A stretch of DNA of 64,000 nucleotides from Nitrospira sp. (lineage in GTDB: Bacteria; Nitrospirota; Nitrospiria; Nitrospirales; Nitrospiraceae), in contig JACOEM010000012.1 of NCBI GenBank assembly GCA_024998565.1, forward strand, positions 45,403 to 109,402. The letters are read 5' to 3'. Below are positions 1-64,000 of the stretch, piece by piece. A program made the translations under genes and the position numbers. The notes beneath the pieces were generated by a model. That model was given only the letters and a program-made list of their open reading frames with translations, ran no database searches and was not told the origin of the DNA. Numbering within the stretch: position 1 is the first letter of the stretch; each line of letters begins with the position of its first letter.

Positions 1-1
1 T

Positions 2-709
2 ACCGTGGCCGATGCCGTGAAGAAGACCGACTGCGATACCTCTTTGATTTTTGTGCCGCCGCCATTTTGTGCGGATGCGATCCTGGAAGCCGCTGATGCA
101 GGTGTCAAACTGATCATCTGCATCACCGAAGGCATTCCCGTGAACGATATGGTGAAGGTGAAACGTGCGTTGCATGGACGTGATGTCCGATTAATCGGCC
201 CCAATTGCCCAGGCGTCATCACAGTGGATGAAGCCAAGATCGGGATCATGCCCGGATTCATCCATAAACGTGGTGTAGTCGGTGTCGTGTCCCGCAGCGG
301 CACCTTGACGTATGAAGCCGTTCATCAACTATCGACGTTGGGTCTCGGAGAAACGACCTGTGTGGGAATCGGCGGAGATCCCGTCAACGGCACGGGTTTC
401 GTGGATGTCTTGCCCTTGTTCGAACAAGATTCTGAAACACAGGCGGTTGTGATGATCGGCGAAATAGGCGGCGACGCGGAAGAGAAGGCGGCCGAATATA
501 TTAAGAAGCACGTCAAGAAGCCAGTGATCAGTTTCATTGCCGGGATCACGGCCCCGCCGGGGCGACGCATGGGACATGCAGGCGCCATCATTTCAGGCGG
601 CAAGGGGACGGCAACGGAAAAAATGAAAGCGTTGGAAGCTGCCGGTGTACGAGTCGTCAAGAATCCTGCTGAGATCGGGCAGGCCGTGAAGGCGGCACTC
701 GGTCGCTAG
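2..709 (+). CDS. sucD: Succinyl-CoA synthetase alpha subunit (5' truncated by window edge)
   Basis: Motifs [23 protein letters not shown] and RMGHAGA (phospho-His); frame open from window start. Confidence 0.97.
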
Positions 710-726
710 CCAGGGATCTCTTCTAG

Positions 727-760
727 AGAGGGCGTCGGATCAGATCCGTCGCCCTCTTTG
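727..760 (+). terminator. Intrinsic terminator-like hairpin after sucD
   Basis: AGAGGGCG/CGCCCTCT plus CGGATC/GATCCG arms followed by a short T tract, 18 nt after the stop. Confidence 0.6.
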
Positions 761-998
761 CGTTTGTACCGCCTAAATCATACCGCCAGTCAACGGCTGA
801 GGGGCGCCGATGTTACCGACGTCCCATTCTCGGTGTCAGATTCTTCCCTTTTTCCCTCTTGCGAGACGTGGTACTGTAGGACGCCTCACGTGGGTCGATT
901 GGCCTGAGTGATTTGGTCTCTCTACAATGAGAACCTGGATCCTCCGTCCGCGAGCAAAATGAGGAATCCGGTTACTGTCCCGATGAAAGGACGTTACT

Positions 999-2633
999 AT
1001 GCTGGTGTTTCTGATACATGTGCGCGATCCCCAGTTTTATGCCCTTCCGGCGAAGACGCGAGCTAAGAACGGGCGTATTCGGGTCATGGGGTTTCCGCCC
1101 ATCGGCATTATGTCGCTGTCGTCGGTGTTGAAGCGGGCAGGACATGAATGCGTGATGTTCGATCAGGCACATCCTGAGACTCCCAATGAGTTCATTATCG
1201 AAGAAATCAAACGACGGAAGCCCGCCTTGGTGGGTCTTAGCTTCCTCAGTACTACGAGCTATCCCTATGCAAAAATTCTTGCTCGCCAGATTCGTGCGGC
1301 CGATACCAACGTCAAGTTGGCCTTTGGTGGCGTATTTGCCAGTCTCAATGCGGGGTTGGTGAAGCTACAGTGTCCGGAAGTCGACTTTGTGTGTCGAGGC
1401 GACGGGGAGCAGTTGTTACTGGACTTGCTCGACCGTCTTGATGATCCGCAAGAGGTGGGCGGTGTCACTTGGGCGAAAGACGGCAAGGTGATCAATAATC
1501 CCAACAGAACGATGGAGCGCCACCTGGACCAGTGGCCATTTCCTGACCGGGAAAGCCTGGAGTTAGACTTCGTCGAGTCGATGCCGTTGGATGTGCCGGC
1601 CGTGCTGTCGATGGAGCGATTTACGACCATGCAGACTTCGCGGGGCTGTCCGTGGCCCTGTGTCTTCTGTGACATCCCGATTTTTAATGAGGGCAAGTGG
1701 CGGGCGCGTAGCGCGCAACACGTCGTTGATGAGCTGAAGTACCTCGAGGCGAATGGGTACGGATCGGTCTATTTCGTCGATGATCACTTTTTGCTGCAGC
1801 CGAAGCGGATCGATGCGATTTGTAAAGGGATCATCGATGCCAAACTGACAATCCAATGGGGAATCGAAGGCCGGGTTGATTCTGTGGCCCAGCACCTCTT
1901 CCCCGCCATGGCTCAGGCGCATTGCCGGACGGTGATGTTCGGCATCGAAAGCGGCAGCCAGAAAATTCTGGATCGCCTCCAGAAGGAGCAGACGCTCGCC
2001 GAGGTTGAGACCGCCGTTAGAAACGCCAAGAAGGCTGGGATCGAAATCGTTCACGGTTTCTTTACTGTGGGCAATCCAGACGAAACCGTCGAGGATATGC
2101 AGAAGACGTTTGATTTCGCCTCGAAATTGCCTTTGGACACGTTTGGATTCAATCGGCTGTGCGTTTATCGGGGCACGCCTCTGTGGCAGGAATATATCAA
2201 GCGTGGATTGGTGAGCGACGCCAAGGATTGGTACAAGTATTTTAAGTGTTCGGAGATTGATCCGACCTGTTTGCCGGGGGCGGTCATTAATTCAGTTCGC
2301 CAAGAGGGGCTGAAGAAGCTGTTTATGTATAAGCTCACCCGATATCCGATTCAGACCTTCAAGCTGCTGCGCCGCTTCTTGCGTTTCATGCCGTTCCGTG
2401 ATGTGGCCTATCTCATTATCAAGCCGTTCCTGGGCCAGAAGAAGGGGGCGACGAAGGCCGAAGTATTGTCGCGGGCGGTGGAGCATGCGGAGATGAAAGA
2501 CGCCGCAGCGCAATTGACCCAGCTGAGCGATGAGTTGCTGCACAGTGTGCTGGAAGAGTCGAAAGCCGAACGCCAGCGGATTCAGCAGGAGGCCGAAGGA
2601 TCCCGCGAACTTCCCATGGTCAACTCACGTTAG
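999..2633 (+). CDS. Cobalamin-binding radical SAM protein (class B methyltransferase-like)
   Basis: N-terminal PPIGIMSLSSVLK B12-binding-type domain, CxxxCxxC (CPWPCVFC), GIESGS; AAAGGA RBS. Confidence 0.9.
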   Translation: MLVFLIHVRDPQFYALPAKTRAKNGRIRVMGFPPIGIMSLSSVLKRAGHECVMFDQAHPETPNEFIIEEIKRRKPALVGLSFLSTTSYPYAKILARQIRAADTNVKLAFGGVFASLNAGLVKLQCPEVDFVCRGDGEQLLLDLLDRLDDPQEVGGVTWAKDGKVINNPNRTMERHLDQWPFPDRESLELDFVESMPLDVPAVLSMERFTTMQTSRGCPWPCVFCDIPIFNEGKWRARSAQHVVDELKYLEANGYGSVYFVDDHFLLQPKRIDAICKGIIDAKLTIQWGIEGRVDSVAQHLFPAMAQAHCRTVMFGIESGSQKILDRLQKEQTLAEVETAVRNAKKAGIEIVHGFFTVGNPDETVEDMQKTFDFASKLPLDTFGFNRLCVYRGTPLWQEYIKRGLVSDAKDWYKYFKCSEIDPTCLPGAVINSVRQEGLKKLFMYKLTRYPIQTFKLLRRFLRFMPFRDVAYLIIKPFLGQKKGATKAEVLSRAVEHAEMKDAAAQLTQLSDELLHSVLEESKAERQRIQQEAEGSRELPMVNSR

Positions 2634-3027
2634 TCTGCACAAGGTTCGCCATGTTCTGTCAGCTGTCCCTGTGCTTCAGCAAGTGAGGCCTGGGGAGGCC
2701 CAGACTTGACGTTTTCTGCATCTATTTAGCCGGAGCTGAACCTGCGTCTGTTGTGCTTCGAAGTTACTCCCTCTGCTCTCAGGTTCCACAGCAACTATTC
2801 CTACTATCCCGATCAAGCCTGAGGCTTGCGGTGTGTGGTTGTTCCATGGCAACTCGCCAGAGGCTACGCCAGATATCCGGTATGATTGCGAGGAAGTTAT
2901 AGAGCGCAGGGAGACAGAGTAGGAGGAGCGTCCGGAGTGACTTGAGGCGTTCGTGTAGCCGCTCAGAGTTGCACGGTGGATGGGCCGGAGTTGCCACGAG
3001 GCTAACTCCGGCCTTCTCCCAAGAGTG

Positions 3028-5539
<2,512 letters not shown>

Positions 5540-5735
5540 TGTTCCCCCTGGAATTGAAGTGATACGAGGATGCGGCGGTTGAAGTCAGGTGGCACGGCGA
5601 CTGATTGTGGAAGACGCGACGCTTAAGATGATTGGACAACTCCGCAAAAAACTAAGGCAATAGTAGCTGACCGGTCGGTTTTTGTCCACCGTTCTGGTGG
5701 AATTGGTTGAGTCTCGCGTCGGACAAGTGTCTTGC

Positions 5736-5765
5736 TTGACAGTCCTTTAAGTCGACTTGTAAGAT
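5736..5765 (+). promoter_or_regulatory. Candidate sigma70 promoter of cytochrome c biogenesis operon
   Basis: TTGACA-18nt-TAAGAT about 170 nt upstream of the resB-like start. Confidence 0.4.
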
Positions 5766-5937
5766 AGCTTACTTTTCGCGTATTTGGAACATTTTTCATC
5801 ATAAACGCTCCGCCTCGGCACTTCCAACCTCGTGGTATCGGCCTGCATTGGCGCAGGATTCCACACGCAGCTCGTCATTGGGTATGATGATGGGATTTGT
5901 ATGACAGCCAGGTCGAAGCAGCTAGGTATGTTGATTC

Positions 5938-7374
5938 ATGAACGATAAACCCGATGCAGCATCCGATGTGAGCGCATCCGCTCCGCGCACTTCAGGCCTT
6001 GGCTGGGAGGAGTTTTCGCGCGAGGTCGTGGATTTTTTTGCTTCGATCAAGCTGGCGATGTTTCTGTTCATTGTGCTCGCCATGACTGCGACGATCGGCA
6101 CGGTCATTCAGCAGGGTGAGCGCCCGGAAACCTATGTGCAGGAATATGGAGAAGAAGCCTATCGTTGGTTCCTTCGATTGGGTTTTACCGACGTCTATCA
6201 CACCTGGTGGTTCACCAGTCTGCTGGGTCTCCTGTGCGTCAATTCTCTCACCTGTTTCCATAAACGGTTTCCCAGTGTGTGGCGGTCCATGCGGCAGGAC
6301 AAGGTCAGTGTGTCGCTGGCCTTTATCCAGGGCATGAAACAGCAGACTACCCTTTCGCTCAATCAGTCGAGAGAAGCCGTAGCCGAAGGGCTGGTAAAGC
6401 TCTTTGCCGAAAAGGGCTACCGGGTGCTGGCCAAGAGCGATCCCGGAGAAGTGACGGTCTATGCGACCAAGGGGATTATGGGCCGGGTCGGCGCGCATGT
6501 GGCCCACCTCAGCGCTACGGTCATCGTGCTCGGAGGACTGCTGGGCAGCTATTATGGATTTCAGGAGTTCGGGGTGTGTCTCGAAGGCCAGACCTACCAC
6601 ATTCCGCGCGGCAACTTCGATCTTCGTGTCGATAAGTTCTGGATCGACTACCATGAGAACGGATCGGTAAAATCCTACAACAGCACCTTGACCGTGATCG
6701 ATCAAGGCACTCCCACCACAACCAAGACAATTACGGTGAACGATCCCTTGGTCTACAAGGGGATCTGGTTTTACCAATCCAGTTATGGGGATGCGTGGGA
6801 TCAAATCGAGGCGGCTCGAATCAACATTAAGGAGAAGGGCAGCGACAAGATTATTGCGACGGTCGATTTGGAATGGAATAAGGAAAAGGCCGTCGACGGT
6901 CTTCCATTGAAGATGAAGATGACGGATTTTGTGGCCGACTTCGCGTTTAATTCAACCGAGAAGAAGGTGTTCTCAAAAACCGCAGAGCATGCCAATCCCG
7001 CCATTCGGCTGGCGGTTGATGAGCGGAGTAGCGTGCAGTCCACTCCCTGGGTGTTCTATCACTATCCAGACCTCTTTGAGATCAAGGATTCCGCATACCA
7101 ATTTGAATTCATCGGTTATCAGCCGAAGAAGTTTACCGGGCTGCAGATTGCCAGAAATCCGGGCATCAATATGGTCTGGATCGGGTGTACGATGCTGGTG
7201 GTGGGCATGACGCTCTCGTCGCTGATTTATCATCGGCGGTTATGGGCGAAGATCATTCCCGGCGAGTCCGGTGTCACGCTCCATCTTGGCGGAACAACGC
7301 ACAAAAGCCAGATCGATTTCCAAAAAGAGTTCAGGAAGTTGACGGAAAAAATTAACGCCCAGGCTCAATCCTGA
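5938..7374 (+). CDS. resB: Cytochrome c biogenesis protein ResB/Ccs1 (system II)
   Basis: N-terminal TM helices, IGTVIQQ, DVYHTWWF, conserved AHLS, TITVNDPLVYKG, C-terminal DPG-like NPG + TM. Confidence 0.88.
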   Translation: MNDKPDAASDVSASAPRTSGLGWEEFSREVVDFFASIKLAMFLFIVLAMTATIGTVIQQGERPETYVQEYGEEAYRWFLRLGFTDVYHTWWFTSLLGLLCVNSLTCFHKRFPSVWRSMRQDKVSVSLAFIQGMKQQTTLSLNQSREAVAEGLVKLFAEKGYRVLAKSDPGEVTVYATKGIMGRVGAHVAHLSATVIVLGGLLGSYYGFQEFGVCLEGQTYHIPRGNFDLRVDKFWIDYHENGSVKSYNSTLTVIDQGTPTTTKTITVNDPLVYKGIWFYQSSYGDAWDQIEAARINIKEKGSDKIIATVDLEWNKEKAVDGLPLKMKMTDFVADFAFNSTEKKVFSKTAEHANPAIRLAVDERSSVQSTPWVFYHYPDLFEIKDSAYQFEFIGYQPKKFTGLQIARNPGINMVWIGCTMLVVGMTLSSLIYHRRLWAKIIPGESGVTLHLGGTTHKSQIDFQKEFRKLTEKINAQAQS

Positions 7375-7451
7375 AGATCGCTGCCGCGCGACGGTGAGCA
7401 ACGTTTCATTCGGTCTGCGCTGCACGCTAGGATAGATAGACGGAGGTCCGT

Positions 7452-8366
7452 ATGATGCGATCACTGTTCCTCTTCGATATGACGTTCTGGCTGTATTTAG
7501 CCGCGTTAGGGCTGTATGTGGCCTATCTGTTCGCGAAACGTCCTGCCATGCAGATGGTTCCGGCCGGGCATCCGGTGGAGGACCTCGAAGAACGTGATGG
7601 TGCATGGGCCACACAATTGGGGCAGGTGGCGACGCTCGTCACCGTGTTCGGGTGGGTGCTGAACACGTTGGCCCTCACGACGCGGGCATTTGAGCGAATG
7701 GAGCATTCAGGCACCTTTGCGCCCTGGTCCAACCAGTTTGAGGCCATGGCCTATGTGTCCTGGGCTATCATCCTGGGTTACGTGCTTCTCGAATTCCGTT
7801 ACAGGATCAAGGCCGTCGGAGCCTTTGTGGTGGGCATCGGGTTTATCGCCATGGGCGCCGCATCGCTCTTGCCCTATCGATACCAGACGGCAGAGCCGCT
7901 CGTTCCGGCCCTGAACAGCTACTGGATTTATATCCATGTTTCAGTCACGTTGACCAGTTACGCGGCGTTTGCCATGGCCGGTGGATTGGGCCTGATGTAT
8001 CTCTTCAAAGAACGGGCGGTCAATCGTGGCAGTCAGTCGCGGTTTTATGCCGCCTTTCCCGATCTCGAGACCATTGATGAGCTGGGCTATAAGGCGATCA
8101 TGCTGGGGTTTCCGCTGCTGGCCTTCGGAATCATCCTCGGCGCCATGTGGGCAAACTATGCCTGGGGCGGGTACTGGAGCTGGGATCCCAAGGAGACTTG
8201 GTCGTTGATCGTATGGCTGATCTATGGCGCCTATATTCATGCGCGTATGACCCGAGGGTGGGAGGGGCATAAAGCGGCGATCTACGCGATCTTTGGTTTT
8301 CTCATGGTCATTTTCTGTTTCTGGGGTGTGAATTTTCTCCTCTCCGGTCTGCATGCTTACGCCTAA
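7452..8366 (+). CDS. ccsA: Cytochrome c biogenesis protein CcsA/ResC
   Basis: WIYIHV, tryptophan-rich WGGYWSWDPKETW (WWD) motif, GLHAYA C-terminus. Confidence 0.95.
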   Translation: MMRSLFLFDMTFWLYLAALGLYVAYLFAKRPAMQMVPAGHPVEDLEERDGAWATQLGQVATLVTVFGWVLNTLALTTRAFERMEHSGTFAPWSNQFEAMAYVSWAIILGYVLLEFRYRIKAVGAFVVGIGFIAMGAASLLPYRYQTAEPLVPALNSYWIYIHVSVTLTSYAAFAMAGGLGLMYLFKERAVNRGSQSRFYAAFPDLETIDELGYKAIMLGFPLLAFGIILGAMWANYAWGGYWSWDPKETWSLIVWLIYGAYIHARMTRGWEGHKAAIYAIFGFLMVIFCFWGVNFLLSGLHAYA

Positions 8367-8369
8367 ACC

Positions 8370-8993
8370 ATGACAGAGCACATCAACCAGAGTCCTGCTC
8401 ATACTGCGCCACGAACCGGCCCGTCCCGTATCGTGGTGGTGATCGCCGCTGCGGCCATTCTAGGCGTGATGTTTCTCGTGGTCTGGCTACAGAGTTCCAA
8501 GTACGAACCACTGGTGGTGGGAAAAGAGGCGCCGGATTTCCAATTGCCCGACCTGAATGAGAAGCCACTGCGGTTATCTGACTATCGCGGCAAAGTGGTT
8601 TTCTTGAATTTCTGGGCAACCTGGTGCAAACCGTGCCGTGAAGAAATGCCCTCAATGGAAGTGTTGTACAAGAACTTCGAGAAGGACGGCCTGGTAATCC
8701 TGGCGGTCAGTATTGACCGGGTAACAACGAAGAAAGAAATCCCCCCGTTCGTGAAGGGGATGAACCTCACGTTTCCCGTACTGGTTGATTCTTGGGGCCA
8801 GACCGACAAGCGCTACAAGTTGATGGGAGTCCCCGAAACCTACATCATTGATCAGCAGGGTGTCCTGCGTGAAAAAGTGATCGGGCCTCGGGATTGGACA
8901 CGATTGGATAATCTCAAGGTGTTGACCCAATTGCTCAAGCCTGCGGAGAAGGCCGCCCATGCGACTCCTGCTCAGGCGCTGCCAACGTCGTAA
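8370..8993 (+). CDS. TlpA/ResA-family thiol-disulfide oxidoreductase
   Basis: N-terminal TM anchor, FWATWCKPC, GVPETY. Confidence 0.9.
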   Translation: MTEHINQSPAHTAPRTGPSRIVVVIAAAAILGVMFLVVWLQSSKYEPLVVGKEAPDFQLPDLNEKPLRLSDYRGKVVFLNFWATWCKPCREEMPSMEVLYKNFEKDGLVILAVSIDRVTTKKEIPPFVKGMNLTFPVLVDSWGQTDKRYKLMGVPETYIIDQQGVLREKVIGPRDWTRLDNLKVLTQLLKPAEKAAHATPAQALPTS

Positions 8994-8998
8994 CGGCG

Positions 8999-9562
8999 AT
9001 GATGACTCGTTACTCAATTCTGTCCGTGGTCGGCGCCGTCATGATGCTCTGTGGAGGATTATCTGCAGACGCCCGCGGGGCATTGGCTTCCTCGCCGGCC
9101 GTGCCGATGCCGGTCGTCGAGCGTATTCCTCAGGTCGATGAAGAGGCGCCGAATTTCCTGTTGAGGGACTCCGAGGGGTTCAACGTCACACTCGATCAGT
9201 TCCGAGGAAAAGTCGTGCTCTTAAATTTCTGGGCGACCTGGTGCGGGCCCTGCAAAATCGAGATGCCGGCGATGGAGCGTCTGTATCGAAGCTTCAGCCG
9301 CAAGGATTTTGAGATTCTCGCGGTCTCGACCGACGCCCAGGGTGCCGCCGTGACCCGTCCCTTTCAGCGCGAAGTGGGTTTTACCTTCCCGGTGCTCCAC
9401 GACGCCGATTTTCGCATCGGGCTTCAGTATGGCGCACGCCAGCTCCCGATGACCTTTCTGATCGATCGCAAGGGTATTATTCGAAACCGGATTCCAGGGG
9501 CCAGAGACTGGAGCGCTCCTGCCGGGAAGCGTCTGGTTGAATCGCTGTTGCAGGGGTCCTAA
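8999..9562 (+). CDS. TlpA/ResA-family thiol-disulfide oxidoreductase (second copy)
   Basis: Signal/TM segment, FWATWCGPC, LPMTF. Confidence 0.9.
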   Translation: MMTRYSILSVVGAVMMLCGGLSADARGALASSPAVPMPVVERIPQVDEEAPNFLLRDSEGFNVTLDQFRGKVVLLNFWATWCGPCKIEMPAMERLYRSFSRKDFEILAVSTDAQGAAVTRPFQREVGFTFPVLHDADFRIGLQYGARQLPMTFLIDRKGIIRNRIPGARDWSAPAGKRLVESLLQGS

Positions 9563-9564
9563 GC

Positions 9565-10311
9565 ATGACCGACTCGGTGCAGTCGATTTCATTCGTAGCC
9601 GCCTTTTCCGCCGGGCTGCTGTCGTTCGTGTCGCCCTGCGTGCTGCCGCTCGTCCCGTCCTACATTTCCTACATTACCGGACTCTCGATCGAACAGCTCA
9701 CGGACGTTTCCGAGCGGAATCGCTTCCGGAAAGCGATCATTCTGAATTCCCTGCTGTTCATCGCGGGGTTTTCGACGGTATTTGTCGCGTTCGGGGCATC
9801 GGCCAGCCTCTTGGGCCAGGCGTTGATTACCTACCAGGAGCATCTGCGCCGGTTCGGTGGTATCGTTGTGATTATCTTCGGCCTCTACCTCCTCGGCATC
9901 TTGAATTTGAACTTCCTCAAGATGGAGCACCGGTACCAGTTCCGGAACCGCCCGGCCGGGTTTCTGGGTTCGTTCCTGATCGGCATCGCGTTTGCGGCAG
10001 GCTGGACTCCCTGCGTGGGACCTGTCCTGGGGACGATCCTGCTTTATGCCAGTACGACTGAATCGATGCTCAGTGGTGTGGTCTTGCTGACGTTTTACTC
10101 GCTGGGGTTAGCGCTACCGCTGTTTCTCACCGCGCTCGGCGTCGATCGATTTCTCAGTTACTTCAAAGAAGTGCGCGCCTATCTTTGGGGTGTGTCGACG
10201 GTGAGCGGCGTACTGCTCATCGTGGTGGGTGTGATGATCTATGCCAATTCGCTGACCATGATCACGAGCTTTCTCGAACGCTATGGGATTGGCTGGTACC
10301 TCGGTCAGTAA
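9565..10311 (+). CDS. ccdA: Cytochrome c biogenesis protein CcdA (DsbD TM domain)
   Basis: SFVSPCVLPLVP and GWTPCVGP motifs, multiple TM helices. Confidence 0.93.
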   Translation: MTDSVQSISFVAAFSAGLLSFVSPCVLPLVPSYISYITGLSIEQLTDVSERNRFRKAIILNSLLFIAGFSTVFVAFGASASLLGQALITYQEHLRRFGGIVVIIFGLYLLGILNLNFLKMEHRYQFRNRPAGFLGSFLIGIAFAAGWTPCVGPVLGTILLYASTTESMLSGVVLLTFYSLGLALPLFLTALGVDRFLSYFKEVRAYLWGVSTVSGVLLIVVGVMIYANSLTMITSFLERYGIGWYLGQ

Positions 10312-10430
10312 CTCTGCCCCATTTCTCCCTTTCCTATCGGGCTCCTCCTTGACGCCTGCGTTACAGTGCGTGTTCGATCCTTGGCTCATGCCGGGTGGGA
10401 GCTCTGTGTCCTTCAATTGGTGGCTGCGGC

Positions 10431-11639
10431 ATGGCTGATAGGCAATTGGCCACAACCTACGATGTGATTATTGTCGGAATGGGGCCGGCGGGAGCGGTTG
10501 CTGCTGCGGCTCTCTGTCGTGGGGGCTTGACCGTACTCGGTTTCGATAAGGACGCCCATCCCCGTTACAAGGTGTGCGGGGGAGGGCTCTCGGCGCGTAT
10601 CGACCGGCTCCTGGAACCCGGCTTCAAATCGGTTGTCGAACAGACGGTCAATGGGGTTCAGTTTGTCTATCGCGGGCAGGATCCGCTCCTCATTGAATCC
10701 TCTCAGCCGATCGCCTACATGGTCATGCGAGATCGTTTCGATCACTACCTCGTGCAACAAGCGATTCAGGCCGGAGCCGAACTCCGGACCGGTGAGGGGG
10801 TGGTCGAGATCACTCAGGATTCCGATGGAGTGGACGTGGTGACGCAGGAGGGACGTTATCGCGCACAGATGGTGATCGGTGCGGATGGCGCCAATAGTCT
10901 GGTTGCACGGCAGCTGTTTCCCAACCGTTCCCTGTATCGGGCGCCGGCGCTTGAAAGTGAGGTGCGGCTCGGGAATAGCCGTCACTATCCGAGCGCCTCC
11001 ACGATCCTTGTCGATGTGGGGGCCGCCCGTCAGGGGTATGGATGGATTTTTCCCAAGGAGAATGGCCTGTCTGTGGGGGTAGGGGAGTTTCGTCGCAAAT
11101 CGAGCGGTTTGCGTACGACTTTCGATCGGTTTGTCAGCGAAGCGCAGGGGTTGTCCGGCCGGACGGTGCCGCGGCCGATCGGGCATCCAATCCCTGCCTA
11201 TTCAGATTCTGAAGGCGGGCAGCGTGAGGGCATTGGCTCCCCGTTCATCAGGGGACGAGCGGCATTGGTGGGCGACGCGGGGCACTTGGTCGACCCGCTG
11301 TTCGGGGAAGGAATTTATTATGCAGTTCGTTCCGGACAGCTCGTTGCCAGGGCGATACTGGGGAATCGTCATGATCATCGCAGATCGTTAGCCGACTATG
11401 TGGCCGCACTCGAGCGGGATATCTTGCCGGATTTCAGAATCACCGCGAGAATTGCCCGGGTCATCTATGCCTTCCCCCGCCTCGGCTTCAAGCTTCTCCG
11501 TCGCTACCAGGATGTGGTGCAGTCCTATTTTGAAGTTCTGCAGGGACGTACCACGGCCGCACAATTCTTGCCAGACGCGAAGAAACGCCTCAAGGCGTCG
11601 GTCAACGACTTGCTGCTCGAAGCATTACATTTACGATAG
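10431..11639 (+). CDS. Geranylgeranyl reductase-family FAD oxidoreductase
   Basis: GMGPAG Rossmann motif, KVCGGG, GADGANS, GYGWIFP, GDAGHLVDPLFGEGIYYA. Confidence 0.88.
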   Translation: MADRQLATTYDVIIVGMGPAGAVAAAALCRGGLTVLGFDKDAHPRYKVCGGGLSARIDRLLEPGFKSVVEQTVNGVQFVYRGQDPLLIESSQPIAYMVMRDRFDHYLVQQAIQAGAELRTGEGVVEITQDSDGVDVVTQEGRYRAQMVIGADGANSLVARQLFPNRSLYRAPALESEVRLGNSRHYPSASTILVDVGAARQGYGWIFPKENGLSVGVGEFRRKSSGLRTTFDRFVSEAQGLSGRTVPRPIGHPIPAYSDSEGGQREGIGSPFIRGRAALVGDAGHLVDPLFGEGIYYAVRSGQLVARAILGNRHDHRRSLADYVAALERDILPDFRITARIARVIYAFPRLGFKLLRRYQDVVQSYFEVLQGRTTAAQFLPDAKKRLKASVNDLLLEALHLR

Positions 11640-11805
11640 CAGGCAGATGGACACGTCCGCCAGGCGGTTTGGCATGGGCACTGGCGGCCTCACTGTCCCG
11701 GCGGAGTCGCCACTCCATTCGGCGCGGCGTCGATCTCGTAGCAGTCTTGTGGGATGCCTTGTGAAGGCGTGTACATGAGTGGATGAACGGGAGGCTCGTT
11801 GCCTG

Positions 11806-12726
11806 TCAGCACCAGGCGCCGAGCCGGCAGGAAACGAACGGCTGTCCAAGGGAGAGCGCCGGCGAATTCTTGAGGTTGGGGATGCTTGGTGAAGCAGAAG
11901 GCGTGAAGTTCGACGATGGCACCGAGGCCGCAAGCAGCGTTGTCGAAGATTGAGTCTGCGAAGCCGGTGCGTCGGATTTGGCCGCGACGGTCGGCGCAGG
12001 TGCCGACGATTTTTTCTCCAGCTTCGCCAGCAATCGGCGGCCATCACCGGTGTTCTCGCTGTTCGGATACTTCTCGGCTAGAAGTTGAAGCTTTTCCATG
12101 GCCCAATCATCCGCTCCGAGCTCCTGATAGGTGAGGGCCAGATAGTACAAGGCCTCCGGCGCCACCTTCTTATCCGGATAGTCTTTCATAATCTGATCGA
12201 ATCGATGCGCGGCTGCCAGATAGGAGGCACGACGATAGTAAAACTGACCGACGAACAGGTGTGTCTGAGCGAGCCAATCGTGGCAATCGGCAATACGCTG
12301 GAGCGCCTGCGCTTCGTACTTGCTGCCCGGGAAATCCTTCCGCAGTTTTTCAAACGCGGCGATGGCCTTCTGGATCGGTTCCGGGTCCCGGTCGATCGAC
12401 TTGGCCATCCGGAGATGGCTTTCCGCTAAACGGAGCTGGGCATAGACGGCCAGTTGATGGGCCCGATGCAATTCCAGGAAATGCTGGTATTCGACGATCG
12501 CCTCGGCAAACTCCTCCTTGTCGAAGAAGGCCTCACCGCGCTTCATGATCACGTTGGGATCGTAGTTCTTCTCGATCGTGTCGCCGAGGAAGATCTGCTC
12601 ATCCGTGCCGCTTACGGGTTTGGCGTCGGCGGTCGCCTTCGGTTTGCTGGAGCATCCGGCTGCAAACCATAATATGCCCACCACGATAGTGAGAGCGACA
12701 GACAGCCCCCTTGAATGCCTGTGCAT
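11806..12726 (-). CDS. bamD: Outer membrane protein assembly lipoprotein BamD-like
   Basis: Lipobox FAAG-C, TPR helices, FYYRRASYLAA motif typical of BamD/YfiO. Confidence 0.8.
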   Translation of the reverse strand: MHRHSRGLSVALTIVVGILWFAAGCSSKPKATADAKPVSGTDEQIFLGDTIEKNYDPNVIMKRGEAFFDKEEFAEAIVEYQHFLELHRAHQLAVYAQLRLAESHLRMAKSIDRDPEPIQKAIAAFEKLRKDFPGSKYEAQALQRIADCHDWLAQTHLFVGQFYYRRASYLAAAHRFDQIMKDYPDKKVAPEALYYLALTYQELGADDWAMEKLQLLAEKYPNSENTGDGRRLLAKLEKKSSAPAPTVAAKSDAPASQTQSSTTLLAASVPSSNFTPSASPSIPNLKNSPALSLGQPFVSCRLGAWC

Positions 12727-12930
12727 CCAGCGACTCCTTCGGTAAAGACTCGAAACGTGGACTGATCGTAACTACACAATTTTTCTAGCAGATCGGGAAG
12801 GGAAAAGCAACGAATTCGGCTTGTGGAGGTTGACCCTCCTGGGTCCGGGTCCTATAATCTCGCCGCATCTCGTGAAACCGTCTGACGCTTGATCCTTGAC
12901 GGTCTTCAACGACAAGTGAGTAGGAACCCC

Positions 12931-13923
12931 GTGAAGCGCAGTCGCATTGTCGGAACCGGTTCGTATGTGCCCTCCCGGGTTGTAGACAACCAGGAGGTAG
13001 CGGCTCCGCTCGGCTTGGCCCCGGACCAGATTGTCGCCTTGACCGGGATTCGGACCAGGCATTGGGTAGAGCAGGGCCAGGCGTCTTCGGACTTGGCGGT
13101 GGTCGCCGGGCAGCGAGCCTGCGAGGCGGCGGGGATGACTCCACAGTCTGTCGGTGCGATCCTTGTTTCAACGACCTCTCCTGACAGCGCCTTTCCCTCG
13201 ACGGCCTGCCATGTCCAACGTGCGCTGGGCGCGAATCCGATCATGGCGTTCGACCTGTCGGCGTCCTGCTCAGGGTTTCTCTATGGATTATCGATGGCGG
13301 ACGTCATGATTCGGAGCGGGCAGATTCGCTCGTGCCTGGTCATTGCCGCCGAGGTGAAATCACGGTGTCTCGATACGAGGGACAGAGAAACGGCTATGCT
13401 GTTCGGCGATGGCGCCGGTGCGGTGCTGGTTGTGCAGGAGGATTCATCCCAACCGGACGCTCCGGGCATTCTTGGTGTACGCCTTCATGCCGACGGGTCG
13501 GGCCACGGCCTGATTACCATTCCCGCCGGAGGATCGCGGAAGCCCATTGGGGTGGACACCGTCCGTGCGAGCGAGCACATGCTGCGCATGCAAGGCCGCG
13601 CGGTGTTTCGATCGGCGGTACGTCGCCTGGAGCAGGCAATGATCGATGTTTTAAAAGAGTTCGGCCTTGCGGCTGGCGATATGACAAGGGTCATTGCCCA
13701 TCAGGCCAATGCGCGGATTCTAGAGCAGCTACGTCGTCGTCTCGGCCTCTCGCAGGAGGCGGTCTACTCGGTGATTGAACAATATGGGAATACATCGTCG
13801 GCCTCTCTGCCGATCGCGCTGGATCAGGCAGTCCGGACACAGCGGCTTGCGGCAGGGGATCTGGTGTTGTTGGGCGCATTCGGCGGGGGCTTGACCTGGG
13901 CGACAGGCGTGGTGCGCTGGTAA
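12931..13923 (+). CDS. fabH: 3-oxoacyl-ACP synthase III
   Basis: Catalytic ASCSGF, AHQAN, GNTSSAS; FGDGAGA; GTG start at 12931 preferred. Confidence 0.9.
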   Translation: MKRSRIVGTGSYVPSRVVDNQEVAAPLGLAPDQIVALTGIRTRHWVEQGQASSDLAVVAGQRACEAAGMTPQSVGAILVSTTSPDSAFPSTACHVQRALGANPIMAFDLSASCSGFLYGLSMADVMIRSGQIRSCLVIAAEVKSRCLDTRDRETAMLFGDGAGAVLVVQEDSSQPDAPGILGVRLHADGSGHGLITIPAGGSRKPIGVDTVRASEHMLRMQGRAVFRSAVRRLEQAMIDVLKEFGLAAGDMTRVIAHQANARILEQLRRRLGLSQEAVYSVIEQYGNTSSASLPIALDQAVRTQRLAAGDLVLLGAFGGGLTWATGVVRW

Positions 13924-13947
13924 CCCCTCGCAGCTAGAAAGGACGTT

Positions 13948-14565
13948 ATGTTCGGTCTCATTCCTCGGGAAGAAGCGTTTTTCGATTTGTTCAAGAATGC
14001 GGCGCACAACATGATCGAGGGGAGCCGTCTTCTGAAAGACATGACGGAGGATTTCCGGAATCCTGTCGAAAAGGCCAAACGCATCAAGGACGTTGAGCAT
14101 GTCGGAGACGGTATTACTCATGAGATTGCCAGGAAGTTGAACCAGACATTCATCACGCCCATCGACCGGGAGGATATTCATGACCTCGCAAGCGCGTTGG
14201 ACGATATTCTGGACGTCGTCGAGGCCATCGCCGACCGGTTTGTTCTTTACAAGGTAGCGGCTCCTACGGAGGCGGCCATCCGCTTGGCGAATGTGTTGTA
14301 TCAGGCGGCGGTGGAAGTCGGGGCGACGGTCGACTTGCTGGGCAAGTCCCACCAGGCAGTCACGGAGTGCAGCGTACGGGTCAACAGCCTGGAGAACGAA
14401 GCCGACCGCATCTCTCGCGATGCCATTTCCTCGCTGTTCGAGAAGGAAACGGACCCGATCGCCGTGATCAAGTGGAAAGAGATCTACGAAAATTTCGAAG
14501 CAGGGACGGATCGGTGCGAAGATGTCGCCAACATCCTCGAGCGCATCGCCCTCAAGCATACGTGA
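13948..14565 (+). CDS. DUF47 phosphate transport regulator (PhoU-like)
   Basis: EHVGD, FITPIDRED, ENEAD, DRCEDVA; upstream of pit. Confidence 0.88.
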   Translation: MFGLIPREEAFFDLFKNAAHNMIEGSRLLKDMTEDFRNPVEKAKRIKDVEHVGDGITHEIARKLNQTFITPIDREDIHDLASALDDILDVVEAIADRFVLYKVAAPTEAAIRLANVLYQAAVEVGATVDLLGKSHQAVTECSVRVNSLENEADRISRDAISSLFEKETDPIAVIKWKEIYENFEAGTDRCEDVANILERIALKHT

Positions 14566-14628
14566 GCGCCTTCCGCGTTCTCCTCGACACCGATCCTGAT
14601 CATTATCTAAGGGTAGGAAGCGGCATTC

Positions 14629-15621
14629 ATGGCTGAACTGAGCGGGTTGTTGTTGGTCGTCGTGATTCTGGCATTGCTCTTTGATTTTTCCAACGGCTGG
14701 CACGACAGCGCCAATGCTATTGCGACCGTGGTATCGACGCGCGTGGTGAGTCCGTCCACGGCGGTGCTGGTGGCGGGGGTGCTCAATGTGGCCGGAGCGT
14801 TCATGTCGACCGCCGTCGCCAAGATGGTCGGAACCGGGATCGTCGATCCGCAGTCGGTGACGCAGGCGGTGGTGGCCTCGGCCTTGGCCGGGGCGATTGT
14901 GTGGAATTTTCTGACCCTGTTACTGGGGCTTCCGACCAGCTCCTCTCATGCACTGATCGGGGGGCTGGTCGGTGCCGCGCTGACCCACGGAGGCACGGCG
15001 GCCGTCAAGTTCTCAGGCCTGCGCTCGGTGCTGGAGGCGATGGTCTTGTCGCCGTTTTTCGGGTTTGCCATCGGGCTGGTGCTGATGGTGATCCTGAGTT
15101 GGGTGTTCTTCCGGGTGCCGCGCGCCTTGGCCTTGCGGTTGTTCTCACGTATGCAGCTGGTCTCCGCCAGTTTCATGGCATTCAGCCACGGGGCGAACGA
15201 TGCGCAGAAAGCCATGGGCATCATCACGCTGGCGTTGGTGTCCGCCGGAGTGCTTCCGACTGCGGAGGTGCCCACCTGGGTGATCGGCTCTTGTGCCCTG
15301 GCGATGGGGCTCGGCACGGCGGTCGGCGGGTGGCGGATCGTCCGTACCCTCGGCATGCGAATCGTGAAATTAGAACCGGTCCATGGCTTCGCGGCTGAAA
15401 CCGGAGCCGCCATTGTGCTGCTGGCGACCGCTCATATAGGCCTCCCGGTCAGCACGACCCATACCATCACCTCCACCGTCATGGGTGTCGGGGCGGTCAA
15501 GCGGCTCTCGGCGGTACGTTGGGGCGTGACCAGACGAATCCTGTCGGCGTGGCTCTTCACCTTGCCGGGGGCTGCGCTACTGTCGACTATCTGCTACCTG
15601 TTTCTGTCGAAACTGCAGTAG
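14629..15621 (+). CDS. pit: Inorganic phosphate transporter (PiT family)
   Basis: GWHDSANA and HGANDAQK signature motifs, PVSTTH. Confidence 0.93.
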   Translation: MAELSGLLLVVVILALLFDFSNGWHDSANAIATVVSTRVVSPSTAVLVAGVLNVAGAFMSTAVAKMVGTGIVDPQSVTQAVVASALAGAIVWNFLTLLLGLPTSSSHALIGGLVGAALTHGGTAAVKFSGLRSVLEAMVLSPFFGFAIGLVLMVILSWVFFRVPRALALRLFSRMQLVSASFMAFSHGANDAQKAMGIITLALVSAGVLPTAEVPTWVIGSCALAMGLGTAVGGWRIVRTLGMRIVKLEPVHGFAAETGAAIVLLATAHIGLPVSTTHTITSTVMGVGAVKRLSAVRWGVTRRILSAWLFTLPGAALLSTICYLFLSKLQ

Positions 15622-17446
15622 ACGAGTCCTGCGCGACGGGGAGGTGGACCACGAATCGACTCCCCCTGGGCGTATTGCCTTCCACCCAGACCTGCCCGCT
15701 ATGGGCCTCCACGATATGTTTCACGATGGCGAGCCCCAGCCCGGTCCCGCCGAGCTCGCGCGAGCGGGCTTTATCGACCCGGTAGAATCGCTCGAAGACA
15801 CGCGGCCGGTCTGCTTCAGGGATGCCGATTCCTGAGTCGGCCACGACGATCTCGATCATCGGGCGGGGTGAAGCTGCCCGCATGTGTGTGGCGTTGCGGA
15901 TGGCCATGGAGATCCGTCCCTGATCCGGGGTGTATTTCACCGCGTTTTCGAGCAGGTTGATGAAGACCTGTACCAGCCGTTCCTCGTCACCCTCGACCAC
16001 CCAATATTCGTCCGGGAGCGACAACTCGATCGTGTGATGTTTCTTGTCCGCCAGGGGTTTGATCACTGCCACGGTGCGTTCCAGTAACGCGCGCAAATCG
16101 ACCGGCTCACGGCGGAACAGCACCTGTCCGGACTCGATTTGCGACAACTGCAGCAGGTCATCCAGAATCAGATTCAGCCGGTTGCTCTGGCGCATGATGA
16201 TTTCCAGGAAGGCCGTTGCCGTCGCCGGCTCGTCTTTGCCTCCATCCAGCAGCGCCTCGACATAGCCCTTGATGGAGGTCAGCGGTGTGCGCAGTTCGTG
16301 CGACACGTTGGCGACGAAATCTTTCCGGATTTTTTCGAGCCGGCGCAGTTCCGTGATGTCGTGGAAGACGAACACGGCGCAGGCTTCCTGCTCGCGGCTG
16401 CCTCCGGCGATCGAGGCTTCGACCCGCAGACATCGCCCGCTGGGCGAGAGGGTAATTTCGCCGCCTTGCCCGGATCGGGTCTGCAGCACGGAGGAGACCA
16501 GGGCGGTCAGCCCTTCGTGCCGGATGAGTTCGGCATAGTGTCGGCCCCGCGATTCCGTCAGTTCCAGAGAGAACATCCGTTCCAGCGCCGGATTCACCTG
16601 GACGACGGTGCCGCGATAATCCAGCACCATGACGCCCTCGACCATGGCGATCAGCATGGCCAACAGTTGCGCGCGGTCGTCCGAAACCTCTTTGATTTTG
16701 GTTTCCAGCTGGTCGGTCATCTGGTTGAGGGTCTGCGCGAGCAGGCCGACTTCGTCCGTCGAGGAGACCACCAGTCGGACACCGGGCGTCCCGCCGGCAA
16801 GTTGGCGGGCGGCGGCGGCCATCTCTGAGAGCGGTTTTGTGAGATTGCGCGACACCCAGAGGCTCAAGGTCATGGCCAGCAGGAAGGCCGCGCCGAACGC
16901 CGTCGCTAAGTCCTGCTGAATGTGCCGCACGCGCTCATCGATCGAGGTCAGCGGAAGCCCGAGTCTGATGACGGGAATGCCGGGCTGCGCCGGCGTCGAG
17001 GCCGACAGCAGGCGGGCGACATAATACGTGCGTTCTCCGGTGGTCTGGCTGGCCCGGATATCCATCCCGCGTCCCGATCTTAGGGCCTGCGCGACTTCCG
17101 GCCGCGAGAGATGGTTTTCGACGTGAGTCAGCCCTTCAGTCGGCACGGCGCTGTCGGCGACGACGGTGCCGTCCTGTCGGATCACGGTGATGCGGAGGTG
17201 AGCCTGCTGGCTCAGGTCACGAACGGTGGCGTGGAGCAGGGAGCCTGGTATGGTCGATCCGGACTGATCGAACAACGGCCGGAGGGTCATGGCAGCCAAG
17301 CCGCTGCTGGTCTCCAGTGTCTCCGCCATGCGGCTGAGTTCGGTTTGTTCCACCGAGCGGATGACCAGCCACCCCGCGACCGCCAAGCCGACGAAGACGG
17401 CGGCGAGGGTGCCCAGGGCGACTTTCCACCGGATGCCGAGGTTCAT
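15587..17446 (-). CDS. phoR: PhoR-like sensor histidine kinase (HAMP-PAS-HisKA-HATPase)
   Basis: FVANVSHELRTPLTSI, NLLENAVKY, DSGIGI, GTGLGL; start set at MNLGIRWK overlapping the regulator stop. Confidence 0.8.
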   Translation of the reverse strand: MNLGIRWKVALGTLAAVFVGLAVAGWLVIRSVEQTELSRMAETLETSSGLAAMTLRPLFDQSGSTIPGSLLHATVRDLSQQAHLRITVIRQDGTVVADSAVPTEGLTHVENHLSRPEVAQALRSGRGMDIRASQTTGERTYYVARLLSASTPAQPGIPVIRLGLPLTSIDERVRHIQQDLATAFGAAFLLAMTLSLWVSRNLTKPLSEMAAAARQLAGGTPGVRLVVSSTDEVGLLAQTLNQMTDQLETKIKEVSDDRAQLLAMLIAMVEGVMVLDYRGTVVQVNPALERMFSLELTESRGRHYAELIRHEGLTALVSSVLQTRSGQGGEITLSPSGRCLRVEASIAGGSREQEACAVFVFHDITELRRLEKIRKDFVANVSHELRTPLTSIKGYVEALLDGGKDEPATATAFLEIIMRQSNRLNLILDDLLQLSQIESGQVLFRREPVDLRALLERTVAVIKPLADKKHHTIELSLPDEYWVVEGDEERLVQVFINLLENAVKYTPDQGRISMAIRNATHMRAASPRPMIEIVVADSGIGIPEADRPRVFERFYRVDKARSRELGGTGLGLAIVKHIVEAHSGQVWVEGNTPRGSRFVVHLPVAQDSSTAVSTETGSR

Positions 17447-18159
17447 GCTGGTACGTCGGATTCGCGTAGTTTGTATCCGAGCGATTTGATCGAAATGATG
17501 GCGTCGTCCAGCAGCGGAAGCTTTTGTTTGAGCCGGCGCACGTGGACATCGACCGTGCGCGTGGTGCCGTAGTAGTCGTAGCCCCACACGGCGCTGAGCA
17601 GCACGTCGCGAGTGAGCACCCGCCCGATGTTGCGCAGCAGGTGTTCCAGCAGGCCGAACTCCTTGGCCGTGAGCGCGACTTCCTGCCCATCCAGCCGGAC
17701 CTCGTGCCGGGAGAGATCTACGGTCAAGGGGCCGTAGTGATATTGTGTCTGGGGGCTGTTTGCGTTCCGTTCCAACCGTCGGAGGAGCGCCTTGACGCGC
17801 GCCACCAGCGCCTTGGGGCTGAAGGGTTTGGTGACGTAGTCGTCGGCGCCCAGTTCGAGGCCGATGACGGTGTCGGATTCCTCCGCCTTGGCGGTCAGCA
17901 TCAGAATGGGAAGCAGGGCGGTCTCTTGATTGAGCCGGATTCGTTTGCAGACTTCCAGTCCGTCCAGCTCAGGCAGCATGAGGTCGAGAATGATCAGGTC
18001 CGGATGCTCGGCTTTGACCTGGCGGAGTCCTTCTGTGCCGGTCATGGCGGAGACGGTGCGGAACCCTTCCTTCTCCAGATAGAGCTTGACGAGTTGGAGA
18101 ATATCCTTCTCGTCCTCGACGATCAGAATTTTTTTATGTGTGGTTGCGGGGGGAGGCAT
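17443..18159 (-). CDS. phoB: PhoB/PhoP-like OmpR-family response regulator
   Basis: Receiver DLIILDLMLP...LTAK...KPF and winged helix RTVDVHVRRLKQKL; adjacent to pit and phoR. Confidence 0.78.
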   Translation of the reverse strand: MPPPATTHKKILIVEDEKDILQLVKLYLEKEGFRTVSAMTGTEGLRQVKAEHPDLIILDLMLPELDGLEVCKRIRLNQETALLPILMLTAKAEESDTVIGLELGADDYVTKPFSPKALVARVKALLRRLERNANSPQTQYHYGPLTVDLSRHEVRLDGQEVALTAKEFGLLEHLLRNIGRVLTRDVLLSAVWGYDYYGTTRTVDVHVRRLKQKLPLLDDAIISIKSLGYKLRESDVPA

Positions 18160-18332
18160 GGCGGGATTCTCCCACAACGGTTCCACGGCCTCAACTGCTT
18201 TTGCGGTGGAACGAGGCCGATGATCCGGTTGACGACAAGGGCGGGTCTGACGTAAGGTGACCGTTCAGTGAGACTACGCGCTTTTCCCGGCAGGCCGGGC
18301 GGCCCTTCATGAGCGTGAGAGGGAATCAGCAG

Positions 18333-19295
18333 ATGAAGATTTATTTAGCCAATCCTCGTGGATTCTGCGCGGGTGTCGACCGCGCCATAGACATCGTCGA
18401 TTTGTCGCTCAAAAAATACGGCGCGCCGATTTATGTGCGCCATGAGATCGTCCACAGCCGGCACGTCGTGAATTCGCTCCGGCATAAGGGCGCCGTGTTT
18501 GTGGAAGAGCTGAACGAAGTGCCCGAAGGATCGGTCGTGATCTTCAGTGCCCACGGTGTGGCGAAATCGGTGTGGGAGGAGGCGCAGAGCCGCCGCCTGC
18601 ACGTGATCGATGCCACCTGTCCGCTGGTGATCAAGGTGCATAACGAAGTGAACCGGGACTATACGCAAGGGTACGAATTGATCCTCATCGGCCATGCGGG
18701 ACACCCGGAAGTGATCGGGACCTTGGGCCAGATCCCGGATAAGTTCCACCTGGTGTCCTCGGTCAAGGACGTGGAGAGCCTCCATGTCGAGAAGACGCAG
18801 AATCTCTCCTATGTGACCCAGACCACGCTGAGTGTCGATGAATGTCGGGACATTGTCGAGGCGTTGCACCGGCGGTTCCCCAATATCAAGGGGCCGCACC
18901 AGGAAGATATCTGTTATGCCACCCAGAACCGCCAGAATGCGGTCAAGTCGTTGTCGAAGCTGGTCGATGTGATTCTCGTGATCGGATCACCGAACAGCTC
19001 GAATTCGAATCGGCTTCGCGAATTGGGCGAGCATTGCGGCATTCCCTCCTACCTCATCGATGCGGCGTCGGACATTAATCCCGATTGGCTGAAAGATGCC
19101 AAGAGTGTGGGACTGTCCGCCGGGGCTTCGGCTCCCGAAGTCCTGGTCACCGAAGTGGTGGCCTACCTGAAGCGCCTTGGCTCTTCGGAAGAGGTCGAGG
19201 AACTCACGGTCATCGAAGAAGATGTGGAGTTTCTCCTTCCCAAAGAACTGGTCACGATCGAATCGGCGTCGCGCGCGTCGGCCTCGGCGAATTAA
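18333..19295 (+). CDS. ispH: 4-hydroxy-3-methylbut-2-enyl diphosphate reductase
   Basis: [34 protein letters not shown]. Confidence 0.97.
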
Positions 19296-19334
19296 CGTCG
19301 CCGGCTGCCGTCCGTTCTTCTTCCATACCGTTTT

Positions 19335-19370
19335 CGCCACTCCTCCATATGTTGGGGGAGTGGCGTCATT
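19335..19370 (+). terminator. Hairpin after ispH (terminator-like)
   Basis: CGCCACTCCTCCA-TATGT-TGGGGGAGTGGCG 13-bp stem with one G-T pair. Confidence 0.45.
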
Positions 19371-19484
19371 ATTCCCCCATATCAGGTGTTTTTCTTTGCA
19401 TTGATTCTATCGCTGTGATAGAAGATTTTCGTTTTATTCCTCACAATCCGTCCCATCTCAACCTTCTTGCTCTGGAGGTCGCCG

Positions 19485-22400
19485 GTGTATCTGAAGTCAT
19501 TGGAAATGCTCGGCTTCAAGTCGTTCGCGGAGGCGAAGATCCAATTTCCGAAAGGCATCACGGCCATCGTGGGTCCGAACGGGAGCGGCAAAAGTAATGT
19601 CGTGGACTCCATCCTCTGGGTATTGGGTGAGCAAAGTACGAAGACGCTTCGAAGCGAGAAGATGGAAGACGTCATCTTTAACGGCACCGAGGTTCGCAAA
19701 CCGTTAGGGCTGGTGGAGGTGTCGCTGGTGATCGGCGGGCTGGGAGAATTACGGCTGGATGCGATTTCCGGGCTACCAAGCGAGCTGAGTGAATATCAGG
19801 AACTGATGATCACCCGCCGCCTGTATCGAAACGGGGACAGCGAGTATCTCATCAATAAGACCCCCTGCCGGCTCAAAGACATTCGAAACGTGCTGATTGA
19901 AACCAGGGCGGGGTCCAAGGGCCATACCGTCATCGAGCAGGGGCGGATTGAGCAGATCCTGCAGGCCTCGCCGCAGGATCGCCGTGAGCTGATCGAGGAA
20001 ACCGCCGGTATTGTCCGCTACAAAAAACAAAAGGCCGAAGCTCTCCGCAAACTTGAGGCGACGCAGCAGAATCTGGTGCGTGTCCGGGACATTGTGGCCG
20101 AGGTCAAAAAGCAGCTGAATTCGCTGGAGCGGCAGGCTCGCCAGGCGCGTTCGTACCAGACCTTGCAGCAGGAGGCCCGCGGCCTGGAAATCGAACTCCT
20201 GTCCCGCGACTATCGCACCATGCATGCCGACCTGGAGTCCGTCGATCACGAAGCGCGCGAGGTGGAAGCGCAGGAAGCGGAGCAGGTGGCCGAACAGGCC
20301 CGCCTCGACTCGGACCAGGAAACGATCAGGCTGCGTATGAACGACGCGGCGGAGGCCATTTCCCGCGTGCGTGACACGTTGGCCGGCACGGAACAGCGGC
20401 AGTCGCAAGCGTTGACGGCGGCGGAGGTCGAACGGAACCGCACGGAATTGTTTGAACGTCAACGCATGCAGGCTGCGCAGGAAAAGGAGCGGCTGGCGGC
20501 GGATCAGGAGCAGGCGCAGTCGGAAATCGAGACCCTTCGGGCGATGTTGCTTCAGCTGGAAGGAGACATCGTCGAACAGGAGGCGCAATTCCAACAGGCG
20601 GATGTCGAGGCAAAGTCGTTGGCCGGCCATCGCGCGTCTGCGGTGGCGGAGGAAGAGCGTGCGCGGAAAGATGTGTTGAACCTGGCCGTCCTCGTGGCCA
20701 ACACAGAGCAGAGTCTGACGCAGCTGACGGCCCGTCAGCAGGAAACCGCCGCCCGGGCGGAGCGGGTCTCGCGCGAGCAGGAACAACTGACGGCGCAGGT
20801 GGCCGGGTTGGATCAGCAGCGCGACTTGCTGGCCGCGCAACGCGAAGAGGCCAGCGGGCGCATTCAAGAACTCATGGCCGAACGGCAGGCGGCGATCGAG
20901 CGGATCGAAGGCTTGGGCGGGCAGATCACCGGGCTGGATCGGGATATCGTGAAGTTTTCCGAAGATGTTGCCGGTGTGGAATCGCGCCTCGGTGCCTTGC
21001 AGGGTGTCGTGCGCGAGGAAATGGGATATGGGCGGGAAGGTGAGGAGGAAGGCACGGCGTTGAAAACGTGCGACGGCGTGCGCGAAGCACTTGCCGAGTG
21101 GCTCGTGATTCCGCCGGGGCTGGATCGGGCTGTAGAGACGATTCTCGGGGAACGTGTGCGCGGCTGGCTGGTGGATGAACCGTCGGCGGCCTGTCGTGCG
21201 GTGGAGTTTCTAAAGGGCAAAGAACTGGGGCGCGGAGCGTTTCTTCCGCAGCAATTGCGATGGGCTCCCGAGCAGGCGGCGCTTGATTCATCGGCCTCGT
21301 GGTGGCCGACGCTGACCGGACAGCCTGGTGTGGTGGGGCGCGCGACGGATTTGATCCGTGCGGAAGGCGCCTCTGCCGCGACATTGAGCTATTTGTTCGA
21401 GGGGATTGTGTTTGTGGAGTCGTTGGACGTGGCGCTGCAGCTCTGGCAGCAACACCAATGGGCGGCCCCCGCCGGTCCAACCTACGTCACGTTATCCGGT
21501 GAAACGCTGGACGCCGCCGGTGTGATGACCGGGGGCGGCAGCAGTGCCGGTGCCGGACTGTTGCAGCGTCGGCGTGAAGTATTGGAGTTGGAGGCGCGAC
21601 GGACCGAGGCGGTGCAGGCGCTGGAGCTGGCCAGGGCCGCGCGGGAAGAGGCAGCGGCTGAGTTGGGGCTCGGACGTGAAGATGAACAGCGCCTTGGCCG
21701 GGCCATCCGCGAAGCGGAGATGCTGGAGCTGTCGCTGCAGAAAGACGATGCAGGCGTGGAACGCCAGCGCGGGGAATTGCACCGGCGGATGGATGTATTG
21801 GCAGAGGAACAGCAGCGGAGCCTGGCCGAGCAGGCGCGGCTTCAAGAACAGTTTCAGTCCAGCCAGGCGCAGTTGGGGCAATGGGTGGCGGAAAAGGCCG
21901 GGCAGGAAAGCGGGTTGTTGCAAGTGCGAGAACGGCTGGTGGTGATCGAAAGCCAAAGCCTTGCGATCCAGCAACGATTGACCGAAGTCCGGTTGTCGCT
22001 GGAGAGCATGCGCGGGCGCCGGGAGCATGCCACGAACGACATCGCACGATTTACACAGCGCCTGGATGCCGCGCAACGCCGGGCGACTGATTTGGAAGAG
22101 CAGGTGGCCGGGTTGGTTGAAGCGACGGAAAATAGCCGCGAAGAGCAGACCAGGCAGGAAGCATTGTGCCGCGAATTGGGCGCAGAGGTGGACGGAATCA
22201 AAGCGGAGTTAGTGGCGGCCCAAGAGCGGCAGGCGCAGGAAATGGCCGGGTTGCATGCGGTGGAGGAAACCCTCAGCCAGGTGCGGCAGAGTCTCTCCGC
22301 CTTGCACGATCGGCGGATGAGGGCGGAAGTGCGAAAGGCAGAGGTGAAGGCGCATCTCTCCACGATTGAGAGTACGCTCGCCGGTACCTATCAAATCGAT

Positions 22401-23168
22401 CCGGCTACGCTACTGATGTCACCGGCAGGTGATCAGCCGGTCCCGGAGGGTGAAGAGCCTCCGGCCCCGGTCTCGATGCTTGAAACACCGCAATTGCGGG
22501 AGCAGATTCAAAAAATCCGTGAACGGCTGGACCGGATGGGTGCCATCAATCTGGCGGCCATCGACGAGCATCGTGAGCTGGAAGAGCGGTATCAGTTCCT
22601 GACGACCCAGGAGCAGGACCTCTCCACGTCCATCGCCTCCCTCAAGGAAATCATTCAGCGGATCAACCGGACGACGAAGGACATGTTCGTGGAGACGTTC
22701 AACGAGTTGCAACAGAAATTCCGGGACGTCTTTTCCCAGTTCTTCCCCGGTGGCCGCGCCGAGTTGCAATTGGTCGAGGAGCCGCTGGAAGAAGGGGTGG
22801 AGGACAATGGTGCGCGCGAGCCCGGTGTGGAGATCGTGGCCCAGCCGCCGGGGAAACGCTTGAAGAGCATTACCATGTTGTCCGGCGGAGAGAAGACGCT
22901 GACCGCGATGGCGCTGCTCATCGCCAGCTTCCTGATCCGCCCGACGCCGTTCTGTATCCTGGACGAAATCGACGCGCCGCTCGACGAAGAAAATATCGGG
23001 CGCTTCACGAGCGTGTTGCGCAGCCTGTCGTCGACCGCCCAGTTCATGGTCATCACGCACAATAAGCGGACGATGGCGATGGCGGACTCGTTGTTCGGGG
23101 TGACAATGGAAGAGCCGGGGGTGTCGACGTTGATCTCGGTCAAGCTTGGTGATCTCCAGCCGGCCTAG
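19485..23168 (+). CDS. smc: Chromosome segregation protein SMC
   Basis: Walker [10 protein letters not shown], long coiled coils with hinge, LSGGEK signature, [10 protein letters not shown]; GTG start behind GGAGG. Confidence 0.97.
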
Positions 23169-23239
23169 TCCCGGCGGGCATGAGTACGTAGGGGGCTGTT
23201 TCGGCGGGACTGTGCGGCGCCCTGAGGGGGGCGCTTCCC

Positions 23240-23268
23240 TTGACTGCCCAGAAACAGTTTGTTATACA
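23240..23268 (+). promoter_or_regulatory. Candidate sigma70 promoter for shc operon
   Basis: TTGACT-17nt-TATACA upstream of shc. Confidence 0.35.
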
Positions 23269-23325
23269 GTTCTGCTAATGGTTATAACTGGTACTGTGCG
23301 GTTTCATGTGATCGCTGCCTGATCG

Positions 23326-25557
23326 ATGGAACCGTCTCGACTATCAATCCCGCCGTCTTTTTCAGATTCACGGCATCACGTTATGCGACTTCTCAAGAAC
23401 CTGTTCAATCGTTTGTCCGATAGCCTGTTGGTGTCGGTGCCCAGTCGAATCAGGGCGGCGCGTGACTTCGCCTCCGCTCCGGTATTGAGACTGGTCTCCA
23501 ACAAACCTGACGCTCCGGTCGGGGACAGTGCGGCGAAACGGGCTCCTTCCCATTCGATCGGCCAACTGGAAGCCTTGGAAGAAGCGCTCCGGAAAAGTCA
23601 GGCCTGGTTTCTGGCGAGGCAGGATGCGTCTGAAGGATACTGGGTTGCTGAGCTGGAAGCCGATACGACGCTAAGCTCTGAATACTTGATGTTGCGCCGG
23701 TTCATGAATTGCGTCGATCCCGAGCGCGAGCGCAAGGTGATCCGCTATTTGAAATCCGCGCAGCTTCCCTGCGGAGGCTGGCCGATTTACCACGGGGGAC
23801 CTGCGGATATCAGCGCTTCGGTCAAGGCCTACTTTGCCTTGAAGCTTTCCGGCGTGTCCGCGGATGAGCCGTTCATGGTGAATGCCAGAACCTGCATCCT
23901 CGACAAGGGCGGGGTGGTGGCGGCCAACGTCTTCACGAAAATCGCCCTGGCTCTCTTCGGGCAGTACGATTGGCGGGGCGTCCCCAGCATGCCTCCCGAA
24001 ATCATGCTGTTGCCGAAGCGGTTCTATTTCAGCATCTACGCCATTTCCTACTGGTCTCGCGCGGTGCTGATTCCACTCTTGATCATTTTCGCGAAACGAC
24101 CGCAGTGTTATGTGCCGCCGGAGCAGGGCATTGACGAGTTGTACACGGAGCCCCCGGCGCAGATTGACTATGGCACGGTGCCTCCGTTTAAGAAGGACCG
24201 GACGTGGTTTACCGCCCGAAACTTTTTCATCAATCTCGACGCGCTCCTCAAGATCTATGATCGTTCGCCGGTTGAGTGGGTTCGGCAGAAGGCGCTCAAG
24301 TGCGCAGAGCATTGGATGCTCGACCACATGAAGGGCAGCGGAGGCCTCGGTGCGATTTATCCTGCCATGGCCAACTCCGTGATGGCGCTTCATTGCCTCG
24401 GATACAAGAACGATGATCCCCTTCTGGTGAAGGCCATGCGGGAGATCGAAGAACTGGAAGTACACGACACGGTGCAGGACAACGGTCAATGCGTCGATGC
24501 GATGCATTTGCAGCCCTGCCACTCCCCGATCTGGGACACGGCTTTGCTCATCAATGCTCTGATCGAGGCCGGCATGCCGCAGGATCATCCGGCGCTGCAG
24601 AAGGCTTCGACGTGGTTATTGTCAAAACAGACGAAGACCGTCGGCGATTGGATTATTTCGTCTCCCGGTGCCGAACCGGGCGGGTGGTATTTTCAATTCG
24701 AGAATGAACTGTTCCCCGATGTGGACGATTCCGCGGTGGTCTTGATGGCCCTGGCGAAAGTGCATCTGTCCGACGAGGCGCAGCAACGTCTGGCGATTCG
24801 TCGCGGTTGCCGCTGGGTGACCGCCATGCAGGGATCTGATGGGGGATGGGGCGCCTACGACGTCGACAACAATCGGATCGTCTTCAACTACATCCCGTTC
24901 GCGGATCATCGGGCCCTGCTCGATCCGAGCACGGCCGACCTGGCGGGACGTTGCCTGGAGATGCTCGCGACGCTGGGATACGACTGGACCCATCCCGCCG
25001 TGGCGTCCGCGCTCACGTTTGTGAAAAACGATCAGGAGCAGGACGGCAGCTGGTATGGTCGCTGGGGTGTGAACTACATTTACGGTACCTGGTCGGTCCT
25101 ATCCGGCCTGCGAGCGATCGGGGAGGATCTCTCGTCGCCCTATATCCGTCGCGCGGTCACTTGGGTCGAGTCCAAGCAAAACCCCGATGGCGGGTGGGGT
25201 GAGTCCTGCCTCTCGTATGGAGATGTCTCGCAGAGCGGTCGCGGTGACAGCACGCCGTCGCAAACAGCCTGGGCGTTGTTGGCCCTGATGGCAGGCGGAG
25301 TGACGGACTCTTTCAGCCTGGCCAGGGGGATCCATTACCTCATTCGGAATCAGCGGAAGGATGGGTCATGGGAAGAGGTGCGCCATACCGGAACTGGTTT
25401 CCCTCGCGTGTTTTACCTTCGTTATCATTGGTATTGCCAATACTTCCCCCTCTGGGCGCTGGCCATGTACCGCAATCTCAAAACTCGTGGAACGACGAGG
25501 GCCGATGAATTGCGTCTGCAGGCCTATCAATCAGGACAGTTCCGGTCGCCACGCTGA
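23326..25557 (+). CDS. shc: Squalene-hopene cyclase (true start may be 23383)
   Basis: DxDD motif PDVDDSAVV, multiple QW repeats (QLPCGGW, QGSDGGW, QEQDGSW, QNPDGGW, QRKDGSW), GTGFP. Confidence 0.96.
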   Translation: MEPSRLSIPPSFSDSRHHVMRLLKNLFNRLSDSLLVSVPSRIRAARDFASAPVLRLVSNKPDAPVGDSAAKRAPSHSIGQLEALEEALRKSQAWFLARQDASEGYWVAELEADTTLSSEYLMLRRFMNCVDPERERKVIRYLKSAQLPCGGWPIYHGGPADISASVKAYFALKLSGVSADEPFMVNARTCILDKGGVVAANVFTKIALALFGQYDWRGVPSMPPEIMLLPKRFYFSIYAISYWSRAVLIPLLIIFAKRPQCYVPPEQGIDELYTEPPAQIDYGTVPPFKKDRTWFTARNFFINLDALLKIYDRSPVEWVRQKALKCAEHWMLDHMKGSGGLGAIYPAMANSVMALHCLGYKNDDPLLVKAMREIEELEVHDTVQDNGQCVDAMHLQPCHSPIWDTALLINALIEAGMPQDHPALQKASTWLLSKQTKTVGDWIISSPGAEPGGWYFQFENELFPDVDDSAVVLMALAKVHLSDEAQQRLAIRRGCRWVTAMQGSDGGWGAYDVDNNRIVFNYIPFADHRALLDPSTADLAGRCLEMLATLGYDWTHPAVASALTFVKNDQEQDGSWYGRWGVNYIYGTWSVLSGLRAIGEDLSSPYIRRAVTWVESKQNPDGGWGESCLSYGDVSQSGRGDSTPSQTAWALLALMAGGVTDSFSLARGIHYLIRNQRKDGSWEEVRHTGTGFPRVFYLRYHWYCQYFPLWALAMYRNLKTRGTTRADELRLQAYQSGQFRSPR

Positions 25558-25563
25558 CCGTGG

Positions 25564-26367
25564 ATGTTCATCGAGTTCAATTTTTCCTGTCATTGTCCCT
25601 CGGGAGTCATTGTGACCGCGATCGGCGTCTTCGTGGCAACCCGATGGGAGTTGGCTGCCGTGCGCCAGGCGTTTGCCGCGAGCGAAGTGCGGGTCCTCGG
25701 AGGGATTCGTTGCATCGTCGCGCGGCAGGGCCAGGTCGAGTGGTGGATCATTCCGATGGGGGTCGGTCCCGAGCGGGCCACTGCAACCGGCAAAAGGGTG
25801 TTCGGGGAACAGTCATTTGCCGCGGTATGGTCGACGGGGTTTGCCTGTGCCTTGGGGCAGGCCGTTATCGGCGAGGTGTTGGTCGGAACCCACGTGATCA
25901 TGGAGGGTGGCGCGGAGGACGGGCGGTCCGTTCCCTGTGCTGCGGCGGGAGTCGAGTGGGTGCGACAGGCCGTGCAGCAACAGCGTCTGCCGGTGCAGGC
26001 CGGGCGGTTTGTTTCGGTGCCACGGGTCCTCTGTCGGGCGGAAGAGAAACAGGAGATCGCGCGTCGAGCGGGAGGGATCGGACTCGACATGGAAAGTGCG
26101 GCGCTGGGGTCCGTGGCCTCGGAGCGCAAGATTCCATTTGTCATCGTACGTACGACCTCGGATCTTGTCGATGAAAGCCTTCCGCTTGACTTCAATCTGT
26201 TTCTCAGGCCATCTGGGTGGGTGAAGGGTGTCGCCGCTTGTCTGGCTCATCCGACGAGTCTGATCGGGCTTAATCGACTTCGTGTGCAAAGCCGCGTCGC
26301 CGGGACACAATTAACGGCGGTATTCAGAGCCTGCGCCGAAAAGGCGTTGCGCGAAGGTCTGGCCTGA
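25564..26367 (+). CDS. Nucleoside phosphorylase-family protein, HpnG-like (hopanoid-associated)
   Basis: STGFACAL, GLDMESAA, VRTTSD (PNP/MTAN fold); directly downstream of shc. Confidence 0.7.
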   Translation: MFIEFNFSCHCPSGVIVTAIGVFVATRWELAAVRQAFAASEVRVLGGIRCIVARQGQVEWWIIPMGVGPERATATGKRVFGEQSFAAVWSTGFACALGQAVIGEVLVGTHVIMEGGAEDGRSVPCAAAGVEWVRQAVQQQRLPVQAGRFVSVPRVLCRAEEKQEIARRAGGIGLDMESAALGSVASERKIPFVIVRTTSDLVDESLPLDFNLFLRPSGWVKGVAACLAHPTSLIGLNRLRVQSRVAGTQLTAVFRACAEKALREGLA

Positions 26368-26427
26368 CTGGGCCCAACGTGTTTCGACGGCTGAGTGTCG
26401 GGTAAGTGGACGAGAGGAGAGCGTGGC

Positions 26428-27195
26428 ATGGAAGGTATTGCTCGTATCGGACGGTATACGATCGATCTGACAGAGCAGATGGGACGGATGATGTTGTTCG
26501 TCCTCTCCTCCTTTGCCTGGCTGACGCGTCCGCCGTTCCGGGTCTACCAAATCGTCAAGCAGCTCAATTTCATCGGCTATAAGTCAACCTTTGTCGTCGT
26601 CCTTACGGCCGTCTTTACCGGCATGGTCCTGGCGCTGCAGGGACATTACACGCTACGAAAGTTCGGCTCTGAAGCCGTGCTCGGTTCTGCCGTGGCGCTC
26701 AGCATCATCCGGGAACTGGGGCCTGTTCTGGCGGCGTTGATGGTGACGGCCCGGGCCGGATCCGCCATGACCGCGGAAATCGGCATCATGCGGATTACGG
26801 AACAGATCGATGCCCTGGACACGATGGCCATCAATCCACTGCAATACTTGATTGGGCCTAAACTCGTCGCCAGTCTCATCGCCGTACCGCTGCTGGTCGC
26901 GCTCTTTGACGTCGTCGGGATTTACGGGGGGTACGTCGTCGGCGTGCAATTGTTGAACGGGAATGAAGGCGCCTACTGGAGTTCGATTGAGTCGGCCGTC
27001 GAGTGGAAGGATGTCTACGGAGGCATTTTGAAATCCATCAGCTTCGGCCTGCTGATCAGTTGGGTCTGTTGTTACAAAGGCTTTCACACCAGGCATAGCG
27101 CCGAGGGGTTGGGGACCGCGACGACCGAAGCCGTGGTGCTTTCGGCGGTCTTGATTCTGGTGTGGGATTATTTTTTGACGTCGGTGCTGCTGTAA
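26428..27195 (+). CDS. mlaE: MlaE-family ABC permease
   Basis: IRELGPVL, GSAMTAEIG, EQIDALDTM. Confidence 0.93.
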   Translation: MEGIARIGRYTIDLTEQMGRMMLFVLSSFAWLTRPPFRVYQIVKQLNFIGYKSTFVVVLTAVFTGMVLALQGHYTLRKFGSEAVLGSAVALSIIRELGPVLAALMVTARAGSAMTAEIGIMRITEQIDALDTMAINPLQYLIGPKLVASLIAVPLLVALFDVVGIYGGYVVGVQLLNGNEGAYWSSIESAVEWKDVYGGILKSISFGLLISWVCCYKGFHTRHSAEGLGTATTEAVVLSAVLILVWDYFLTSVLL

Positions 27196-27284
27196 CGTCG
27201 TGAAGGCTCAAGCGTGAGACGTGAAACGTACGAGGAGGATGGAAATGCGACCGTAGGGTACGCATTTTGCGCTCACGAGGCTCC

Positions 27285-28046
27285 ATGATTAAACTGGTCG
27301 GCGTTGAAAAGACTTTGGGCAAGCAGCCGGTGTTGCGGGGCGTGGACCTGACCATTCCTACTGGAAAGTTGACCACGATCATCGGGCGAAGCGGCGAAGG
27401 CAAGAGCGTGCTGTTGAAGCATATCATTGGCCTCATGCAGCCGGATCGGGGTGAGGTCTGGATCGACGGGACGAACATTGCGCGACTCAAGGGGCAGGCG
27501 CTCAATGAGGTGCGCAAGAAGTTCGCCATGTTGTTCCAGGGTGCGGCCCTGTTCGACTCGATGACGGTATTTGAGAATGTCGCCTTCCCCCTGCGCGAGA
27601 AACTTCGCCTGAAGGGCGAGATCGTCACCCGGAGGGTCGAGGAGAAACTGGAGCAGGTGGGGCTGAAGGGCATGGGCCATAAGTTTCCCGCCGAACTGAG
27701 CGGCGGCATGCGCAAACGCGCCGGGTTGGCGCGCGCCCTGGTCATGGAGCCCGAGATCATTCTGTTCGACGAGCCGACGACGGGGCTCGATCCGTTGATG
27801 GCGAAAGCCATTCATGATCTGATCGTGGCGATGCAGCAGCAATTCAAGTTTACCGCCGTCATGGTCAGTCACGAGATTCCGGAAATTTTCGGGATTTCCG
27901 ATTATGTGGCGATGCTCAAGAACGGCCGGATCGCCGAAATGGCGCCTTCGAACGAGTTTGTGAAGACAACGGACGAAGAGATTCGGGAGTTTATTTTTGT
28001 CGCCGGGACCGTCACGCCGAAGGGGCTGCCGACTGCATCCCTCTGA
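27285..28046 (+). CDS. mlaF: MlaF-family ABC ATPase
   Basis: GRSGEGKS, LFQGAALFDS, ELSGGMRKR, ILFDEPTTGLDP. Confidence 0.93.
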   Translation: MIKLVGVEKTLGKQPVLRGVDLTIPTGKLTTIIGRSGEGKSVLLKHIIGLMQPDRGEVWIDGTNIARLKGQALNEVRKKFAMLFQGAALFDSMTVFENVAFPLREKLRLKGEIVTRRVEEKLEQVGLKGMGHKFPAELSGGMRKRAGLARALVMEPEIILFDEPTTGLDPLMAKAIHDLIVAMQQQFKFTAVMVSHEIPEIFGISDYVAMLKNGRIAEMAPSNEFVKTTDEEIREFIFVAGTVTPKGLPTASL

Positions 28047-28058
28047 TTAGGAGACGTT

Positions 28059-28502
28059 ATGGAACGCGCAAAGCTGGAATTGATGGTGGGAATCTTTGTG
28101 CTCGTCGGGATCGCCTGCCTAGGTTACCTGTCCATCAAGTTGGGAAAACTGGAAGTCATCGGCGGGCACAATTACCCGGTCGAGGCGGAGTTTACGTCTG
28201 CGTCGGGACTCAAGCCTGGGGCGTCGGTCGAAATCGCCGGTGTCGAGGTGGGACGTGTCCGGCATATCGGCCTGAGCAGCGACCGTGCCCTGGTGGCATT
28301 GGCCATTCAAGACGGCGTGAAGTTGTATTCCGATACGATCGCCTCGATCAAGACTCGCGGGATTATCGGGGACAAGTATCTGGCCCTCTCGGTGGGCGGT
28401 GGCGGAGACCAGCTCAAACCCGGCGACAAGATTCGCGATACCGAGTCCGGACTTGATCTCGAAGAATTGGTCAGCCAGTATGTACACGGGAAGGTCAACT
28501 AA
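28059..28502 (+). CDS. mlaD: MlaD-family MCE protein
   Basis: N-terminal TM, GLKPGASVEIAGVEVG, TRGIIGDKY, LEELVSQY. Confidence 0.93.
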   Translation: MERAKLELMVGIFVLVGIACLGYLSIKLGKLEVIGGHNYPVEAEFTSASGLKPGASVEIAGVEVGRVRHIGLSSDRALVALAIQDGVKLYSDTIASIKTRGIIGDKYLALSVGGGGDQLKPGDKIRDTESGLDLEELVSQYVHGKVN

Positions 28503-28590
28503 CCTGATCGGTTTCAGTCACCAGGTAACGGACGTGAACAAGCCAGGCCGGTGGGGGACGAAACTCACCACTCAAAGGAGAGGTGTTGGA

Positions 28591-29205
28591 ATGCAGACAA
28601 GCCGTTGGATGATGATCGGGGTCGTGCTGGCCCTGCAGATAGTGGTGGGCGGGCTTTCGTCCGCCATGGCCGGACCGGCGACTGATTCGATCAAGGGCAC
28701 CATCGACGAGGTGCTCAGGATCCTGAACGATAAAGAATTGAAAGCCCCGGCCCGCCTGGAGGACCGGCGGCAGCGCCTGGAAAAAGTGGTAGCCCAGCGG
28801 TTCGACTATCCGGAGATGTCCCGGCGCTCGTTGGGTGCGCAGTGGAATCAATTGTCCGACAAGGACAAGCAGGAGTTCGTCGATTTGTTCCGGACGCTCT
28901 TGACCAATACGTACGCGGATCGTGTGGAGACCTATTCCGGCGAGGGTGTGCAGTATTTGAACGAGCGGACGGAGAAAGAGTATGCGGAAGTCCGCACCAA
29001 GGTGCTCTCCGGGAAAACTGAAATCCCCATGGATTACCGGTTGCTGAACAAGAGCAACGATTGGCATGTGTATGATGTCGTGGTTGATGGCGTCAGTCTG
29101 GTGAACAATTACCGCGGACAATTCACAAAGATCCTCCATACCTCCTCGTATCCCGAACTCGTCGATCAACTCCGCAAGAAATCCGACAAGATCAAAGCTC
29201 CGTAG
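28591..29205 (+). CDS. mlaC: MlaC/Ttg2D-family periplasmic lipid shuttle (HpnM-related family)
   Basis: Signal peptide, FDYPEMSRRSLG, YDVVVDGVSLVNNYRGQF; AGGAGAGG RBS. Confidence 0.9.
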   Translation: MQTSRWMMIGVVLALQIVVGGLSSAMAGPATDSIKGTIDEVLRILNDKELKAPARLEDRRQRLEKVVAQRFDYPEMSRRSLGAQWNQLSDKDKQEFVDLFRTLLTNTYADRVETYSGEGVQYLNERTEKEYAEVRTKVLSGKTEIPMDYRLLNKSNDWHVYDVVVDGVSLVNNYRGQFTKILHTSSYPELVDQLRKKSDKIKAP

Positions 29206-29239
29206 GTCCGGTAGGGAGCGAGCGATTCCGGCGAGCGCC

Positions 29240-30445
29240 ATGCAGTGTCACTATTTGTCGTCGATTCGAAGCTGTCTGGCGCTGGCCGGTCTGCTGCTCC
29301 TGAGCCTTCCGGCTCCGGCGGGCGCCGACACGCAGATTTTCCCGGTTCCCTCCGTCTCGACCAGCCGGAACGACGGCAACGACGCCGGCTTGATTGCGCC
29401 CATCCTGATTGCGGATCCGGACGGAGAACTGAAGTATCTGATGGCGCCCATGCTCATTCAGAACTCAATCGTGGGGACACGCGGGGTCTTTAATCTGTTC
29501 AAGTACGATCCGGGTGGGCGACAGATGCGATTCATCGCCTCGTTGACCGAACGAATCGAACGCAAGGTGTTGTTCGATTATGTCGATCCGGCATTCGGCA
29601 ACGGGCAATATTCACTGAATTTCGGCGGCACCTTTTTTAAGAACGCGACTTCCCGGTTCTTCGGCCTCGGACAGGCGACGACCCAGGCCGCCGAGTCCAA
29701 CTATACGGCCAGGGAAGCGCGCGCCTACTGGCGCCTCGGTCTCTACGCGAATGAAGTGACGCAGATTTCCGTCGGGCAGCGGGTCCGGCAGGTGCAGCTT
29801 CAGCGTGGGGCGATCGATCTGCCCTTTTCGGTCGAGCAATTTCCCACGGTTGACGGTATTCAAGGCGAGTCCATCATCGTGGGCCACCGCGCCTCGTTTT
29901 ATTACGACACCCGTGACAGTCTGGTGACTCCCACAGACGGCGTGGCCATCACCGCCTATGCCGAACTGAATCAAAATGTGAAAAACGGCGACCACCCGGT
30001 CTATTCGCGGTACGAACTCGAAGTCAAAAAATTATTCCCCAGCGAGTCCAAGCGCGCCATCCTGGTGGTTCGCGCCGACCTGCAGGCGACGATCGGATCC
30101 CAGGTGCCGTTTTTCGAACAGTCTTCGCTCGGGGGGCAGAACAATCTGCGCGGGTTCGGCTTGGACCGGTACATCGACAAACATCTGATTGCCTTCAGTA
30201 TCGAAGAGCGAATTCACATCTTGAGGACGAAACTGGCCGGAGTGACTGCGGATTTCGAGGTGGCGCCGTTTCTCGACACGGGGCAGGTCTTCAACTCATT
30301 CAAAGACGTCAGCTTTCAAGATTATCGGATGACCCCGGGGTTGGGGTTTCGCGCCATCGTTCGTCCCAATGTCGTCGGCCGGGTCGATTACGGGTACAGT
30401 CGCGAGGGCGGAGCGGTCTTCGCAGGGTTAGACTTTCCCTACTAA
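29240..30445 (+). CDS. Omp85/BamA-TamA-family beta-barrel without obvious POTRA domains
   Basis: Signal peptide, NLRGF loop motif, alternating beta strands, aromatic C-terminus FAGLDFPY. Confidence 0.65.
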   Translation: MQCHYLSSIRSCLALAGLLLLSLPAPAGADTQIFPVPSVSTSRNDGNDAGLIAPILIADPDGELKYLMAPMLIQNSIVGTRGVFNLFKYDPGGRQMRFIASLTERIERKVLFDYVDPAFGNGQYSLNFGGTFFKNATSRFFGLGQATTQAAESNYTAREARAYWRLGLYANEVTQISVGQRVRQVQLQRGAIDLPFSVEQFPTVDGIQGESIIVGHRASFYYDTRDSLVTPTDGVAITAYAELNQNVKNGDHPVYSRYELEVKKLFPSESKRAILVVRADLQATIGSQVPFFEQSSLGGQNNLRGFGLDRYIDKHLIAFSIEERIHILRTKLAGVTADFEVAPFLDTGQVFNSFKDVSFQDYRMTPGLGFRAIVRPNVVGRVDYGYSREGGAVFAGLDFPY

Positions 30446-31474
30446 GTGCCACTGAGTGAACGGCCGGGGTTACTCTTGCGGTACACCATTCATTGCTTCT
30501 GTCTCCTTGCACTCCTGAGTGTTCTGCCGCCTGCTGCCGGAGCGGAAGGCTTCGGTCCGTTTCCAGTCAGAAACTTTCAAGCGCTGGATCAACTGGTCCT
30601 GGCCATGCCGGGCGAGCGGGCGACGGTGCTTCGCAAGGGCGATTTCGATGTGCGGCTGGAAGCGGCGAATACGGCCAGCATTGCCAGGGACAGTGAGGCG
30701 CAAGCCGAGGTGGCGATGAAGTTTGAAACACTTCGGGCCGGCCTCTTTCTCCGATATGGTCTCACCGATCGGTTGGAGCTTGGCGCAGAGATTCCAGGCT
30801 ATCATCGGTACCGGGGCTTCATGGAGGGGGCGATCATCGGGGTGGAACGGGGCACGACCGGCGTGGCGCCGCCGCGCAAGGCCTTGCGGGAGACCGGGTA
30901 CGCCTTCAATATTTCAAATAGATCCCGCACGTTGTTTCAAGGAAACGAAGGCGCGACGGGATTGGGAGACATCTCGTTCTACGGCAAATACCAGATTCTC
31001 AAAGAAACCTCGAGCCTTCCGGCCCTGTCGGTTCGGGTCGGGGTCAAGGCTCCGACCGGAGACACCGGCGAAGTGTTCGGCAGCGGGCATCCTGACGCCG
31101 GTATCGGCCTAGCGCTGGATAAGAAGTTCGCCGATAACTGGATCCTGTACGCGAATCTCAACGGGGTGTTTCCCACGGGACGGATTGCCGGGTTGGGACT
31201 CCAGCCGGTGGTGAGCGGGTTGGTCGCCGTGGAATATCTCTGGACGGAGAACTTTTCCATCACGGCCCAATTCGATTATTATTCCCCGCCGTTTCACGGG
31301 ACAGGCACGCGCGTCCTGGATAAGGGCGTGACGGAGTCGGTGCTGGGGGTGAGTTATCGAATCCTTCCCGGTCTGCTCTGGCAGCTCTATGGAGTGGAGA
31401 ATCTGGATTTCATCACCGGGAGCGCGGCGGACTTTACCCTCTCCACCGTCCTCACCTACCGGTTCCGGTCGTAG
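30446..31474 (+). CDS. Outer membrane beta-barrel, DUF3187-like
   Basis: Signal peptide, GPFPVRN, GLGDISF, GVKAPTGD, GSGHPD, C-terminal YRF; family name from recall. Confidence 0.6.
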   Translation: MPLSERPGLLLRYTIHCFCLLALLSVLPPAAGAEGFGPFPVRNFQALDQLVLAMPGERATVLRKGDFDVRLEAANTASIARDSEAQAEVAMKFETLRAGLFLRYGLTDRLELGAEIPGYHRYRGFMEGAIIGVERGTTGVAPPRKALRETGYAFNISNRSRTLFQGNEGATGLGDISFYGKYQILKETSSLPALSVRVGVKAPTGDTGEVFGSGHPDAGIGLALDKKFADNWILYANLNGVFPTGRIAGLGLQPVVSGLVAVEYLWTENFSITAQFDYYSPPFHGTGTRVLDKGVTESVLGVSYRILPGLLWQLYGVENLDFITGSAADFTLSTVLTYRFRS

Positions 31475-31657
31475 TCGGGAGGGCGAAGTTTTTGGTGCGA
31501 GGGAAGGCGAAATCTTGACACAGGCAGTGCCATATGTGAGGATGAGCCGATTATACGAAACTTCTTCGCTGCTTCGTCGCGACCTTCTCTATACGGCTTG
31601 TTCCCACTGAATGAATACCTGCGTCCAATTGTCATCATTTGACAAGGAGATTGTGCA

Positions 31658-33604
31658 ATGTCTCTGCTGAAAAATATCCACAGTCCCGCTGATTTGAAAC
31701 GCCTCTCCCCTGAGCAGTTTCCGGAACTGTGCCAGGAGATCCGTGAGCAGATCCTTACGGTGGTTTCGAATGTCGGGGGGCACCTGGCCTCCAATCTGGG
31801 TGTGGTGGAGCTGACGGTCGCGCTGCAATATCTCCTGGATACGCCGAAAGACAAAATTGTGTGGGATACCAGCAATCAAGCCTATACCCACAAACTGCTC
31901 ACCGGACGCCGGGAGCAGTTCCATACGCTCCGGCAGTACGGCGGGTTGAGCGGGTTCTGTAAGCGTGAAGAGAGCGTCTACGACACTTTCAACGCCGGGC
32001 ACGCCGGCACCGGCGTCTCCGCCGCATTCGGCATGGTGGAAGCGCGCGAGCAGCGGAACGAAAAACACAAAGTTGTCTGCGTGGTCGGTGACGGCGCCAT
32101 GACGGCCGGGATGACCCTCGAAGGGTTGCACCATGCCGGCGGCACCAACAAGGATTTCATCGTCGTCCTGAACGACAACCAGATGTCCATCTCGAAGAAC
32201 GTCGGGGCGATTTCGGCCTACCTGAACCGGACCTTCACCGGCGAATTCTACGCACGTATGCGGGAAGAAACCGGCCAACTGTTGCGGAAGATTCCTCACA
32301 TCGGCTTGGAGGTGCAGAAAATCGCCCGCCGCGCCGAGGAGCTGGCCAAGGGGGCGATTCTTCCGGGTCTGTTGTTTGAGGAGTTGGGCTTCCAGTACGC
32401 CGGACCGATCGATGGACACAATTTCGAGCACCTGCTGCCGACCTTGGAGAACGTGCTCAAAATGAAGGGCCCGGTCCTGCTGCATGTGATCACGAAGAAG
32501 GGCTTGGGCTATCAGGCGGCGATGGATAATCCGGTCTGGTTCCATGCCTGTCCGCCGTTTGTGCGTGAAACGGGTGTGCCGGCCAAGAAAGCCGCGCGCC
32601 CCAGCTATACGAGTATGGCGATCGATGCGCTGATCAAAGTCGCTCATCAGGACAAGCGGATCGTGGCTGTTACCGCCGCCATGTGCGAGGGCACGGGCCT
32701 CAATGCGTTCGAGAAGGTCTTCCCCGATCGGATTTATGACGTGGGTATCGCCGAGCAACATGCCGTCACCTTCGCCGCCGGTATGGCTGCGCAGGGCATG
32801 AAGCCGGTGGTCGCGCTGTATTCCACATTCTTGCAGCGGGCCTATGACCAGGTGGTGCACGATGTGGCCACCCAGAATTTGCCGGTGACCTTCTGCATCG
32901 ACCGGGGCGGTCTGGTGGCCGAGGATGGTACGACGCACCACGGTGCGTTCGATTTTGCCTTCCTGCGCCATGTGCCGAACATGGTGGTCGCGGCACCGAA
33001 GGACGAAAACGAGCTGCAGCACATGATGAAGACCTGTGTGACGCATGACGGGCCCGCCTCGGTACGGTACGCGCGTGGCGTGAGTCTCGGGGTGCCGATG
33101 GATCCCGAACCGACGGCGTTGCCGATCGGCAAGGGCGAGTTGTTGCGGGAAGGCACGGATGTGGCGATTGTGGCGATCGGAGTCACCGTCTGGCCAGCCA
33201 TGAAAGCGGCCGAACGGTTGGCGCAGGAGGGGATCTCCGCCGCGGTGGTCAACGCCCGTTTCGTGAAACCTCTCGACACGGAATTGATCATCAAGACGGC
33301 GAAGAACGTGCGCTGTCTGGTGACTGTCGAAGAAGGCTGCAAGATGGGCGGGTTTGGTTCCGCCGTCTTGGAAGCCCTGTCGGAAGAAGGTATCACGAAC
33401 CTGAGAACGAAGGTGATCGGTCTTCCCGACTGGTACATCGAGCAGGGTCCGCAAGACCTGCTGCGCGAACGATATGGCCTGACAGCCGACGGCATTTACA
33501 ACAACGTGAAGGCGTTGTTCGGGGCGAGTGTGGCCACGGATGATGCAGCCCGGTTGGCGTCGCTGGTGGGGAGTTTGCCGCACGGCGATGAGCAGGGCAG
33601 CTAG
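31658..33604 (+). CDS. dxs: 1-deoxy-D-xylulose-5-phosphate synthase
   Basis: GGHLASNLG, VGDGA..NDN TPP motif, GIAEQH, DRGGLVAEDGTTH. Confidence 0.98.
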   Translation: MSLLKNIHSPADLKRLSPEQFPELCQEIREQILTVVSNVGGHLASNLGVVELTVALQYLLDTPKDKIVWDTSNQAYTHKLLTGRREQFHTLRQYGGLSGFCKREESVYDTFNAGHAGTGVSAAFGMVEAREQRNEKHKVVCVVGDGAMTAGMTLEGLHHAGGTNKDFIVVLNDNQMSISKNVGAISAYLNRTFTGEFYARMREETGQLLRKIPHIGLEVQKIARRAEELAKGAILPGLLFEELGFQYAGPIDGHNFEHLLPTLENVLKMKGPVLLHVITKKGLGYQAAMDNPVWFHACPPFVRETGVPAKKAARPSYTSMAIDALIKVAHQDKRIVAVTAAMCEGTGLNAFEKVFPDRIYDVGIAEQHAVTFAAGMAAQGMKPVVALYSTFLQRAYDQVVHDVATQNLPVTFCIDRGGLVAEDGTTHHGAFDFAFLRHVPNMVVAAPKDENELQHMMKTCVTHDGPASVRYARGVSLGVPMDPEPTALPIGKGELLREGTDVAIVAIGVTVWPAMKAAERLAQEGISAAVVNARFVKPLDTELIIKTAKNVRCLVTVEEGCKMGGFGSAVLEALSEEGITNLRTKVIGLPDWYIEQGPQDLLRERYGLTADGIYNNVKALFGASVATDDAARLASLVGSLPHGDEQGS

Positions 33605-33648
33605 TTGATGTCGAGGTGTGCCGAAACAGGACATAAGCCGAGAAGCTG

Positions 33649-34854
33649 ATGCATATCACGAGAAAAAAGACGCGGCAGATTCAAGCGGGATCGGTCAAGA
33701 TCGGCGGAGATGCGCCGATTTCAGTCCAGTCGATGTGCTCGACGGATACACGCGATGTGAACGCCACGGTGGCCCAGATCCGTCAACTGGAAGAGGCCGG
33801 ATGTGAACTCATTCGTGTTGCCGTCCCTGATGACGAGGCGGCAGCGGCGCTTCCCCAGATCAAAGCCGCGATGACGGTTCCGCTGATCGCCGACATTCAC
33901 TTCGACCACCGCTTAGCCCTCAAGGCGGCGGAGGTGGTGGATTGCGTCCGCATCAATCCGGGCAACATCGGGGCCTGGTGGAAGGTGCAGGAAGTCATCA
34001 AGGCCGTCAACGAGCGGGGCATTCCCTTGCGCGTGGGCGTCAATGGCGGCTCGCTCGAACGTCCGCTGTTGGACAAGTATGGCTGGCCCTCTCCCGAAGC
34101 CCTGTCGGAGTCGGCGTTGAACGCCGTCCATGCCTTGGAAGACGAGGGCTTCACCAATATGAAGGTGTCGCTCAAGGCTTCCGACGTGCACCATGCCATC
34201 GATGCCTACTATTTGTTCTCCACCCAGGCCAATTATCCCCTGCATATCGGAATCACAGAAGCCGGTACGGCCATGACGGGCGCGGTGAAGTCCGCGATCG
34301 GCCTTGGCTGGCTCCTGTCGCAAGGGATCGGTGATACCCTCCGAGTCTCATTGGCGGCGGATCCGGTGGAGGAAGTCAAAGTCGGGTTCGAGATCCTCAA
34401 GTCGCTGGAGTTGCGCCATCGCGGCATCAACGTGATTGCCTGCCCGACCTGCGGCCGGGTTGAGATCGATGTGGTGCGCATGGCGAATGAACTGGAAAAG
34501 AAGCTCAGCCATATCAAGACGCCGCTGAACGTCTCCGTGCTCGGCTGTGTCGTGAACGGCATCGGGGAAGGCAAGGAAGCGGATATCGGTATCGCCGGCG
34601 GGGAAGGCAAGGGTATCCTCTTCAAGAAGGGCAAGTTGATGCGGAAAGTGCCGCTTGAAGAACTCATGGACACGCTGATCCACGAGGTTGAGTTACTGGC
34701 CAAGGAAAAAGAAGCCGAGGCCGCCGGCGTGACTCACGAAACGGCAGCATCGTCAGATGGGCAGGCGGAGCCTGGGTGGGAATTGATCGGCCATGCGCCG
34801 GATGAACATTCGACTATCGTCCGCGATATTCCTGTGCTTCCTACCAAGCGGTAA
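33649..34854 (+). CDS. ispG: (E)-4-hydroxy-3-methylbut-2-enyl-diphosphate synthase
   Basis: ADIHFD, RINPGN, HIGITEAG, CPTCGR, GCVVNGIGE. Confidence 0.98.
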   Translation: MHITRKKTRQIQAGSVKIGGDAPISVQSMCSTDTRDVNATVAQIRQLEEAGCELIRVAVPDDEAAAALPQIKAAMTVPLIADIHFDHRLALKAAEVVDCVRINPGNIGAWWKVQEVIKAVNERGIPLRVGVNGGSLERPLLDKYGWPSPEALSESALNAVHALEDEGFTNMKVSLKASDVHHAIDAYYLFSTQANYPLHIGITEAGTAMTGAVKSAIGLGWLLSQGIGDTLRVSLAADPVEEVKVGFEILKSLELRHRGINVIACPTCGRVEIDVVRMANELEKKLSHIKTPLNVSVLGCVVNGIGEGKEADIGIAGGEGKGILFKKGKLMRKVPLEELMDTLIHEVELLAKEKEAEAAGVTHETAASSDGQAEPGWELIGHAPDEHSTIVRDIPVLPTKR

Positions 34855-34914
34855 GCCGCCGATTTCCAGGCCAACAGTGTCGTCCCAACTGCTCGACTAG
34901 GGCCGTTTTGCCGG

Positions 34915-34944
34915 TTGTGTTCCAGCCCTGCTCCCTTCTATAAT
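34915..34944 (+). promoter_or_regulatory. Candidate tRNA promoter
   Basis: TTGTGT-18nt-TATAAT ending 10 nt before the tRNA. Confidence 0.55.
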
Positions 34945-34954
34945 CACCCCCCGT

Positions 34955-35030
34955 GGCGCCGTACCCAAGTGGCTAAGGGAGCAGTCTGCAAAACTGCGAT
35001 GCGGCGGTTCGAACCCGCCCGGCGCCTCCA
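34955..35030 (+). tRNA. tRNA-Cys (GCA)
   Basis: Acceptor GGCGCCG/CGGCGCC, anticodon stem GCAGT/ACTGC with loop CTGCAAA, T arm GGTTCGAAC, discriminator T + CCA. Confidence 0.97.
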
Positions 35031-36175
35031 ATCATTCCTGCAGATATCTCAGAGGGTTCGGTGATTCTGACCGGACCCTGTTCCACCCGCTGATTTTCGT
35101 TACTCCCGGTTTTACTCCCGGTTCCACTCGCACTTTTCGACGCAATCGCTCCTAAACTCGCTCGATTTACCGCCGTTCGCAGATGGGCCGGGGAGAGATG
35201 GGCGTAGCGCATTGTCATCGTGATCGTGGAATGGCCCATCAGTTCCTGCACTGTCCTGATATCCACTCCTGCCATGACAGCCCGAGACGCGAAGGTATGC
35301 CGTAAGGTGTGCCAGGTGACATCTTCGATTTTAGCTCGCTTCAAGGCTGGCTCGTAGATCTTCACCACAAAGTTGCGCCCCTGCATCGGTTGTGCGGAGG
35401 TAAGAGGACTCGGGAACAGGAATGGGCTGTGCATCCACGAGGTGAGACCCTTGACGATGTCCAGCGCGGCATCCGTCAGAATGACGTGGCGGGTCTTGCC
35501 GGACTTACTCAATGGAATGGTCAAGATGCCCTGTTCGGTGTTCAGGCAGTCCCAGCGCGAATGAAACTGCTCGGTGAGGCGTAACCCTGTTTCGAGAGCG
35601 AAGGCCACAATCAACCAGTGCTCTGGAGGCAAGGTATCGCGCAGGCTGGAGATTTCTCTATCACTAAGGAACCGTAGTCGCCCGGCTGGTTCTGAAAAGA
35701 ACTTCACGCCTTTGACTGGATTGGCCGAAAGCAAACCATCGGCAATCGCCAAGTTCAGGATGCGTCGCAGGGCTCCAAAGTAGCGGTTAATCGTTCGGGC
35801 GGTTCGTGTGCCCTTGTGCTTCATTTTGGCTTGGATATGCCGTAAGTCGTCGGCGGTAATCTCGGTCAGAAGCTTCCGTCCTAGGAGCTTCGACCAGAAC
35901 TTTCCATAGCGATGCACATTCCGAAGACCTGGTGAAGTCACGCCTTCCAGATACCGCGCAATCCATGCCCGGAGGGTCAATTCCTTGGAGACGGCATACT
36001 TCTCGGGAAAGTAGCGATTTTCGCGAGCCTCGGACCGCAACCGACCGTACAGTGTCTTGGCTTGGCTCTTGGAGTCCGCCCGGAACCATTTCTCCCGGCC
36101 ATTCACATACAGGCGGACCCACCAACCGCCTTGCTTAAACACCACCCCACGGTCTTTACCGTTTCGCCTTGCCAT
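34973..36175 (-). CDS. int: Tyrosine recombinase/integrase
   Basis: N-terminal arm-binding-like domain, TGLRLTE (R), SKSGK (K), HTLRH, LMGHS, RYAH (Y); stop lies inside the tRNA. Confidence 0.95.
   Translation of the reverse strand: MARRNGKDRGVVFKQGGWWVRLYVNGREKWFRADSKSQAKTLYGRLRSEARENRYFPEKYAVSKELTLRAWIARYLEGVTSPGLRNVHRYGKFWSKLLGRKLLTEITADDLRHIQAKMKHKGTRTARTINRYFGALRRILNLAIADGLLSANPVKGVKFFSEPAGRLRFLSDREISSLRDTLPPEHWLIVAFALETGLRLTEQFHSRWDCLNTEQGILTIPLSKSGKTRHVILTDAALDIVKGLTSWMHSPFLFPSPLTSAQPMQGRNFVVKIYEPALKRAKIEDVTWHTLRHTFASRAVMAGVDIRTVQELMGHSTITMTMRYAHLSPAHLRTAVNRASLGAIASKSASGTGSKTGSNENQRVEQGPVRITEPSEISAGMIGGAGRVRTAASQFCRLLP
35100..35135 (+). repeat. 12-bp-period tandem repeats (TTACTCCCGGTT x2 plus a degenerate unit), probable integrase arm sites
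   Basis: Read directly; same motif occurs near the other att copies. Confidence 0.7.
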
Positions 36176-36872
36176 CGGGCTTTCCCTTTCGGTTTTTCAT
36201 GTCGGAATCCGCCGTTGTGCCAGTCCTACCTACTGAGGCTTTTTGTTTCTTCGGTAGATGTTTCTCTCGCCATTTACGAGTGGCCACTCGTGTCTGGCAC
36301 CGAGGACCGCAGTATGTTTGATCAAACCGAATCGCTAAGTAAATCCGTTGGCATTCTGGGCAACGGCGAATTCGCCCGGAATAGTCGACCAATAAATGGG
36401 CGAACCGATATTCAAACTCCTTCACTTTTCGCTTTGTGGCAACAAACACATTCCCTTTTCGTTCGTGGTCCGCGCCAGGCAGTGTGACAATGATGGTGAA
36501 TTGAGGGAACGTGAAGGCAGTCACTGCCTTTTCCCATAAGTTTTCCAGGCTGTGGAGGACCATGGTCTGAACCTCCTTGGCCTCTGCGCTGCTTGGAATA
36601 GTGCCACGAAACCTCTCTCCTGGGATAGATTGGACGCTCCACCCTCCTTCTGTCGCGATTTCCTCCCCATGGCGATTCGCGACGTCATCCACAAAGCTGG
36701 CCACCTCGAAAGCCAGGACCATCCATTCACTTGGCGTGAGAGCTTCTAGGTCGGTCTGGATAAACTTCAAGAGCCAGCCGACTTCGCCGTCTGCTGTGGT
36801 GAGAATCCGCTCTCTGGCCTTCTTCATCTCGCCGTAGAACTGCTCAAAAATTGCGGCACGGTCTATGGTCAT
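36156..36872 (-). CDS. Hypothetical protein with C-terminal CGNR-like zinc finger
   Basis: RRCPECQRIY...TYCGPRCQTRVATRKWR; GGAGAGG RBS; stop overlaps int start. Confidence 0.65.
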   Translation of the reverse strand: MTIDRAAIFEQFYGEMKKARERILTTADGEVGWLLKFIQTDLEALTPSEWMVLAFEVASFVDDVANRHGEEIATEGGWSVQSIPGERFRGTIPSSAEAKEVQTMVLHSLENLWEKAVTAFTFPQFTIIVTLPGADHERKGNVFVATKRKVKEFEYRFAHLLVDYSGRIRRCPECQRIYLAIRFDQTYCGPRCQTRVATRKWREKHLPKKQKASVGRTGTTADSDMKNRKGKPDGKAKR

Positions 36873-37015
36873 CTGACCTCTCCTTCTGTAGCTGGCTTCG
36901 GCAGCTTCATCACTCCACCCCATTTCATATGAAAAAACTGGAGGTGAACGAGGCACCTTGGGACTGAAAACTCTTGGGGAGTGTACCTCGTCAATGGTAA
37001 TGCATGTCAATGAGC

Positions 37016-37043
37016 GTTATGCCTAATAAGTATTAGGCATAAC
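37016..37043. promoter_or_regulatory. Perfect 13-bp inverted repeat (operator-like) between divergent genes
   Basis: GTTATGCCTAATA-AG-TATTAGGCATAAC. Confidence 0.65.
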
Positions 37044-37077
37044 AGAAATGATTCACTCATTACCAAGGAGGTGCCCG

Positions 37078-37287
37078 ATGGTCCCGAGTACAAAATTGAT
37101 CACCATTCGAGAAGCGGCAAATCGGTTAGGGCTCAAGGAAAGCACGATCAGGAAATACATCCTGAAACGGCAGATCGCCTATGTGAAGCCGTCGGTGCGC
37201 GCCGTACGGATTCCCATCGAAGAACTCGAACGGATTCTGTCTGCCGGCCTCAGACCTGCCATCCCTCAAGCGGAAGGTGCCCGATGA
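37078..37287 (+). CDS. Excisionase-like helix-turn-helix protein (HTH_17/MerR-like)
   Basis: LITIREAANRLGLKESTIRKYI...VRIP pattern; AAGGAGG RBS. Confidence 0.8.
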   Translation: MVPSTKLITIREAANRLGLKESTIRKYILKRQIAYVKPSVRAVRIPIEELERILSAGLRPAIPQAEGAR

Positions 37288-37997
37288 GCCGCTGGAAGGA
37301 GTTCCGGCGGGAGCCCGTCGCCGGGGAATGGACGCGAAAGCAGAAACGAGGCTATCACCGCGTCCGGTCGCTGCTTTGGTTCTGGGAATGCCACCAGTTC
37401 CAGGTGCTCTGGGTCACGCTCTCCACGGCAGAAGGCGGGGATGCGGAGAAGCTGACCTACCATCATAAACAACTGCGTCAGCGGATCGAACGCCAGCTCG
37501 GCTTTCAGGGGTTGGAGTATTACCAGGTCCGGACTGAGGAAGGGCATGGCGTCCTCCATATCTTCTGGGCCTGGCGGGTGCCGGACGGGGAGCGCGCCCG
37601 CCGCTTCTGGATCTCTCAGGAATGGCTTTCCTCCCAGTGGCAAGCCCTCCACGGGGCTCCGGTGGTCTGGATCAAGGCCTATCAGCCTAGCCATCGTTCA
37701 CGAAACCGTCTCAGCCGCTATGTCATCAGCCAGTACGTCCAGGATCAATGTGGCTACGTGAATATGTGTTGGTCCTGGAAGCGGTCGCTGGGCTTTCCCA
37801 TCAGCCGACTGTGGGAGGAGATGCGGCATCAATGGTCGACCAGGAATGCCTACCGACGGATCAGAGGCGAGATTGAAATCCCGAGGATCGTTTTCATCAA
37901 GACCTGGGAGGATCTGCTGTCAGGGCATCCCATTTGGTTTAGCGGCACCATTCTGCAACTCGTGCTGGGGAAGGGGCTTGTCTATCAGGAGGTGTGA
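37284..37997 (+). CDS. Putative rolling-circle Rep-like protein (atypical HUH motifs)
   Basis: WVTLST (motif I-like), EEGHGVLHIF (motif II-like), RYVISQY (motif III-like); ATGA overlap with xis stop. Confidence 0.5.
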   Translation: MSRWKEFRREPVAGEWTRKQKRGYHRVRSLLWFWECHQFQVLWVTLSTAEGGDAEKLTYHHKQLRQRIERQLGFQGLEYYQVRTEEGHGVLHIFWAWRVPDGERARRFWISQEWLSSQWQALHGAPVVWIKAYQPSHRSRNRLSRYVISQYVQDQCGYVNMCWSWKRSLGFPISRLWEEMRHQWSTRNAYRRIRGEIEIPRIVFIKTWEDLLSGHPIWFSGTILQLVLGKGLVYQEV

Positions 37998-37999
37998 GG

Positions 38000-38227
38000 A
38001 TGATCTGGCATCGATGCGATCTGAAGCTGCCGAGTCTATTTGGGCCGGCAGGTTGCAGACGGGAAGCCACCACGTATGATCGTGCGCGCAAAGCCTGTCT
38101 CTGTTCTGAGCATACGAAGGAACGGCTCTGCGAGTTTTGCCAATTTGAACGGGCGTGGGTGCGGTTTTGTTATAGGGAGCATGACGTCACATGCGAAATC
38201 TGGCTCTGTATCGACTGTGCGGGCTGA
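38000..38227 (+). CDS. Small Cys-rich hypothetical protein
   Basis: 75 aa with 10 Cys including CLC, CEFC, CIDC; AGGAGG RBS; abuts rep stop. Confidence 0.5.
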   Translation: MIWHRCDLKLPSLFGPAGCRREATTYDRARKACLCSEHTKERLCEFCQFERAWVRFCYREHDVTCEIWLCIDCAG

Positions 38228-38366
38228 CCACTCGTAGTCTCGATTCTTAAAATTCTCGGCTACCGCCACATGGAATATTCGCTCGATTAAACCAGGCCTT
38301 GGCATTGAAAGCGGACATTTCCTCAGCATGCCAGGATTTTTTCAGTTGGGTCTATAATCTATGGCT

Positions 38367-38394
38367 GTGATGAATTTGTGACGGACGCTATGCT
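38367..38394 (+). promoter_or_regulatory. OmpR-type direct repeat and -10-like hexamer upstream of response regulator
   Basis: GTGA at 38367 and 38378 (11-bp period), TATGCT at 38389. Confidence 0.5.
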
Positions 38395-38420
38395 AAAGGC
38401 ATTCCTGCTGCCTCGAATAT

Positions 38421-39149
38421 ATGGTTTTTATGGCTAAACAAATTCTTGTCGTAGAAGACGACTTAGATATTGGTCGGCTCTTGGAGATGCACCTGACCGA
38501 CACCGCATATGCCGTAGAGATCGCCAAAACCGGAGAGGATGGCCTTCAATGTGTGCTCTCGAAGAGATATGACCTTATTATTCTTGACGTGATGCTGCCT
38601 GGCATCGACGGGTTAGAGATATGTCGGCAGCTTCGATCGCTCCCCACCTATACACCCATCCTCATGTTGACTGCGAAATCCTCAGAAATAGACCGGGTCC
38701 TTGGGCTGGAAGTTGGTGCTGACGACTATGTTACTAAACCATTTAGTGTTCGAGAACTGCTCGCACGTGTAAAGGCCCTCTTCCGCCGTTCTGAAGCATT
38801 TAGAGATAAGACGCAGGACCTTCAGAAAACTATCCGCGCAAAGGGCCTCTTCATCGATGTTGAAAAACGGAAGGTCACAGTGAGAGGCAGCTTGAGGGAT
38901 CTCACGGCCAAAGAGTTCGATTTGCTCCTGCAGTTTGCATCCCATCCAGGCCGAGTTTATACGCGCAGTCAGCTTCTCGATTCGGTCTGGGGTTACGGTC
39001 ACGACGGCTATGAACACACGGTAAATTCCCATATCAACAGATTGCGCGCCAAGATTGAAAAGGATTCGGCCAAGCCCGACTTTATTCTGACTGTGTGGGG
39101 CGTCGGATACAAATTCTGTGAACTAGAAGGATCCGGCTTAAAGGACTGA
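38421..39149 (+). CDS. OmpR-family response regulator
   Basis: DLIILDVMLPG, LTAK, KPF, HTVNSHINRLRAKIE. Confidence 0.93.
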   Translation: MVFMAKQILVVEDDLDIGRLLEMHLTDTAYAVEIAKTGEDGLQCVLSKRYDLIILDVMLPGIDGLEICRQLRSLPTYTPILMLTAKSSEIDRVLGLEVGADDYVTKPFSVRELLARVKALFRRSEAFRDKTQDLQKTIRAKGLFIDVEKRKVTVRGSLRDLTAKEFDLLLQFASHPGRVYTRSQLLDSVWGYGHDGYEHTVNSHINRLRAKIEKDSAKPDFILTVWGVGYKFCELEGSGLKD

Positions 39150-39151
39150 CC

Positions 39152-40630
39152 ATGTCGCGGTCACTCTACGGCAAACTCGCCCTTGTGTTGCTCTTCCTGT
39201 TTTGTGCGGTTGGGGTTCTATACACTCTCCTAACGGTCTTCACGACGCGCATGTATCAGCAGGAAGTGAATCAGAAGCTGAACCGTGCTCTGGCCAGAAA
39301 CATTGTTGCTGACCAGTTACTAAGCAGCCAAGGAGAGGTGAGTCCGTACGCTCTGAAAGAACTGTTTCACCTACTTATGGTTATCAATCCGAGCATTGAG
39401 ATGTACTTGCTTGATGAGAATGGGGGCATAGTCAACTTCTCCGCTCCCACTGAGAAGGTCAAGCGCTCGGCTGTCTCGTTAGAACCAATACATCGTTTTC
39501 TCACCGAGGCGGACGCATTTCCTATTCTTGGTGACGATCCCCGTGATGCGACTCGCCAGAAGGTCTTTTCTGTTTCAGCCATACCCTTACACGGACAACC
39601 AACAGGATATCTGTACATTGTCCTTGGCGGAGAGGAGTATGACTCCGTCGCCGATATGCTGAATCGGAGCTACATCTTCCGGCTGAGTCTCTGGGCAGCA
39701 CTTACCGGCTTACTGTTCGCTCTTTTGGGCGGTCTCTTTCTATTCAACATGCTCACCAGAAGGTTAACCAAACTAGCATCGACGATGGAAACGTTCGCAA
39801 AGAGCGATTTTTCAGAGGCGCTCGAGCTGCATCCTCAGGATTTCATTCCTGAGCGGAATAGTGATGAAATTGATCGGCTCCGGTCCACATTCAATCGGAT
39901 GGTAGAACGAATTCTTCAGCAAGTGGCCACTTTGAAGCAGACGGACATCCTTCGGCGTGAGTTGGTGGCCAATGTGTCCCATGATTTGCGTACCCCCCTG
40001 GCATCCTTGCATGGGTATCTGGAAACGTTACTGATGAAAGAAGGGACGCTTACACGAGAGGAATACCGGACGTTTCTCGACATTGCCCTCAAGCAAAGCC
40101 AACGGCTTAGGGAGCTTGTGGGGGAACTCTTTGAATTGGCTCGCTTAGATTCGCGTGAAGCTCGCATTCAATGCGAACAATTTTCTTTAGCCGAGCTTGT
40201 CCAGGATGTGTGTCAAAAGTTTCAACTCACCGTCGCAAATAGGGGGATAGCCCTAAAGAGCAGTTTTACAGATGATCTGCCATTTGTGGAGGCTGATATC
40301 GGCCTCATCGAGCGGGCGCTAGAAAACATAATCAATAATGCTACTCGCTATACACCGAGCGGAGGGACCATTGCGATTTCGTTAAGCCACGAATCCGGCT
40401 CGGTTATGATACGAATTTCTGATACTGGCTGTGGTATCGCTGATCACGACTTGCCTTATATTTTTGATCGTTTTTATAGGGCGAATCGACAAAATCAGCC
40501 TGGAGGAGCTGGGCTCGGGCTGGCCATTACTAAGCGAATCCTAGAGCTACATGGAAGTACAATTCGAGCAGAGAGTATACCTAACATCGGAACCATCATC
40601 AGCTTTGAACTGCCCACCGTGCACTTCTAG
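39152..40630 (+). CDS. Sensor histidine kinase (periplasmic sensor-HAMP-HisKA-HATPase)
   Basis: Two TM helices, NVSHDLRTPL, ENIINNA, DTGCGI, GAGLGL. Confidence 0.93.
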   Translation: MSRSLYGKLALVLLFLFCAVGVLYTLLTVFTTRMYQQEVNQKLNRALARNIVADQLLSSQGEVSPYALKELFHLLMVINPSIEMYLLDENGGIVNFSAPTEKVKRSAVSLEPIHRFLTEADAFPILGDDPRDATRQKVFSVSAIPLHGQPTGYLYIVLGGEEYDSVADMLNRSYIFRLSLWAALTGLLFALLGGLFLFNMLTRRLTKLASTMETFAKSDFSEALELHPQDFIPERNSDEIDRLRSTFNRMVERILQQVATLKQTDILRRELVANVSHDLRTPLASLHGYLETLLMKEGTLTREEYRTFLDIALKQSQRLRELVGELFELARLDSREARIQCEQFSLAELVQDVCQKFQLTVANRGIALKSSFTDDLPFVEADIGLIERALENIINNATRYTPSGGTIAISLSHESGSVMIRISDTGCGIADHDLPYIFDRFYRANRQNQPGGAGLGLAITKRILELHGSTIRAESIPNIGTIISFELPTVHF

Positions 40631-40674
40631 TCTCTATTGTTCTCGACCGTTACGGGCCGCTCGCCACATCAGGC

Positions 40675-40728
40675 GTGATAAAAATGTGACAATTTCGTGA
40701 GATCGATGTGAAGGGGCAGGGCTATGCT
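40675..40728 (+). promoter_or_regulatory. Four GTGA direct repeats at 11-bp period upstream of cld
   Basis: GTGA at 40675, 40686, 40697, 40708; TATGCT at 40723. Confidence 0.6.
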
Positions 40729-40781
40729 TGACCATGCATTGGGTTGTACCAGCCCTTTTAACCGAAAAGGAGAACGGACTT

Positions 40782-41576
40782 ATGAAGAGAATCAGTCAGA
40801 TTTCGATGGTTGCGCTTCTATTATGCTTCCTTCCCATGTTGTCTGTAGTGAGTGAGGCGGCCATGGATCACGACAAGCTCTTAAAGGATCCTGGTGTCTA
40901 CGCAACGTTTGCTGTGTTCAAGATGGGGGAGCACTGGTGGCAGATGGATCATGAAGCGCGTGTCAAGGCGGCCTCCGAAATGAAAAAGGTGTTCGAAAAG
41001 CACGCCGATAAGTTAATAGTCGATACGCATTTGCTTCGTGGTCTGTCTGAGAGAGCTGATGTACTTGTCAGGATTCACTCGAAAGAGATGGTTCATAATC
41101 AGAACTTCTTGTTAGACCTCATGGGGACCACTATGGGGATGGATATGAAAAATACTGACACCTTCAATGGCATCACCAAAACCCTAAATTATGTCCCTAG
41201 CTTCCCAGAAGAACTGAAGGGGGAGTTGAAGACACCGCCACCTCAGGGCAGCCCATACGTTATAGTGGTTCCTATACGCAAGGACGCAGAATGGTGGATT
41301 TCTGGACAAGACACCCGAACAGGCCTGATGAAGGAACACACGGATGCGACGGTCGCATACTTGAAGACGGTGAAACGGAAGCTCTATCACTCCAGCGGGT
41401 TGGATGATTGGGATTTTATTACCTACTTTGAAACATCCAAGCTGGATGATTTCAACAATCTTGTGACTGGATTGCTCAAGGTCAAGGAGAACCGTCATAA
41501 TAGGCGTTTCGGTGATCCTCTCCTGTTGGGGACCATTCGACCATTGGATGAAATCCTCGATATTCTCAGTCGCTAG
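40782..41576 (+). CDS. cld: Chlorite dismutase (long/clade 1 type, exported)
   Basis: Signal peptide; PIRKDAEWW, proximal EHT, distal Arg in KTVKRKLYHS, DFITYFET, KVKENRHNRRFG, matching the recalled Nitrospira defluvii Cld layout; 264 aa. Confidence 0.88.
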   Translation: MKRISQISMVALLLCFLPMLSVVSEAAMDHDKLLKDPGVYATFAVFKMGEHWWQMDHEARVKAASEMKKVFEKHADKLIVDTHLLRGLSERADVLVRIHSKEMVHNQNFLLDLMGTTMGMDMKNTDTFNGITKTLNYVPSFPEELKGELKTPPPQGSPYVIVVPIRKDAEWWISGQDTRTGLMKEHTDATVAYLKTVKRKLYHSSGLDDWDFITYFETSKLDDFNNLVTGLLKVKENRHNRRFGDPLLLGTIRPLDEILDILSR

Positions 41577-41605
41577 TCTATTTCGCTCGCGCGTTCCAGA
41601 ACACG

Positions 41606-41636
41606 GTGACCACCTGGGAACAGGTGGTCACTTCTA
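41606..41636 (+). terminator. Hairpin after cld
   Basis: GTGACCACCTG-GGAA-CAGGTGGTCAC perfect 11-bp stem. Confidence 0.6.
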
Positions 41637-41695
41637 TGCTGGTACTCACAAATCTTTACTTCTAATACTTAGTTATAGGCTCTATATCCGCCCCA

Positions 41696-41972
41696 CCCTG
41701 TCACCACCTGTTGGCTTCTCAGGGGGTGAGAGGGAGGAAATGCAGGGTTATTTTCAAGTGGTGACGGCGATGCGCTAGCTTGGCCGTCCCCTTGGTGAAT
41801 TAGTGGCCATGCAGAGTTGAGATGAAGACTTTGTCTGCCCAGGATTATCAACTAGACGCGAAATATGCTGACCACGAAGGCCCGCCGGCCGCTCCGGACT
41901 GCCGGGGCCGGACGGCCGGGGGGCTCGGGGGCGCAGCCCCCGCTTCACTTGATCTATATGGTCAAAGTAGGA
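41696..41972 (+). repeat. Origin-like module copy A (hairpins + 95-bp repeat)
   Basis: Homologous to 43920-44194; 95-bp core 41878-41972 matches copy B at 84/95, last 48 bp identical. Confidence 0.8.
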
Positions 41973-42173
41973 CGACCCTTCCTTTGGGTTCTCAGGCGGA
42001 AGCCTAACTTTTGGGCGGGAGGATTCAGTTTCAAGGAAGCGCTCGCCGATTGCCTAAAGATTTTGCGCGAGCCTCTGAGGAACCTCGAAATGTCGATCTA
42101 ATGAGGTTATATTTCGATAATCTTTAATGCAGAGGGGTGCCGGAAAGGCAAAGGCTGAACGAAAAAAGGATCC

Positions 42174-43403
42174 ATGAGAATTAAACTAAAAAAAGGGACG
42201 CCTCAGTGGTTCAAGTGGAAACTTAGTTTCTTAGGTGAGCCCGCTCCGATTAATCCGATGGCACTGTTTGCTGGAAACATGTGGAGTTACTTCGATCCTG
42301 GATCTCCAAATGAAAGATATGAAAATTTCATACGGAACGGCCGGCATCCTCTATCGACCTTTTTGGATAGCATGCTTCTGTATGACAAGGTTATTGTCCC
42401 AACTCATGACTTCATGTCGGTTGTTATTTTGATAAGTGTTTTTGGAGAAGATGGCGTTGCAGAGCTGATTGAAAATAATGCAGTTAGTTTTGTACGTGTG
42501 AAAGGGGCACTTGCGTACATAGGGAACGGGGGTGGCCTTGCATCATACGACATTCTTCACGACCAAACTCGCCCTGTAGATCAATTTGCGGATGATGATT
42601 CAACCTTGGAGTGGGCCCTGAATGGGCTCAGTACGAAGCCGAGAAGGGTGAACTTAAGTAGGATGATCCTTGAGAACACCCAAACATTCCCGATGGAGAA
42701 GATGGTTTCTCTGATCCGCGAGGAGTCCTACAAGGATATTTTAGATGGCCCATATTTAAGGACTGCTTTTAGCCTCAGGAATACCAGTCTTGATCATTTG
42801 TTTGGTGTTGAGCCCAATCAATTTAGGTGTGGGGAAATTCAGACTTTCGAAGAGCGAGATGAAATTGATTCCGTTCTTAGAATCGCCCGCGCCAATCTAG
42901 AAATGTTGCTTGCATTACAGACTGGTTGCACGGATACAGCTACTGGAACGCCTGTTGGTCACGTATTGAAGGCGAAACAGCAGCGAGGCAGTGCTAGATC
43001 TAGTCCTTTTGAGAGATTTGGATCCCTGAAAGAAATTACAGAAGTTCCCGATATCGCGAGTTATGTAATAGATGCTTCGATTCCAGATAGACCAGCACGC
43101 CTGCATGACATTTTGATTAAGCGAGGGACTAGAGATGCTGTTCAATTTAGAGCGTGGTTTCATGAAAAGTGTCGTGACAGTCCTCACGTAATTGCCAAGG
43201 AATACGGGAGATTAATGCATGATATTCCATTTGTTTCGACTCACAAAGGCAAGACTTTGCGTCTTTTGGCTACGACAATGGCGGGAGTGTATGACCCCGC
43301 TCTGGGCTTGGTAACCTCCATCGCAGACAGCTTTCTTGTAGATCTTGTGCGGAAACGAAACCCGAAGTATTTTATTGAGGATCTACGGCAAATTAATAAT
43401 TAA
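42174..43403 (+). CDS. Hypothetical protein (AT-rich cargo; start uncertain)
   Basis: 409-aa ORF, no recognisable motif, AT-richer than core genes. Confidence 0.7.
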   Translation: MRIKLKKGTPQWFKWKLSFLGEPAPINPMALFAGNMWSYFDPGSPNERYENFIRNGRHPLSTFLDSMLLYDKVIVPTHDFMSVVILISVFGEDGVAELIENNAVSFVRVKGALAYIGNGGGLASYDILHDQTRPVDQFADDDSTLEWALNGLSTKPRRVNLSRMILENTQTFPMEKMVSLIREESYKDILDGPYLRTAFSLRNTSLDHLFGVEPNQFRCGEIQTFEERDEIDSVLRIARANLEMLLALQTGCTDTATGTPVGHVLKAKQQRGSARSSPFERFGSLKEITEVPDIASYVIDASIPDRPARLHDILIKRGTRDAVQFRAWFHEKCRDSPHVIAKEYGRLMHDIPFVSTHKGKTLRLLATTMAGVYDPALGLVTSIADSFLVDLVRKRNPKYFIEDLRQINN

Positions 43404-43479
43404 TTAGTATGTTGGTTTTGACGGGCAGTGTTATTGGGAACTGATTCGCTTCCCACCAATCTACGGCAACGTACAAACC

Positions 43480-43527
43480 CTGATCCCGGTTTTAGTCCCG
43501 GTTCCACTCCCGATTTTGCTCCCGGTT
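43480..43527 (+). repeat. Four tandem 12-bp units (xxxxTCCCGGTT), probable arm sites at the right end of element 1
   Basis: CTGATCCCGGTT TTAGTCCCGGTT CCACTCCCGATT TTGCTCCCGGTT. Confidence 0.75.
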
Positions 43528-43646
43528 GGGAGTCCTCTTTAGTCGTAAATGGGCACCAATAAAATGTCGTAACACCTTGTTATTTAATGGCCTTACTCTC
43601 TGTCTGTCGCTGTTGATCTTCATGGGTCGTAGAGCCCTCGGGCAAG

Positions 43647-43691
43647 CTGCAAAACTGCGATGCGGCGGTTCGAACCCGCCCGGCGCCTCCA
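43647..43691 (+). repeat. att copy 2: 45-bp duplicate of tRNA-Cys 3' half
   Basis: Identical to 34986-35030; starts exactly at the first base of the anticodon loop. Confidence 0.95.
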
Positions 43692-43919
43692 TACCCTGCT
43701 TGCTCGATCCGGATCCCTTACGATTGTTCTTGGCGACGGAATAAGCACCTCCCTGGCATTCCGGGTAATTTTTCCTGACTAGGCCCCGCCCCTCGTCATT
43801 CCCCTTGCTCCCGGTTTTACTCCCGGTGCGGTTCAGACTTTCACGGCGATCCCTTTCAACCGGCTCTATTGCACGGGACTCACGTGATGGCGATAAGGCT
43901 GAGCCGAGCTGATCAATTT

Positions 43920-44194
43920 CTCCCTGTCACCAGTCTTTTATCCGTGACGAGTGACAGGGAGCTATACCCCTTCCTCATGCCAGGCGGCGAAGCGTCAGCT
44001 TGGCCGTCGGTCTGTTCCATCGTTCGCGACAAACAATGAAAGAAGAAACCGAAGTTGAGACCATCGGAATGCTTACGAGTGCGGACGTTCCGCCCAACGA
44101 GGCCCGCCGGCCGCTTCGGGTCCTGCGGACCGGACGGCCGAGGGGATCGGGGGCGCAGCCCCCGCTTCACTTGATCTATATGGTCAAAGTAGGA
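43920..44194 (+). repeat. Origin-like module copy B
   Basis: 11-bp IR CTCCCTGTCAC/GTGACAGGGAG, 23-mer GGCGAAGCGTCAGCTTGGCCGTC, 95-bp core 44100-44194. Confidence 0.8.
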
Positions 44195-44263
44195 TGGCCG
44201 AATTGCCGAAAAAGTGAGCTTGAAGTAGTATCGTTTAACACTTCGCTTGAGCGAAATTCTCCA

Positions 44264-44608
44264 ATGGACATTACCGGTGCAAGCCCAGGAAGATTTGAAT
44301 TAGGAATACGGCTATTCCTTGAGGGGCAGGCTGTTCTCTACAACGAGGTCGTTTTTTGGAAAGATGGGGACAAAGCCTTGCATGTGAATAGCTACTCCGA
44401 CTGGAACTGCGAAAATACGACTCCTGACATGGCACGACAAAAAATTGAGAGGTCTAAGGCAGTCTTAGAAGAACTTTCCGAGAAGAGCAATGAATTCTCG
44501 GAAGTAGCTAATCGGTTGCCGCATGCACACTATTTTTGTCATGACTGTGGAAACGCGGGCATAGTTTTAGCCAAAGAATTAAACGGTGAGTTCACCTGGC
44601 TGTGCTAG
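44264..44608 (+). CDS. Small hypothetical protein (immunity-protein-like size and composition)
   Basis: 114 aa from MDITGASP; the upstream part of the tracked ORF runs through the origin repeat and is probably non-coding. Confidence 0.55.
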   Translation: MDITGASPGRFELGIRLFLEGQAVLYNEVVFWKDGDKALHVNSYSDWNCENTTPDMARQKIERSKAVLEELSEKSNEFSEVANRLPHAHYFCHDCGNAGIVLAKELNGEFTWLC

Positions 44609-45020
44609 AGCCATGCAATTATATCCTAGGCTTCTTGGACAAAGATCTTAGGCTGATCTCAGCAGTTCAAATTTCAGCGTCCGACACGGATACAGTCCGT
44701 TGAGCAATTTGGACGCCATACATACTTTTTCATTCTTCGAGGGCTAACGCTCGAAGCCTTGGTCACCACAGCAGGAATAGGTTTAAACGGTATCCTTAGA
44801 CGCGTAAACCTCCTGTCGCAACCATAGATCTCTTACCTGAGCACAGCATTCCGGTAGCGGCGAAAACTACGCCCCCTACGTCTGCGGGCTTTTGAATAAA
44901 GAATTCCGCAGATACCATCCAATCTTTGCCATTGCTGGTTCAAGTTGTGACGGGTTCTTCTTTCCACTAAGCACTCTGCCACCGCTAGTGACATGTGCCT
45001 TAACCAGAGGGAGAAATGGT

Positions 45021-45536
45021 GTGAACAACGAATTTGTTCAGGTCTGTGTTGACGATGGCACCATCGCAGCCGGAGATCCGTGGGAAGTCATGGAGCCGGT
45101 TTTGTGGTCAGCTAATATCTATGATGGGCCAGAGCAATACGAAATAAGTCTGTCAGGATTTTCGATTCCCCAGCGCCTTGTCTACGCCTTGATGTGGTAC
45201 CGCATTGAAGTCAACAATGGCGGCCACGATCAATTCTATTTCAACTCAACTGGAATAGTGTGGAAGGACGCCTTGAACGCGTTCGAGGCGCTGGAGCTCC
45301 CCGAGTTCGCCAATATCCTCAGAGGGTCGACGGAACGGCTGGGTGGATCGCCTTCGCTTGATCGTCAGGCGCGTAACGAACAGTTAGAATCGATTGAGCC
45401 AGACTTCGACGATCTAGACGAGGCGTTTTACGAGGCCGAGAAAAGAATGGACCTTGATCATCGGATCATGAGTTTCATACGTGCACGACCTTCAGCTTTT
45501 TATTTTGTTGGAGAAGTTAGGAAACCTGCGGACTGA
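45021..45536 (+). CDS. DMP19/DUF4375-family protein
   Basis: EVNNGGHDQFYFNSTG signature, very acidic (FDDLDEAFYE); GTG start behind GAGGGAG. Confidence 0.75.
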   Translation: MNNEFVQVCVDDGTIAAGDPWEVMEPVLWSANIYDGPEQYEISLSGFSIPQRLVYALMWYRIEVNNGGHDQFYFNSTGIVWKDALNAFEALELPEFANILRGSTERLGGSPSLDRQARNEQLESIEPDFDDLDEAFYEAEKRMDLDHRIMSFIRARPSAFYFVGEVRKPAD

Positions 45537-45739
45537 GGCGGTTCAGACCGTTTGTACCCTTGAAGATACATTACATTTGAGATGCTCGGCAATTGAGGAC
45601 AGCCTGCAGTAGGCATGGTTAGGCCTTGGTTAGCTGGAATATGTAGCCTCGGTGATCGGTTAGATAGGCCTGCCGGAGACAACCGCCCCTCCTACATCAC
45701 ATTGTATTGATTGCAACAGCTCTGACCTCGTGAGGGTAT

Positions 45740-46159
45740 ATGCCCTGGTGTATATCATTCCAAATCTATGGTGAAGAATTTCATCCTAGTCGGGTTCCGT
45801 TCCAATTCACTAAGCAACACGACCCTGGCATTATCGGACGCAGAGGACGTTACCGCGGGCGACCAGTTCTCTATGGGTCTGCATCCTATGAAGTTCCTTC
45901 TTCAATTCCAAATATTGACAGGATCAGGCATGTGGTTGAAACCTTTGAGCCTCTATTGGGCGATATTCGCGCTGCAGGTGCTACAGAGTGGCATATTGAT
46001 ATCTGTCGTTATTTCAACGCCCAGTGCAATGAAGCTTATTCACTCGACGATTTGCTATTGATCGCTCGGCTTCAGTGTGGATTCTGGTATTCAGCCTACA
46101 GTGTCTCGAAGAAAGAAGAGAAGAGATTGCAACGGGAATTGGGAGGATTTCGGCCATGA
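45740..46159 (+). CDS. Small hypothetical protein, weakly DUF4279-like
   Basis: FQIYGEEFHP...G pattern; GAGGG RBS; family call tentative. Confidence 0.5.
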   Translation: MPWCISFQIYGEEFHPSRVPFQFTKQHDPGIIGRRGRYRGRPVLYGSASYEVPSSIPNIDRIRHVVETFEPLLGDIRAAGATEWHIDICRYFNAQCNEAYSLDDLLLIARLQCGFWYSAYSVSKKEEKRLQRELGGFRP

Positions 46160-46538
46160 GTTACCCGTTGCCGAAAAGGTAATAAGCGAAGCCCCATTCG
46201 TGGCCTCCCGCTGGGCTCACTAGAAACATGAGTTCCATTGAGATTGAAGGCTCCGATGCTGGCCTGACTCAGCGGCACTAAGCGGATGCTGAATGATAGG
46301 AAATACTTCTAGACATTTGAACCGGTGGCGTCCGATTCGGAGACAGGCCGTTGAGGTGTTCTGCCTTTCGAAACAGTTACGTCGGCGTACAAACCCTGGT
46401 CCCGGTTTTGCTCGCGGTTGGGAATCCGCTTCGGTGGCAAATGGGCACAAGGAAAAGTTGTTAAGCTATTACGCTTCTTGATTATTCTTTTCTGTCGATC
46501 GCTGTTGATCATCATCTGTCTTACGGCCATCGGGCAAG

Positions 46539-46550
46539 CTGCAAAACTGC
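46539..46550 (+). repeat. att copy 3 (5' part only: CTGCAAAACTGC)
   Basis: Preceded by CGGGCAAG as at copy 2; homology to the tRNA stops after ACTGC. Confidence 0.75.
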
Positions 46551-46731
46551 ACTGTAGGAAAATAAAACGGGGGAACCTTCGCCATACACACCGCTAGTAG
46601 CCGACACCCGCCGAACATGCAATGCGTGCGTCCTTATCAAACAGTCCTTTAGCATTTTACTTATCGCGGCAACCAGCGTTGGTTCATGCTAGTCTGCAGC
46701 ATAGCAGACGACCTTCTACCTGAGAGGACTC

Positions 46732-48477
46732 ATGGCCCCTGAACCTATTTTTTTTCGAGATCTCGCGTATGTCTTTATCGCTGCGGTCCTAGGCGGGGCC
46801 TCCGCCTATCTGCTTCGTCAACCGTTGATTCTGGGCTATGTCTTCGGCGGCATTCTGATCGGCCCCTTTACCCCTGGTCCCTCTATTTCGGATGTCCATA
46901 GTTTCGAATTGTTCGCCGAGATTGGCGTGATCCTCTTGATGTTCTGCATCGGGATCGAATTTTCCTTAAATGATTTGTTACGAGTTCGGTGGGTCGCCCT
47001 GCTGGGAGGGCCACTCGGCATTTTCCTCTCCATTCTCCTCGCTGTCGGTCTGAGCCATGTTGTGGGATGGAGTTGGATTCAAAGCGTGGTGATCGGGTCG
47101 GTGGTGTCCGTGGCGAGCACGATGGTTCTGGCGCGCTTGCTGCTGGACAGTGGAGATTTGCGTGCCAAGCATGGCCGGGTGATGATCGGGATCACACTCG
47201 TGGAAGATCTGGCGGTGGTTGTGCTCACCGTCCTGCTTCCGGCGCTCGGTGCTCTGGAACCAGGCCGCTTTGCCACGATTGGAAAGGCCTTGTGGCTCGC
47301 GGTCCTCATCCTGGTTCCCTTCGCCTATCTCGCGGCGAAAGCCATTCCTCCGTTGTTGACACGCATTGCGAAGACACAAAATGCCGAACTCTTTCTGCTG
47401 GTAGCGTTGTCTATAGGAATCGGCACGGCAGCCGTCACACAGATGGCGGGGTTGTCCCTGGCGCTCGGCGCGTTTCTGGCAGGATTGATCATCAGCGGCT
47501 CAGAATATGGTCACGAAACCTTAGCCCGCCTCCTGTCGCTCCGTGACGCTTTCGTGGCTCTGTTTTTTGTGACGATCGGTGTCCTCATCGATCCGCGCGT
47601 GGTGTGGGCCAATCTCCCGTTGCTCGGCCTCATGCTCGGATTGATTATCGTGGGGAAATTCGTCATTTGGACGCTGGTCGTGAGGCTGTTTCGTTATGCT
47701 TGGGGCACCGCCCTGCTCGTGGGCGTCGGTCTCACGCAGATTGGCGAATTTTCTTTCGTGTTGGTTCAGGTCGCTAAAACGGCGGGACATGTGAGCGAGG
47801 ATGTGTATAATGCCACCCTGGCCGCTTCGCTGCTGAGCATTCTCCTCAACGCGCCCCTCGTTCGGTATGCGCCTGGGTGGATCGCTGCATTACATTTTAA
47901 AATGGGACGAGTGTCCTTGCCCATTCAAGGCGGGATTTCTGACGAGCAAGCCGGGCATGTGGTGCTGTGTGGGTTCGGTCGCATGGGCAGTGCGGTGGGA
48001 CTCGCCCTCGATCATTTTGAGCTTCCGTACACCGTGATTGAGCGCGACCCGGACATCGTTCGACAGTTGCGCCGACGCGGAATTTCCTGCGTCTACGGGG
48101 ATGCCTCGCAAACTGAGCTGTTGAAAGCGGCCGGTGCCCAACATGCGGCGTTGGTGATCGTGGCGCTTCCGGTCATTCACGAGACGTCGCTTACCGTTCG
48201 ACGATTTCGGGGGCTGAACGAAAAAATTCCCCTTCTCGCCCGAGCGCATGGCTTTAGGGAGGCTGAGGACCTGAAGGAGGTGGGAGCGACGGAAGTTATC
48301 CTGCCCGAGGTCGAGGGGGCACATACCTTGATCCGACACGCCTTCCAGGCCTTGAAGGTCTCGAAGTCGAGCATCCTCGATTATCTTAAGTCCTGCCAAG
48401 CGTTTCGATCGTCCGGTGAGGGACCTGATTCAGGGAACGTGGAGGCCGGGAAGGCTGGCGCTGGGCGAAGTACGTGA
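46732..48477 (+). CDS. CPA2 cation:proton antiporter with TrkA-N/KTN domain (Kef/YbaL-like)
   Basis: IGVILLMFCIG, SVASTMV, EDLAVV, GAFLAG, QIGEFSFV, CGFGRMG, YGDAS. Confidence 0.9.
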   Translation: MAPEPIFFRDLAYVFIAAVLGGASAYLLRQPLILGYVFGGILIGPFTPGPSISDVHSFELFAEIGVILLMFCIGIEFSLNDLLRVRWVALLGGPLGIFLSILLAVGLSHVVGWSWIQSVVIGSVVSVASTMVLARLLLDSGDLRAKHGRVMIGITLVEDLAVVVLTVLLPALGALEPGRFATIGKALWLAVLILVPFAYLAAKAIPPLLTRIAKTQNAELFLLVALSIGIGTAAVTQMAGLSLALGAFLAGLIISGSEYGHETLARLLSLRDAFVALFFVTIGVLIDPRVVWANLPLLGLMLGLIIVGKFVIWTLVVRLFRYAWGTALLVGVGLTQIGEFSFVLVQVAKTAGHVSEDVYNATLAASLLSILLNAPLVRYAPGWIAALHFKMGRVSLPIQGGISDEQAGHVVLCGFGRMGSAVGLALDHFELPYTVIERDPDIVRQLRRRGISCVYGDASQTELLKAAGAQHAALVIVALPVIHETSLTVRRFRGLNEKIPLLARAHGFREAEDLKEVGATEVILPEVEGAHTLIRHAFQALKVSKSSILDYLKSCQAFRSSGEGPDSGNVEAGKAGAGRST

Positions 48478-48512
48478 ATGTCTGAATTAACTGCGGCGTC
48501 ATCCAATCTCTT

Positions 48513-48550
48513 ACTGCGATGCCGCGGTTCGAACCCGCCCGGCGCTTCCA
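48513..48550 (+). repeat. att copy 4 (3' part, 2 mismatches to tRNA-Cys)
   Basis: ACTGCGATGCCGCGGTTCGAACCCGCCCGGCGCTTCCA, 36/38 identical to 34993-35030. Confidence 0.85.
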
Positions 48551-48667
48551 AACAGAGCTTGCTCGACCCGGAGCCTTTACGATTGTTCTTGGTGCCGGGA
48601 TAACCTAGTCATCACCTTCTCGTTCATTCTGTTTCTGCCTGCCGGCAGCCCGTGCTGATACCGGCGT

Positions 48668-49156
48668 TCAGCGGCTCACCTCGGCAATTCGCCGTTCTTG
48701 TTCTTTTAGTTTCCGACTTGCGGCAAGGGTGTCCGGATCCAGCAGGCCATGGAGAATCTCCTGTCTCAGTTGCATGAACAGCGGCTCGTGCCTGACGGAT
48801 GCGGGCTGACCGCCTTGCAGCAGGGTGAGCCAGCGAGTGCTGGAGGCGGCATAGCGGCCGTTCGGCACGGTGGTGCGCAATTCTTGGAAGGCGTGGATCG
48901 CATCCTCGCGGTTCTCAAATAACGCGACCAGGCCCCTGAGGTACGTCACCTCTTCACAGCTGGCGTTCTGCTGGCAATTCGCCCGCCGCGCTTCCTGGGT
49001 TCGGCTCACCACCTGCAATGCCTCTCGCTCTTTTACATCGGTCTCAAAAAAAGCGCTGCTCGGCAGCGTGACAAACGGCCCCGCACCGGCACAACCAAAG
49101 AAGCCGCTGATGAGCAGTACCCAGAGTGAACTGTGCGCAACGTTTCTTCCATTCAT
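48668..49156 (-). CDS. Hypothetical lipoprotein (helical/TPR-like)
   Basis: Lipobox-like FFG-C after hydrophobic stretch; helical body. Confidence 0.6.
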   Translation of the reverse strand: MNGRNVAHSSLWVLLISGFFGCAGAGPFVTLPSSAFFETDVKEREALQVVSRTQEARRANCQQNASCEEVTYLRGLVALFENREDAIHAFQELRTTVPNGRYAASSTRWLTLLQGGQPASVRHEPLFMQLRQEILHGLLDPDTLAASRKLKEQERRIAEVSR

Positions 49157-49614
49157 ACAATACCTCCAGGTAGTAACCGGATCGACAGCTTGTGTGCATG
49201 TCATTGGTTCTGTCGGGTGATCGCCGGCTCGCCTCTCCGTCCAGCCCGGCGAGTCCCAACATTCGATGTGACGGACTTGCAGGCTGAGTCCCGCCTGGCG
49301 AGGATGCCTGGCTCAGATTGCCCGGTGGTCTCTAAGGAAAGACTCGATGCAACGGTGGCTGAATTCGAGAGGATGACGACAGGACAGTTGCAGCACCGGA
49401 GTAGCCCGGGATTGTGTGTGAACACGTCAGCACGGATGGCCGCCTTTCGAGCGTTGTCGGCGGTGGCAGGCCGCAAGCAAACGACAGGGAATCACACACA
49501 CGGAGTGTAACTCTTACCGTAAGCTTTCCCCTCAAGAAAAGCAAAGGGTGGTCCGGCATACGTCGCCGGGGGCGGCTGAGGCAACGGGTTTCGTTGGCTG
49601 CGGGGGGAGCAGGT

Positions 49615-51372
49615 TCATGCCGGAAGCATGGCGCGATCGATAAAGTAATTGCCGATCACCAGGGCATCCACGCCGCTGCGCACAAATGTTGCCAGTGCCT
49701 GTTCGGGCGTGCAGACGATCGGCTCCTGGATATTGAAGGATGTATTCAAGAGAACCGGAATGCCGGTCTCCTTTTCGAAGTGGTCGAGGAGATTCCAGTA
49801 GCGCGGATTGCTTGCTCGATTCACGGTCTGAACTCTGGCCGACCCGTCGATGTGCGTGACGGCAGGAATGCGCGCACGCTGATGATCCTTAACCGGCACG
49901 GCGAGGGTCATGAACGGGCTTGGCTGCGACAGAACAAAATACTCCGACACCGCCTCTTCTTTGACCGAAGGAGCGAAAGGGCGAAACAATTCACGCTTCT
50001 TAATTTTCCCGTTGATGGTGTCGCGAATGGAGTCATGGCGCGGATCGGCCAGGAACGATCGGGACCCCAGTGCGCGCGGACCGAACTCCATCGGGCCCTG
50101 AAACCAGGCGAGGATATGGCCTGAGCAGAGAGCCTGAACGGCACGTTGGAGCAGGGCCTCCTCGTCAGCGATCGGCAGGGCTTCGATACCCTGTGCGCGC
50201 AGGGCCAGGCCGATATCCTGCTCCCCATATGCCGGACCATAATAGGCGTGGGTCATCTCGAACTGTCGCGGTTTTCCCAATCGCTCATGGTACAGGAGCA
50301 GTGCTGCGCCGACCGCGCAGCCAGCGTCATGAGGAGCCGGGGGTACGTACATGCGGGTAAACGGTCCGTCGCGAAGCAGTTTCCCATTGGCGGAGCAATT
50401 GAGGCCGCAGCCGCCGGCGATTGCCACGTTGGTTCGCTTTCCGCCCTGCTGGAACGCCCAGGAGGCCAGGTCGCCGACCACTTCCTCGAATGCGGCCTGG
50501 GCACTCGCGGCAATCTGTTCATGCCGTTCGGTAAACGGGGCATCGTCGCTCAGTCTGGGGCTGCCGAATGCCTCCAGGAGCTTCGGGTGAAATTGTTTCT
50601 TGAGCGCCGCATGGTAGTCGAGCAGATCCCCGTTGAGCCGATAGGAACCGGGCGCGTCGGTGAGTAAAATGTTCTGCCGGATGAAGCGCAGATAGTCCGG
50701 GCTGCCGTAAGGGGCCAACCCCATCATTTTGTACTCGCCGTCCAGCATGGTGAATCCCAGAAATCCCGTCATGGCTGAATAGAAATGGCCGAGTGAATGC
50801 GGCCAGGGGATCGAGCGCAGGACGCGGATGTCGGTTCCGGCTCCGACGGCCAGGGTCGTGGACACGTCTTCCCCCGCACCATCGAAGACCAGGAGCGTCG
50901 CCTCTTCGAACGGCGAGGCGAAGAAGGCGCTGGCCAGATGGCAGCGATGATGATCCAGGTAATGAAGACGGGCTTTGAAGGCCCCGAAGTGTTTTCTGAG
51001 GAGGGAGCGAACCAGAAATAATTCGCCCCAGCTGCCCTGACTCGCCGCCGCTTGTCCGCCGCCCGCCGGCGTGAATTCCTGCAGAGCTCGCCCCATCTTT
51101 CCAAAAAACGCGGAGGGGCGCGTGAGGGCTGTTTTCAAAACCGCTTTGGTGCGGACCCCCATGCGAAGCGGCTGCCAATAGACGCCGATATGTGCGACCT
51201 CTGCCAGGCTGATGCCGGCTCGATTCAGGCAGGAGGTGATGGCACGCAGGGGAAAACATCCTTCGTGCTTCACGCGCGTGAAGCGCTCCTCCTCAACAGC
51301 CGCGACAAGCACACCGTCTTTCATGAGGGCTGCGGCGCTCTCGCCCATGGTGGCTAATCCGAGAATGTACAT
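49615..51372 (-). CDS. Carbamoyltransferase (NodU/CmcH family)
   Basis: EEERFTR, HHRCHLASAF, DGAGE, YKMMGLAPYG, EFGPRALG, RPFAP, LLNTSFN. Confidence 0.93.
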   Translation of the reverse strand: MYILGLATMGESAAALMKDGVLVAAVEEERFTRVKHEGCFPLRAITSCLNRAGISLAEVAHIGVYWQPLRMGVRTKAVLKTALTRPSAFFGKMGRALQEFTPAGGGQAAASQGSWGELFLVRSLLRKHFGAFKARLHYLDHHRCHLASAFFASPFEEATLLVFDGAGEDVSTTLAVGAGTDIRVLRSIPWPHSLGHFYSAMTGFLGFTMLDGEYKMMGLAPYGSPDYLRFIRQNILLTDAPGSYRLNGDLLDYHAALKKQFHPKLLEAFGSPRLSDDAPFTERHEQIAASAQAAFEEVVGDLASWAFQQGGKRTNVAIAGGCGLNCSANGKLLRDGPFTRMYVPPAPHDAGCAVGAALLLYHERLGKPRQFEMTHAYYGPAYGEQDIGLALRAQGIEALPIADEEALLQRAVQALCSGHILAWFQGPMEFGPRALGSRSFLADPRHDSIRDTINGKIKKRELFRPFAPSVKEEAVSEYFVLSQPSPFMTLAVPVKDHQRARIPAVTHIDGSARVQTVNRASNPRYWNLLDHFEKETGIPVLLNTSFNIQEPIVCTPEQALATFVRSGVDALVIGNYFIDRAMLPA

Positions 51373-51403
51373 GGTGATTTAGGGAATGAGTGGCGCGCAG
51401 GGT

Positions 51404-52300
51404 CTAGTCGGATGCGTTCAATCGGGAATTGTGGTGCATCGGCAGTGTCGTGCTCATCGGTCCAAGGTGAGGAAAGAGCTTGAGCAGCGCGAGCAGCTTG
51501 TCTGCGACGGCCTCTGTGCCCAGCATCCATTGCTTTTGACGGATGATCCAGCGGCTGCGCGACAGATAGGACAGTCCCCGCATGTCTTTCCAGGTCACGG
51601 GGCTGGGTTGATCGTCCGCATCCGCAGCATGCAGGTAGACCAACGGCATGTACCCGAGCCTGAGGGCCTGGCGCATTAACGCGATGATGGCCGACAACGG
51701 CAACCATCGAAAGTAGGTCCCGCCGATGACTCGGATGCCACGAGTGCCGACAACGGGATAGCGATACAGCGGAAACTCGTACAGCCGGGCCCCTGACAGC
51801 TGGAAGACGTCATAGGGCTCGCGCGAGACGCGGGGGCCTCCCATGACAAGACTGGAGTCGTACAGGAACCCCGCCTCCGACAAAACGGCATAGGCCCAGG
51901 GAGACCGTTCGTCGAGGGAAAAATTCGGCGCTCTGAATCCAATCACCCGTTGTCCGCAGGCGTCTTCGAGTGCATCCTTGGCGCGACGGACATTCTCTGC
52001 GAACTCCGTCCGGCTCAACGAACAGACATTTTCATGCTGATCGCCATGGCAGGCGATCTCATGGCCGAGCCGGCTCATTTCACGGATGAGATCGGGCTGA
52101 TCCCGCGCAATCTGGCCAGTGGTGAACAGCGTCATGTTGGGACGACCGCCGGCTTGACGGAGCACCGAGAGAATCCGGCGGAGCCCTCTCCAGGTTTGGT
52201 CCGGATTCGTCCGCGGCCGGAGTCCCATGTCGAGCATAGTGGCGTGTGTATAGTCTTCCACGTCCAGCGAAAGATAGCAGGCGTTCGGGATGTTGGTCAT
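51404..52300 (-). CDS. Polysaccharide deacetylase (DUF3473-type)
   Basis: SLDVEDY, EIACHG, GFRAPNFS, YDSS. Confidence 0.85.
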   Translation of the reverse strand: MTNIPNACYLSLDVEDYTHATMLDMGLRPRTNPDQTWRGLRRILSVLRQAGGRPNMTLFTTGQIARDQPDLIREMSRLGHEIACHGDQHENVCSLSRTEFAENVRRAKDALEDACGQRVIGFRAPNFSLDERSPWAYAVLSEAGFLYDSSLVMGGPRVSREPYDVFQLSGARLYEFPLYRYPVVGTRGIRVIGGTYFRWLPLSAIIALMRQALRLGYMPLVYLHAADADDQPSPVTWKDMRGLSYLSRSRWIIRQKQWMLGTEAVADKLLALLKLFPHLGPMSTTLPMHHNSRLNASD

Positions 52301-52400
52301 GACGCTCGTTGCCCGGCGCGTGTGTGGGTACAGGGGTGCCGACGACGGCTGGGGACCCAGGATACCCCTTCAATAGACGGGATTCCAGGGCCCGGCCTGT

Positions 52401-53030
52401 CTACCGATCGAAATGGTAGGCGACGCCGAACATGAAGAGGTTGGCGCGGTAGTCGGCCGTGACGTTGGTTCGATCGAAGGAGAAGTGCGCGAAGTTATAT
52501 TTGTATTCGATGAACGGGGCGACTTTTGCGGTGAGGTAATATTTGATGCCTGCCAACACGTTGAAACTGGGAGCAAACGACGCTTCCGGTCGGAAGTTTC
52601 CGTCCGAAATATTCCCCAGATTGAGGCCGAGCCCGAGCCCGGCGTAGGGCTCGACTTTGTACTGATAGCCGGTCACGCGAACCAGCGCATTAAACGCAAG
52701 GGAGTGAACCAGGAAATCGCTCCCCGGAATCGGCCCCGAGAGAAGCAGATTGGTGCCTTGCCGTGGGGGCGTTTGGGCTTTGACGTTCGACTGAGAGCGA
52801 TAGACGTCGACCTCGAGCCCGAACCAGTTGAATCCACGGTCATCAAAGTAATGCCCGTATTTCGCGCCGAAGGCCAGATTGGTATTGAGGTCGAGTTTTC
52901 CGGCGTCCGTGGTGTCCAGGGTTGCTACATTCGGTCCGACCGCAAAGGCGGCATAGTTTTCGGCATGGACGAGCACCGGCGCGCACATGACAACAATTCC
53001 CAACACAGTACCGATCCATCTGCGGAACAT
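52401..53030 (-). CDS. Small outer membrane beta-barrel protein
   Basis: Signal peptide, PYAGLGLG, FIEYKY, C-terminal GVAYHF. Confidence 0.8.
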   Translation of the reverse strand: MFRRWIGTVLGIVVMCAPVLVHAENYAAFAVGPNVATLDTTDAGKLDLNTNLAFGAKYGHYFDDRGFNWFGLEVDVYRSQSNVKAQTPPRQGTNLLLSGPIPGSDFLVHSLAFNALVRVTGYQYKVEPYAGLGLGLNLGNISDGNFRPEASFAPSFNVLAGIKYYLTAKVAPFIEYKYNFAHFSFDRTNVTADYRANLFMFGVAYHFDR

Positions 53031-53118
53031 AGCGCCTCCAACTGAACGACTATCCGGTATCTTTCGCTGAAGGCTACTCTAACGGGCTTGATGCGGGGTG
53101 GCAAGAGAGAAGTGTGTC

Positions 53119-55389
53119 TTAATCCCGACTGCAGGGCGATTCGCTTCGATGCAGTAATGTCGGCCGCAGGCAGAACCCGCGCCACGGCGATTGATCCCAG
53201 GACCAGTTCAATAGGGCGTACTCGGTATGGGTCATGCGGTGTTCGATCACCCGTCCGAACCCGCCGACCCGCAAGGAGAATCCGGCCGGCAGCAGAACAT
53301 CACGCAACAATCCGAACTCCGTGAAGTTTCCTGCGAAGTAGGCGGGGTCGCCCTGTTCATTCACGAAATGCTCGCCTCGCCAGATCGTGACGTAGGGCCT
53401 CCAGCCGTCCAGATCCACACCGGCCGTCAGTTGATAGCCCCGACCGCGAACGATCGGTGCTCCGCCCTGCGTTGGTTCGTGCTGGCTGGTGAGATACAGC
53501 GCCATCACATCGATTTCGCGAAACCACGACAGGGCGGACGAATAGCGATTGGGCTGGAACGTCAATTGCGGTCCGACGGCCGTCAGGAAATTGTTCGAGG
53601 CGGGCCGGTCCCTCGGCAGGCCGGCTCCGAAAAACGTCCGGGACTCCGAGTACTGGGCCCCGCCGCTGTGTGTCCAGTAGACCTGGCCGTTCAAGGAAAA
53701 GAATCCGGCGCTCGCGCGCCCTGTGTATCCCACGTCGAATCGCTCCGCCTTTTGAAATGTCTCGATCTGGTTCCAGTTGATGAACAGATCCTGCTGGTAA
53801 TGTTCCCGGTTCACCAGGAGCTGGAAGCCCTGTTCGAGAGGGCGTGAAAACAGGGAGGCGTCGTTGAACAGCGCATCCACGAAGGGATGGTTGCGCTTGA
53901 TCGTGCCGGCAATCACCGACACTGCCGGCCAGAGTTCATACTCCGCCGACAGGATCGGCTGCACCGTGTGGAATCGTTGGGTGTCCCCGACGGGCAACCC
54001 TGCAAAGACACCGGCGTCTAGGTTCAATCCGGGCGCAGGACTGTATCGGAGCACCGGCGCGAGGTATTGGCCGGCGAGGGTGCTATTTGAGACCGGTCGT
54101 CCTCCGATTTCCCGAAAGCCCGAATAGCCGATGTTATACACATAGGTTAGAGCATCGAACTTGGCCGTAAATCGAGACGGCGAATGTGTCGGTTTCGGTT
54201 CGCTCGAGGGAGTGTCCCCGGCGGAGAAGAGATCGCGCACAAATTGCCCGTCCGTGGTATCCCAATTCCAATTGAAGACTAGATATTGCTGGCTGACCCA
54301 CTTGAACGTGTCACGGTTCTGATATGTGATGCCGTCTTCCGTGAAGAAGGCCCTGATCCGGCGGGCCTGCACGCCGAACTCGATCGACGCGGACTGGCCG
54401 AGCGGGATGATTTTTGACAGACCAAATTCAGGGAAATTGCTCGCCGCATATTCCGGGTCGCCCTGCTGACTGAGGAACTGGCGCCCTCGCCAGAATGACA
54501 CCGAGGGCCGCCACCCGGCCAGATCCAGCCAGACGCTCAGTTCATAGCCACGCCCGCGGACTGCCGGCTGGTTGCCCAGCGACTCATTGAAAGAGGTCAG
54601 GTAGGTGGCGCGAATGCTAAGCTGGTTCCACCAAGCCAGGGCGGGAAAATAGGTGGAGGGTTCGAGCACCAGCTCAGGTCCTGCGGCTGTGACCAGATTC
54701 TCTGCGGTGTTGAACGACCGGTCCAGTTTCAGGAGGGCCTGGCCGTTGTGGCCCCAATGGGCCTGGCCGTTGAAACGGAAGGGGCCAGCGCGCAGCTGCC
54801 CAGCATATCCGACATCATACCGGTTGGTTGCGGAGCCGCGAAACGCCTGCTCCCAATTGATGAACAGGTCCTGTCGGTAATACCGCGAATTCACCAGGAC
54901 TTGTGCGCCCTGTTCGAGGGGCCGCACAAACCGGTTGGCGTTGTCGAAGACCGCATCGTGAAAGTCCCGGTGCGGGCCCGCCAGGGTGCCGAGCAGGGCG
55001 GAGACCTCCTCTGTCGGCTGGTATTGCAGACGGATAATCGGCCGGACCTGTGAGACTTCCGTGTCGTGGCCGAACGGCATGTTGGCGAACAGGCCGAGGT
55101 CCAGGTCCATGGATGCGAACAGGCGTTTGCGTACATACACATTCAGTAAGTTGCCGATGAGTGTGGTGTCGCGCCCCAGTCCGTTGGTGAAGGTGTTGTC
55201 TTCCAGCCCCTGTTTTTCAAGGTTGAGCACATACGTGGTCGTTTCGAGTCGGAGGTCCAGATCGTGAGAGGCGGAGGCGGACAATGCCGGACTGTCTGCT
55301 GAGGCCATGCGGGCGTGGAGCAGCAACAGAGGCGTGCAAATGACGACCAGCGTGAGAGCACGCCATGTGAAGAGACTTACCTGCAGCAC
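53119..55389 (-). CDS. Outer membrane protein made of two tandem homologous beta-rich domains
   Basis: Signal peptide; repeated RPLEQG, QDLFINW, DVGY, VRGRGY, GWRP, QGDP, EFGL, NWxWD motifs offset by ~360-370 aa. Confidence 0.7.
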   Translation of the reverse strand: MLQVSLFTWRALTLVVICTPLLLLHARMASADSPALSASASHDLDLRLETTTYVLNLEKQGLEDNTFTNGLGRDTTLIGNLLNVYVRKRLFASMDLDLGLFANMPFGHDTEVSQVRPIIRLQYQPTEEVSALLGTLAGPHRDFHDAVFDNANRFVRPLEQGAQVLVNSRYYRQDLFINWEQAFRGSATNRYDVGYAGQLRAGPFRFNGQAHWGHNGQALLKLDRSFNTAENLVTAAGPELVLEPSTYFPALAWWNQLSIRATYLTSFNESLGNQPAVRGRGYELSVWLDLAGWRPSVSFWRGRQFLSQQGDPEYAASNFPEFGLSKIIPLGQSASIEFGVQARRIRAFFTEDGITYQNRDTFKWVSQQYLVFNWNWDTTDGQFVRDLFSAGDTPSSEPKPTHSPSRFTAKFDALTYVYNIGYSGFREIGGRPVSNSTLAGQYLAPVLRYSPAPGLNLDAGVFAGLPVGDTQRFHTVQPILSAEYELWPAVSVIAGTIKRNHPFVDALFNDASLFSRPLEQGFQLLVNREHYQQDLFINWNQIETFQKAERFDVGYTGRASAGFFSLNGQVYWTHSGGAQYSESRTFFGAGLPRDRPASNNFLTAVGPQLTFQPNRYSSALSWFREIDVMALYLTSQHEPTQGGAPIVRGRGYQLTAGVDLDGWRPYVTIWRGEHFVNEQGDPAYFAGNFTEFGLLRDVLLPAGFSLRVGGFGRVIEHRMTHTEYALLNWSWDQSPWRGFCLRPTLLHRSESPCSRD

Positions 55390-55484
55390 AATGGGAGCGG
55401 ATCATAAGTGGGCCCGGTATGATCCGTCAACGCGGAAGCGACCCGGACTGCGATACCTTGACTTGATTTCGGCGATGGCGTGAT

Positions 55485-56915
55485 ATGGGCTACGAACTGC
55501 CGATCGCCGGTGGAGATCCGGTGATGGACCGCTGGAGAGGAATTTGCCGTATGGGGCATAACGCTCTAGGGCTGGGAATGGGGCTGTCCCTGCTGACCGC
55601 CGCACAACTGCTGTCCTCGTTCGGCATCCAGTGGTATACGGTCGCCCACTTGGGGGCGGGGCCTGATACCGACGCGTTATACGCAGGGACGACGTTGCTA
55701 CAGCTGTTGTCGGTCGTCGTGATGGACCCGCTGTCGTGTGTGCTGGTGCCGCTGCTGTCCGCTCGTCTCGAGGATGAACGACGGCGGTTGGCCTGGCCGT
55801 TGTTCCTGGGAATCGGGACACTCGCTGGCCTTGTGACGCTGGTACTGTACTACGCGGCGCCGTATCTGGTGGCTGTGATGGTTCCCGGATTTTCGGAAGC
55901 GACCAGGCACCTCACCGTCGATCTGACACGAATCCAACTGACTGCGCTCATCGGGGTGGCCTGTTTCACGCTGTTGTCTGCGTTCTACCAGGCCAGGGAC
56001 CGGTTCATCTGGACAGCCGGCGCGCTCCTCCTCTGTTCGCTGCTTGGGTGGTGGGTCTTAGTCATGGCGCTGTCGAGTGGTGGCGTGAGGCTTGCGGCCT
56101 GGGTGCAGGTCTTCGTGCTCAGCGGGCCGGCGCTCCTGTTGTTGAAGGCACTGGGAGCATGGGTGCCTGGTTCGTTTCCCGGCGCGGTCGGGTGCCTACG
56201 CGAGGTGGGGGGGCGCATGCGACCGCTGGTGTTGAGCGCGGCCTTTGTCCGGACCGGATTCGTCGCGGATCGGTTTCTGACGTCCTTCCTGGGCGCAGGC
56301 AGCCTGGTGATGCTTGAGTTGATCTGGCGGGTACTGGCTGCGGTCGTCCGCATCTTCAATCAGGGATTTGTCACGCCGGTCGTGCCGACTCTGGCGAAAC
56401 TGGCGCAGGCTGGCGCTTGGGAGGAATTTGTGGTGGTCTGTCGAGCCAGGCTGGTCGGGGTGGCAGGCCTCAGCGCGCTCGCCTTCGTCGGTCTGTCGAC
56501 AGTGGCAATTTTCGGGCAGAGTATCGGATTATGGTTCGGCGGAGACCCGGGACAGGGAGGAATGACAAGTCAGGAGATATCGACTCTCCGGATGACCTTC
56601 TTCGCCTGCGCCGGAGGGCTGTTGTGCGGGGGAGTGAATCATCTGCTGGGCAATGCGTTTTATGCCGAAGGCGAAACAAGCATTCCCGCCAGGGTCGAGG
56701 TCGTGGCCAGTCTCGGGGGCCTCGCCTTGAAGGCCCTCGGGTTTCTGGCGGGCGGGCTGCTGGGCATTGCCGTGGCGATCAGTCTTCAGTACGCGCTGAC
56801 CGGCCTGCTCCTGGCCACGGCCTTCTACCGTCGAATGTTGCCGCGGCTTCGTGAACGCTCCTCCGGGCCCGTCGGGCGCATTGTGTCCGGCGAACCGTCA
56901 AATCGTCTCCGCTAA
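55485..56915 (+). CDS. MurJ/MviN/Wzx-like flippase (start may be 55551)
   Basis: Many TM helices, GAGPDTDALY, DRFLTSFLGAGS, VVPTLA, NAFYA. Confidence 0.75.
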   Translation: MGYELPIAGGDPVMDRWRGICRMGHNALGLGMGLSLLTAAQLLSSFGIQWYTVAHLGAGPDTDALYAGTTLLQLLSVVVMDPLSCVLVPLLSARLEDERRRLAWPLFLGIGTLAGLVTLVLYYAAPYLVAVMVPGFSEATRHLTVDLTRIQLTALIGVACFTLLSAFYQARDRFIWTAGALLLCSLLGWWVLVMALSSGGVRLAAWVQVFVLSGPALLLLKALGAWVPGSFPGAVGCLREVGGRMRPLVLSAAFVRTGFVADRFLTSFLGAGSLVMLELIWRVLAAVVRIFNQGFVTPVVPTLAKLAQAGAWEEFVVVCRARLVGVAGLSALAFVGLSTVAIFGQSIGLWFGGDPGQGGMTSQEISTLRMTFFACAGGLLCGGVNHLLGNAFYAEGETSIPARVEVVASLGGLALKALGFLAGGLLGIAVAISLQYALTGLLLATAFYRRMLPRLRERSSGPVGRIVSGEPSNRLR

Positions 56916-57002
56916 CGGAAGGAGTGGCGGGGCTTCGCATCGTTGCGACCCCGCTGCCACGGTCATGACTTATCGATATTCACCGATGGGCGGAGAGCGC
57001 CT

Positions 57003-58151
57003 ATGACAAGCGTGCAATCGCCGCGACGAGGCAAGCGGCGGGTGGTATTGGCGCTCGCGTCCATGCTCGTGTCCCTGGTCGTGGCGGCACTGTTGCTGGA
57101 AGTCATCTGTCGGTGGCTTCCGGTCAACGAGGGACTTCGGGGCCTCTCCGTGGATGAGCAGAATCCCGTGTTCCGTTTTACCCCTCATCGGGAATCGGTG
57201 TATTCGCGGGGTTGGAACTTTTCGATCGTCAATCGAGTGAGAACCAACAATTATGGGTTTGTGAGCGATCAGGAGTACGACCCGTCGGCCAAAACGCCGC
57301 TATTGGCCGTCATCGGAGATAGTTTTGTGGAGGCCGTCATGGTTCCGTTTCCCCAGACGGGGGTGGCCAGGCTTGCCGGTACCGTGGGTTCCGCCGGACG
57401 TGTGTATGGATTCGGGACGTCGGGGTCCTCCCTGAGCCAGTATCTGGCCTACGCGCAGTATGTCAGGGACACATTCCGCCCCGATGGGTTGACGGTGGTG
57501 ATCATCGGCAACGATTTCGATGAAAGTCTGCGCAAATATAAGAGCGAGCCGGGGTTGCATTACTTTGCGGAGTCGCCGGACGGGCGGCTCGAGCTGATGC
57601 GCATCGACCGGCCCGTGCCCTGGTGGCGGGATTTTTGGGCAGGGTCTTCACTCGGGATGTATTTGTATGTGAATCTGGAAATTCGGGAAGTGTGGAAGCG
57701 ATGGGCCTATCGTCCGGGACAGTCGGTCATCAGCCGGCCGCGGTTCGTCGGAAATACCGCGGCGGAGGCTTCGCCGGCCAGGGTTGCCGATTCCGACCGG
57801 GCGATCGAGGCGTTTCTTCAGCATCTGCCGGACATGTCGGGATTGCCAGCCGGTCGCATTGCGTTGGCCGTTGATGGGATCCGGCCTGAACTCTACGATA
57901 CTGATCGGCTGGCGTCTGTTGGGGATGCCTATGCGGCCGTGATGCGAATGCATCTCATCGATCGCGCCAGGCAGCAGGGTTTCGAGGTGATCGACATGCA
58001 GCCGGCCTTCATCGCGGATTACAAACAGCGGCAGCTCAGGTTCGAGTTTCCCGACGACAATCATTGGAATGCCACCGGGCATGAGGTCTTTGCGCGGGCG
58101 GTGCGACAGTCGAAGGTCTATCGTGAGACCTTTCGCTCGGTTGGGCCGTGA
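57003..58151 (+). CDS. SGNH/GDSL-like hydrolase or acyltransferase
   Basis: N-terminal TM, IGDSF, GND, DNHWNATGH catalytic DxH. Confidence 0.7.
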   Translation: MTSVQSPRRGKRRVVLALASMLVSLVVAALLLEVICRWLPVNEGLRGLSVDEQNPVFRFTPHRESVYSRGWNFSIVNRVRTNNYGFVSDQEYDPSAKTPLLAVIGDSFVEAVMVPFPQTGVARLAGTVGSAGRVYGFGTSGSSLSQYLAYAQYVRDTFRPDGLTVVIIGNDFDESLRKYKSEPGLHYFAESPDGRLELMRIDRPVPWWRDFWAGSSLGMYLYVNLEIREVWKRWAYRPGQSVISRPRFVGNTAAEASPARVADSDRAIEAFLQHLPDMSGLPAGRIALAVDGIRPELYDTDRLASVGDAYAAVMRMHLIDRARQQGFEVIDMQPAFIADYKQRQLRFEFPDDNHWNATGHEVFARAVRQSKVYRETFRSVGP

Positions 58152-59218
58152 ATCGAGGGTGCATGTGGGATATGGTCGGAATGGCCGTGTCGTCCGAGGA
58201 TCGGCAGAGGGACTCGGCACCCTTGCAAGGCCGCCCCATTCGGGTGCTCTACCTGTTTCCGGGCGAAGCCGAGGGTTCGGCGATGATTTTTGCGAAGAAA
58301 CAGGTCGAGGCGATGCGGGAGGCCGGTGTGGCGGCGGAGACGTTTTGTCTGGCATCCCGGACGGATCTGCGCAGTTTGCGCCGGGAGTCCGCAAGAGTGC
58401 GTGGCCTGATGGATTCCTTCCGCCCGGATCTCGTGCATGCGCAGTATGGAACTATGACGGCGTTTTTCGCGAGCCTGATCACGACGGTGCCGCTGGTGAT
58501 CACCTTTCGCGGGAGCGATCTTAATCCCGCTCCGAGCGATCCGTGGATCCGGTCCGCGCTGCGCCGCTGGCTGTCCCAGTATGCCGCCCGCAAGGCGGCT
58601 CGGATCATTTGTGTCAGCGAAGGTCTGGCGCGCCGGTTATGGTGGGCGAGAGACCGCGCGGTTGTCTTGCCGTCCGGGGTGGACACGAATCTCTTTGTCC
58701 CCCGATCCCAGTCTGACGCTCGACAGGAACTCGGGTGGTCGGAGCAGGATCGCGTCGTGTTGTTCAATGCGGGGCTCTCACCGGCGGTGAAGCGGTTGGA
58801 TCTGGCGCAGGTGGCGGTGAACGAAGCAGTGAAGGCATGTGGCCCGATCAGGTTTGTGACATTGGATGGACGTGTACCGCAGTCGACAGTCGCAACCATG
58901 TTGAACGCCGCCGATTGCCTGCTGCTGACCAGCGATTGGGAGGGGTCCCCAACGATCGTCCAGGAGGCGTTGGCCTGTAATCTGCCGGTCGTGTCGGTCG
59001 ATGTCGGTGATGTCCGGGAACGCCTGGCCGGTGTCGTTCCGTCCAGAATCGTCGAACGGAATCCGCGGGCGCTAGGGAAGGAATTGGCCGAGATGCTGGC
59101 CCGTCCTGTGCGCTCCAACGGCTGTGCGTGGACCGCTCCCATCGCGCAGGATTACATAGTCGGGAAAACGGTCGATCTCTATCGTGCAGTGCTGGGGCCG
59201 GAGAGGGCGGCATGCTGA
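58148..59218 (+). CDS. Glycosyltransferase family 4
   Basis: DLVHAQYG, GVDTNLF, TSDWEGSPTIVQEALAC, SVDVGD. Confidence 0.88.
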   Translation: MNRGCMWDMVGMAVSSEDRQRDSAPLQGRPIRVLYLFPGEAEGSAMIFAKKQVEAMREAGVAAETFCLASRTDLRSLRRESARVRGLMDSFRPDLVHAQYGTMTAFFASLITTVPLVITFRGSDLNPAPSDPWIRSALRRWLSQYAARKAARIICVSEGLARRLWWARDRAVVLPSGVDTNLFVPRSQSDARQELGWSEQDRVVLFNAGLSPAVKRLDLAQVAVNEAVKACGPIRFVTLDGRVPQSTVATMLNAADCLLLTSDWEGSPTIVQEALACNLPVVSVDVGDVRERLAGVVPSRIVERNPRALGKELAEMLARPVRSNGCAWTAPIAQDYIVGKTVDLYRAVLGPERAAC

Positions 59219-61050
59219 TTCTGGGCATCAATGAAGGCATCGACGCCTCCGTTGTGCTGTGCCGGGACGGACGAGTGGTCTTCGCCCTGCAAGAAGAACG
59301 GGTGACTCGGGAGAAGGGAGCCATCGGGTTTCCCTTTCAGGCGGTAATGGCGTGCGTGAAAGCCTATGGCCTGAATGCTCGATGCCTCGATCATGTGTGT
59401 CTCAGCAATCTCAACAGCCCTGTGAAGGAAACTCGTGAAGACTTGCTCCGGTATTACGCACGGAACTCACGCTCCTGGAAGGAACTCGTACTCGGGGGTG
59501 ACTGGTCCGGCGCCGCCTCCAGATGTGCGGGCCTCCTGCCGGCTTCGATAGAGGAACTGGGACGGGGGCGGCAAGTCTCGCGGCGGACGGCGAGAAGTCA
59601 TCCCGCGATTGAACGACAATTGGCGCAGTGCGGCCTCGATAGCATTCCGGTCAGCCGGTTTCACCACCATTCGAACCATGCCGCGGCGGCCTATTACGCG
59701 CTCCGCAAAAACTGGGAGGACGCCCATCTGGTGTTGAGTCTGGACGGCGGCGGCGATGACGCCTGCGCTCGGGTGTATCTGGCTCAGCATGGGGAGTTGC
59801 GATTGCTGGCCTCAACACCCACCGGCCATTCGCTGGGGAACATCTATGCGTCGGTGACGTACCTGCTTGGCATGCGCCCCCATGAGCATGAGTACAAAGT
59901 GATGGGCCTGGCTCCCTATGCGGAGGGGGAGCAGGGTGGGAAGGTGGCGAAGGTGTTCGCCCGGTACTTGGATCTCGATCCCGACAATCCTTTGTATTTC
60001 CGTCGAAAGACACCCGAGCGGACGAGCGCCATTCTGCCCCGGCTGATGGATGAGCTTCGAGCGGTGCGGTTCGACCTCGTGGCCGCAGGAGTGCAACTCT
60101 TTACCGAGGATCTGATGTGCCGATGGGTGGCTGCCGCCATGGAACGGACCGGGGTGCACAAGGTGCTGGCGGCGGGTGGAGTGTTTATGAATGTGAAGGC
60201 CAATCATCGGATCGCCGAACTGCCCTCAGTCGAGTATTTTGATGTGTTTCCGTCCTGTGGCGACGAAACGCTGCCGTTCGGCGCCGTGTGGCAATGTCAT
60301 CTGCGCCGGGGCGGAGCGCTGGACGATATTCGCTTCGACAATATTTATGTCGGACCTGAGGCAGGTGCGGACCTGGCGGAAGCGCGAGCTAGGTATGGCG
60401 ATGCGGTGGAGTTTCAGGAACTCGATGATCCGGAGGCGCGCACGGCCGAACTGCTGGCTCAGGGCCACATTGTGGCTCGTTGCTCCGGACGGATGGAATT
60501 CGGTGCAAGAGCGCTCGGGAATCGCTCCATCCTTGCAGATCCCGGCAATCCGGTCGTGGTGAATGTCATCAACCGTATGATCAAACAGCGGGACTTTTGG
60601 ATGCCCTTTGCACCGGCGGTTTTAGGAGAACAGGCTGAGCGGTATATCCATATTCCGTCGTCGCTGCCCAAGCCGCGGGTCAGTCCATACATGATGCATG
60701 CCTTCGAGACCACCGGGTGCCGTGAAGACTTGATCGCGGCCGTCCATCCGGCGGATCATACGGCGAGGGTGCAGACGGTATGGAAGGATCTCAATCCGTC
60801 TTTCCACGCGCTCATCGAGGCCTTCGGGCGGAGGACGGGTCGGCACGTGTTGCTCAATACGTCGTTCAACCTTCATGGCTTCCCTATCGTTGCCGGGGCG
60901 TGCGATGCGGTGGGGGTGCTGCTGCGTTCCGGCCTCGAATATCTGGTGATCGATCGGTGGCTCGTCACAAAGCGTCGACGCCTGGAGCCGGTGCGTGCCG
61001 CGTCGACTCAGCAAGGTCTTCAGGCACAAAACCTGATTTCGCCCGCGTAG
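59212..61050 (+). CDS. Carbamoyltransferase (NodU/CmcH family), second copy
   Basis: QEERVTR, HHSNHAAAAY, DGGGD, YKVMGLAPY, EFGARALGNRS, MPFAP, LLNTSFN. Confidence 0.92.
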   Translation: MLILGINEGIDASVVLCRDGRVVFALQEERVTREKGAIGFPFQAVMACVKAYGLNARCLDHVCLSNLNSPVKETREDLLRYYARNSRSWKELVLGGDWSGAASRCAGLLPASIEELGRGRQVSRRTARSHPAIERQLAQCGLDSIPVSRFHHHSNHAAAAYYALRKNWEDAHLVLSLDGGGDDACARVYLAQHGELRLLASTPTGHSLGNIYASVTYLLGMRPHEHEYKVMGLAPYAEGEQGGKVAKVFARYLDLDPDNPLYFRRKTPERTSAILPRLMDELRAVRFDLVAAGVQLFTEDLMCRWVAAAMERTGVHKVLAAGGVFMNVKANHRIAELPSVEYFDVFPSCGDETLPFGAVWQCHLRRGGALDDIRFDNIYVGPEAGADLAEARARYGDAVEFQELDDPEARTAELLAQGHIVARCSGRMEFGARALGNRSILADPGNPVVVNVINRMIKQRDFWMPFAPAVLGEQAERYIHIPSSLPKPRVSPYMMHAFETTGCREDLIAAVHPADHTARVQTVWKDLNPSFHALIEAFGRRTGRHVLLNTSFNLHGFPIVAGACDAVGVLLRSGLEYLVIDRWLVTKRRRLEPVRAASTQQGLQAQNLISPA

Positions 61051-61062
61051 AGGACCTGCCGG

Positions 61063-62490
61063 ATGGAATTTTATTTTGTGCTCGCCGCCTCAACGGCAGG
61101 GATCGCGGGTCTCGCCGCCTTGCTCTATGCAAGAACGGGCAGCCTGTCGTTTCCTCTGGGCATCGCGTTTCTGTATTTTTGGTCGCTCCACGGCGGCTGG
61201 TCTATCGTCGCCGACGGGCTGGGCGCCAACAGCCAACAACAGCATCACTATCTGTATCGCAAAGTCTTTCCGGTGGAGTTGAACGGGGAGTATCTCTGGA
61301 CGTTGCTGCTCTATGCCCTGTTTGTCCTGGTGATTGAGTTGACGCTTCTGGCGGTGGTCAGGTCGGATCGTCCCCATAAGGGCCAGGCTTCGGAAGCCTT
61401 GTGGATTTCGCATACGGTCCTCCTCGTCATCGCCGCGCTCGCGGCCGGATCCAGCTTTCTCATCGTGAAGGATCAGCTGGCGACTGCCGTGCTGCTGGGC
61501 AAGTCGGGATATTCCGTGACGCGCGGCGGGCTGGGGGAAATGGTGCCCTTGTTTACCCTGCATCAAGTGCTCAATCGGGTGGCACTGTTTTCTCTCTCAA
61601 TCGGAATTGCAGTCTGGTTCACCGGTCGTCAGGGACGCTGGTTGGCCGGCAACGCTACGTTTGTCACCGGCGCAGGGTATAGTCTTCTGTTGGGCGGCAT
61701 GTTCCTCTATGTGACGGCGCTTGGGAACAAGAACGAACTCTTTTCGGCACTGATCCTCGGCGGCTTTTTCTATCTCGCGAATGCCAGAACGGTGAAGTGG
61801 GGTATTGTGGGAGTCGGCGTCGGATTGATGTTTATCGGCATCGCACTCGTGGATTTTTTGAGAGCCTTTCCGCTCATCGGCCTCTGGGAAGGAATCGACT
61901 GGTGGGAGGCAGTGCAGTGGGTGCCGGAAATCCATGCGAGCAACGAAGCGTTCGGCGCCCACCTCTCACTTTACGGGGCGCTGTATTTTCATTCGCCGTT
62001 GACCTATGGTTCGAGCTTGACGTCGCTGTTGTGTTCGGTCGTGCCCCGGGTTCTCTGGCCGGAAAGGCCCGGGGATATTTATTCGCACTATGCCTCGAGC
62101 GTCGGGATTGTTGAAGGCGTGGGTGAGCAGGGCTTCAGCATTCACCATGCGACCGGCTGGTACCTGAATTTCGGCCTGCCGGGACTGCTGCTCGGTGCGG
62201 TGTTGTGGGGATGGATCTGGGGCCGGTGTTTTAATGCGTATCTCTGTGCGGAGGACACGCGGGCTCGAGGGGGGCGATGGCGGTATGCACTTGCGGTCCT
62301 GGCTCCGTGGGGGTTTGTCGCCTACATTCCTCCGCTGATTCGAGCGGGACTTGAAGGGTATAAGGGACTGGTGATCGAGGGGCTGTTGGTGCCGATGCTC
62401 GTCGTAACAATCGCTTCTTATGGAAGCGGTCTTTTTGCCCGCCTGTTTGCCCCCGTGCCGACGTCCGTCTCGCCGGCGCCTACGGAGTAG
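61063..62490 (+). CDS. Wzy-like polysaccharide polymerase
   Basis: About 11 TM helices with a large periplasmic loop (RVLWPERP); inside a GT cluster. Confidence 0.65.
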   Translation: MEFYFVLAASTAGIAGLAALLYARTGSLSFPLGIAFLYFWSLHGGWSIVADGLGANSQQQHHYLYRKVFPVELNGEYLWTLLLYALFVLVIELTLLAVVRSDRPHKGQASEALWISHTVLLVIAALAAGSSFLIVKDQLATAVLLGKSGYSVTRGGLGEMVPLFTLHQVLNRVALFSLSIGIAVWFTGRQGRWLAGNATFVTGAGYSLLLGGMFLYVTALGNKNELFSALILGGFFYLANARTVKWGIVGVGVGLMFIGIALVDFLRAFPLIGLWEGIDWWEAVQWVPEIHASNEAFGAHLSLYGALYFHSPLTYGSSLTSLLCSVVPRVLWPERPGDIYSHYASSVGIVEGVGEQGFSIHHATGWYLNFGLPGLLLGAVLWGWIWGRCFNAYLCAEDTRARGGRWRYALAVLAPWGFVAYIPPLIRAGLEGYKGLVIEGLLVPMLVVTIASYGSGLFARLFAPVPTSVSPAPTE

Positions 62491-63633
62491 ATGGAAATGA
62501 ATCCGGCAGACAGGCTTCCGTTTGTGACGGTGCTGGTTCCGTGTCGGAACGAGGCGGTCTTTATCGAACGCTGCCTGACGTCGATTCTGAGCAACGGATA
62601 TCCTGTCGATCGCCTCGGCGTGCTGGTCGTCGACGGCAGGAGCGAAGATGGAACTCGTGCCGTGCTGGAGGCGTATGCACAACGCCATGCCTGTGTCCGG
62701 GTGATCGATAACCCCGGCCGGACCACGCCCAAAGCCCTCAATCTCGGTGTACGCGAGGCGCAGGGGGACGTGGTCATTCGTGTGGATGCGCATGCGCGCC
62801 TGGAGCGGGGCTATATCCGGCGGTGCGTCGAGGCGCTGTACGAGCATCATGCCGATGTGGCCTGCGGCCTGATGCGGACCGTCCCCGCAGTGGATTCTCC
62901 GGTCGGGCAGGCGATTGCTGCCGCGTTGAGCCATCCGTTCGGAGTGGGGAACTCATATTTCCGCATTCACGTGTCCGAAGCGACGTGGGTCGATACGGTG
63001 TTTTGCGGCTGTTATCGTAGAGAGGTGTTCGCGCGTGTTTCGGCACCGGAGGGTAGTTGTGCCAGCAGAGTTGTGCCCCTCGCGCCCGCATCGATCGATC
63101 GCCAAGGTCCGTTTAATGAGGAACTGATCCGCGGGCAGGATATGGAGTTCAGTCTCCGTTTGCGGAAGACGGGCGGCCGCATGTTGCTGGTGCCTGACGT
63201 GGCCAGTGAATATTATGCTCGTTCCACCATCGCTGCGTTCTGGCGACAGAATTGGAACAACGGCCTGTGGGCCATGTTGCCCTTCGCCTATGCTGACGGC
63301 GTGCCGGTCTCCTGTCGTCATCTCATCCCGTTATTCTTTGTGACGGCCCTGCTGGCGACGGCCGCTGTGGGTGTCGTCTCACGACCCTGGTGTTGGGTGA
63401 GTGGCGCGATCCTTGGGGTGTATGGCATGGTGAACGTGGCGGCTTCCGTTCATGTGGCTTGGATCAGCAAGTCCTTCTCCCGCCTCTTCCTGATGCCGTT
63501 CGTCTTTGCGGCACTGCATCTGGGGTATGGGCTGGGGTCTCAGTGGGGGCTCGTGCGGTTGATCGGTCTGCCCCGGTTCTGGAGAAAGCTGGGGTTCGCC
63601 GGCGCCGGAGGCGCATCTGCGGTCGAGCGCTGA
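62491..63633 (+). CDS. Glycosyltransferase family 2 (ExoA-like)
   Basis: PCRNE, VVDGRSEDG, RVDAH, DTVFCGCYRR, GQDMEF. Confidence 0.88.
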   Translation: MEMNPADRLPFVTVLVPCRNEAVFIERCLTSILSNGYPVDRLGVLVVDGRSEDGTRAVLEAYAQRHACVRVIDNPGRTTPKALNLGVREAQGDVVIRVDAHARLERGYIRRCVEALYEHHADVACGLMRTVPAVDSPVGQAIAAALSHPFGVGNSYFRIHVSEATWVDTVFCGCYRREVFARVSAPEGSCASRVVPLAPASIDRQGPFNEELIRGQDMEFSLRLRKTGGRMLLVPDVASEYYARSTIAAFWRQNWNNGLWAMLPFAYADGVPVSCRHLIPLFFVTALLATAAVGVVSRPWCWVSGAILGVYGMVNVAASVHVAWISKSFSRLFLMPFVFAALHLGYGLGSQWGLVRLIGLPRFWRKLGFAGAGGASAVER

Positions 63634-63664
63634 CGTTCATGCGGCTAATGGAGATGCCTAGGTC

Positions 63665-64000
63665 ATGAAGCGCCTCTTCGATCTTGTGGTGGCCGCTTGT
63701 GCTCTGCTGTTGCTGAGCCCGCTGCTGCTGGCGCTGGCCGTGCTCGTCAAGCTCGGCGATGGCGGCGCGGTGTTGTATCGCGGCCCTCGTGTGGGTCTGG
63801 GGGGGAGACCGTTTCGCATGTGCAAATTCAGGACAATGCTGGAACGGGCCGATGTGCTCGGTGGTCCCTCGACGCCTGCCGACGATCCACGGGTGACCCC
63901 CATCGGCCGTTGGTTGCGACGGTATAAGCTGGATGAATTGCCGCAGTTGTTCAATGTATGCACGGGAGATATGAGCCTGGTGGGCCCCCGACCGGAGGTA
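63665..64000 (+). CDS. Polyprenyl-phosphate sugar transferase (initiating GT), 3' truncated
   Basis: Hand-translated, not in the ORF track: MKRLFDL...KFRTM...DDPRVTPIGRWLRRYKLDELPQLFNV..GDMSLVGPRPE. Confidence 0.9.
   Translation, partial: MKRLFDLVVAACALLLLSPLLLALAVLVKLGDGGAVLYRGPRVGLGGRPFRMCKFRTMLERADVLGGPSTPADDPRVTPIGRWLRRYKLDELPQLFNVCTGDMSLVGPRPEV

Follow-up and report, generated by a model that had tools for sequence, protein, structure and literature searches.

Probable serial integration of small integrative elements at a Nitrospira tRNA-Cys gene

Introduction

RepSA of pSAM2 is a rolling-circle Rep. In integrative and mobilizable elements (IMEs), relaxases of the rolling-circle-initiator type have been described, as has tandem accretion with cis-mobilizable relics (PMC5704250), and streptococcal members of this group carry Rep_trans, Rep_2, PHA00330 or Viral_Rep proteins (PMC5704250, PMC5357655). 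Among free plasmids, pRQ7 of Thermotoga uses rolling-circle replication (PMC3398313). Here, we compare with these systems a tRNA-Cys locus in a 64-kb stretch of Nitrospira DNA, referred to as the window, where an earlier note had proposed a complete element (element 1) followed by int-less derivatives (element 2 and "element 3").

Results

A single tRNA-Cys(GCA) was found by ARAGORN and Rfam at 34955-35030 on the + strand, where it forms attL of element 1. Its core consists of GCAGT (34981-34985), CTGCAAA (34986-34992) and ACTGC (34993-34997). A 45-nt stretch (34986-35030) that begins with the first anticodon-loop base and ends in CCA has an exact second copy at 43647-43691, at a spacing of 8,661 bp. 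CTGCAAAACTGC is present again at 46539-46550, 2,892 bp from the preceding copy and with divergence thereafter, and 48513-48550 corresponds to the tRNA 3' part from ACTGC to CCA with 2 mismatches. With four 12-mer matches versus 0.29 expected by chance and three 20-mer matches versus 0.02, the copies of the tRNA 3' half that had been reported at 34986, 43647, 46539 and 48513 are far above chance.

Att copy 2 (43642-43691, + strand), with GCAAG-CTGCAAA-ACTGC and the tRNA 3' part, forms attR of element 1 and at the same time attL of element 2. Att copy 3 (46534-46550, + strand) has a full core equivalent, GCAAG-CTGCAAA-ACTGC, and retains the entire anticodon stem-loop equivalent with nothing of the tRNA 3' of it; this copy, degenerate in sister lineages, is an old scar. 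Att relic 4 (48482-48603, + strand) lacks the anticodon loop, of which only a degenerate CTGAATTAACTGC is found at 48482-48494, and comprises this loop region, the tRNA 3' part (48513-48550) and 53 nt (48551-48603) with 87% identity to the left end of element 2. For elements at tRNA-Cys, Gln(TTG), Arg(TCT) and Arg(TCG), the exact repeat begins at tRNA position 31-33. The arm-type motif YCCCGGTT has 13 sites in the 64-kb window; seven of these fall within the four arm regions, each on the + strand. Judged from the sequence, the locus has the features of a tRNA-targeting lambda-type tyrosine integrase system, with a predicted crossover in the anticodon loop, replacement of the 3' half and two-sided arm repeats.

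Element 1 extends over 35031-43646 plus one 45-nt repeat, giving 8,661 bp. At its left end lies the gene for a tyrosine integrase of 400 aa (34973-36175, - strand; PF00589, E 9e-30; phrog_1, E 2e-67), a length also called in public records; its final codons extend into the tRNA-Cys gene. The P' arm-type repeats (35093-35136, + strand) carry ACTCCCGGTTTTACTCCCGGTT, a motif also present in both arms of tRNA-Arg(TCT) elements. A 238-aa backbone gene (36156-36872, - strand) codes for a protein with a C-terminal CxxC...CxxxC motif, which has homologues in Nitrospira only, no Pfam match and an AF2 model of pLDDT 62 without a fold match. On the + strand follow an excisionase of the HTH_17/excise family (37078-37287; PF12728, E 1e-8; TIGR01764, E 8e-9), the 237-aa Rep of the pRQ7-type rolling-circle initiator family (37284-37997) and a small backbone ORF of 75 aa (38000-38227) that is kept after rep in all family members. 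As had been claimed, int, xis and the Rep-like gene are confined, within the array, to element 1.

The cargo, likewise on the + strand, includes an OmpR-type response regulator (38421-39149), a HAMP/HisKA sensor histidine kinase (39152-40630) and a chlorite-dismutase family protein (40782-41576; PF06778, E 1.5e-31; 3nn1, E 6e-81), which is a paralogue of the crystallised chlorite dismutase 3NN1 and whose N-terminus, read by eye, is hydrophobic and signal-peptide-like. A fourth cargo gene (42174-43403, GC about 46%) codes for a 409-aa protein with no match in Pfam, PHROGs, PADLOC or NCBIfam. Before it lies a conserved non-coding module (41878-41977) of three hairpins and the 29-mer GCTTCACTTGATCTATATGGTCAAAGTAG. 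The P arm (43473-43646, + strand) contains exact YCCCGGTT copies at 43484, 43496 and 43520 and one degenerate copy, followed by the arm end (43599-43646). Element 1 carries no genes for a relaxase, coupling protein, T4SS, terminase or capsid. Neither a T4SS nor an FtsK-like TraB domain was found in any ORF of 34955-48603, and PHROGs matches were limited to int and xis, with no capsid, terminase or packaging-redirection genes.

The Rep-like protein matched the pRQ7/pRKU1 Rep in tblastn (E 7e-6) and the pRQ7 Rep profile in hhalign (probability 98.85%, E 4e-17, 169 columns), and by these matches the earlier assignment is borne out: the protein is genuinely homologous to the Rep of a rolling-circle plasmid, its sole close sequence homologue. 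Invariant residues include E86, H92, H123, Y146, Q150 and Y151; Y146 aligns with the RY motif of pRQ7, in keeping with a conserved catalytic tyrosine. The test for a canonical HUH motif, the His-hydrophobic-His site of metal binding, was negative, as H92-I-F94 stands in place of H-M-H in pRQ7 with the second His replaced; other Rep families include single-His variants. Foldseek returned 65 viral matches at E <= 1e-3, and among the 50 listed, the two that are named are both Microvirus replication initiators. PDB matches to HUH Reps were recurrent and weak, all solved Rep structures having E > 0.01, and PF23343 was matched weakly by the Reps of 4 of 28 family members. For elements with 96-100% identical Rep, dN/dS was 0.003-0.03 at dS 0.6-0.9, and 0.079 for L032 (89% identical).

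The 29-mer of the module is nearly invariant across the family, and in all compared copies the conserved sequence stops just beyond the module. Across family copies, module identity is 84-93% versus 72-91% for rep DNA. Compensatory changes are seen in hairpin 1, folding as single-stranded DNA gives a z of -4.2, and no Rfam match was found for the module. We propose the module, with its 29-mer and hairpins, as candidate Rep nick site and origin.

The xis-rep-hairpin backbone occurs with differing integrases at six tRNA genes, in several copies per Nitrospira genome, and an integrase adjoins each tRNA gene occupied. These comparisons support placing element 1 in a cargo-carrying family whose members measure 6-9 kb. 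An int-less derivative of independent origin is present in L077, where the equivalent of 35203-38038 is deleted.

Positions 35031-40175 of the window are 100.00% identical in contigs L156, L157 (Nitrospira strain ND1, FWEX01000006; strain identity from PMC5767232), L158 and L160, whose dxs-ispG genes, adjacent to element 1, are 83.0, 95.2, 80.2 and 92.5% identical to the window, respectively. In L142 and L143, 36174-43702 is 99.95-99.99% identical and homology ends at 43695-43702; the flanks of L142 (occupied) are identical to those of L079 (empty). Contigs L133-L137 contain the junction between elements 1 and 2, and in L138 and L140, from two samples, 34444-35030 is joined directly to 43647-48320 with 99.6-99.8% identity, so that element 2 follows immediately after tRNA-Cys and element 1 is absent. 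Near-identical genomes are therefore found with and without element 1, and the boundary falls exactly at the 45-nt repeat. Among the contigs examined, no attP junction of a free circle was observed, and contigs free of element 1 could predate integration instead of following excision. Identity across hosts, together with empty and occupied sites at the exact att boundary, bears out the view of element 1 as an autonomous-looking integrative element and shows its recent inter-species spread among Nitrospira; by this comparison, element 1 is active and currently mobile.

Element 2 (2,892 bp; cores at 43642-43658 and 46534-46550) has no int, xis or rep. Its left arm (43692-43841, + strand) begins with the 53 nt shared with 48551-48603 and contains arm-type repeats at 43798-43841. 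A copy of the region behind the small ORF in full elements (43909-44199, hairpin module 44100-44199 included) starts its homology at the small-ORF stop codon. Three cargo genes on the + strand code for a 114-aa protein (44264-44608, from gene calls in public contigs; no family match in Pfam or PHROGs), a DMP19/DUF4375 family protein of 171 aa (45021-45536; PF14300, E 1e-23) and a 139-aa protein (45740-46159). They are followed by the P arm (46378-46533, + strand), in which arm-type repeats (46400-46419) precede the arm end (46491-46533). The right end, arm repeats and origin-like module that the earlier note had considered shared with element 1 are indeed so: 43462-43503 and 46378-46419 are 83% identical, 43599-43658 and 46491-46550 85%, and the module segments 41905-41977 and 44127-44199 93%, with an identical 29-mer. 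Element 2, an int-less relative that retains core sites, arm repeats and module, derives from a complete element by deletion.

The gene of "element 3" (46732-48477, + strand) codes for a Kef/YbaL-type CPA2 cation:proton antiporter with a TrkA-N domain. Neither arm sites nor a module were found in this segment, its GC is host-like, and Kef is the usual tRNA-Cys neighbour in relatives without elements 1 and 2. On these grounds we rejected "element 3" as a family member, and with it the proposal of a further int-less derivative.

Discussion

The repeats, the homologies and the presence or absence of element 1 at exact att boundaries are in our opinion probably best explained by serial integration (tandem accretion) at tRNA-Cys, with element 1 active, element 2 a relic, and Kef and the old scars inherited. 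The tRNA-Cys gene would be a site of serial site-specific integration where the anticodon stem-loop serves the tyrosine integrase of element 1 as recombination site; because the element brings a new tRNA 3' half with it, the tRNA gene remains intact. We infer that the two-sided arm-type repeats (TCCCGGTT) function as arm sites, setting, with the excisionase, the direction of the reaction. After excision of element 1, rolling-circle replication of the circle is most likely initiated by the pRQ7-type Rep through a nick at the three-hairpin module, and from this nick single-stranded DNA could also enter a transfer route that a helper provides. In element 2, a deletion would have removed int, the 238-aa gene, xis, rep and the small ORF, with cores, arms and module retained; in principle, Int and Xis of element 1 could excise it, but its behaviour is that of a fixed relic. 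Kef and the two att relics (46534 and 48482) would be older, vertically inherited parts of the locus.

The earlier note had suggested that defective members are mobilised in trans. That elements 2 and 3 are working satellites, excised, replicated and spread by Int, Xis and Rep of element 1, would suit the two complete cores, two-sided arm repeats and identical 29-mer of element 2, its GC of about 50% versus 58-60% in the host, which suggests a foreign origin, and the fact that two independent deletions (element 2 and L077) lost all trans-acting genes and spared the cis sites. However, element 2 genes, which occur in about 170 sample blocks, always lie, in the contigs examined, between att copy 2 and Kef with 97-100% identity, and element 2 was seen in this host lineage only, constantly at this locus. 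At its position, sister lineages have skeletons of 380-545 bp, which look like a decay pattern, and in the contigs compared, recent transfers of element 1 to other species ended at its own attR and never included element 2. Since element 2 is lineage-restricted and never co-transferred, we read it as a fixed relic, gene-poor and decayed, rather than a demonstrated satellite. For "element 3", the missing arms and module, the host-like GC and the synteny with tRNA-Cys in relatives also speak against a satellite, and we hold this explanation to be unlikely.

A phage satellite, packaged in helper-phage capsids and not plasmid-like or mobilizable, would likewise be small, with an int-xis-rep layout and without transfer genes, and in L166, an IMG/VR contig, a family member at tRNA-Arg lies beside another integrase and a set of phage-like genes (major head protein, neck protein, tail chaperone, small-terminase-like protein). 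Such a phage-like cluster was found in one locus of about 60, though; no terminase, capsid-remodelling or packaging gene occurs in any backbone (Pfam, PHROGs), and a comparison with 50,697 phage records gave no match to Rep, for which a plasmid Rep is the one close homologue by sequence. We therefore regard packaging of element 1 as somewhat less probable still than trans-mobilised satellites. The degenerate state of some att copies and the downstream mosaic of variable segments might also be put down to segmental duplication or homologous recombination between tRNA-like sequences. This idea is already disfavoured, and to us highly improbable, given that repeat boundaries fall at the same position in four tRNA species, that an integrase adjoins each tRNA, that presence and absence are exact at the repeat and that element 1 is 100% identical across hosts which are 80% identical.

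With PICIs and phage satellites, element 1 shares int, an excisionase-like gene, a replication module, small size and a transfer that relies on something else; it differs in lacking packaging, capsid-size and interference genes and any link to phage records. Thermotoga miniplasmids pRQ7, pRKU1 and pMC24 (846 bp; PMC3398313) have a homologous Rep (hhalign 98.9%), but they are free and single-gene, have iterons and another hairpin, and lack integrase, att sites and cargo. The pSAM2-type actinomycete ICEs (PMC2440964) have the same int-xis-rep module and tRNA insertion at about 10 kb, in another phylum, whereas element 1 has an unrelated Rep family and no FtsK/TraB-like transfer or spread genes.

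While the locus is, as had been noted, no classic ICE, prophage or PICI, the claim that it fits no known pattern goes too far, as it appears to match known IMEs plus relics of cis-mobilizable elements (CIMEs) joined by tandem accretion (PMC5704250). Like IMEs, element 1 is small, with a tyrosine integrase (PF00589) and excisionase, inserts at the 3' end of a conserved gene between exact 45-nt direct repeats, with occupied versus empty sites (L133-L137 versus L138/L140; L142 versus L079), and combines an initiator-like, rolling-circle-type Rep and a conserved hairpin module as candidate cis site with cargo and decayed elements in tandem, without T4SS, mating-pore or coupling protein genes. It differs in having a Rep of the pRQ7 family, for which Pfam offers no model, in its host phylum, Nitrospirota, and in the lack of a known coupling protein or helper for a hypothetical mobilisation by conjugation. 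Element 2 resembles CIMEs, as in ICESt1/CIME of Streptococcus thermophilus (PMC5704250), being att-flanked, deletion-derived, devoid of recombination and transfer genes and arranged in tandem with a complete element that occupies the same target. For streptococcal CIMEs, joint excision and joint transfer have been demonstrated, whereas here, by comparison of contigs, element 1 moves alone, its copies elsewhere ending at their own attR; composite excision would presumably truncate tRNA-Cys, since no tRNA 3' part follows the core in the right att of element 2. Also different from IMEs is that, in single genomes, one near-identical Rep and module accompanies integrases directed at six tRNA genes. 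The family is new, while the kind of mobile element is already known.

Results

Copies of the tRNA-Cys 3' half and the genes between them

The only tRNA gene in the window is tRNA-Cys(GCA) at 34955-35030. The 45 nt from its first anticodon-loop base to the CCA end have an exact second copy at 43647-43691, 8,661 bp downstream, and another 2,892 bp further on the 12-mer CTGCAAAACTGC from this repeat is found again at 46539-46550. The part of the gene from ACTGC to the CCA end recurs at 48513-48550 with 2 mismatches. The 12-mer was found 4 times compared to 0.29 expected from shuffled sequence, and a 20-mer of the T-arm region 3 times compared to 0.02, so that the recurrence of the tRNA-Cys 3' half at 43647, 46539 and 48513, described in the earlier note, is confirmed well above shuffled expectation. 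GC content drops from 58-60% to 46-53% at about 38 to 47 kb, and is again 58-60% across the gene for a Kef-type antiporter (46732-48477).

In element 1, the 8,661-bp segment next to the tRNA gene, a tyrosine integrase of 400 aa abuts tRNA-Cys. The rest of the backbone codes for a 238-aa protein, an HTH_17 excisionase (Xis), a 237-aa Rep-like protein and a 75-aa ORF, and the cargo comprises an OmpR-type regulator, a sensor kinase, a chlorite-dismutase family protein (E 6e-81 to the crystallised enzyme 3NN1) and a 409-aa protein. The integrase reading frame (34973-35030 part) stops within the tRNA gene, so that its last codons span the att site, and the final few codons would therefore change on excision. 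No match to conjugation, capsid or terminase families was obtained among the genes of 34955-48603, which bears out the claim that the array lacks conjugation and capsid genes. The 238-aa and 409-aa proteins, like the 114-aa and 139-aa proteins of the int-less element 2, had no match in Pfam, PHROGs, PADLOC or NCBIfam; for the 238-aa protein, AlphaFold yielded a poor model (pLDDT 62), with which a fold search found no credible match. The regulator-kinase-chlorite-dismutase block was also seen in an element at tRNA-Asn (L047:10973-14558), and chlorite dismutase alone in another (L048:11204-11911). Since the cargo of these two elements is shared with element 1, at 71-76% identity, the block is common to backbones with different integrases.

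Mobility of element 1

Comparison with other genomes indicates that element 1 is mobile at present. Window positions 35031-40175 are 100.00% identical in four other genomes, one of them that of the pure culture strain ND1 (FWEX01000006; PMC5767232), while the adjacent dxs-ispG region of these four genomes is 80.2, 83.0, 92.5 and 95.2% identical to that of the window. Identity of 99.95-99.99% over 36174-43702 was found with two further loci (L142 and L143), and it stops at 43695-43702, at the end of attR. At least five different right-hand contexts were found behind element 1. In two contigs from different samples (L138 and L140), tRNA-Cys is joined straight to element 2, with 99.6-99.8% identity, with GCAGT at the left of the junction and the element 2 flank at the right, and five other contigs of the same study carry the junction between elements 1 and 2. 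A second pair, one empty (L079) and the other occupied (L142), has identical flanks.

No free attP junction was found among the contigs examined, and all int-carrying contigs were either chromosomal or ended in the repeat. Two small contigs, L013 and L019, have att sites at their ends and show no terminal overlap. Six short-read Logan contigs ending inside the tRNA were not counted as evidence for free circles, because they stop about 30 nt into the repeat, as a k-mer repeat break predicts.

Element 2 and the Kef segment

Element 2, between 43642-43691 and 46534-46550, carries ORFs for a 114-aa protein, a DMP19/DUF4375 protein and a 139-aa protein. Arm-type repeats are present in its left arm, the right arms of the two elements share 83-85% identity, and element 2 retains a non-coding hairpin module with its 29-mer GCTTCACTTGATCTATATGGTCAAAGTAG, so that the shared right ends, arm repeats and common module reported for the two elements were all found. 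Its homology to full elements starts exactly at the end of their small ORF. From the arms, the module and this starting point, element 2 is a deletion derivative devoid of any trans-acting gene, in line with its earlier description as an int-less relative of element 1. An independent derivative (L077) has a deletion equivalent to 35203-38038, and skeletons of 545 bp (L071 and L075) and 380 bp (L072) occupy the same place.

The genes of element 2 are present in about 170 sample blocks and, in the contigs examined, always lie between att copy 2 and Kef with 97-100% identity, while they are absent in other hosts of element 1. Such a distribution looks like that of a vertically inherited relic, and it goes against the proposal that defective members are mobilised in trans. 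Since the right-hand site 46534-46550 has a complete core and lacks the tRNA 3' part, excision of both elements jointly, or of element 2 followed by element 1, would leave a truncated tRNA-Cys, and this may be the reason why the relic is kept.

The third segment, which the earlier note had counted as a member of the array, holds only a Kef/YbaL-type CPA2 antiporter gene. It has no arm sites, no module and a host-like GC content, and therefore lies outside the element family. The order ispG, tRNA-Cys, 360-720 bp and Kef is found in many relatives (L076, L079, L081, L083, L085, L087), as expected if Kef were simply the ancestral neighbour of tRNA-Cys; this reading has to be qualified, since Kef is missing in three loci (L015, L143, L145). 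Upstream of Kef there is an arm-end-plus-core scar, which is degenerate in L071, L073, L075, L076 and L077 and perfect in the window and L072 alone. The tRNA-like copy after Kef (48513-48550) might, speculatively, belong to a complete but decayed tRNA-Cys that overlaps the Kef gene at its end; similarity is weak and there was no Rfam detection. The 53 nt following it also follow tRNA or attR elsewhere, e.g. in L126, L072 and L144.

Between tRNA-Cys and the conserved outer-membrane/lipid A deacylase genes (from 52401), with K for Kef, A for 48513-49479 and B for 49634-52300, the combinations K, KA, KB, KAB and B were encountered. These combinations, together with the absences of Kef, show that the locus is an old mosaic. 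Of the two segments within 48513-52400, one is a region with a 178-aa ORF and the other an operon for a carbamoyltransferase and a polysaccharide deacetylase; each is found in some relatives and missing in others, regardless of the other segment. Across the stretch 52401-55242 (outer-membrane beta-barrel and lipid A deacylase), L071 and L075 have only 70-79% identity, compared to about 94% for the upstream dxs-ispG region (30001-35031), which suggests a fast-evolving or exchanged envelope locus.

The element family in other genomes

A scan with one genome per species yielded 63 loci. In Nitrospira, the gene order tRNA-int-238-aa gene-xis-rep-small ORF was found at tRNA-Cys, Gln(TTG), Arg(TCT), Arg(TCG), Asn and Leu, with at least six copies in the MAG NOB1 and four in S2bin.16. 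Elements with a recognised copy of the tRNA 3' end downstream measured 6.2-9.1 kb, and the exact repeat always started at tRNA position 31-33. Among elements sited at tRNA-Cys, Gln, Arg(TCT) or Arg(TCG), together with some for which no tRNA was detected, Xis and Rep share 84-100% protein identity, compared to only 32-52% for the integrases. Elements at tRNA-Asn and Leu are more distant (Rep 66-87% identical), and their Int and Xis were not detected using the window proteins as queries. Still more distant Rep relatives include L054, L056, L057, L065 and L060-L063. Those in Burkholderiales and Rhodocyclaceae (27-42% identity) directly adjoin an integrase that abuts a tRNA, and further ones occur in Verrucomicrobiota and Bathyarchaeia.

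Elements with a 32%-identical integrase type have another arm repeat, GGTCACGGTTTTGGTCACGGTT, at the same position (L013:1-120, L019:1-120), as would fit integrase-specific arm sites. In L039 (14179-14363), near the contig end, the attR of a 6.5-kb tRNA-Cys element is followed by the start of another left arm like that of element 1, which makes this a tandem of two integrase-carrying elements. Six short contigs with 97-99% identical Rep (L013, L014, L019, L022, L031, L043) belong to MAGs labelled Nitrosomonas, Myxococcota, Verrucomicrobiales or Nitrosospira; a Nitrospira tRNA-Cys flank is present on L022. These foreign labels look like binning errors, perhaps caused by the odd coverage of a multi-copy element.

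Rep and the hairpin module

The Rep-like protein has 85 relatives, nearly all in Nitrospira, and no Pfam domain. A profile sequence search against PDB gave nothing meaningful. Its AlphaFold model is confident (pLDDT 85, pTM 0.81; 28 sequences in the alignment) and has weak but recurring matches to HUH replication proteins among solved structures (SIRV1 ORF119, pMV158 RepB, and circovirus, geminivirus and AAV Reps). Against predicted viral structures there were 65 matches at E <= 1e-3, and among the 50 listed the two named entries are both Microvirus replication initiators. PF23343 (Replication-associated protein ORF2/G2P) weakly matched 4 of 28 family members. We considered decisive a tblastn hit (E 7e-6) to the Rep encoded by pRKU1/pRQ7, Thermotoga plasmids of 846 bp; profile comparison with the pRQ7-type Rep confirmed it with a probability of 98.85% and E 4e-17 over 169 columns. 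PMC3398313, citing Yu and Noll 1997, reports pRQ7 as rolling-circle replicating. In the alignment, VLWVTLT pairs with IAFLTLT and the invariant Y146 with the plasmid RY motif, and H92-I-F94 lies opposite the plasmid H-M-H, so that the second His of the canonical motif is absent. E86, H92, H123, Y146 and Y151 are invariant in the family. On these similarities, we file the protein in the pRQ7 Rep family, with a putative Rep activity. When rep (37284-37997) was compared with loci L008-L040, from elements at different tRNA genes, dN/dS relative to the window copy was 0.003-0.03 at dS 0.6-0.9 for elements with 96-100% identical Rep, a sign of unusually strong purifying selection, and 0.079 for L032 (Rep 89% identical). 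The constraint is far above expectation for a mobile-element gene.

The module (41878-41977 in element 1, 44100-44199 in element 2) is a 100-nt non-coding block in which two GC-rich hairpins are accompanied by a small third one and by the 29-mer. It is found about 200-500 bp downstream of the small ORF or, as in element 1, of inserted cargo. Most columns of the 29-mer are identical in 36/36 copies, the others varying in few, and conserved sequence ends a few bases past it in every compared copy. The module is 84-93% identical, compared to 72-91% for rep DNA. Hairpin 1 shows compensatory changes at six pairs, hairpin 2 has one extra C-G pair in distant members, and the single-stranded DNA fold gave z = -4.2 (element 1) and -2.0 (element 2). 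Indels of one base in the hairpin loop, and the compensatory stem changes, led us to reject the idea that the module is part of a small protein gene (ORFs 41865-42101 and 44000-44608). The module matched no Rfam family, the tRNA being the only Rfam match, and pRQ7 has no sequence resembling it. We infer that the module is a candidate site of Rep action, as origin, and possibly also a transfer origin.

Discussion

One reading, to which we give little credence, is that these elements are minimal integrative rolling-circle replicons which have spread between Nitrospira species with no recognisable transfer or packaging genes, and whose shared Rep and module serve int-less relatives in trans. Under this minimal-replicon reading, single-stranded circles made by Rep might reach other cells through uptake or export, or a helper might transfer the element, and the near-invariance of Rep and origin module would enable each resident copy to act in trans on relatives of the element 2 kind, by replicating or mobilising them. 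One family member at tRNA-Arg(TCG), L166:1-7605 (IMGVR_UViG_3300048561_000084), adjoins a second integrase together with genes that code for a major head protein, a neck protein, a tail assembly chaperone and a small-terminase-like protein; such phage-like neighbours were seen only there among about 60 loci, and this locus may point the way to a helper.

What deserves following up is that the element has recently spread between species, that its Rep is of the pRQ7 type and that no transfer function is visible. In wastewater treatment and in soils, Nitrospira are the principal nitrite oxidisers, and we know of no published genetic system for them. The related pRQ7 Rep has already been used for vectors in Thermotoga. 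As a small element with defined att sites, integrase, excisionase and plasmid-type Rep, 100% identical across species about 80% identical in housekeeping genes and also present in the pure culture strain ND1, element 1 offers a concrete start for integration or shuttle vectors. It also shows that a chlorite-dismutase and two-component-system cargo has spread rapidly and horizontally among nitrifiers.

Our literature search found no paper describing this Nitrospira family, and it is not mentioned in the ND1 genome paper (PMC5767232). The kind of mobile element is known, and the Nitrospira family is new to it. Like pSAM2-type elements, the family has an int-xis-rep module at a tRNA gene, but those elements have transfer genes (PMC2440964) and the Nitrospira family has no recognisable ones. 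As the earlier note held, the array fits none of the classic ICE, prophage and PICI patterns. The closest described parallels are integrative mobilizable elements with rolling-circle-initiator-type proteins, and their tandem accretion with cis-mobilizable relics (PMC5704250); the Nitrospira family brings a new phylum into this picture of IME/CIME accretion, and a Rep family for which databases have no model.

Follow-up and report, generated by a model that had tools for sequence, protein, structure and literature searches.

A chlorite dismutase gene and an OrhKR-like two-component system in a putative mobile cassette on a tRNA-Cys island of Nitrospira

Introduction

The two-component system (TCS) OrhKR of Escherichia coli CFT073 (c3564/c3565), the sole characterised member of its family, responds to the peroxides H2O2 and tert-butyl hydroperoxide and in turn switches on, by direct action, an msrQP-like operon together with a Met-rich peptide (PMC8550376); the accessible part of the paper describes no test of chlorite or HOCl. 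Another E. coli circuit, HprSR-MsrPQ, senses HOCl and chlorite, and chlorite oxidises periplasmic Met and activates the circuit (PMC9805139). The Met-rich MrpX scavenges hypochlorite, and modules of Met-rich peptide and Msr are a documented hypochlorite defence (PMC4436054). Chlorite dismutase (Cld) genes move horizontally and show a statistical association with tRNA genes, integrases, histidine kinases (HK) and OmpR-type regulators (Barnum & Coates 2022, PMC9751292).

Here, we analysed a 64,000-nt stretch of DNA (the window) from a wastewater nitrite-oxidising Nitrospira, in which a TCS precedes cld. This TCS resembles OrhKR in its setting: both are encoded on horizontally acquired islands that adjoin a tRNA, both have a periplasmic anti-oxidant effector as neighbour, and TGTGA-type half-sites occur in the target promoter. 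The two systems differ in output (msrQP-like operon, Met-rich peptide and hemolysin for OrhKR, chlorite dismutase here), in site geometry (the E. coli Pc3566 sites are drawn as inverted repeats in PMC8550376, whereas direct repeats of 11-bp period occur here), in host, here a nitrifier, and in the presumed signal. With HprSR, the locus shares a periplasm-facing HK and an OmpR-type response regulator (RR) that would lead to periplasmic chlorine-oxidant defence, and the Met redox switch proposed for HprS may have its like in a near-invariant M76 of this HK; however, the sensor domains lack sequence similarity, and this TCS is an analogue rather than a member. The enzyme resembles Cld of Candidatus Nitrospira defluvii (NdCld, 3NN1) in clade-1 fold, length, putative signal peptide and catalytic and heme-environment residues, but belongs to another Nitrospira Cld branch and is encoded on a low-GC, putatively mobile island under what appears to be a dedicated TCS. 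As with the mobile cld of (per)chlorate reducers, horizontal movement is indicated and the neighbours are of the classes associated with cld in PMC9751292. In contrast to the perchlorate reduction island and the chlorate composite transposon, pcr and clr genes and flanking IS elements are absent; the regulator is neither PcrRS nor SigF/NrsF, and the unit would act as stand-alone detoxification in an aerobic nitrifier. Our preferred reading, which we consider probable though far from certain, is a 3.2-kb regulator-plus-effector cassette on a tRNA-Cys island, in which OrhK-type oxidant sensing would act through the RR and its boxes on Cld, and which would spread among Nitrospira.

Organization of the cassette and its chlorite dismutase

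Gene calls and Pfam domains bore out the single-orientation trio of RR, HK and cld described in the earlier note, all on the + strand within 3.2 kb (38365–41632; Table 1). A gap of 2 nt separates RR from HK, and 151 nt separate HK from cld. The strong hairpin said to close the cassette was likewise recovered (41605–41632, −30.5 kcal/mol, z = −4.7); it carries no U-tract, and the intrinsic-terminator search made no call there. The absence of (per)chlorate reductase genes also stood, as the ten largest real ORFs of the window include no molybdopterin oxidoreductase.

Table 1. Features of the tRNA-Cys island and its surroundings (positions in the window)
Feature	Position	Strand	Details
tRNA-Cys(GCA)	34955–35030	+	ARAGORN; Rfam tRNA 60.5 bits; 3' 50 nt (34981–35030) = left attachment repeat, repeat family D6
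Tyrosine integrase	34973–36175	-	PF00589 E 9e-30; phrog_1 integrase E 2e-67; 3' end overlaps tRNA
Backbone ORF, 284 aa	36156–37010	-	Kept in L011 and L012 at 84–90%
HTH_17 excisionase-like DNA-binding protein	37048–37287	+	PF12728 E 1e-8; phrog_66 excisionase/regulator
Backbone ORF, 237 aa (formerly "Rep-like")	37284–37997	+	~490 family representatives; invariant TxEGxGVLH, SRYxxxQY
Small Cys-rich backbone ORF, 77 aa	37994–38227	+	Adjoins 237-aa ORF also in L011, L012, L015, L020
Putative RR operator/TCS promoter	38367–38394	+	Two GTGA boxes 11 bp apart (38367, 38378); −10-like TATGCT 38389–38394
OmpR/PhoB-type RR, OrhR homologue by alignment	38421–39149	+	Response_reg, Trans_reg_C (Pfam); likelier start ATG 38430
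Sensor HK, OrhK homologue by alignment	39152–40630	+	HAMP, HisKA, HATPase_c (Pfam); two TM segments
Putative RR operator/cld promoter	40675–40728	+	Four GTGA boxes, 11-bp period (40675, 40686, 40697, 40708); −10-like TATGCT 40723–40728
Clade-1 chlorite dismutase precursor, 264 aa, predicted periplasmic	40782–41576	+	PF06778; NdCld 3NN1
12-bp hairpin 3' of cld	41605–41632	+	GGTGACCACCTG-GGAA-CAGGTGGTCACT; putative terminator or RNA stabiliser
GC-rich junction element	41765–41977	+	Core 41908–41973; repeats D2, D10, D12; second copy 43985–44199
Variable cargo ORF, 409 aa	42174–43403	+	Other copies: unrelated 427-aa membrane protein in same position
Right attachment repeat	43642–43691	+	48/50 nt identical to tRNA 3' end
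Two more tandem insertions, same tRNA site	43692–48550	+	

The cld ORF extends over 40728–41576, with the ATG at 40782, preceded by AAGGAG (40767–40772), as the likeliest start. Its product contains a Chlor_dismutase domain (PF06778, E 1.5e-31), has NdCld 3NN1 as its best solved match (E 6e-81) and aligns to NdCld residues 3–238 (mature length ~240 aa). Comparison with NdCld revealed that K141, W145, W146, H160, R173 and E210, the clade-1 residues claimed before, are all conserved: EHTDA and VKRKLYH, containing the proximal His160 and distal Arg173, align with EHTQA and VKRKLYH of NdCld, while IRKDAEWW and VKENRHN, containing the proximal hydrogen-bond network of K141, W145, W146 and E210, align with IKKDAEWW and VKEFRHN. 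The protein is presumably an active chlorite dismutase. Its hydrophobic N-terminus, MKRISQISMVALLLCFLPMLSVVSEAA, ends in SEAA upstream of the start of the alignment with mature NdCld and, read by eye from the sequence, fits a signal peptide. The closest non-identical relatives are 78–83% identical, in a branch different from that of NdCld. In a search for a second, NdCld-type core cld in these genomes, the best 120 matches to NdCld included no protein from the 4,229,538-bp UBC2 chromosome.

The TCS and its likely signal

The HK consists of TM1, a periplasmic PDC/PAS-like domain (approximately aa 35–175), TM2, HAMP, HisKA and HATPase_c. It aligns with OrhK over its full length (aa 2–488, 35% identity, E 9e-102), sensor domain included, with the motifs LMxxNPSxExY, GDDPR, KVFS and GYLYIxL in common. 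The RR is 50% identical to CFT073 OrhR (E 3e-86), and the recognition helices are nearly identical (TVNSHINRLRAKIE in the RR and TVNTHINRLRAKIE in OrhR). Judged by these alignments, the TCS is a full-length OrhK/OrhR homologue. Alignment of the HK sensors revealed the near-invariant M76 and the motifs NPSxExYLLD, GDDPR and GYLY. In NCBIfam, RR and HK fell below every equivalog cut-off, the best full-length HK model being the heavy-metal sensor TIGR01386 at a sub-threshold score, and the RR was rejected as an HprR equivalog (161 bits vs a cut-off of 353). An AF2 model of the sensor (pLDDT 75) gave only generic PDC/Cache, WalK and CusS-like matches in Foldseek (TM 0.3–0.5), so that the structure points to no ligand.

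The suggestion that the sensor might detect chlorine oxidants as HprS does failed as a statement of homology, because only the kinase core aligns with HprS, at 25%, and the TCS is homologous to OrhK/OrhR. It held in spirit, since the partners of the family are periplasmic Msr enzymes and Met-rich peptides: relatives of the sensor in other phyla usually adjoin periplasmic MsrAB, MsrPQ or Met-rich proteins, a pairing seen in 22 of 45 informative metagenome loci and in four of the six loci looked up. In the window, no OrhKR-type target (an msrQP-like or msrAB operon with a Met-rich peptide) is adjacent to the TCS, and the neighbour is cld.

With the same wiring, the sensor could instead respond to oxidative stress of the periplasm or envelope in general, from agents such as H2O2 and organic peroxides, Cld being one interchangeable output of a generic alarm. 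The peroxide response of OrhKR (PMC8550376), together with the full-length homology of this TCS, would suit such an alarm; Msr enzymes, the usual partners, repair damage by any Met-oxidising agent, and in the sensor alignment neither a conserved Cys or His nor an anion-binding site is evident. We nevertheless consider this unlikely: the substrate of Cld is essentially chlorite alone (PMC9751292), so that little would be gained by wiring it to a chlorite-blind sensor, chlorite both oxidises periplasmic Met and triggers the analogous HprSR circuit (PMC9805139), and the hypochlorite defence by Met-rich peptide and Msr modules (PMC4436054) points the same way. Sensing of chlorine oxidants by the OrhK-type HK thus stays our preferred reading.

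GTGA boxes as a probable link between the TCS and cld

Arrays of GTGA-N7 are enriched in the window (7 matches vs 1.9 expected), four of the seven lying inside the cassette. The boxes of the RR promoter are conserved in five other loci (L013, L015, L048, L051 and L061), and the left edge of the L013 homology block, 38365, falls just before them. Upstream of cld, boxes were found in 8/8 TCS-cld loci vs 3/70 loci without the TCS (Fisher p = 7e-9), and their positions are kept in all eight although the remaining spacer has diverged. The same arrays precede msr genes beside sensor homologues in other phyla. The fourth cld box falls in the −35/−10 spacer, which is unusual for a pure activator, and the region upstream of cld yielded no sigma-70-like −35/−10 pair. 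The persistence of synteny at Cld identities as low as 60%, together with 11-bp-phased boxes that are shared by both promoters and nearly absent without the TCS, makes regulation of cld by the TCS well supported on comparative grounds, and with it the earlier claim that the gene is inducible by its own TCS.

Public RNA runs were examined as assembled contigs. The presence of cld in contigs of many metatranscriptome runs shows that it is transcribed, with DNA carry-over possible for most contigs. One run contains a cld-only contig starting at 40692, and depth is higher from 40709 onwards in another; the X36 contig begins inside the box array, a start that is also compatible with a −10 at GATAAAAAT. 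The majority of RNA contigs run through the whole of RR-HK-cld with even depth, which could be explained by DNA carry-over or read-through.

Alternatively, the TCS and cld might be mere neighbouring passengers, with cld constitutive or controlled elsewhere and the TCS regulating itself or distant genes. The TCS is indeed absent from 72 of the 80 retrieved Nitrospira cld loci (~70 with usable upstream sequence), and L020 has the same backbone with cld and no TCS. Against this, which we regard as quite improbable, the trio recurs as a single block of homology in backbones that are unrelated to one another, the RR gene and cld share a box motif that is conserved across 60–100% Cld identity and is missing from the TCS-less loci apart from the three exceptions, and no sigma-70-like promoter pair was found ahead of cld. 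Control of cld by the accompanying TCS is therefore retained in the reading that we prefer.

The tRNA-Cys island and spread of the cassette

The island (35031–43691, 8.7 kb) is integrated at the 3' end of tRNA-Cys. A tyrosine integrase lies beside the tRNA, a repeat of the tRNA 3' end marks the far border, beyond which L011 resumes chromosomal sequence, the composition is unlike that of the host (GC drops from ~0.59 to ~0.50), and relatives show sequence discordance and presence-absence differences. In each of the three related genomes the island occupies the same ispG-tRNA-Cys site, and in none of them was an empty tRNA-Cys site seen. The island gene calls include no relaxase or T4SS genes, gene calls and Pfam revealed no transposase in the island, and no IS elements flank the cassette. 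Of the tandem insertions that follow, the second island (43692 to ~46553), with DMP19 and small ORFs, is closed by a truncated att copy, and the third (~46554–48550), which encodes a Kef-type antiporter, is closed by a third copy of att (48521–48550, 2 mismatches); L003 lacks 43840–46512 (island 2), and L011 lacks 43697 to ~49600 (islands 2 and 3).

The "Rep-like" label of the 237-aa ORF was not supported by Pfam, NCBIfam, PHROG, PADLOC or PDB sequence/profile searches, the ORF has no similarity to the true Rep_trans protein of L061, and nothing identifying a replication origin was found. Family and defence-model searches gave no match for the 284-aa ORF, nor did Pfam, NCBIfam and PHROG for the 409-aa cargo ORF; defence-system models returned zero matches for the variable cargo ORFs. 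The end of the GC-rich junction element coincides with the right edge of the 99–100% identical block: homology breaks at 41973 in L001, L002, L004, L005 and L007–L010, and contigs branch at 41970–41980, with depth 3–7x higher. An Rfam scan (34–48 kb, E <= 1) found the tRNA only, so this GC-rich repeat (41765–41977) is not a known RNA.

Comparison of the window with L011 and L012, which represent two other Nitrospira species, revealed stepwise identity, from 74–86% in the flank through 88–93% in the backbone to 99–100% in the cassette, and L011 and L012 show the same gradient between themselves; over these comparisons the chromosomal flanks range from 74 to 88% identity. Homology between the window and L013 is confined to 38365–41581, and L013 and L015 have the cassette alone in common. 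The cassette is thus a discrete module of 3.2 kb, shared by at least four distinct mobile backbones, which carry a Tyr integrase at tRNA-Cys, serine recombinases at tRNA-Asn, a serine recombinase with DnaB, and a Tyr integrase with Rep_trans at tRNA-Arg. A search of public runs recovered 100% of the sampled 31-mers in 20 or more runs, which belong to 14 or more studies; the cassette came mostly from activated sludge and wastewater, with one drinking-water run. The survey of cld neighbourhoods proposed in the earlier note recovered RR-HK-cld synteny in 8/80 of the Nitrospira cld loci retrieved, at Cld identities as low as 60% and in differing backbones; L020 represents the same backbone with cld alone. 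The TCS-linked Clds occupy four places in a rough NJ tree, so the TCS-cld association is patchy. The clade-2 cld of enterobacterial plasmids, which is accompanied by IS26 and a cupin gene and has no TCS, represents a different system.

As far as sequence comparison can tell, the cassette has spread horizontally and recently between Nitrospira species. Its proposed status as self-contained, mobile cargo is strongly supported by the direct repeats of the tRNA-Cys island, the excess identity over the flanks and its recurrence as a discrete block across backbones. That the locus is an old, vertically inherited tRNA-Cys locus whose near-identical cassette reflects assembly or binning cross-contamination of co-occurring Nitrospira MAGs is highly improbable. 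The shared ispG-tRNA-Cys site of the three related genomes and the MAG origin of L011 and L012 would favour it, but the L012 assembly is a closed chromosome of 4.2 Mb, identity shifts from flank to backbone to cassette within single contigs, the cassette recurs on numerous independent contigs and is followed there by one or the other of two cargoes, and related cassettes lie in different backbones at different tRNAs.

Discussion

In the mechanism that we propose, the HK, an OrhK-family sensor with one periplasmic PDC-like domain, would detect a periplasmic oxidant or oxidative damage. The likeliest signals would be chlorite and chlorite-derived reactive chlorine species, possibly through the conserved M76. 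The HK would phosphorylate the OrhR-type RR, and RR~P would bind the 11-bp-phased GTGA direct repeats head-to-tail, overlapping the −35 region of two promoters without a −35 element; the two boxes before its own operon would provide autoregulation, and the four before cld would turn on the clade-1 Cld with its putative signal peptide. In the periplasm, Cld would convert ClO2− to Cl− and O2; chlorite would arise in this same compartment through the action of the Nitrospira nitrite oxidoreductase on chlorate. Movement or recombination among islands that target tRNA genes may carry the cassette from one Nitrospira species to another. Its near-identity in different species from sludge and drinking water suggests a defence against chlorine oxidants that is both inducible and transferable.

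More broadly, it is possible, though doubtful, that OrhK-type kinases are widespread and so far unrecognised periplasmic sensors of chlorine oxidants (chlorite, HOCl, chloramine) acting through oxidation of the conserved Met (M76 here), with MsrAB, MsrPQ, Met-rich 'sponge' peptides or Cld as outputs that evolution has exchanged for one another. The locus would tie a regulator hitherto known only from the island of a uropathogen to chlorine-oxidant defence across several phyla, and its three genes, two promoters and predicted operator offer a small, clean test system for what OrhK-family sensors detect.

Chlorate and chlorite are selective inhibitors of nitrite oxidisers, and chlorite serves to suppress nitrification where distribution systems are chloraminated. 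Mobile resistance to exactly these agents would result from a self-regulated, near-identical cld cassette that moves between Nitrospira species of sludge and drinking-water communities. If the broader reading of OrhK-type kinases is true, the cassette would be a transferable, inducible chlorite-resistance determinant that is spreading now among the nitrite oxidisers of engineered water systems, and the use of chlorite or chlorate for control or diagnosis of nitrification could be blunted.

Organization of the cassette and its chlorite dismutase

Analysis of the stretch revealed three co-oriented genes within 38421-41631, encoding an OmpR/PhoB-type response regulator (RR), a histidine kinase (HK) and a chlorite dismutase (Cld), followed by a strong hairpin, as the earlier note had described. 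The hairpin is not scored as an intrinsic terminator, since it has no U-tract. The best solved relative of the window Cld is that of Ca. Nitrospira defluvii (NdCld, 3NN1; E 6e-81), and all six of the NdCld positions K141, W145, W146, H160, R173 and E210 are kept, which bears out the expected conservation of the catalytic and heme-site residues. A hydrophobic N-terminal stretch, read from the sequence, lies ahead of the mature part, which begins at about residue 28, and the protein is very probably a functional chlorite dismutase. No molybdopterin oxidoreductase was found among the large ORFs of the window, consistent with the reported lack of a (per)chlorate reductase there, and a perchlorate or chlorate respiration element was ruled out for the cassette island.

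Positions of the cassette, its putative operators, the island start and the loci with methionine-rich proteins
Feature	Position	Strand	Remarks
tRNA-Cys	34955-35030	+	island insertion site
Tyrosine integrase	34973-36175	-	directly adjoins tRNA-Cys
HTH_17 excisionase-like gene			follows the integrase in the island
GTGA box pair, putative operator	38367	+	upstream of RR gene
RR	38421-39149	+	likelier start ATG 38430; Response_reg and Trans_reg_C domains
HK	39152-40630	+	2 transmembrane segments, HAMP, HisKA, HATPase_c
Four GTGA boxes (three overlapping pairs), putative operator	40675-40711	+	upstream of cld; exact 11-bp period
cld	40782 (ATG) to 41576	+	AAGGAG 8 bases before start
Hairpin downstream of cld	41605-41632	+	12 bp, z = -4.7
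Met-rich protein loci (other genomes and metagenomes)	L091 4948-8776; L092 4880-8706; L104, L117, L125, L147		

The cassette lies in a tRNA-Cys island and has spread recently

The last 50 nt of tRNA-Cys are repeated at 43642-43691 (48/50 identical, final 30 nt exact), which bounds an 8.7-kb island at 35031-43691; the GC content drops from ~0.59 to ~0.50 across 38-47 kb. A truncated att copy ending at 46550 and a third copy at 48521-48550 indicate that two more small elements are stacked behind the first island, one or both of which are absent from the retrieved loci L003 and L011. Together the stacked elements span 43692-48550; a DMP19-like gene and several small ORFs belong to one of them and a Kef-type K+/H+ antiporter to the other, and a degenerate repeat of the 3' end of the tRNA closes each. 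The gene at 37284-37997 had been called Rep-like and an origin had been proposed, readings that drew support from none of the tools applied. Its 237-aa product, which has no relative in Pfam or the PDB, belongs to an uncharacterised family of island-associated proteins that counts 492 representatives at E <= 1e-3 and in which the motifs TxEGxGVLH and SRYxxxQY are invariant.

Scanning genomes with an alignment of Cld sequences retrieved 80 Nitrospira-type cld loci. Two different species representatives, the MAG labelled N. defluvii NOB1 (L011) and the closed chromosome of Nitrospira sp. UBC2 (L012; CP092081), have a Cld that is 100% identical to the window protein and likewise located at the ispG-tRNA-Cys site. 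Identity to the window rises from 74-86% in the chromosomal flank to 88-93% in the island backbone and 99-100% in RR-HK-cld, and comparison of L011 with L012 revealed the same steps. More distant cassettes (60-86% identical) form discrete blocks: homology of the diverged cassette L013 to the window is limited to 38365-41581, L013 and a second diverged locus, L015, have only the cassette in common, and the backbones differ (serine recombinase and DnaB; tRNA-Asn and serine recombinases; tRNA-Arg, tyrosine integrase and Rep_trans). The island with its repeats, the identity steps and the discrete block in differing backbones uphold the proposal of mobile cargo, and we are nearly certain that the cassette is mobile. 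At least 20 sequencing runs, belonging to 14 or more studies, contained all sampled 31-mers of the cassette; they covered activated sludge, wastewater, sludge, bioreactor and freshwater material and, in one case, drinking water.

Another Nitrospira cld, without the TCS of the cassette, lies on a 10.2-kb island starting from tRNA-Lys (1102-11320 in both L025 and L028; also L024, L026 and L027). Two species representatives with non-aligning flanks share this island at 99.96% identity, suggesting that mobile cld islands are common in Nitrospira. At a tRNA-Asn in L020 (8890-10942), cld and the junction element described below come straight after homologues of the backbone 237-aa protein and 77-aa ORF, without an intervening RR-HK; this island is a TCS-less version of the window island.

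A GC-rich repeat occurs just 3' of cld (41765-41977; core 41908-41973) and again after attR (43985-44199), and is also present in L015, L020 and L025. It has no Rfam match, and its depth in public contigs is 3-7 times that of cld. Homology to the window ends at 41973 in most metagenome contigs, which continue into either of two unrelated cargo genes; overall, contigs split at 41970-41980 into at least nine different continuations, and the cargo is a 409-aa ORF, a 427-aa ORF, or a 114-aa ORF with DMP19. The repeat resembles a recombination junction at which cargo is exchanged.

Predicted control of cld by the two-component system

RR-HK-cld synteny was found in 8 of the 80 cld loci, with Cld identity from 100% down to 60%, and the divergence of RR and HK keeps step with that of Cld. 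GTGA-N7-GTGA occurs seven times in the window (1.9 expected), four of them inside the cassette. The GTGA arrays are positionally kept in 8/8 TCS-cld loci despite the diverged surrounding spacer, compared with even one pair in only 3/70 cld loci without TCS (Fisher p = 7e-9). A -10-like TAnnnT GCTATGCT follows each array. The candidate -10 sites for cld are TATGCT, with a start at ~40735, and GATAAAAAT, with a start at ~40692. A search for sigma-70 -35/-10 pairs found none ahead of the RR gene or cld, which fits activator-dependent PhoB-type promoters. Many metatranscriptome runs contain cld, so the gene is transcribed; most RNA contigs cover RR-HK-cld together, one run yielded a cld-only contig from 40692, and depth is raised from 40709 in another. 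The start site could be ~40692 or ~40735. Taken from sequence, the RR probably controls cld.

The sensor is of the OrhKR type

The HK sensor part had been compared with HprS, with which it has no similarity; an HprS homologue as the HK, and HprSR as the cassette TCS, were ruled out. An msrQP-like arrangement on an E. coli plasmid pointed instead to OrhK/OrhR, the oxidant-responsive TCS of UPEC. The HK aligns with OrhK along its entire length at 35% identity (E 9e-102); the RR shares 50% of its residues with OrhR, and their recognition helices are nearly the same. The OrhKR target promoter has TGTGA half-sites.

OrhKR is responsive to H2O2 and tert-butyl hydroperoxide, and its direct activation targets are a Met-rich peptide and an msrQP-like operon (PMC8550376). 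Generic peroxide is the main rival for the signal. Chlorite oxidises periplasmic methionines and turns on the HprSR-MsrPQ circuit (PMC9805139), an analogue of the cassette TCS, and a chlorine oxidant has about an even chance of being the natural signal. AF2 models the sensor (pLDDT 75) as one PDC/PAS-like domain, whose structural neighbours are all generic. M76 of the HK is a near-invariant methionine of the sensor family, shared by OrhK, and might hypothetically serve as a Met redox switch.

Sensor relatives often accompany periplasmic methionine sulfoxide repair

The N-terminal 213 residues of the HK have ~50% identical homologues in other phyla, six of which were looked up. In Marinobacter and Ca. 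Vondammii, a 21-22% Met signal-peptide protein is followed by RR-HK and a periplasmic MsrA-MsrB fusion; one contig has RR-HK with divergent msrAB, and a further one has the order RR-HK-msrQ-msrP-msrA-msrB. Neither of the other two loci has an Msr or Met-rich partner next to the sensor gene. Scanning metagenomes added 80 sensor loci, 45 with enough flank, among which MsrAB, MsrPQ and/or a Met-rich protein were found at 22 and cld at none. Phased GTGA arrays at the metagenome loci typically lie just past the HK stop or before the msr genes.

Small secreted proteins with 16-31% methionine stand beside OrhKR-like TCS and periplasmic MsrAB/MsrPQ in Marinobacter, Ca. Vondammii and several metagenome contigs. 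The arrangement resembles the hypochlorite "sponge" module of Met-rich MrpX, which scavenges hypochlorite together with methionine sulfoxide reductase (PMC4436054). On plasmids, the sensor adjoins msrQP-like genes in E. coli and msrB-dipZ-msrA in Burkholderia. Sensor matches were found in 54 Escherichia plasmid records; the conjugative IncF plasmid p666 of E. coli ETEC H10407 (L184 3071-7053) carries an orhKR-like TCS together with a small ORF and msrQP-like genes, and sta1, which encodes the heat-stable enterotoxin, lies a few kb away. Two closely related chromosomal loci (L096 7612-8547 and L030 9983-10768) have RR-HK in common, as well as radical-SAM and DUF547 genes located downstream; after HK, one has cld and the other an ECF-type sigma factor gene.

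Cld in Nitrospira, horizontal cld transfer and the statistical association of cld with tRNAs, integrases, kinases and OmpR-type regulators were already known (PMC9751292). New are the specific island with evidence of very recent between-species spread, the identification from sequence of the TCS as OrhKR-type with a predicted operator, and the family-wide link of OrhKR-type sensors to periplasmic Met-sulfoxide repair. In the proposed mechanism, an oxidant alarm of the OrhKR family would have been re-wired to a periplasmic Cld, and the resulting 3.2-kb RR-HK-cld module would hop among the tRNA-targeting islands of Nitrospira.

Follow-up and report, generated by a model that had tools for sequence, protein, structure and literature searches.

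A conserved hairpin module in tRNA-linked islands of Nitrospira as a candidate origin of a Rep-like protein

The hairpin module that occurs twice in the window, which is the whole 64,000-nucleotide stretch of DNA analysed here, probably acts in cis as the origin for a rolling-circle (HUH-type) initiator whose gene lies on islands of the same family. An earlier note made from the letters of the window had proposed a dso for the element's Rep-like protein, with a CTTGAT motif beside GC hairpins. This proposal is supported by the homology of the protein to the Rep of plasmid pRQ7 and by a predicted fold like that of Microviridae initiators, and it is also backed by the fixed order of module and rep and by the retention of the decamer TTCACTTGAT down to 26% Rep identity. 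The functional heart of the module would be its last ~50 nt, composed of a short GC hairpin, TTCACTTGAT, an AT-rich spacer of 7-8 nt, and GTCAAAGTAGGAY.

In soils, waters, and treatment plants, bacteria of the genus Nitrospira oxidise nitrite and perform complete ammonia oxidation; we know of no genetic system for them. The Rep gene with an origin of ~50-300 bp, the integrase/att pairs for seven tRNA sites, and the natural cargo slot described below make up a candidate native toolkit for Nitrospira. In addition, a function is proposed for 85 “hypothetical” clusters without a Pfam domain, connecting them with the smallest plasmids known and with the initiators of Microviridae, and a widespread nitrifier island family that carries anti-phage genes is described. 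The mechanism of a rolling-circle origin is textbook matter, and what is new is the Rep branch and the island family. The islands are an ordinary type of element and a new family of it, and a literature search on Nitrospira islands found nothing relevant.

Modules A and B in the window

The window, which comes from an N. defluvii-like genome and is 99% identical to an N. defluvii MAG over 5.4 kb, contains a tRNA-Cys gene. The 3′ 50 nt of this gene, the att core, are repeated at 43642-43691 and 48501-48550 and, as a remnant, at 46491-46550, which indicates a tandem array of integrated elements. Element 1 spans 35031-43691. Element 2 has lost int and rep; its module B starts 230 nt past the att core, and only the last codons of the small ORF are left upstream of it. 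The features discussed here are as follows.

34955..35030, + strand: tRNA-Cys; its 3′ 50 nt are the att core of the island array
34973..36175, - strand: tyrosine integrase gene, adjoining tRNA-Cys
36156..37010, - strand: conserved core ORF, 284 aa, with a C-terminal CxxC...C zinc-finger-like tail
37048..37287, + strand: excisionase/AlpA-like HTH_17 protein, 79 aa
37284..37997, + strand: Rep-like protein, 237 aa, with motifs VLWVTLS, GVLHIFWAW, and SRYVISQYV; apparent distant homologue of pRQ7 Rep
37994..38227, + strand: small Cys-rich ORF, 77 aa, without a family match; precedes the module in canonical elements
38421-41576: response regulator, histidine kinase, and chlorite-dismutase-like gene cluster, between the small ORF and module A
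41696..41734, + strand: module A hairpin H1 (CCCTGTCACC ... GGTGAGAGGG)
41763..41788, + strand: module A hairpin H2, the 23-mer of the earlier note; 6-bp stem GACGGC/GCCGTC with the conserved loop GATGCGCTAGCTTG
41879..41925, + strand: module A hairpin H3, GC-rich and long (~14 bp), with a variable tip
41926..41942, + strand: module A hairpin H4, CGGGGGC-GCA-GCCCCCG; the putative origin core begins 2 nt on
41943..41973, + strand: module A putative origin core CTTCACTTGATCTATATGGTCAAAGTAGGAC, the end of the conserved module
41974..43461, + strand: cargo slot of element 1, with one 409-aa gene (42174-43403) without a family match
43462..43691, + strand: integrase arm region (TCCCGGTT repeats) and the att core copy at 43642-43691, right end of element 1
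43922..43959, + strand: module B hairpin H1 (CCCTGTCAC ... GTGACAGGG)
43983..44008, + strand: module B hairpin H2 (GGCGGC ... GCCGTC, one G.T pair)
44101..44164, + strand: module B hairpins H3 and H4
44165..44195, + strand: module B putative origin core, with TTCACTTGAT at 44166-44175; an orphan in an element without rep

The earlier note had described two copies made of the same parts in the same order, and this description was borne out. Copies A (41696-41972) and B (43920-44194) are collinear, with spacings of 69/112/94 nt in A and 63/114/94 nt in B. Their inverted repeats, CCCTGTCAC...GTGA(G/C)AGGG, lie at 41696-41734 and 43922-43959, their 23-mers at 41766 and 43986 are identical at 20 of 23 positions, and their 95-nt cores (41878-41972 and 44100-44194) align ungapped with 84/95 identity. 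The mismatches in the core concentrate, as had been claimed, at the tip of the long GC hairpin, and the identical end of the core is a 47-mer closing with AGTAGGA (41926-41972 and 44148-44194), which has these two sites and none other in the window, with 0 matches expected in shuffles. The ~90 nt separating the 23-mer from the core are unrelated between the copies (32/91 identical). The decamer TTCACTTGAT also occurs just twice in the 64-kb window, both times inside the modules (at 41944-41953 in module A), and in module A it is part of an imperfect inverted repeat, ACTTGA/TCAAAGT, on either side of the AT-rich spacer.

The further claim that the module is present once in each element holds as far as there are two copies, but copy B lies in a remnant without int and rep, and copy A is split from the rep of its own element by the inserted 3.3-kb gene cluster. 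Element 1 carries a main-type Rep and no main-type module; the stop of its small ORF (38227) is followed by CCACTCGTAGTCTCG and then by the regulator/kinase/Cld cluster. Module A is the subtype that goes with a 77%-identical Rep in another locus (L020), and this sequence comparison places copy A in a subtype heterologous to its own element's Rep. The same arrangement is repeated in other samples (L016, L043, L065, L066, and L088). Because the 31-nt core is identical across the subtypes, the Rep could plausibly act on both A and B, and either one of the two copies may be a relic or may be active only in trans.

Both copies fold more stably as RNA than their shuffles (z -3.65 for A and -3.92 for B), and the 3′ 100 nt of the + strand, folded as DNA, give z values of -4.55 (A) and -2.06 (B). 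When the two strands of three Nitrospira copies were compared as ssDNA, the + strand was the more stable by 2-6 kcal/mol (-35.9 vs -29.7, -31.6 vs -27.8, and -25.8 vs -23.5 kcal/mol). RNAalifold covariation over 68 core sequences was uninformative because the core is nearly invariant and the search had been anchored on it, and divergent lineages and H2 were used instead. The stem of H2 has compensatory exchanges of G-C to A-T at two positions, and its wobbles (seven kinds of G.T against one of A.C) favour the + strand as the paired strand. H3 is found at the same place with a different sequence in L030, L055, L114, and L163, while H4 in L030 is one pair longer (GGGGGCC-GAA-GGCCCCC). A hairpin directly 5′ of the motif is also present in L168, L170, and L158, and H3 and H4 are swapped for other helices in the divergent lineages L030, L055, L114, and L163. 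These sequence comparisons indicate that the hairpins are maintained through compensatory changes. H1, which in canonical elements is positioned ~25 nt past the stop of the small ORF, would together with H2 and H3 fold best on the displaced strand; the three might serve as accessory Rep-binding sites and/or as a single-strand origin, a role with which the strand-folding data fit without proving it.

The same data could be taken to indicate a structured non-coding RNA, which, as a 3′ UTR or sRNA belonging to the rep operon, would control the island or its cargo. The wobbles and stability of the + strand, the compensatory changes in H2, and the z values from RNA folding are all in keeping with such an RNA, as is the orientation of the module, which agrees with that of the upstream operon and of about two thirds of the first cargo genes. 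The strand asymmetry is, however, equally explained by ssDNA, and conservation is highest in the largely unstructured 31-nt core. Neither module contains a promoter-like or terminator-like consensus site, and in Rfam 15 only tRNA-Cys reached the gathering score, with 41600-44300 blank at E≤10 save for a chance lncRNA match.

Several other candidates were set aside. One frame is open over the core in A, B, and L025 (..GSGAQPPLHLIYMVKVG..), but a protein-coding reading was rejected because indels of 1 nt and 2 nt in the hairpin tips and in H4 break the frame while the pairing is kept. A group II intron, a TnpB/IscB guide RNA, and a retron were likewise discarded, given the negative Rfam result and an element core that has no RT, TnpB, or IscB gene. 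The module also does not resemble what we take to be the conserved XerD arm of a dif/Xer site.

The Rep-like protein and the decamer beside its gene

For the 237-aa protein, Pfam, NCBIfam, and PHROG gave no match at normal thresholds, and the 85 related clusters are all unnamed or “hypothetical”. Their alignment contains a TLT-type motif (QVLWVTLS), a GVLHIFWAW motif with one invariant His, and an SRYVISQYV motif with two near-invariant Tyr. A tblastn search with the protein against 72,556 PLSDB plasmids yielded a sole match (E 7e-6), which is annotated as the “Rep protein” of pRKU1/pRQ7; the pairwise comparison with pRQ7 Rep gave an E value of 4e-13. Tblastn against plasmid and phage records gave no other named homologue than this single Rep of the 846-bp Thermotoga plasmids pRQ7/pRKU1/pMC24 (26% identity over 157 aa), which belongs to PF23343 (REP_ORF2-G2P, 2.4e-15). 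Individual members of the 237-aa family have weak matches to PF23343 and to phrog_3419 (“rolling circle DNA replication initiation”). In a passage of PMC3398313 that cites Yu & Noll 1997, pRQ7 is reported as rolling-circle replicating. These alignments support the view that the 237-aa protein is a distant homologue of pRQ7/pRKU1 Rep and represents a new distant branch of rolling-circle initiators.

An AF2 model of the protein (pLDDT 85.6) was used for structure searches. Against BFVD it had 71 matches at E≤1e-3, and the named ones among the 50 listed are all Microviridae replication initiators; the predicted fold thus matches these initiators. The best Foldseek matches in the PDB are weak (1e-2) and consistently HUH, comprising SIRV1 ORF119, nanovirus and circovirus Reps, pMV158 RepB, and one RAYT. 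The HUH motif itself is incomplete: H92 is the only invariant His, with a near-invariant Glu (E86) nearby, and the position of the second metal-binding His is F, L, or I in 23 of 23 aligned members, so that the clade has H-(I/V/M)-(F/L/I) where pRQ7 has a full H-M-H. Because this second His is missing, the protein is termed Rep-like and HUH-related here and is not called a canonical HUH enzyme. Of the catalytic tyrosines that such a protein would carry on a helix past the HUH strand, the candidates Y146 and Y151 are near-invariant in SRYVISQYV; Y146 lies in helix 137-149 of the model and is aligned with a Tyr of the YMMKY motif of pRQ7. The TLT-type motif I, the first His, and one Tyr are therefore shared with pRQ7 Rep, while the tyrosines are spaced i/i+5, in contrast to i/i+4 in phiX174/Microviridae. 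Similarity to Phage_GPA is faint (0.037) and was seen for pRQ7 Rep.

The decamer TTCACTTGAT lies beside rep, on the rep strand, in every lineage for which flanking sequence is available, over Rep identities from 26% to 100%. It usually follows directly after a hairpin, and the site can be upstream or downstream of rep. The string T(C/T)ACTTG(A/T)T is invariant in eight lineages. The divergent sites are as follows.

Rep 66% identical (L055): module after the small ORF; H3 sequence different; core CACTTGTTACTAATGGTCAAAGT
Rep 61% identical (L163): module downstream of rep, after the small ORF; H3 and H4 sequences different; core CCTCACTTGATTCATTATGGTTAAAGTAGCAC, almost unchanged
Rep 50% identical (L170): GGGAatttagTCCC and TTCACTTGATATATATGTGTCAAG, 115 nt upstream of rep
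Rep 42% identical (L168, AT-rich): 7-bp hairpin, CCTGC, and TTCACTTGATATATATGGTCAAA, about 80 nt upstream of the conserved start
Rep 38% identical (L158/L162): GC hairpin and TTTACTTGATA, at the 5′ end of rep
Rep 26% identical (pRQ7): TTCACTTGAT AGTAAAT GTCATAAGT at 229-253, rep strand

L170 and L168 have a common pattern in which a hairpin is followed by TTCACTTGATATATATG(T)GTCAA 80-115 nt upstream of rep. pRQ7 contains the decamer once, and none of 200 shuffles contains it; the motif in pRQ7 is an observation from sequence in the present analysis and not a published dso. Its site can be written as TTCACTTGAT-N7-GTCA(T)AAGT, against TTCACTTGAT-N7-GTCAAAGT for the Nitrospira module, both on the rep strand. 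The AT-rich relatives and pRQ7 lack the GC hairpins. Since the motif stays beside rep despite changes of position, flanks, base composition, and host phylum, it is best read as the recognition and nick site of the initiator. The same comparison weighs against the non-coding RNA introduced above, because the core follows Rep into these relatives without GC hairpins and into pRQ7, where the site is upstream of rep or inside it, and we regard such an RNA as improbable.

If the module is an origin, the 237-aa Rep would recognise the core site and nick the + strand. The dso of pC194-family plasmids contains a CTTGATA nick motif, and the phiX174 nick, which we take to be CAACTTG^ATA, presumably shares the heptamer ACTTGAT with the Nitrospira core. 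By analogy with origins of the phiX174/pC194 type, the nick would most likely fall within ACTTG^AT, with G41951^A41952 as the predicted position in module A; alternatively, it might fall in the AT-rich spacer. The core is also comparable in length to the ~30-bp origin of phiX174/Microviridae, as it measures ~30 nt and reaches ~20 nt 3′ of the putative nick. The Nitrospira elements lack capsid genes and any other viral genes. Since the motif is on the + strand, which is also the strand of rep, this strand would be the one that is nicked and displaced in a rolling-circle scheme. The integrase and excisionase would excise the island from its tRNA site, and the nick might then prime leading-strand synthesis on the resulting circle.

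The site could serve replication or transfer. As an oriT, it would be used by the HUH-like protein acting as a relaxase, which would mobilise the excised island with the help of conjugation machinery whose genes lie elsewhere, instead of replication or besides it. The chemistry and architecture of an oriT, with a hairpin next to a single-strand nick region, are the same as those of a dso, and the islands are small and have no transfer genes of their own, yet they are found at seven tRNA sites in many genomes. However, the protein is closest to replication initiators (pRQ7 Rep, Microviridae Rep, and PF23343), a match to a relaxase family was not found for it, pRQ7 is typed as non-mobilizable in PLSDB, and none of the inspected loci had a gene for a coupling protein or for a T4SS, although such genes could act in trans. 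An oriT therefore seems unlikely, and the homology with initiators would favour replication.

The island family and its relation to known systems

An exact search for the core 22-mer in species-representative genomes hit 37 loci, almost all of them in Nitrospira, with up to six per genome, and 39 module copies in total were found in these genomes. In metagenomes, a hairpin-anchored pattern that left the core free to vary picked out at least 120 stretches, at least 84 of which are the module. Homology reaches 2.4-3.5 kb upstream of the module in many loci, and the canonical order is tRNA, integrase (-), an ORF of ~255 aa (-), excisionase, Rep-like protein, small Cys-rich ORF, module, and variable DNA. 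The co-occurrence with rep that the earlier note had asked about was found in both sets, in a fixed order and orientation. Of the 29 genome copies with 1.2 kb or more of sequence on their upstream side, about 19 have a rep gene at most 4 kb upstream, and, among the matches listed, rep is upstream of 45 of the 52 metagenome copies that have at least 1.4 kb; among these listed matches, the order in 38 of the 45 rep-linked copies is rep, small ORF, and module, always on the rep strand.

The islands use seven tRNA genes as sites, namely tRNA-Arg (two isoacceptors), Asn, Gln, Lys, Glu, and Cys. Compared with the window, their integrases are 31-55% identical, while their Rep is 95-100% identical. 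The earlier note had named, as the case that would speak against an origin, a repeat spread genome-wide and free of rep and att, and this is not what the copies look like. Such a dispersed REP/MITE-like repeat might have been suspected from the several copies per genome (six in one N. defluvii MAG) and from assemblies that often break at the module. On the other hand, position and orientation are fixed after rep and the small ORF in most copies, terminal inverted repeats are absent, copies are found only in tRNA-linked islands, and the upstream part of the module co-diverges with Rep. The 45 of 52 metagenome copies linked to rep among the matches listed rule out a free-standing dispersed repeat, and we consider a repeat unlinked to rep or att extremely improbable.

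Module-bearing islands differ from the plasmids whose Rep they resemble. pRQ7 exists as a free plasmid, carries its site within the 5′ end of rep, and has no integrase, cargo, or long GC hairpins, whereas the Nitrospira elements are integrated islands of 4-9 kb with the site ~0.5 kb downstream of rep and H-U-F in place of HUH. DNA searches of plasmids, phage records, and IMG/VR viral contigs gave no module matches, and there were no circular contigs of the element among those fetched. AICEs of the pSAM2 type (RepSA) and ICEs/IMEs with RCR are alike in having a tyrosine integrase, an excisionase, an RCR-type initiator, and integration at tRNA 3′ ends. They differ in their Rep family (the RepSA match was only 0.14, and for pRQ7 Rep), and the Nitrospira elements are far smaller, lack FtsK-like and conjugation genes, belong to another phylum, and possess a defined cargo slot beside the putative origin. 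P4-like and PICI-like satellites and islands share the plan of a conserved int/xis/replication core followed by a sharply bounded variable slot, but the Nitrospira islands have no primase-helicase, packaging, or capsid-redirection genes, their initiator is HUH-like, and a satellite lifestyle would be hypothetical for them.

The cargo slot

The abrupt end of homology noted between A and B recurs elsewhere, as in essentially all of the 120+ copies homology ends 3-6 nt past CAAAG, that is, after TAGGAY. Past ...AAAGTAG the consensus continues as G(0.69) A(0.95) Y(0.90) G(0.59) A(0.46) and then becomes random, and 87 copies have 83 distinct downstream continuations. About 17 of them share a further GACGAYACTTC before diverging, and break points lie at 0, at +3 to +5, and at about +11. 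The right edge of the slot is equally sharp (...AAC|GTACAAAYCCTGATCCCGGTTTTACTCCCGGTT) and consists of the integrase arm repeats. The abrupt end after AGTAGGAY is explained if the origin stops there and a fast-turnover cargo slot of 1.5-3 kb starts, and the simplest reading of the slot is a cargo region squeezed between two essential cis elements.

Another possibility, to which we give little likelihood, is that the module is foremost a cassette-capture or recombination site, comparable to attI or to the terminus of an IS91/Helitron-like rolling-circle transposon, and that the junction is where a recombinase or transposase joins new DNA. Recombination is known to concentrate at the nick sites of HUH proteins. 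Along with this general knowledge, the 83 sequences that abut one fixed end, the subterminal GC hairpin ~30 nt from that end, and the presence of 5′-truncated copies (L003, L009, L047, L076, L080, and L147) could all be cited for it. However, the site is invariant while the integrases are just 31-55% identical and have seven tRNA targets; the integrase is distal, variable, and tRNA-targeting, unlike that of an integron attI, and the cargo is not closed by an attC-like repeat but by the integrase arm region. In addition, the bounds of the element are tRNA att repeats and not transposon ends, and the breaks are spread over several positions, which fits turnover limited by selection on the origin.

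There is also a small chance that the proposed origin doubles as a point of cargo capture, with strand transfer by Rep joining the 2.4-kb replication core to new DNA. This would account both for the many sequences at one fixed end and for a Rep and origin that are 95-100% identical while the integrases differ by 45-70%, and the islands would then be an HUH-driven, integron-like system that shuffles defence genes and integrase/att modules among tRNA sites. With break points this spread out, a single cut-and-join position is less likely. In one locus (L102), a seeming break at the predicted nick belongs to a generally decayed copy.

Near-identical elements with the same two flanks carry different cargo, such as the 409-aa gene of element 1, a 347-aa gene, and others. 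In relatives, the slot contains a UG14 defence reverse transcriptase (DRT), a bSEFIR-NBARC-TPR protein, and an NsnA-like protein.

A shared core in islands with divergent integrases

The candidate origin module, a ~280-bp hairpin unit with a CACTTG-type core, forms part of a 2.4-kb core that also comprises a 255-aa ORF, xis, rep, and the small Cys-rich ORF in the islands (L001-L157). At the level of Rep, this core is 95-100% identical across the islands, while the integrases of the same islands share only 31-55% identity. Islands with a near-identical core occupy seven different tRNA genes, with several islands per genome. Near identity of the core despite such divergence of integrases and tRNA sites suggests that modules have been swapped or that the core has been homogenised.

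In the window, integrated elements stand in tandem at tRNA-Cys (34955-48603), and element 2 of this array, which holds module copy B, has lost both int and rep.

Features of the tRNA-Cys array
34981-35030, att core copy
35093-35136, direct repeat of TCCCGGTTTTACTCCCGGTT
36156-37010 (-, opposite strand), conserved core ORF with a C-terminal CPEC...CxPRCQxR zinc-finger-like tail
43473-43516, direct repeat of TCCCGGTTTTACTCCCGGTT
43642-43691, att core copy (96%)
43798-43841, direct repeat of TCCCGGTTTTACTCCCGGTT
46378-46550, truncated remnant, arm plus core
46732-48477, Kef-type K+/H+ antiporter gene, between the arm-plus-core remnant and the last att copy
48501-48550, att core copy (74%)

The TCCCGGTTTTACTCCCGGTT repeats, probably arm-binding sites for the integrase, lie on either side of the att cores. 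The ORF at 36156-37010 gave faint NinG/HNH-like matches (E 0.004 and 0.0014), and its product could be an island regulator or a nuclease.

Missing, partial, and look-alike modules

Where the own origin module of the Rep-like protein would be expected, the window carries genes for a response regulator, a HAMP histidine kinase, and a chlorite-dismutase-like protein (38228-41690), an arrangement also found in other samples (L016, L043, L065, L066, and L088). Directly 3' of the small ORF stop lies CCACTCGTAGTCTCG, which might be the scar of a module end like ..CACTTG...GTAG|TCTCG in the relative L002.

Seven loci (L003, L009, L029, L047, L076, L080, and L147) keep the 3' core, with unrelated sequence upstream from varying distances, and may either be truncated at the 5' end or represent divergent modules. 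In L029, which comes from a Nitrospirota MAG that is more distant, the shared sequence is limited to the last ~29 nt of the module. The hairpin pattern search of metagenomes also matched an unrelated GC-rich repeat family, ...GAGCGAGCGCCAGCGAGCCGG.CG.CGAT followed by GGGGTTCGGGGGCGCAGCCCCCGC, which shares the small hairpin with the module but lacks the CACTTG core.

Loci of the GC-rich repeat family
L038, L050, L075, L093, L113, L119, L121, L125, L126, L130, L145, L146, L152

In the 846-bp Thermotoga plasmid pRQ7 (L171), whose Rep is a distant homologue of that of the window, TTCACTTGAT-N7-GTCATAAGT is located at 229-253, within the 5' end of the rep gene. Elsewhere in the window, a 111-nt direct repeat (53767-53877 and 54847-54957; 73% identity) has its copies offset by 1080 nt.

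Contents of the cargo slot

The variable DNA 3' of the module, referred to here as the cargo slot, has a sharp right edge formed by the TCCCGGTTTTACTCCCGGTT direct repeats. In relatives (L002, L009, L011, and L028), anti-phage genes are situated in this slot.

Anti-phage genes in the cargo slot of relatives
DRT RT_UG14 (5.9e-198)
bSEFIR-NBARC-TPR
NsnA/DUF262-like
MmeI-like fused methylase (assigned by eye)

The window cargo (42174-43403 and 44892-45536), which had no match in the defence database, encodes one 409-aa protein without a family and one DMP19 DNA-mimic-like protein.

Follow-up and report, generated by a model that had tools for sequence, protein, structure and literature searches.

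The window, a 64,000-nt stretch of Nitrospira DNA, carries two att-flanked elements in tandem (elements 1 and 2), flanked by a tRNA-Cys gene and a conserved Kef-type antiporter gene. Kef and GcpE share 97% and 98.8% amino acid identity, respectively, with their Ca. N. defluvii homologues, and judged by these sequences the host is a Nitrospira near Ca. N. defluvii. The order tRNA-Cys, 360-640 bp, Kef was found in five Nitrospira genomes. The 12-mer CTGCAAAACTGC, which maps to the anticodon loop and 3′ stem of tRNA-Cys, is present in exact copies at 34986, 43647 and 46539 only (three in the window, with a chance expectation of 0). An earlier note on this DNA had placed 2892 bp between the att cores of element 2, and this is the spacing of the exact copies at 43647 and 46539. 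The features of element 2 are as follows:

43647-43658, + strand: middle att core CTGCAAAACTGC, which ends element 1 at right and opens element 2 at left
43647-43691, + strand: copy of the tRNA-Cys 3′ half (45/45 identity with 34986-35030)
43692-43866, − strand: int remnant, the last ~60 codons, a frame-broken tail that includes the type-B spacer (43692-43797)
43805-43828, + strand: left (P′) arm, two 12-mers, TTGCTCCCGGTT and TTACTCCCGGTG, of repeat family D1
43862-43882, + strand: deletion junction with GGCTC microhomology, then the last ~7 p77 codons
43883-44194, + strand: conserved non-coding region of ~312 bp between p77 and cargo, a candidate rolling-circle origin
44264-44608, + strand: cargo ORF1, ~114 aa, no assigned function; frame open back to 44000 through the module
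44650-44733, + strand: motif of ~60-80 nt, specific in its orientation, found repeatedly between the cargo genes of this family
45021-45536, + strand: cargo ORF2, 171 aa, DMP19-like (DUF4375; PF14300, E = 1.1e-23)
45740-46159, + strand: cargo ORF3, 139 aa, conserved family (34 homologues of ~141 aa)
46378-46538, + strand: right (P) arm, including the 12-mers GGTCCCGGTTTT and GCTCGCGGTTGG (46398-46421)
46539-46550, + strand: right att core CTGCAAAACTGC, exact, followed by non-tRNA host DNA

The tRNA-Cys 3′ half copy at 43647-43691 was formerly part of a working tRNA, and was displaced by the integration of element 1. The displaced host tRNA 3′ half that is expected 3′ of the right core of element 2 is absent, with ACTGTAGG in its place, an observation that counts against a decayed-remnant history. 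A third element was sought rightward of the "far" tRNA remnant, but up to position 64000 the sequence showed no further arm, core or module.

Next to the tRNA half copy, element 2 retains the tail of an integrase gene. In tblastn this remnant was matched by Int residues 377-398 and 352-361, and the element 1 int tail aligns with element 2 as far as the deletion junction. The junction was placed by alignment to the element 1 int tail and to the p77 3′ ends of full-length relatives; at the position of the p77 stop codon, element 2 reads TCA. These alignments indicate that one microhomology-mediated deletion, at ~43862-43869, took int codons 1 to ~337 together with p284, xis, rep and all but the end of p77, and what is left of the backbone amounts to ~60 codons from the int end and ~7 from that of p77. 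When remnants of int, p284, xis, rep, p77 or the element 1 cargo were sought in element 2, the int tail alone was found. No other integrase or Rep similarity was observed in element 2, in agreement with the earlier note, which saw no recombinase or Rep ORF.

One 12-mer of the left arm contains an exact copy of the 8-mer TCCCGGTT, and the other a copy with one mismatch. On the minus strand the arm reads TGSKTGSKGN, against TGSKTGSNEN at Int residues 352-361, so that the left-end repeats do encode TGSKTGS on that strand, as had been noticed. The 8-mer TCCCGGTT is present in 12 copies in the window (2.8 expected), 7 of them within the four arm regions. The left-arm spacer (43692-43797) is unlike that of element 1, and we call it type B. 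The right arms of the two elements are 74-85% identical, with a clean 24-bp gap that corresponds to two 12-mers, and the 20 bp CGGGCAAGCTGCAAAACTGC at their right ends are the same. It had been claimed that the right end of element 2 lacks two of the 12-mers of element 1. The gap is there, but instead of a loss it may mark a subtype; a right arm with two adjacent 12-mers is also found in N. defluvii and in the second unit of locus L049.

The conserved non-coding region contains an inverted repeat (43920-43961) and GC-rich hairpins (44100-44165) directly upstream of the sequence CTTGATC. The segment 43909-44194 corresponds to the whole p77-to-module interval, and the entire region is kept in element 2, where it is 75-78% identical to the p77-cargo interval in about 60 loci; about 70 full-length relatives carry the conserved region 3′ of rep-p77. 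The module at its 3′ end (44100-44194) shares 91% identity with positions 41878-41972 of element 1. The module that the earlier note called an origin is present, but the conserved region extends over ~312 bp, and not just ~100 bp. Its last 49 nt (44146-44194) show no change across 73 aligned copies, and the conservation profile drops sharply after GTAGGA, where the cargo starts. CTTGATC, at 44170-44176, is a 6/7 match to CTTGATA, the nick site of pC194-type origins (PMC10378824); it is invariant in the copies, though the search pattern demanded it. Among family members the module is found ~270 bp 3′ of rep-p77, in genetic linkage with a rolling-circle initiator gene. Plausibly, the module is a rolling-circle origin. 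An Rfam scan of 34000-49500 (E ≤ 1) revealed a tRNA alone, and the 72 unique module copies are too conserved to reveal covariation.

Departures from the module consensus were counted at 16 of 114 positions in element 1 and at 15 of 114 in element 2, with none in the last ~50 nt of either. This equal divergence gives no sign of extra decay in element 2, and decay of its module relative to the family was ruled out on these grounds. The remnant DNA beside the module and the right core is ~70% identical to the N. defluvii orthologue, whereas the 49 nt and the 20-nt right core are unchanged. That 49 sites stayed unchanged under neutral decay would be unlikely (roughly 0.85^49 on these alignments), and hence the cis sites of element 2 may be under selection and still used. 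Alternatively, they may have been refreshed through conversion by incoming elements.

The relatives of element 2 share a common plan: backbone genes are followed by a conserved non-coding region of ~300 bp and by cargo that differs between members, and arm 12-mers accompany an att core located inside tRNA-Cys. The backbone order is int(−) p284(−) xis rep p77 module wherever the upstream flank is present, and the module is carried by 107 metagenome loci. At least 79 different cargo sequences lie directly 3′ of the conserved region, which marks this position as a cargo hot spot; the cargo of element 1 includes genes for chlorite dismutase and a two-component system. Modelled with a pLDDT of 84.5, Rep shows a rolling-circle initiator fold: its structural matches are replication initiators of Microvirus (72 hits in BFVD at E<1e-3) as well as SIRV1 ORF119. 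No Pfam family was assigned to Rep, and a distant homologue adjoins a Zot gene. Other int-less units were found in L049, L028 and L071, and units that lack both int and rep and keep the module are present at tRNA-Arg (L071/L059 and L113). Nearly every Nitrospira genome examined has int-tail remnants 3′ of tRNA-Cys.

The three small genes reported earlier in element 2 were recovered as ORFs 1 to 3. ORF1 has 10 homologues of ~118 aa, with a dN/dS of 0.43, and shares 86% nucleotide identity with the rep-positive element L067, where it directly follows the L067 module. ORF2 is annotated as a 171-aa gene in public contigs. ORF3 has a dN/dS of 0.16 relative to L113, which denotes purifying selection; its structure model (pLDDT 82) gave no PDB match at E<0.1. 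When the three ORFs were scanned against Pfam, PHROGs, NCBIfam and PADLOC, the DMP19-like domain of ORF2 was the sole match, with none for ORF1 or ORF3. The cargo of element 2 recurs in the rep-positive relative L067 and in the tRNA-Arg remnant L113. Three intact ORFs, together with purifying selection on ORF3, argue that element 2 is not simply junk. The motif at 44650-44733 gave 34 nhmmer matches, all on the module strand and all within cargo regions. An attC-like hairpin was considered for this motif and rejected, because RNAalifold returned neither a consensus structure nor compensatory changes.

The age of element 2 can be read from its junctions. The int-to-p77 deletion junction is the same in N. 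defluvii L012 and in L047, and Int residues ~337-400 are still present in N. defluvii L012. The right junction (P arm and core, then ACTGTAGGAAAATAAAAC) has orthologues with degenerate cores in L012, L024 and L013 (CTGCCTTACAGC in N. defluvii, CTGCCTCACTGC in L024). Since the deletion junction and the right junction are common to N. defluvii, the element 2 remnant is old and vertically inherited. Positions 43997-46490 are absent from N. defluvii, and its remnant is more decayed than element 2, having also lost the module and cargo. In the metagenome contig L151, 34444-35030 is joined to 43647-48320 (99.6-99.8% identity), i.e., the tRNA 5′ half is directly joined to the tRNA-half copy of 43647, which is element 2 without element 1. 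This junction of tRNA-Cys straight to element 2 identifies element 1 as the newcomer, and its presence is polymorphic in the population. All ORF3 contigs long enough to include the flanks place element 2 at tRNA-Cys-Kef; in public contigs element 2 was not found elsewhere or without its flanks, and no circular or empty-site junction of element 2 was observed among the assembled contigs examined.

From these results element 2 is likely to be what decay has left, at its resident site, of a sibling in a family of small integrative elements of Nitrospira, with a history of five steps. A full-length type-B element would have entered the core in the tRNA-Cys anticodon loop, in an ancestor common with Ca. 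N. defluvii, and would then have provided the 3′ half of the working tRNA. The single microhomology-mediated deletion stripped the backbone genes; it left the tRNA half, the int tail with its two arm sites, all of the non-coding region, and the cargo with the right arm and core. By the shared junctions, the remnant was passed down at the same locus, with the module and cargo then lost in N. defluvii. The intact element 1 recently entered the re-formed tRNA, generating the tandem tRNA-element 1-core-element 2-core. Element 2 would now be a CIME, movable, alone or as a composite with element 1, only if its cores are substrates for element 1 Int and Xis, and if the module is an origin, element 1 Rep could copy it. 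No evidence for movement of element 2 was found among the contigs examined. The earlier note had described a satellite or MITE-like derivative that keeps only the cis sites and depends on element 1. A non-autonomous element that retains cores, arms and non-coding region with cargo, and lacks int, xis and rep, is indeed what we observe, but it does not derive from element 1, since its type-B left spacer belongs to a sibling subtype. It may depend on element 1 for Int, Xis and Rep.

We considered whether element 2 could be an active satellite that spreads as a parasite of element 1: Int and Xis from element 1 would excise it, and element 1 Rep would replicate the 2.9-kb circle from the retained origin. 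The cores of element 2 are exact, the 8 bp upstream of its right core are the same as in element 1, an exact and a near-exact copy of TCCCGGTT are present in each arm, and the full non-coding region is kept, with a 49-nt end unchanged relative to 72 other copies. Furthermore, the genes that were deleted are exactly the trans-acting ones, and derivatives that have the module but neither int nor rep recur at tRNA-Arg (L071/L059, L113). An active parasite is nevertheless quite unlikely, because element 2 was seen at a single locus: in all informative contigs it lies between Kef and either tRNA-Cys or element 1. Its junctions are shared with N. defluvii by descent, the corresponding cis sites are lost or decayed in N. 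defluvii and L028, its left arm is of another subtype than that of element 1, and the contigs examined lack a circular or empty-site junction. A working cis-only replicon, which helpers like element 1 would excise and amplify, and whose cis sites would be kept by selection, is likewise unlikely. If true, element 2 would be an integrative rolling-circle mini-element that relies on helpers, here in a nitrifier, and would belong to a recurrent class, with similar units at tRNA-Arg in L071 and L113. We hold it to be very unlikely that element 2 moves as a passenger in cis, only within a composite of both elements formed through the cores at 34986 and 46539. The tandem, with its three direct core repeats, is in favour of it, and for accreted CIMEs of other systems mobilisation in cis has been documented (PMC5704250). 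However, the pair of elements was found in one chromosomal context only, element 1 is absent from L151 while element 2 stays, and element 1-like elements adjoin other remnants in L047, L049 and L127, which indicates that element 1 travels without element 2.

Rather than an origin of replication, the module could be a promoter directed outward, a regulatory region, or an origin of transfer at the backbone end, conserved because it drives or mobilises the cargo; element 2 would then retain it only for the need of its cargo. The first large ORF 3′ of the module has the same direction as the module in 71 of the 79 distinct cargo contexts, ORF1 begins 70 nt 3′ of the module in element 2, and conservation stops sharply at the cargo start. 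Against this, a sigma-70-like site was sought in the module and none was found, the adjoining backbone protein has a rolling-circle initiator fold, and the near match to the pC194-type nick site is preceded by GC-rich hairpins. We regard a role other than origin as rather unlikely. Element 2 is of value for what it reveals about its family: undescribed, abundant small integrative elements that combine Int and Xis with a Microviridae-like Rep and with ~300 bp of highly conserved non-coding sequence. Nitrospira is the main nitrite oxidiser of wastewater plants. If it is true that element 2 is still excised or replicated in trans, nature would provide in it a simple system for testing what the family requires in cis.

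Element 2 resembles a MITE in that it keeps only cis sites, and its movement would require enzymes provided in trans. Its ends, in contrast to those of MITEs, are direct repeats of a tyrosine-recombinase core with arm sites, and it is 2.9 kb long with three genes. The suggestion that it is MITE-like did not hold: no terminal inverted repeat pairs its ends, and it is present in one copy in the window and, in the ORF3 contigs long enough to include the flanks, at one locus (tRNA-Cys-Kef), not as dispersed copies. Like the phage satellites P4 and PICI, it is a small element that could use a larger helper integrated nearby. Phage satellites, however, carry their own integrase and regulators and hijack helper particles, whereas element 2 lacks an integrase. 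Genes related to packaging or capsids were not recognised in element 1 or element 2, and the database scans of the three ORFs of element 2 revealed neither an integrase of its own nor helper-interference genes.

The pSAM2-type elements of actinomycetes have int-xis-rep modules and replicate by the rolling-circle mode after excision from a tRNA gene. It is the parent family, rather than element 2 itself, that is comparable to them, since both have a tyrosine integrase, an excisionase, a rolling-circle-type Rep and site-specific integration into a tRNA gene. The family differs from them in the lack of an FtsK-like transfer gene and in a Rep that is closest to Microvirus initiators and SIRV1 ORF119, and element 2 differs further in that int, xis and rep are all missing.

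The closest comparison is with CIMEs, defined as att-flanked elements without recombination genes, for which a three-step accretion scenario has been described (PMC5704250); among them are relatives of ICESt1/ICESt3 in Streptococcus thermophilus and composite islands at tRNA-Lys in S. agalactiae. Like these, element 2 is bounded by attL/attR direct repeats, with exact cores at 43647 and 46539 and arm 12-mers on each side, and its recombination and transfer or maintenance genes are deleted, no int, xis or rep ORF being left. Its origin by deletion is evident from the mapped junction, from the retained region, which corresponds to the p77-cargo interval of about 60 full-length relatives, and from the cargo in common with the rep-positive L067. 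As in the accretion of CIMEs with an ICE or IME, it stands in tandem with an intact relative at the 3′ part of a tRNA gene, element 1 (with int, xis and rep) sitting between the tRNA and element 2, and its history follows the same course of integration, decay and integration of a newcomer (PMC5704250). Unlike CIMEs, element 2 has a parent family without conjugation genes, with a backbone of Int, Xis and a Microviridae-like Rep, and it retains a candidate replication origin. In addition, the newcomer element 1 entered on the tRNA side (attL) and not at attR, and the host is Nitrospira. By its sequence organisation, element 2 fits the definition of a CIME in tandem accretion. A decayed element beside an intact relative is an already known and fairly ordinary pattern, and element 2 represents an ordinary case of tRNA-linked islands that decay and stack in tandem, here in Nitrospira.

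The window contains a single tRNA gene, tRNA-Cys(GCA) at 34955-35030. The 12-mer CTGCAAAACTGC, which spans the anticodon loop and the 3′ side of the anticodon stem of this gene, occurs exactly three times in the window (at 34986, 43647 and 46539), when no copy is expected by chance. The intact integrative element, element 1, lies between tRNA-Cys and the 2.9-kb element 2 (43647-46550). The core at 43647 is the start of a 45-nt stretch identical to the tRNA 3′ half, and the core at 46539, spaced 2892 bp from it, is followed by unrelated DNA. The 8-mer TCCCGGTT is present in 12 copies (2.8 expected), 7 of which fall inside four short clusters of 12-bp repeats. These arms, and the three ORFs of element 2, are as follows:

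Arm repeats of elements 1 and 2 and ORFs of element 2
35103-35136, element 1 left arm, 12-bp repeat cluster
43482-43529, element 1 right arm, 12-bp repeat cluster
43805-43828, element 2 left arm, 12-bp repeat cluster
46398-46421, element 2 right arm, 12-bp repeat cluster
44264-44608, plus strand, ORF1, small conserved family without annotation (dN/dS 0.43 against its nearest DNA-level relative)
45021-45536, plus strand, ORF2, DMP19/DUF4375-like
45740-46159, plus strand, ORF3, small conserved family without annotation (dN/dS 0.16)

The right ends of the two elements can be aligned across ~190 bp. Element 2 shows a clean gap of 24 bp in this alignment, and the final 20 bp, core included, do not differ. 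The elements also share a ~100-bp block at 91% identity (44100-44194 in element 2, 41878-41972 in element 1). No similarity to element 1 proteins was found within element 2, except for the last Int residues (minus strand, 43643-43827). The earlier note had described the cores 2892 bp apart, the arm repeats, the common block and three ORFs accurately, and its statement that element 2 has no recombinase or Rep ORF holds, the Int tail being the only match. The integrase ORF of element 1 (34973-36175, minus strand) crosses the arm repeats and the tRNA 3′ half and stops inside the tRNA gene. The att site is thus part of the int reading frame, and the integrated and excised forms must encode Int with different C-termini.

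For host placement, species-representative genomes were scanned with the downstream Kef-type antiporter (46732-48477; PF00999 and PF02254). The sequences place the host within lineage I Nitrospira, close to Ca. N. defluvii, to which the amino-acid identity is 97% for Kef and 98.8% for GcpE. Five genomes (L012, which is N. defluvii, and L015, L018, L022 and L023) have the order gcpE, tRNA-Cys, 360-640 bp and Kef; hence, the two elements make up an 11.5-kb insertion that separates tRNA-Cys from Kef. Their G+C content (0.45-0.52, versus ~0.59 in the flanks) fits an insertion. Nearly all genomes examined carry a short integrase-tail remnant directly 3′ of tRNA-Cys; element decay is the norm here. 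A fourth 3′ half of tRNA-Cys, degenerate and starting from ACTGC, is located 36 bp past the Kef stop codon (48513-48603), and is followed by 53 bp at 87% identity to the spacer of element 2 (type B, see below). It is kept only in the N. defluvii clade (L012, L024, L017 and L047), and no right end matching it was found downstream.

Element 2 arose by deletion. Alignment across 43780-44010 placed the junction: the DNA left of ~43862 is homologous to the element 1 int tail (approximately Int residues 338-400), and the DNA from ~43866 to the final ~7 p77 codons and the sequence beyond them, with the junction within a GGCTC microhomology. A single deletion therefore took the first ~337 codons of int, all of p284, xis and rep, and nearly all of p77. 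Left in place were the tRNA half with two arm sites, the whole non-coding region, the cargo, and the right arm and core. Region 43909-44194 is 75-78% identical to the complete p77-to-cargo region of ~60 full-length relatives. The parent was a sibling element and not element 1: the spacer that separates the tRNA half from the arm repeats is of another type than in element 1. The spacer of element 2 (43692-43797) is of type B, also found after tRNA-Cys in N. defluvii and L017, whereas type A is common to element 1, L015, L016, L022, L026 and L028. The cargo likewise speaks for a full-length parent: ORF1 directly follows the conserved block in a rep-positive element (L067; 86% nucleotide identity over 44091-44727), and ORF3 is present in the remnant L113 (82% nucleotide identity).

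A metagenome scan with the part of the conserved non-coding block, or module, that was invariant in its first five copies returned 107 loci. Where the upstream flank was available the order was constant: int(−), p284(−), xis(+), rep(+), p77(+), ~270 bp of non-coding DNA with the module at its end, variable cargo, two to four arm 12-mers and the core. Rep is 96-100% identical at most loci, and Int identity ranges from 26 to 98%. The family uses at least one target besides tRNA-Cys, namely tRNA-Arg(TCG). In element 1 and a few relatives, genes for a response regulator, a histidine kinase and a chlorite dismutase are inserted after p77, ahead of the non-coding region. In element 1 (38421-41576) the regulator is of the OmpR type and the dismutase has a signal peptide; many contigs from wastewater metagenomes contain the same block, at 89-100% amino-acid identity.

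The 237-aa Rep-like protein had no match in Pfam, NCBIfam or PDB sequences. In a 27-sequence alignment we read VLWVTLS/T, EGHGVLHIFWAW and LSRYVISQYV as motifs of the rolling-circle-initiator type. The top PDB match of its AlphaFold model (pLDDT 84.5) was SIRV1 ORF119, a Rep (E = 9e-3), followed by weaker matches to circovirus and nanovirus Rep nuclease domains. Against BFVD, 72 matches were obtained at E<1e-3, the named ones being Microvirus replication initiators. Furthermore, a 38%-identical homologue adjoins a Zot-type assembly ATPase in an IMG/VR contig, an inovirus-like context.

We consider it somewhat probable that the module is a rolling-circle origin, and possibly also a transfer origin. 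Its tight linkage to the Rep-like gene across the family counts for an origin, as does the very strong conservation of this non-coding DNA, which ends sharply after ...TCAAAGTAGGA, although the 35-nt search pattern itself forced part of the apparent invariance. The copy in Nitrospira sp. UBC2 (L026, ~7692-7780), with a masked N run over its 5′ part, was compared over 47 nt only. The presence of CTTGATC also counts for an origin; CTTGAT is found within the phiX174 origin as well. In pC194-type origins the conserved nick site reads CTTGATA (PMC10378824). GC-rich hairpins likewise count for an origin: the element 1 copy folds at −36.4 kcal/mol (z = −4.7), and the element 2 copy more weakly (−26.8 kcal/mol, z = −1.0); the copies are too similar for covariation to be assessed. 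An outward promoter would also fit, since in 71 of 79 distinct contexts the cargo genes point the same way as the module, but the module has no sigma-70-like site.

Backbone conservation ends a few bases past ...TCAAAGTAGGA (44194/44195, 41972/41973 and loci L039-L145), where at least 79 different cargo sequences start directly. This abrupt end and the diversity beyond it point to a site-specific cargo hot spot at the module end. In element 2 all three ORFs are intact, and at least ORF3, which had no match among defence systems, Pfam families or structures, looks like a maintained gene. A motif of ~60-80 nt at 44650-44733, AA.TCAAATTG.AG.GTCCGAC..GGATA.AG.CCGTGGAGC, has a weaker copy near 46328-46355 and 34 sites in L013, L053, L065, L067, L113 and others. 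It is confined to cargo regions, always on the module strand, often with two copies per element, the last one just before the P-arm (right-arm) repeats; it lacks a consensus hairpin, matches no Rfam family, and may mark cargo-cassette boundaries.

Element 2 has been inherited vertically. Its int/p77 junction is also present in N. defluvii and in metagenome locus L047, and its right junction (P arm, core, then ACTGTAGGAAAATAAAAC) is common to element 2, L012, L047, L024 and L013, so the remnant is older than the split of these lineages and was inherited in place. The right core is mutated in these relatives (CTGCCTTACAGC in N. defluvii, CTGCCTCACTGC in L024), and N. defluvii has suffered a second deletion, from ~43997 to the P-arm 12-mers, with loss of the module end and all cargo. 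The exact ORF3 protein is indexed in 172 blocks of a public collection; all 10 ORF3 contigs inspected were colinear with this locus, the long ones showing element 1 upstream or Kef downstream. Among the contigs and genomes compared there was no indication that element 2 has moved since its gene loss. Element 1, on the other hand, is a discrete and currently polymorphic insertion. Direct evidence comes from contig L151 (ENA ERZ27258505 k141_709123), in which gcpE and tRNA-Cys (34444-35030) run straight into 43647-48320 (99.6-99.8% identity to the window). Element 1 is missing precisely at the core; part of the population hence lacks it but keeps element 2. Element 2 is thus in tandem with a polymorphic intact element.

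Element 1-like elements lie beside other remnants in other backgrounds (L047, L127 and L049). L049, from another sample, has the same element 1, and after it (5216-8055) comes a different unit of 2.8 kb, which lacks int, contains Rrf2 regulator, cupin and NmrA-like genes, is bounded by a core, a tRNA half and a repeated ~100-bp spacer, and has two adjacent arm 12-mers. Another derivative, lacking int and rep, is found at tRNA-Arg(TCG) (L071/L059, 1-1300), in the order int C-terminal remnant, RelB-like antitoxin ORF, non-coding region with the module, and 7 kb of cargo with arm repeats; L113, with its ORF3 homologue, is a related remnant. In L057 (3277-3400) a right arm of the element 1 type meets, in place of a tRNA half, a left arm whose repeats differ (TTTTCTGGTTCCA); in L039 (4980-5010) such an arm is joined to a degenerate core (CTGCTAGACTGC) and then unrelated DNA. 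These joints may be hybrid or secondary-site junctions.

The remnant DNA common to element 2 and N. defluvii is only ~70% identical, yet the last 49 nt of the element 2 module and the 20-nt right core show zero changes. Neutral drift of the whole unit since the shared deletion is unlikely to have left them intact. The reason may be continued selection on the cis sites, conversion from incoming elements, or an overestimate of neutral divergence. The int-less remnant in L028, found by synteny and not by the pattern search, has a decayed module (76% identity), so that a module in such a remnant can decay. The unchanged sites speak for some residual function; on this footing we regard it as improbable, but worth naming, that element 2 is a still-working cis-only replicon with sites kept by selection for use by a helper.

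Integration would be catalyzed by the tyrosine integrase, with crossover within the 12-bp core and the 12-mers as putative arm-type binding sites, and element 2 would recombine only if an integrase acted on it in trans. Among the loci examined there was no full-length type-B element; hence, this genome offers a single candidate helper, the type-A Int of element 1, whose arm sites have the same 8-mer as those of element 2. From the earlier interpretation, the cis-only derivative stands, as the product of a deletion whose junction is now mapped; the likeness to a MITE does not, and a satellite is not demonstrated. By its sequence, element 2 matches the published definition of CIMEs and their three-step history of accretion with incoming elements (PMC5704250). 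We conclude that element 2 is the remnant of a sibling element, old and fixed in place, and that it follows the known CIME/accretion pattern.
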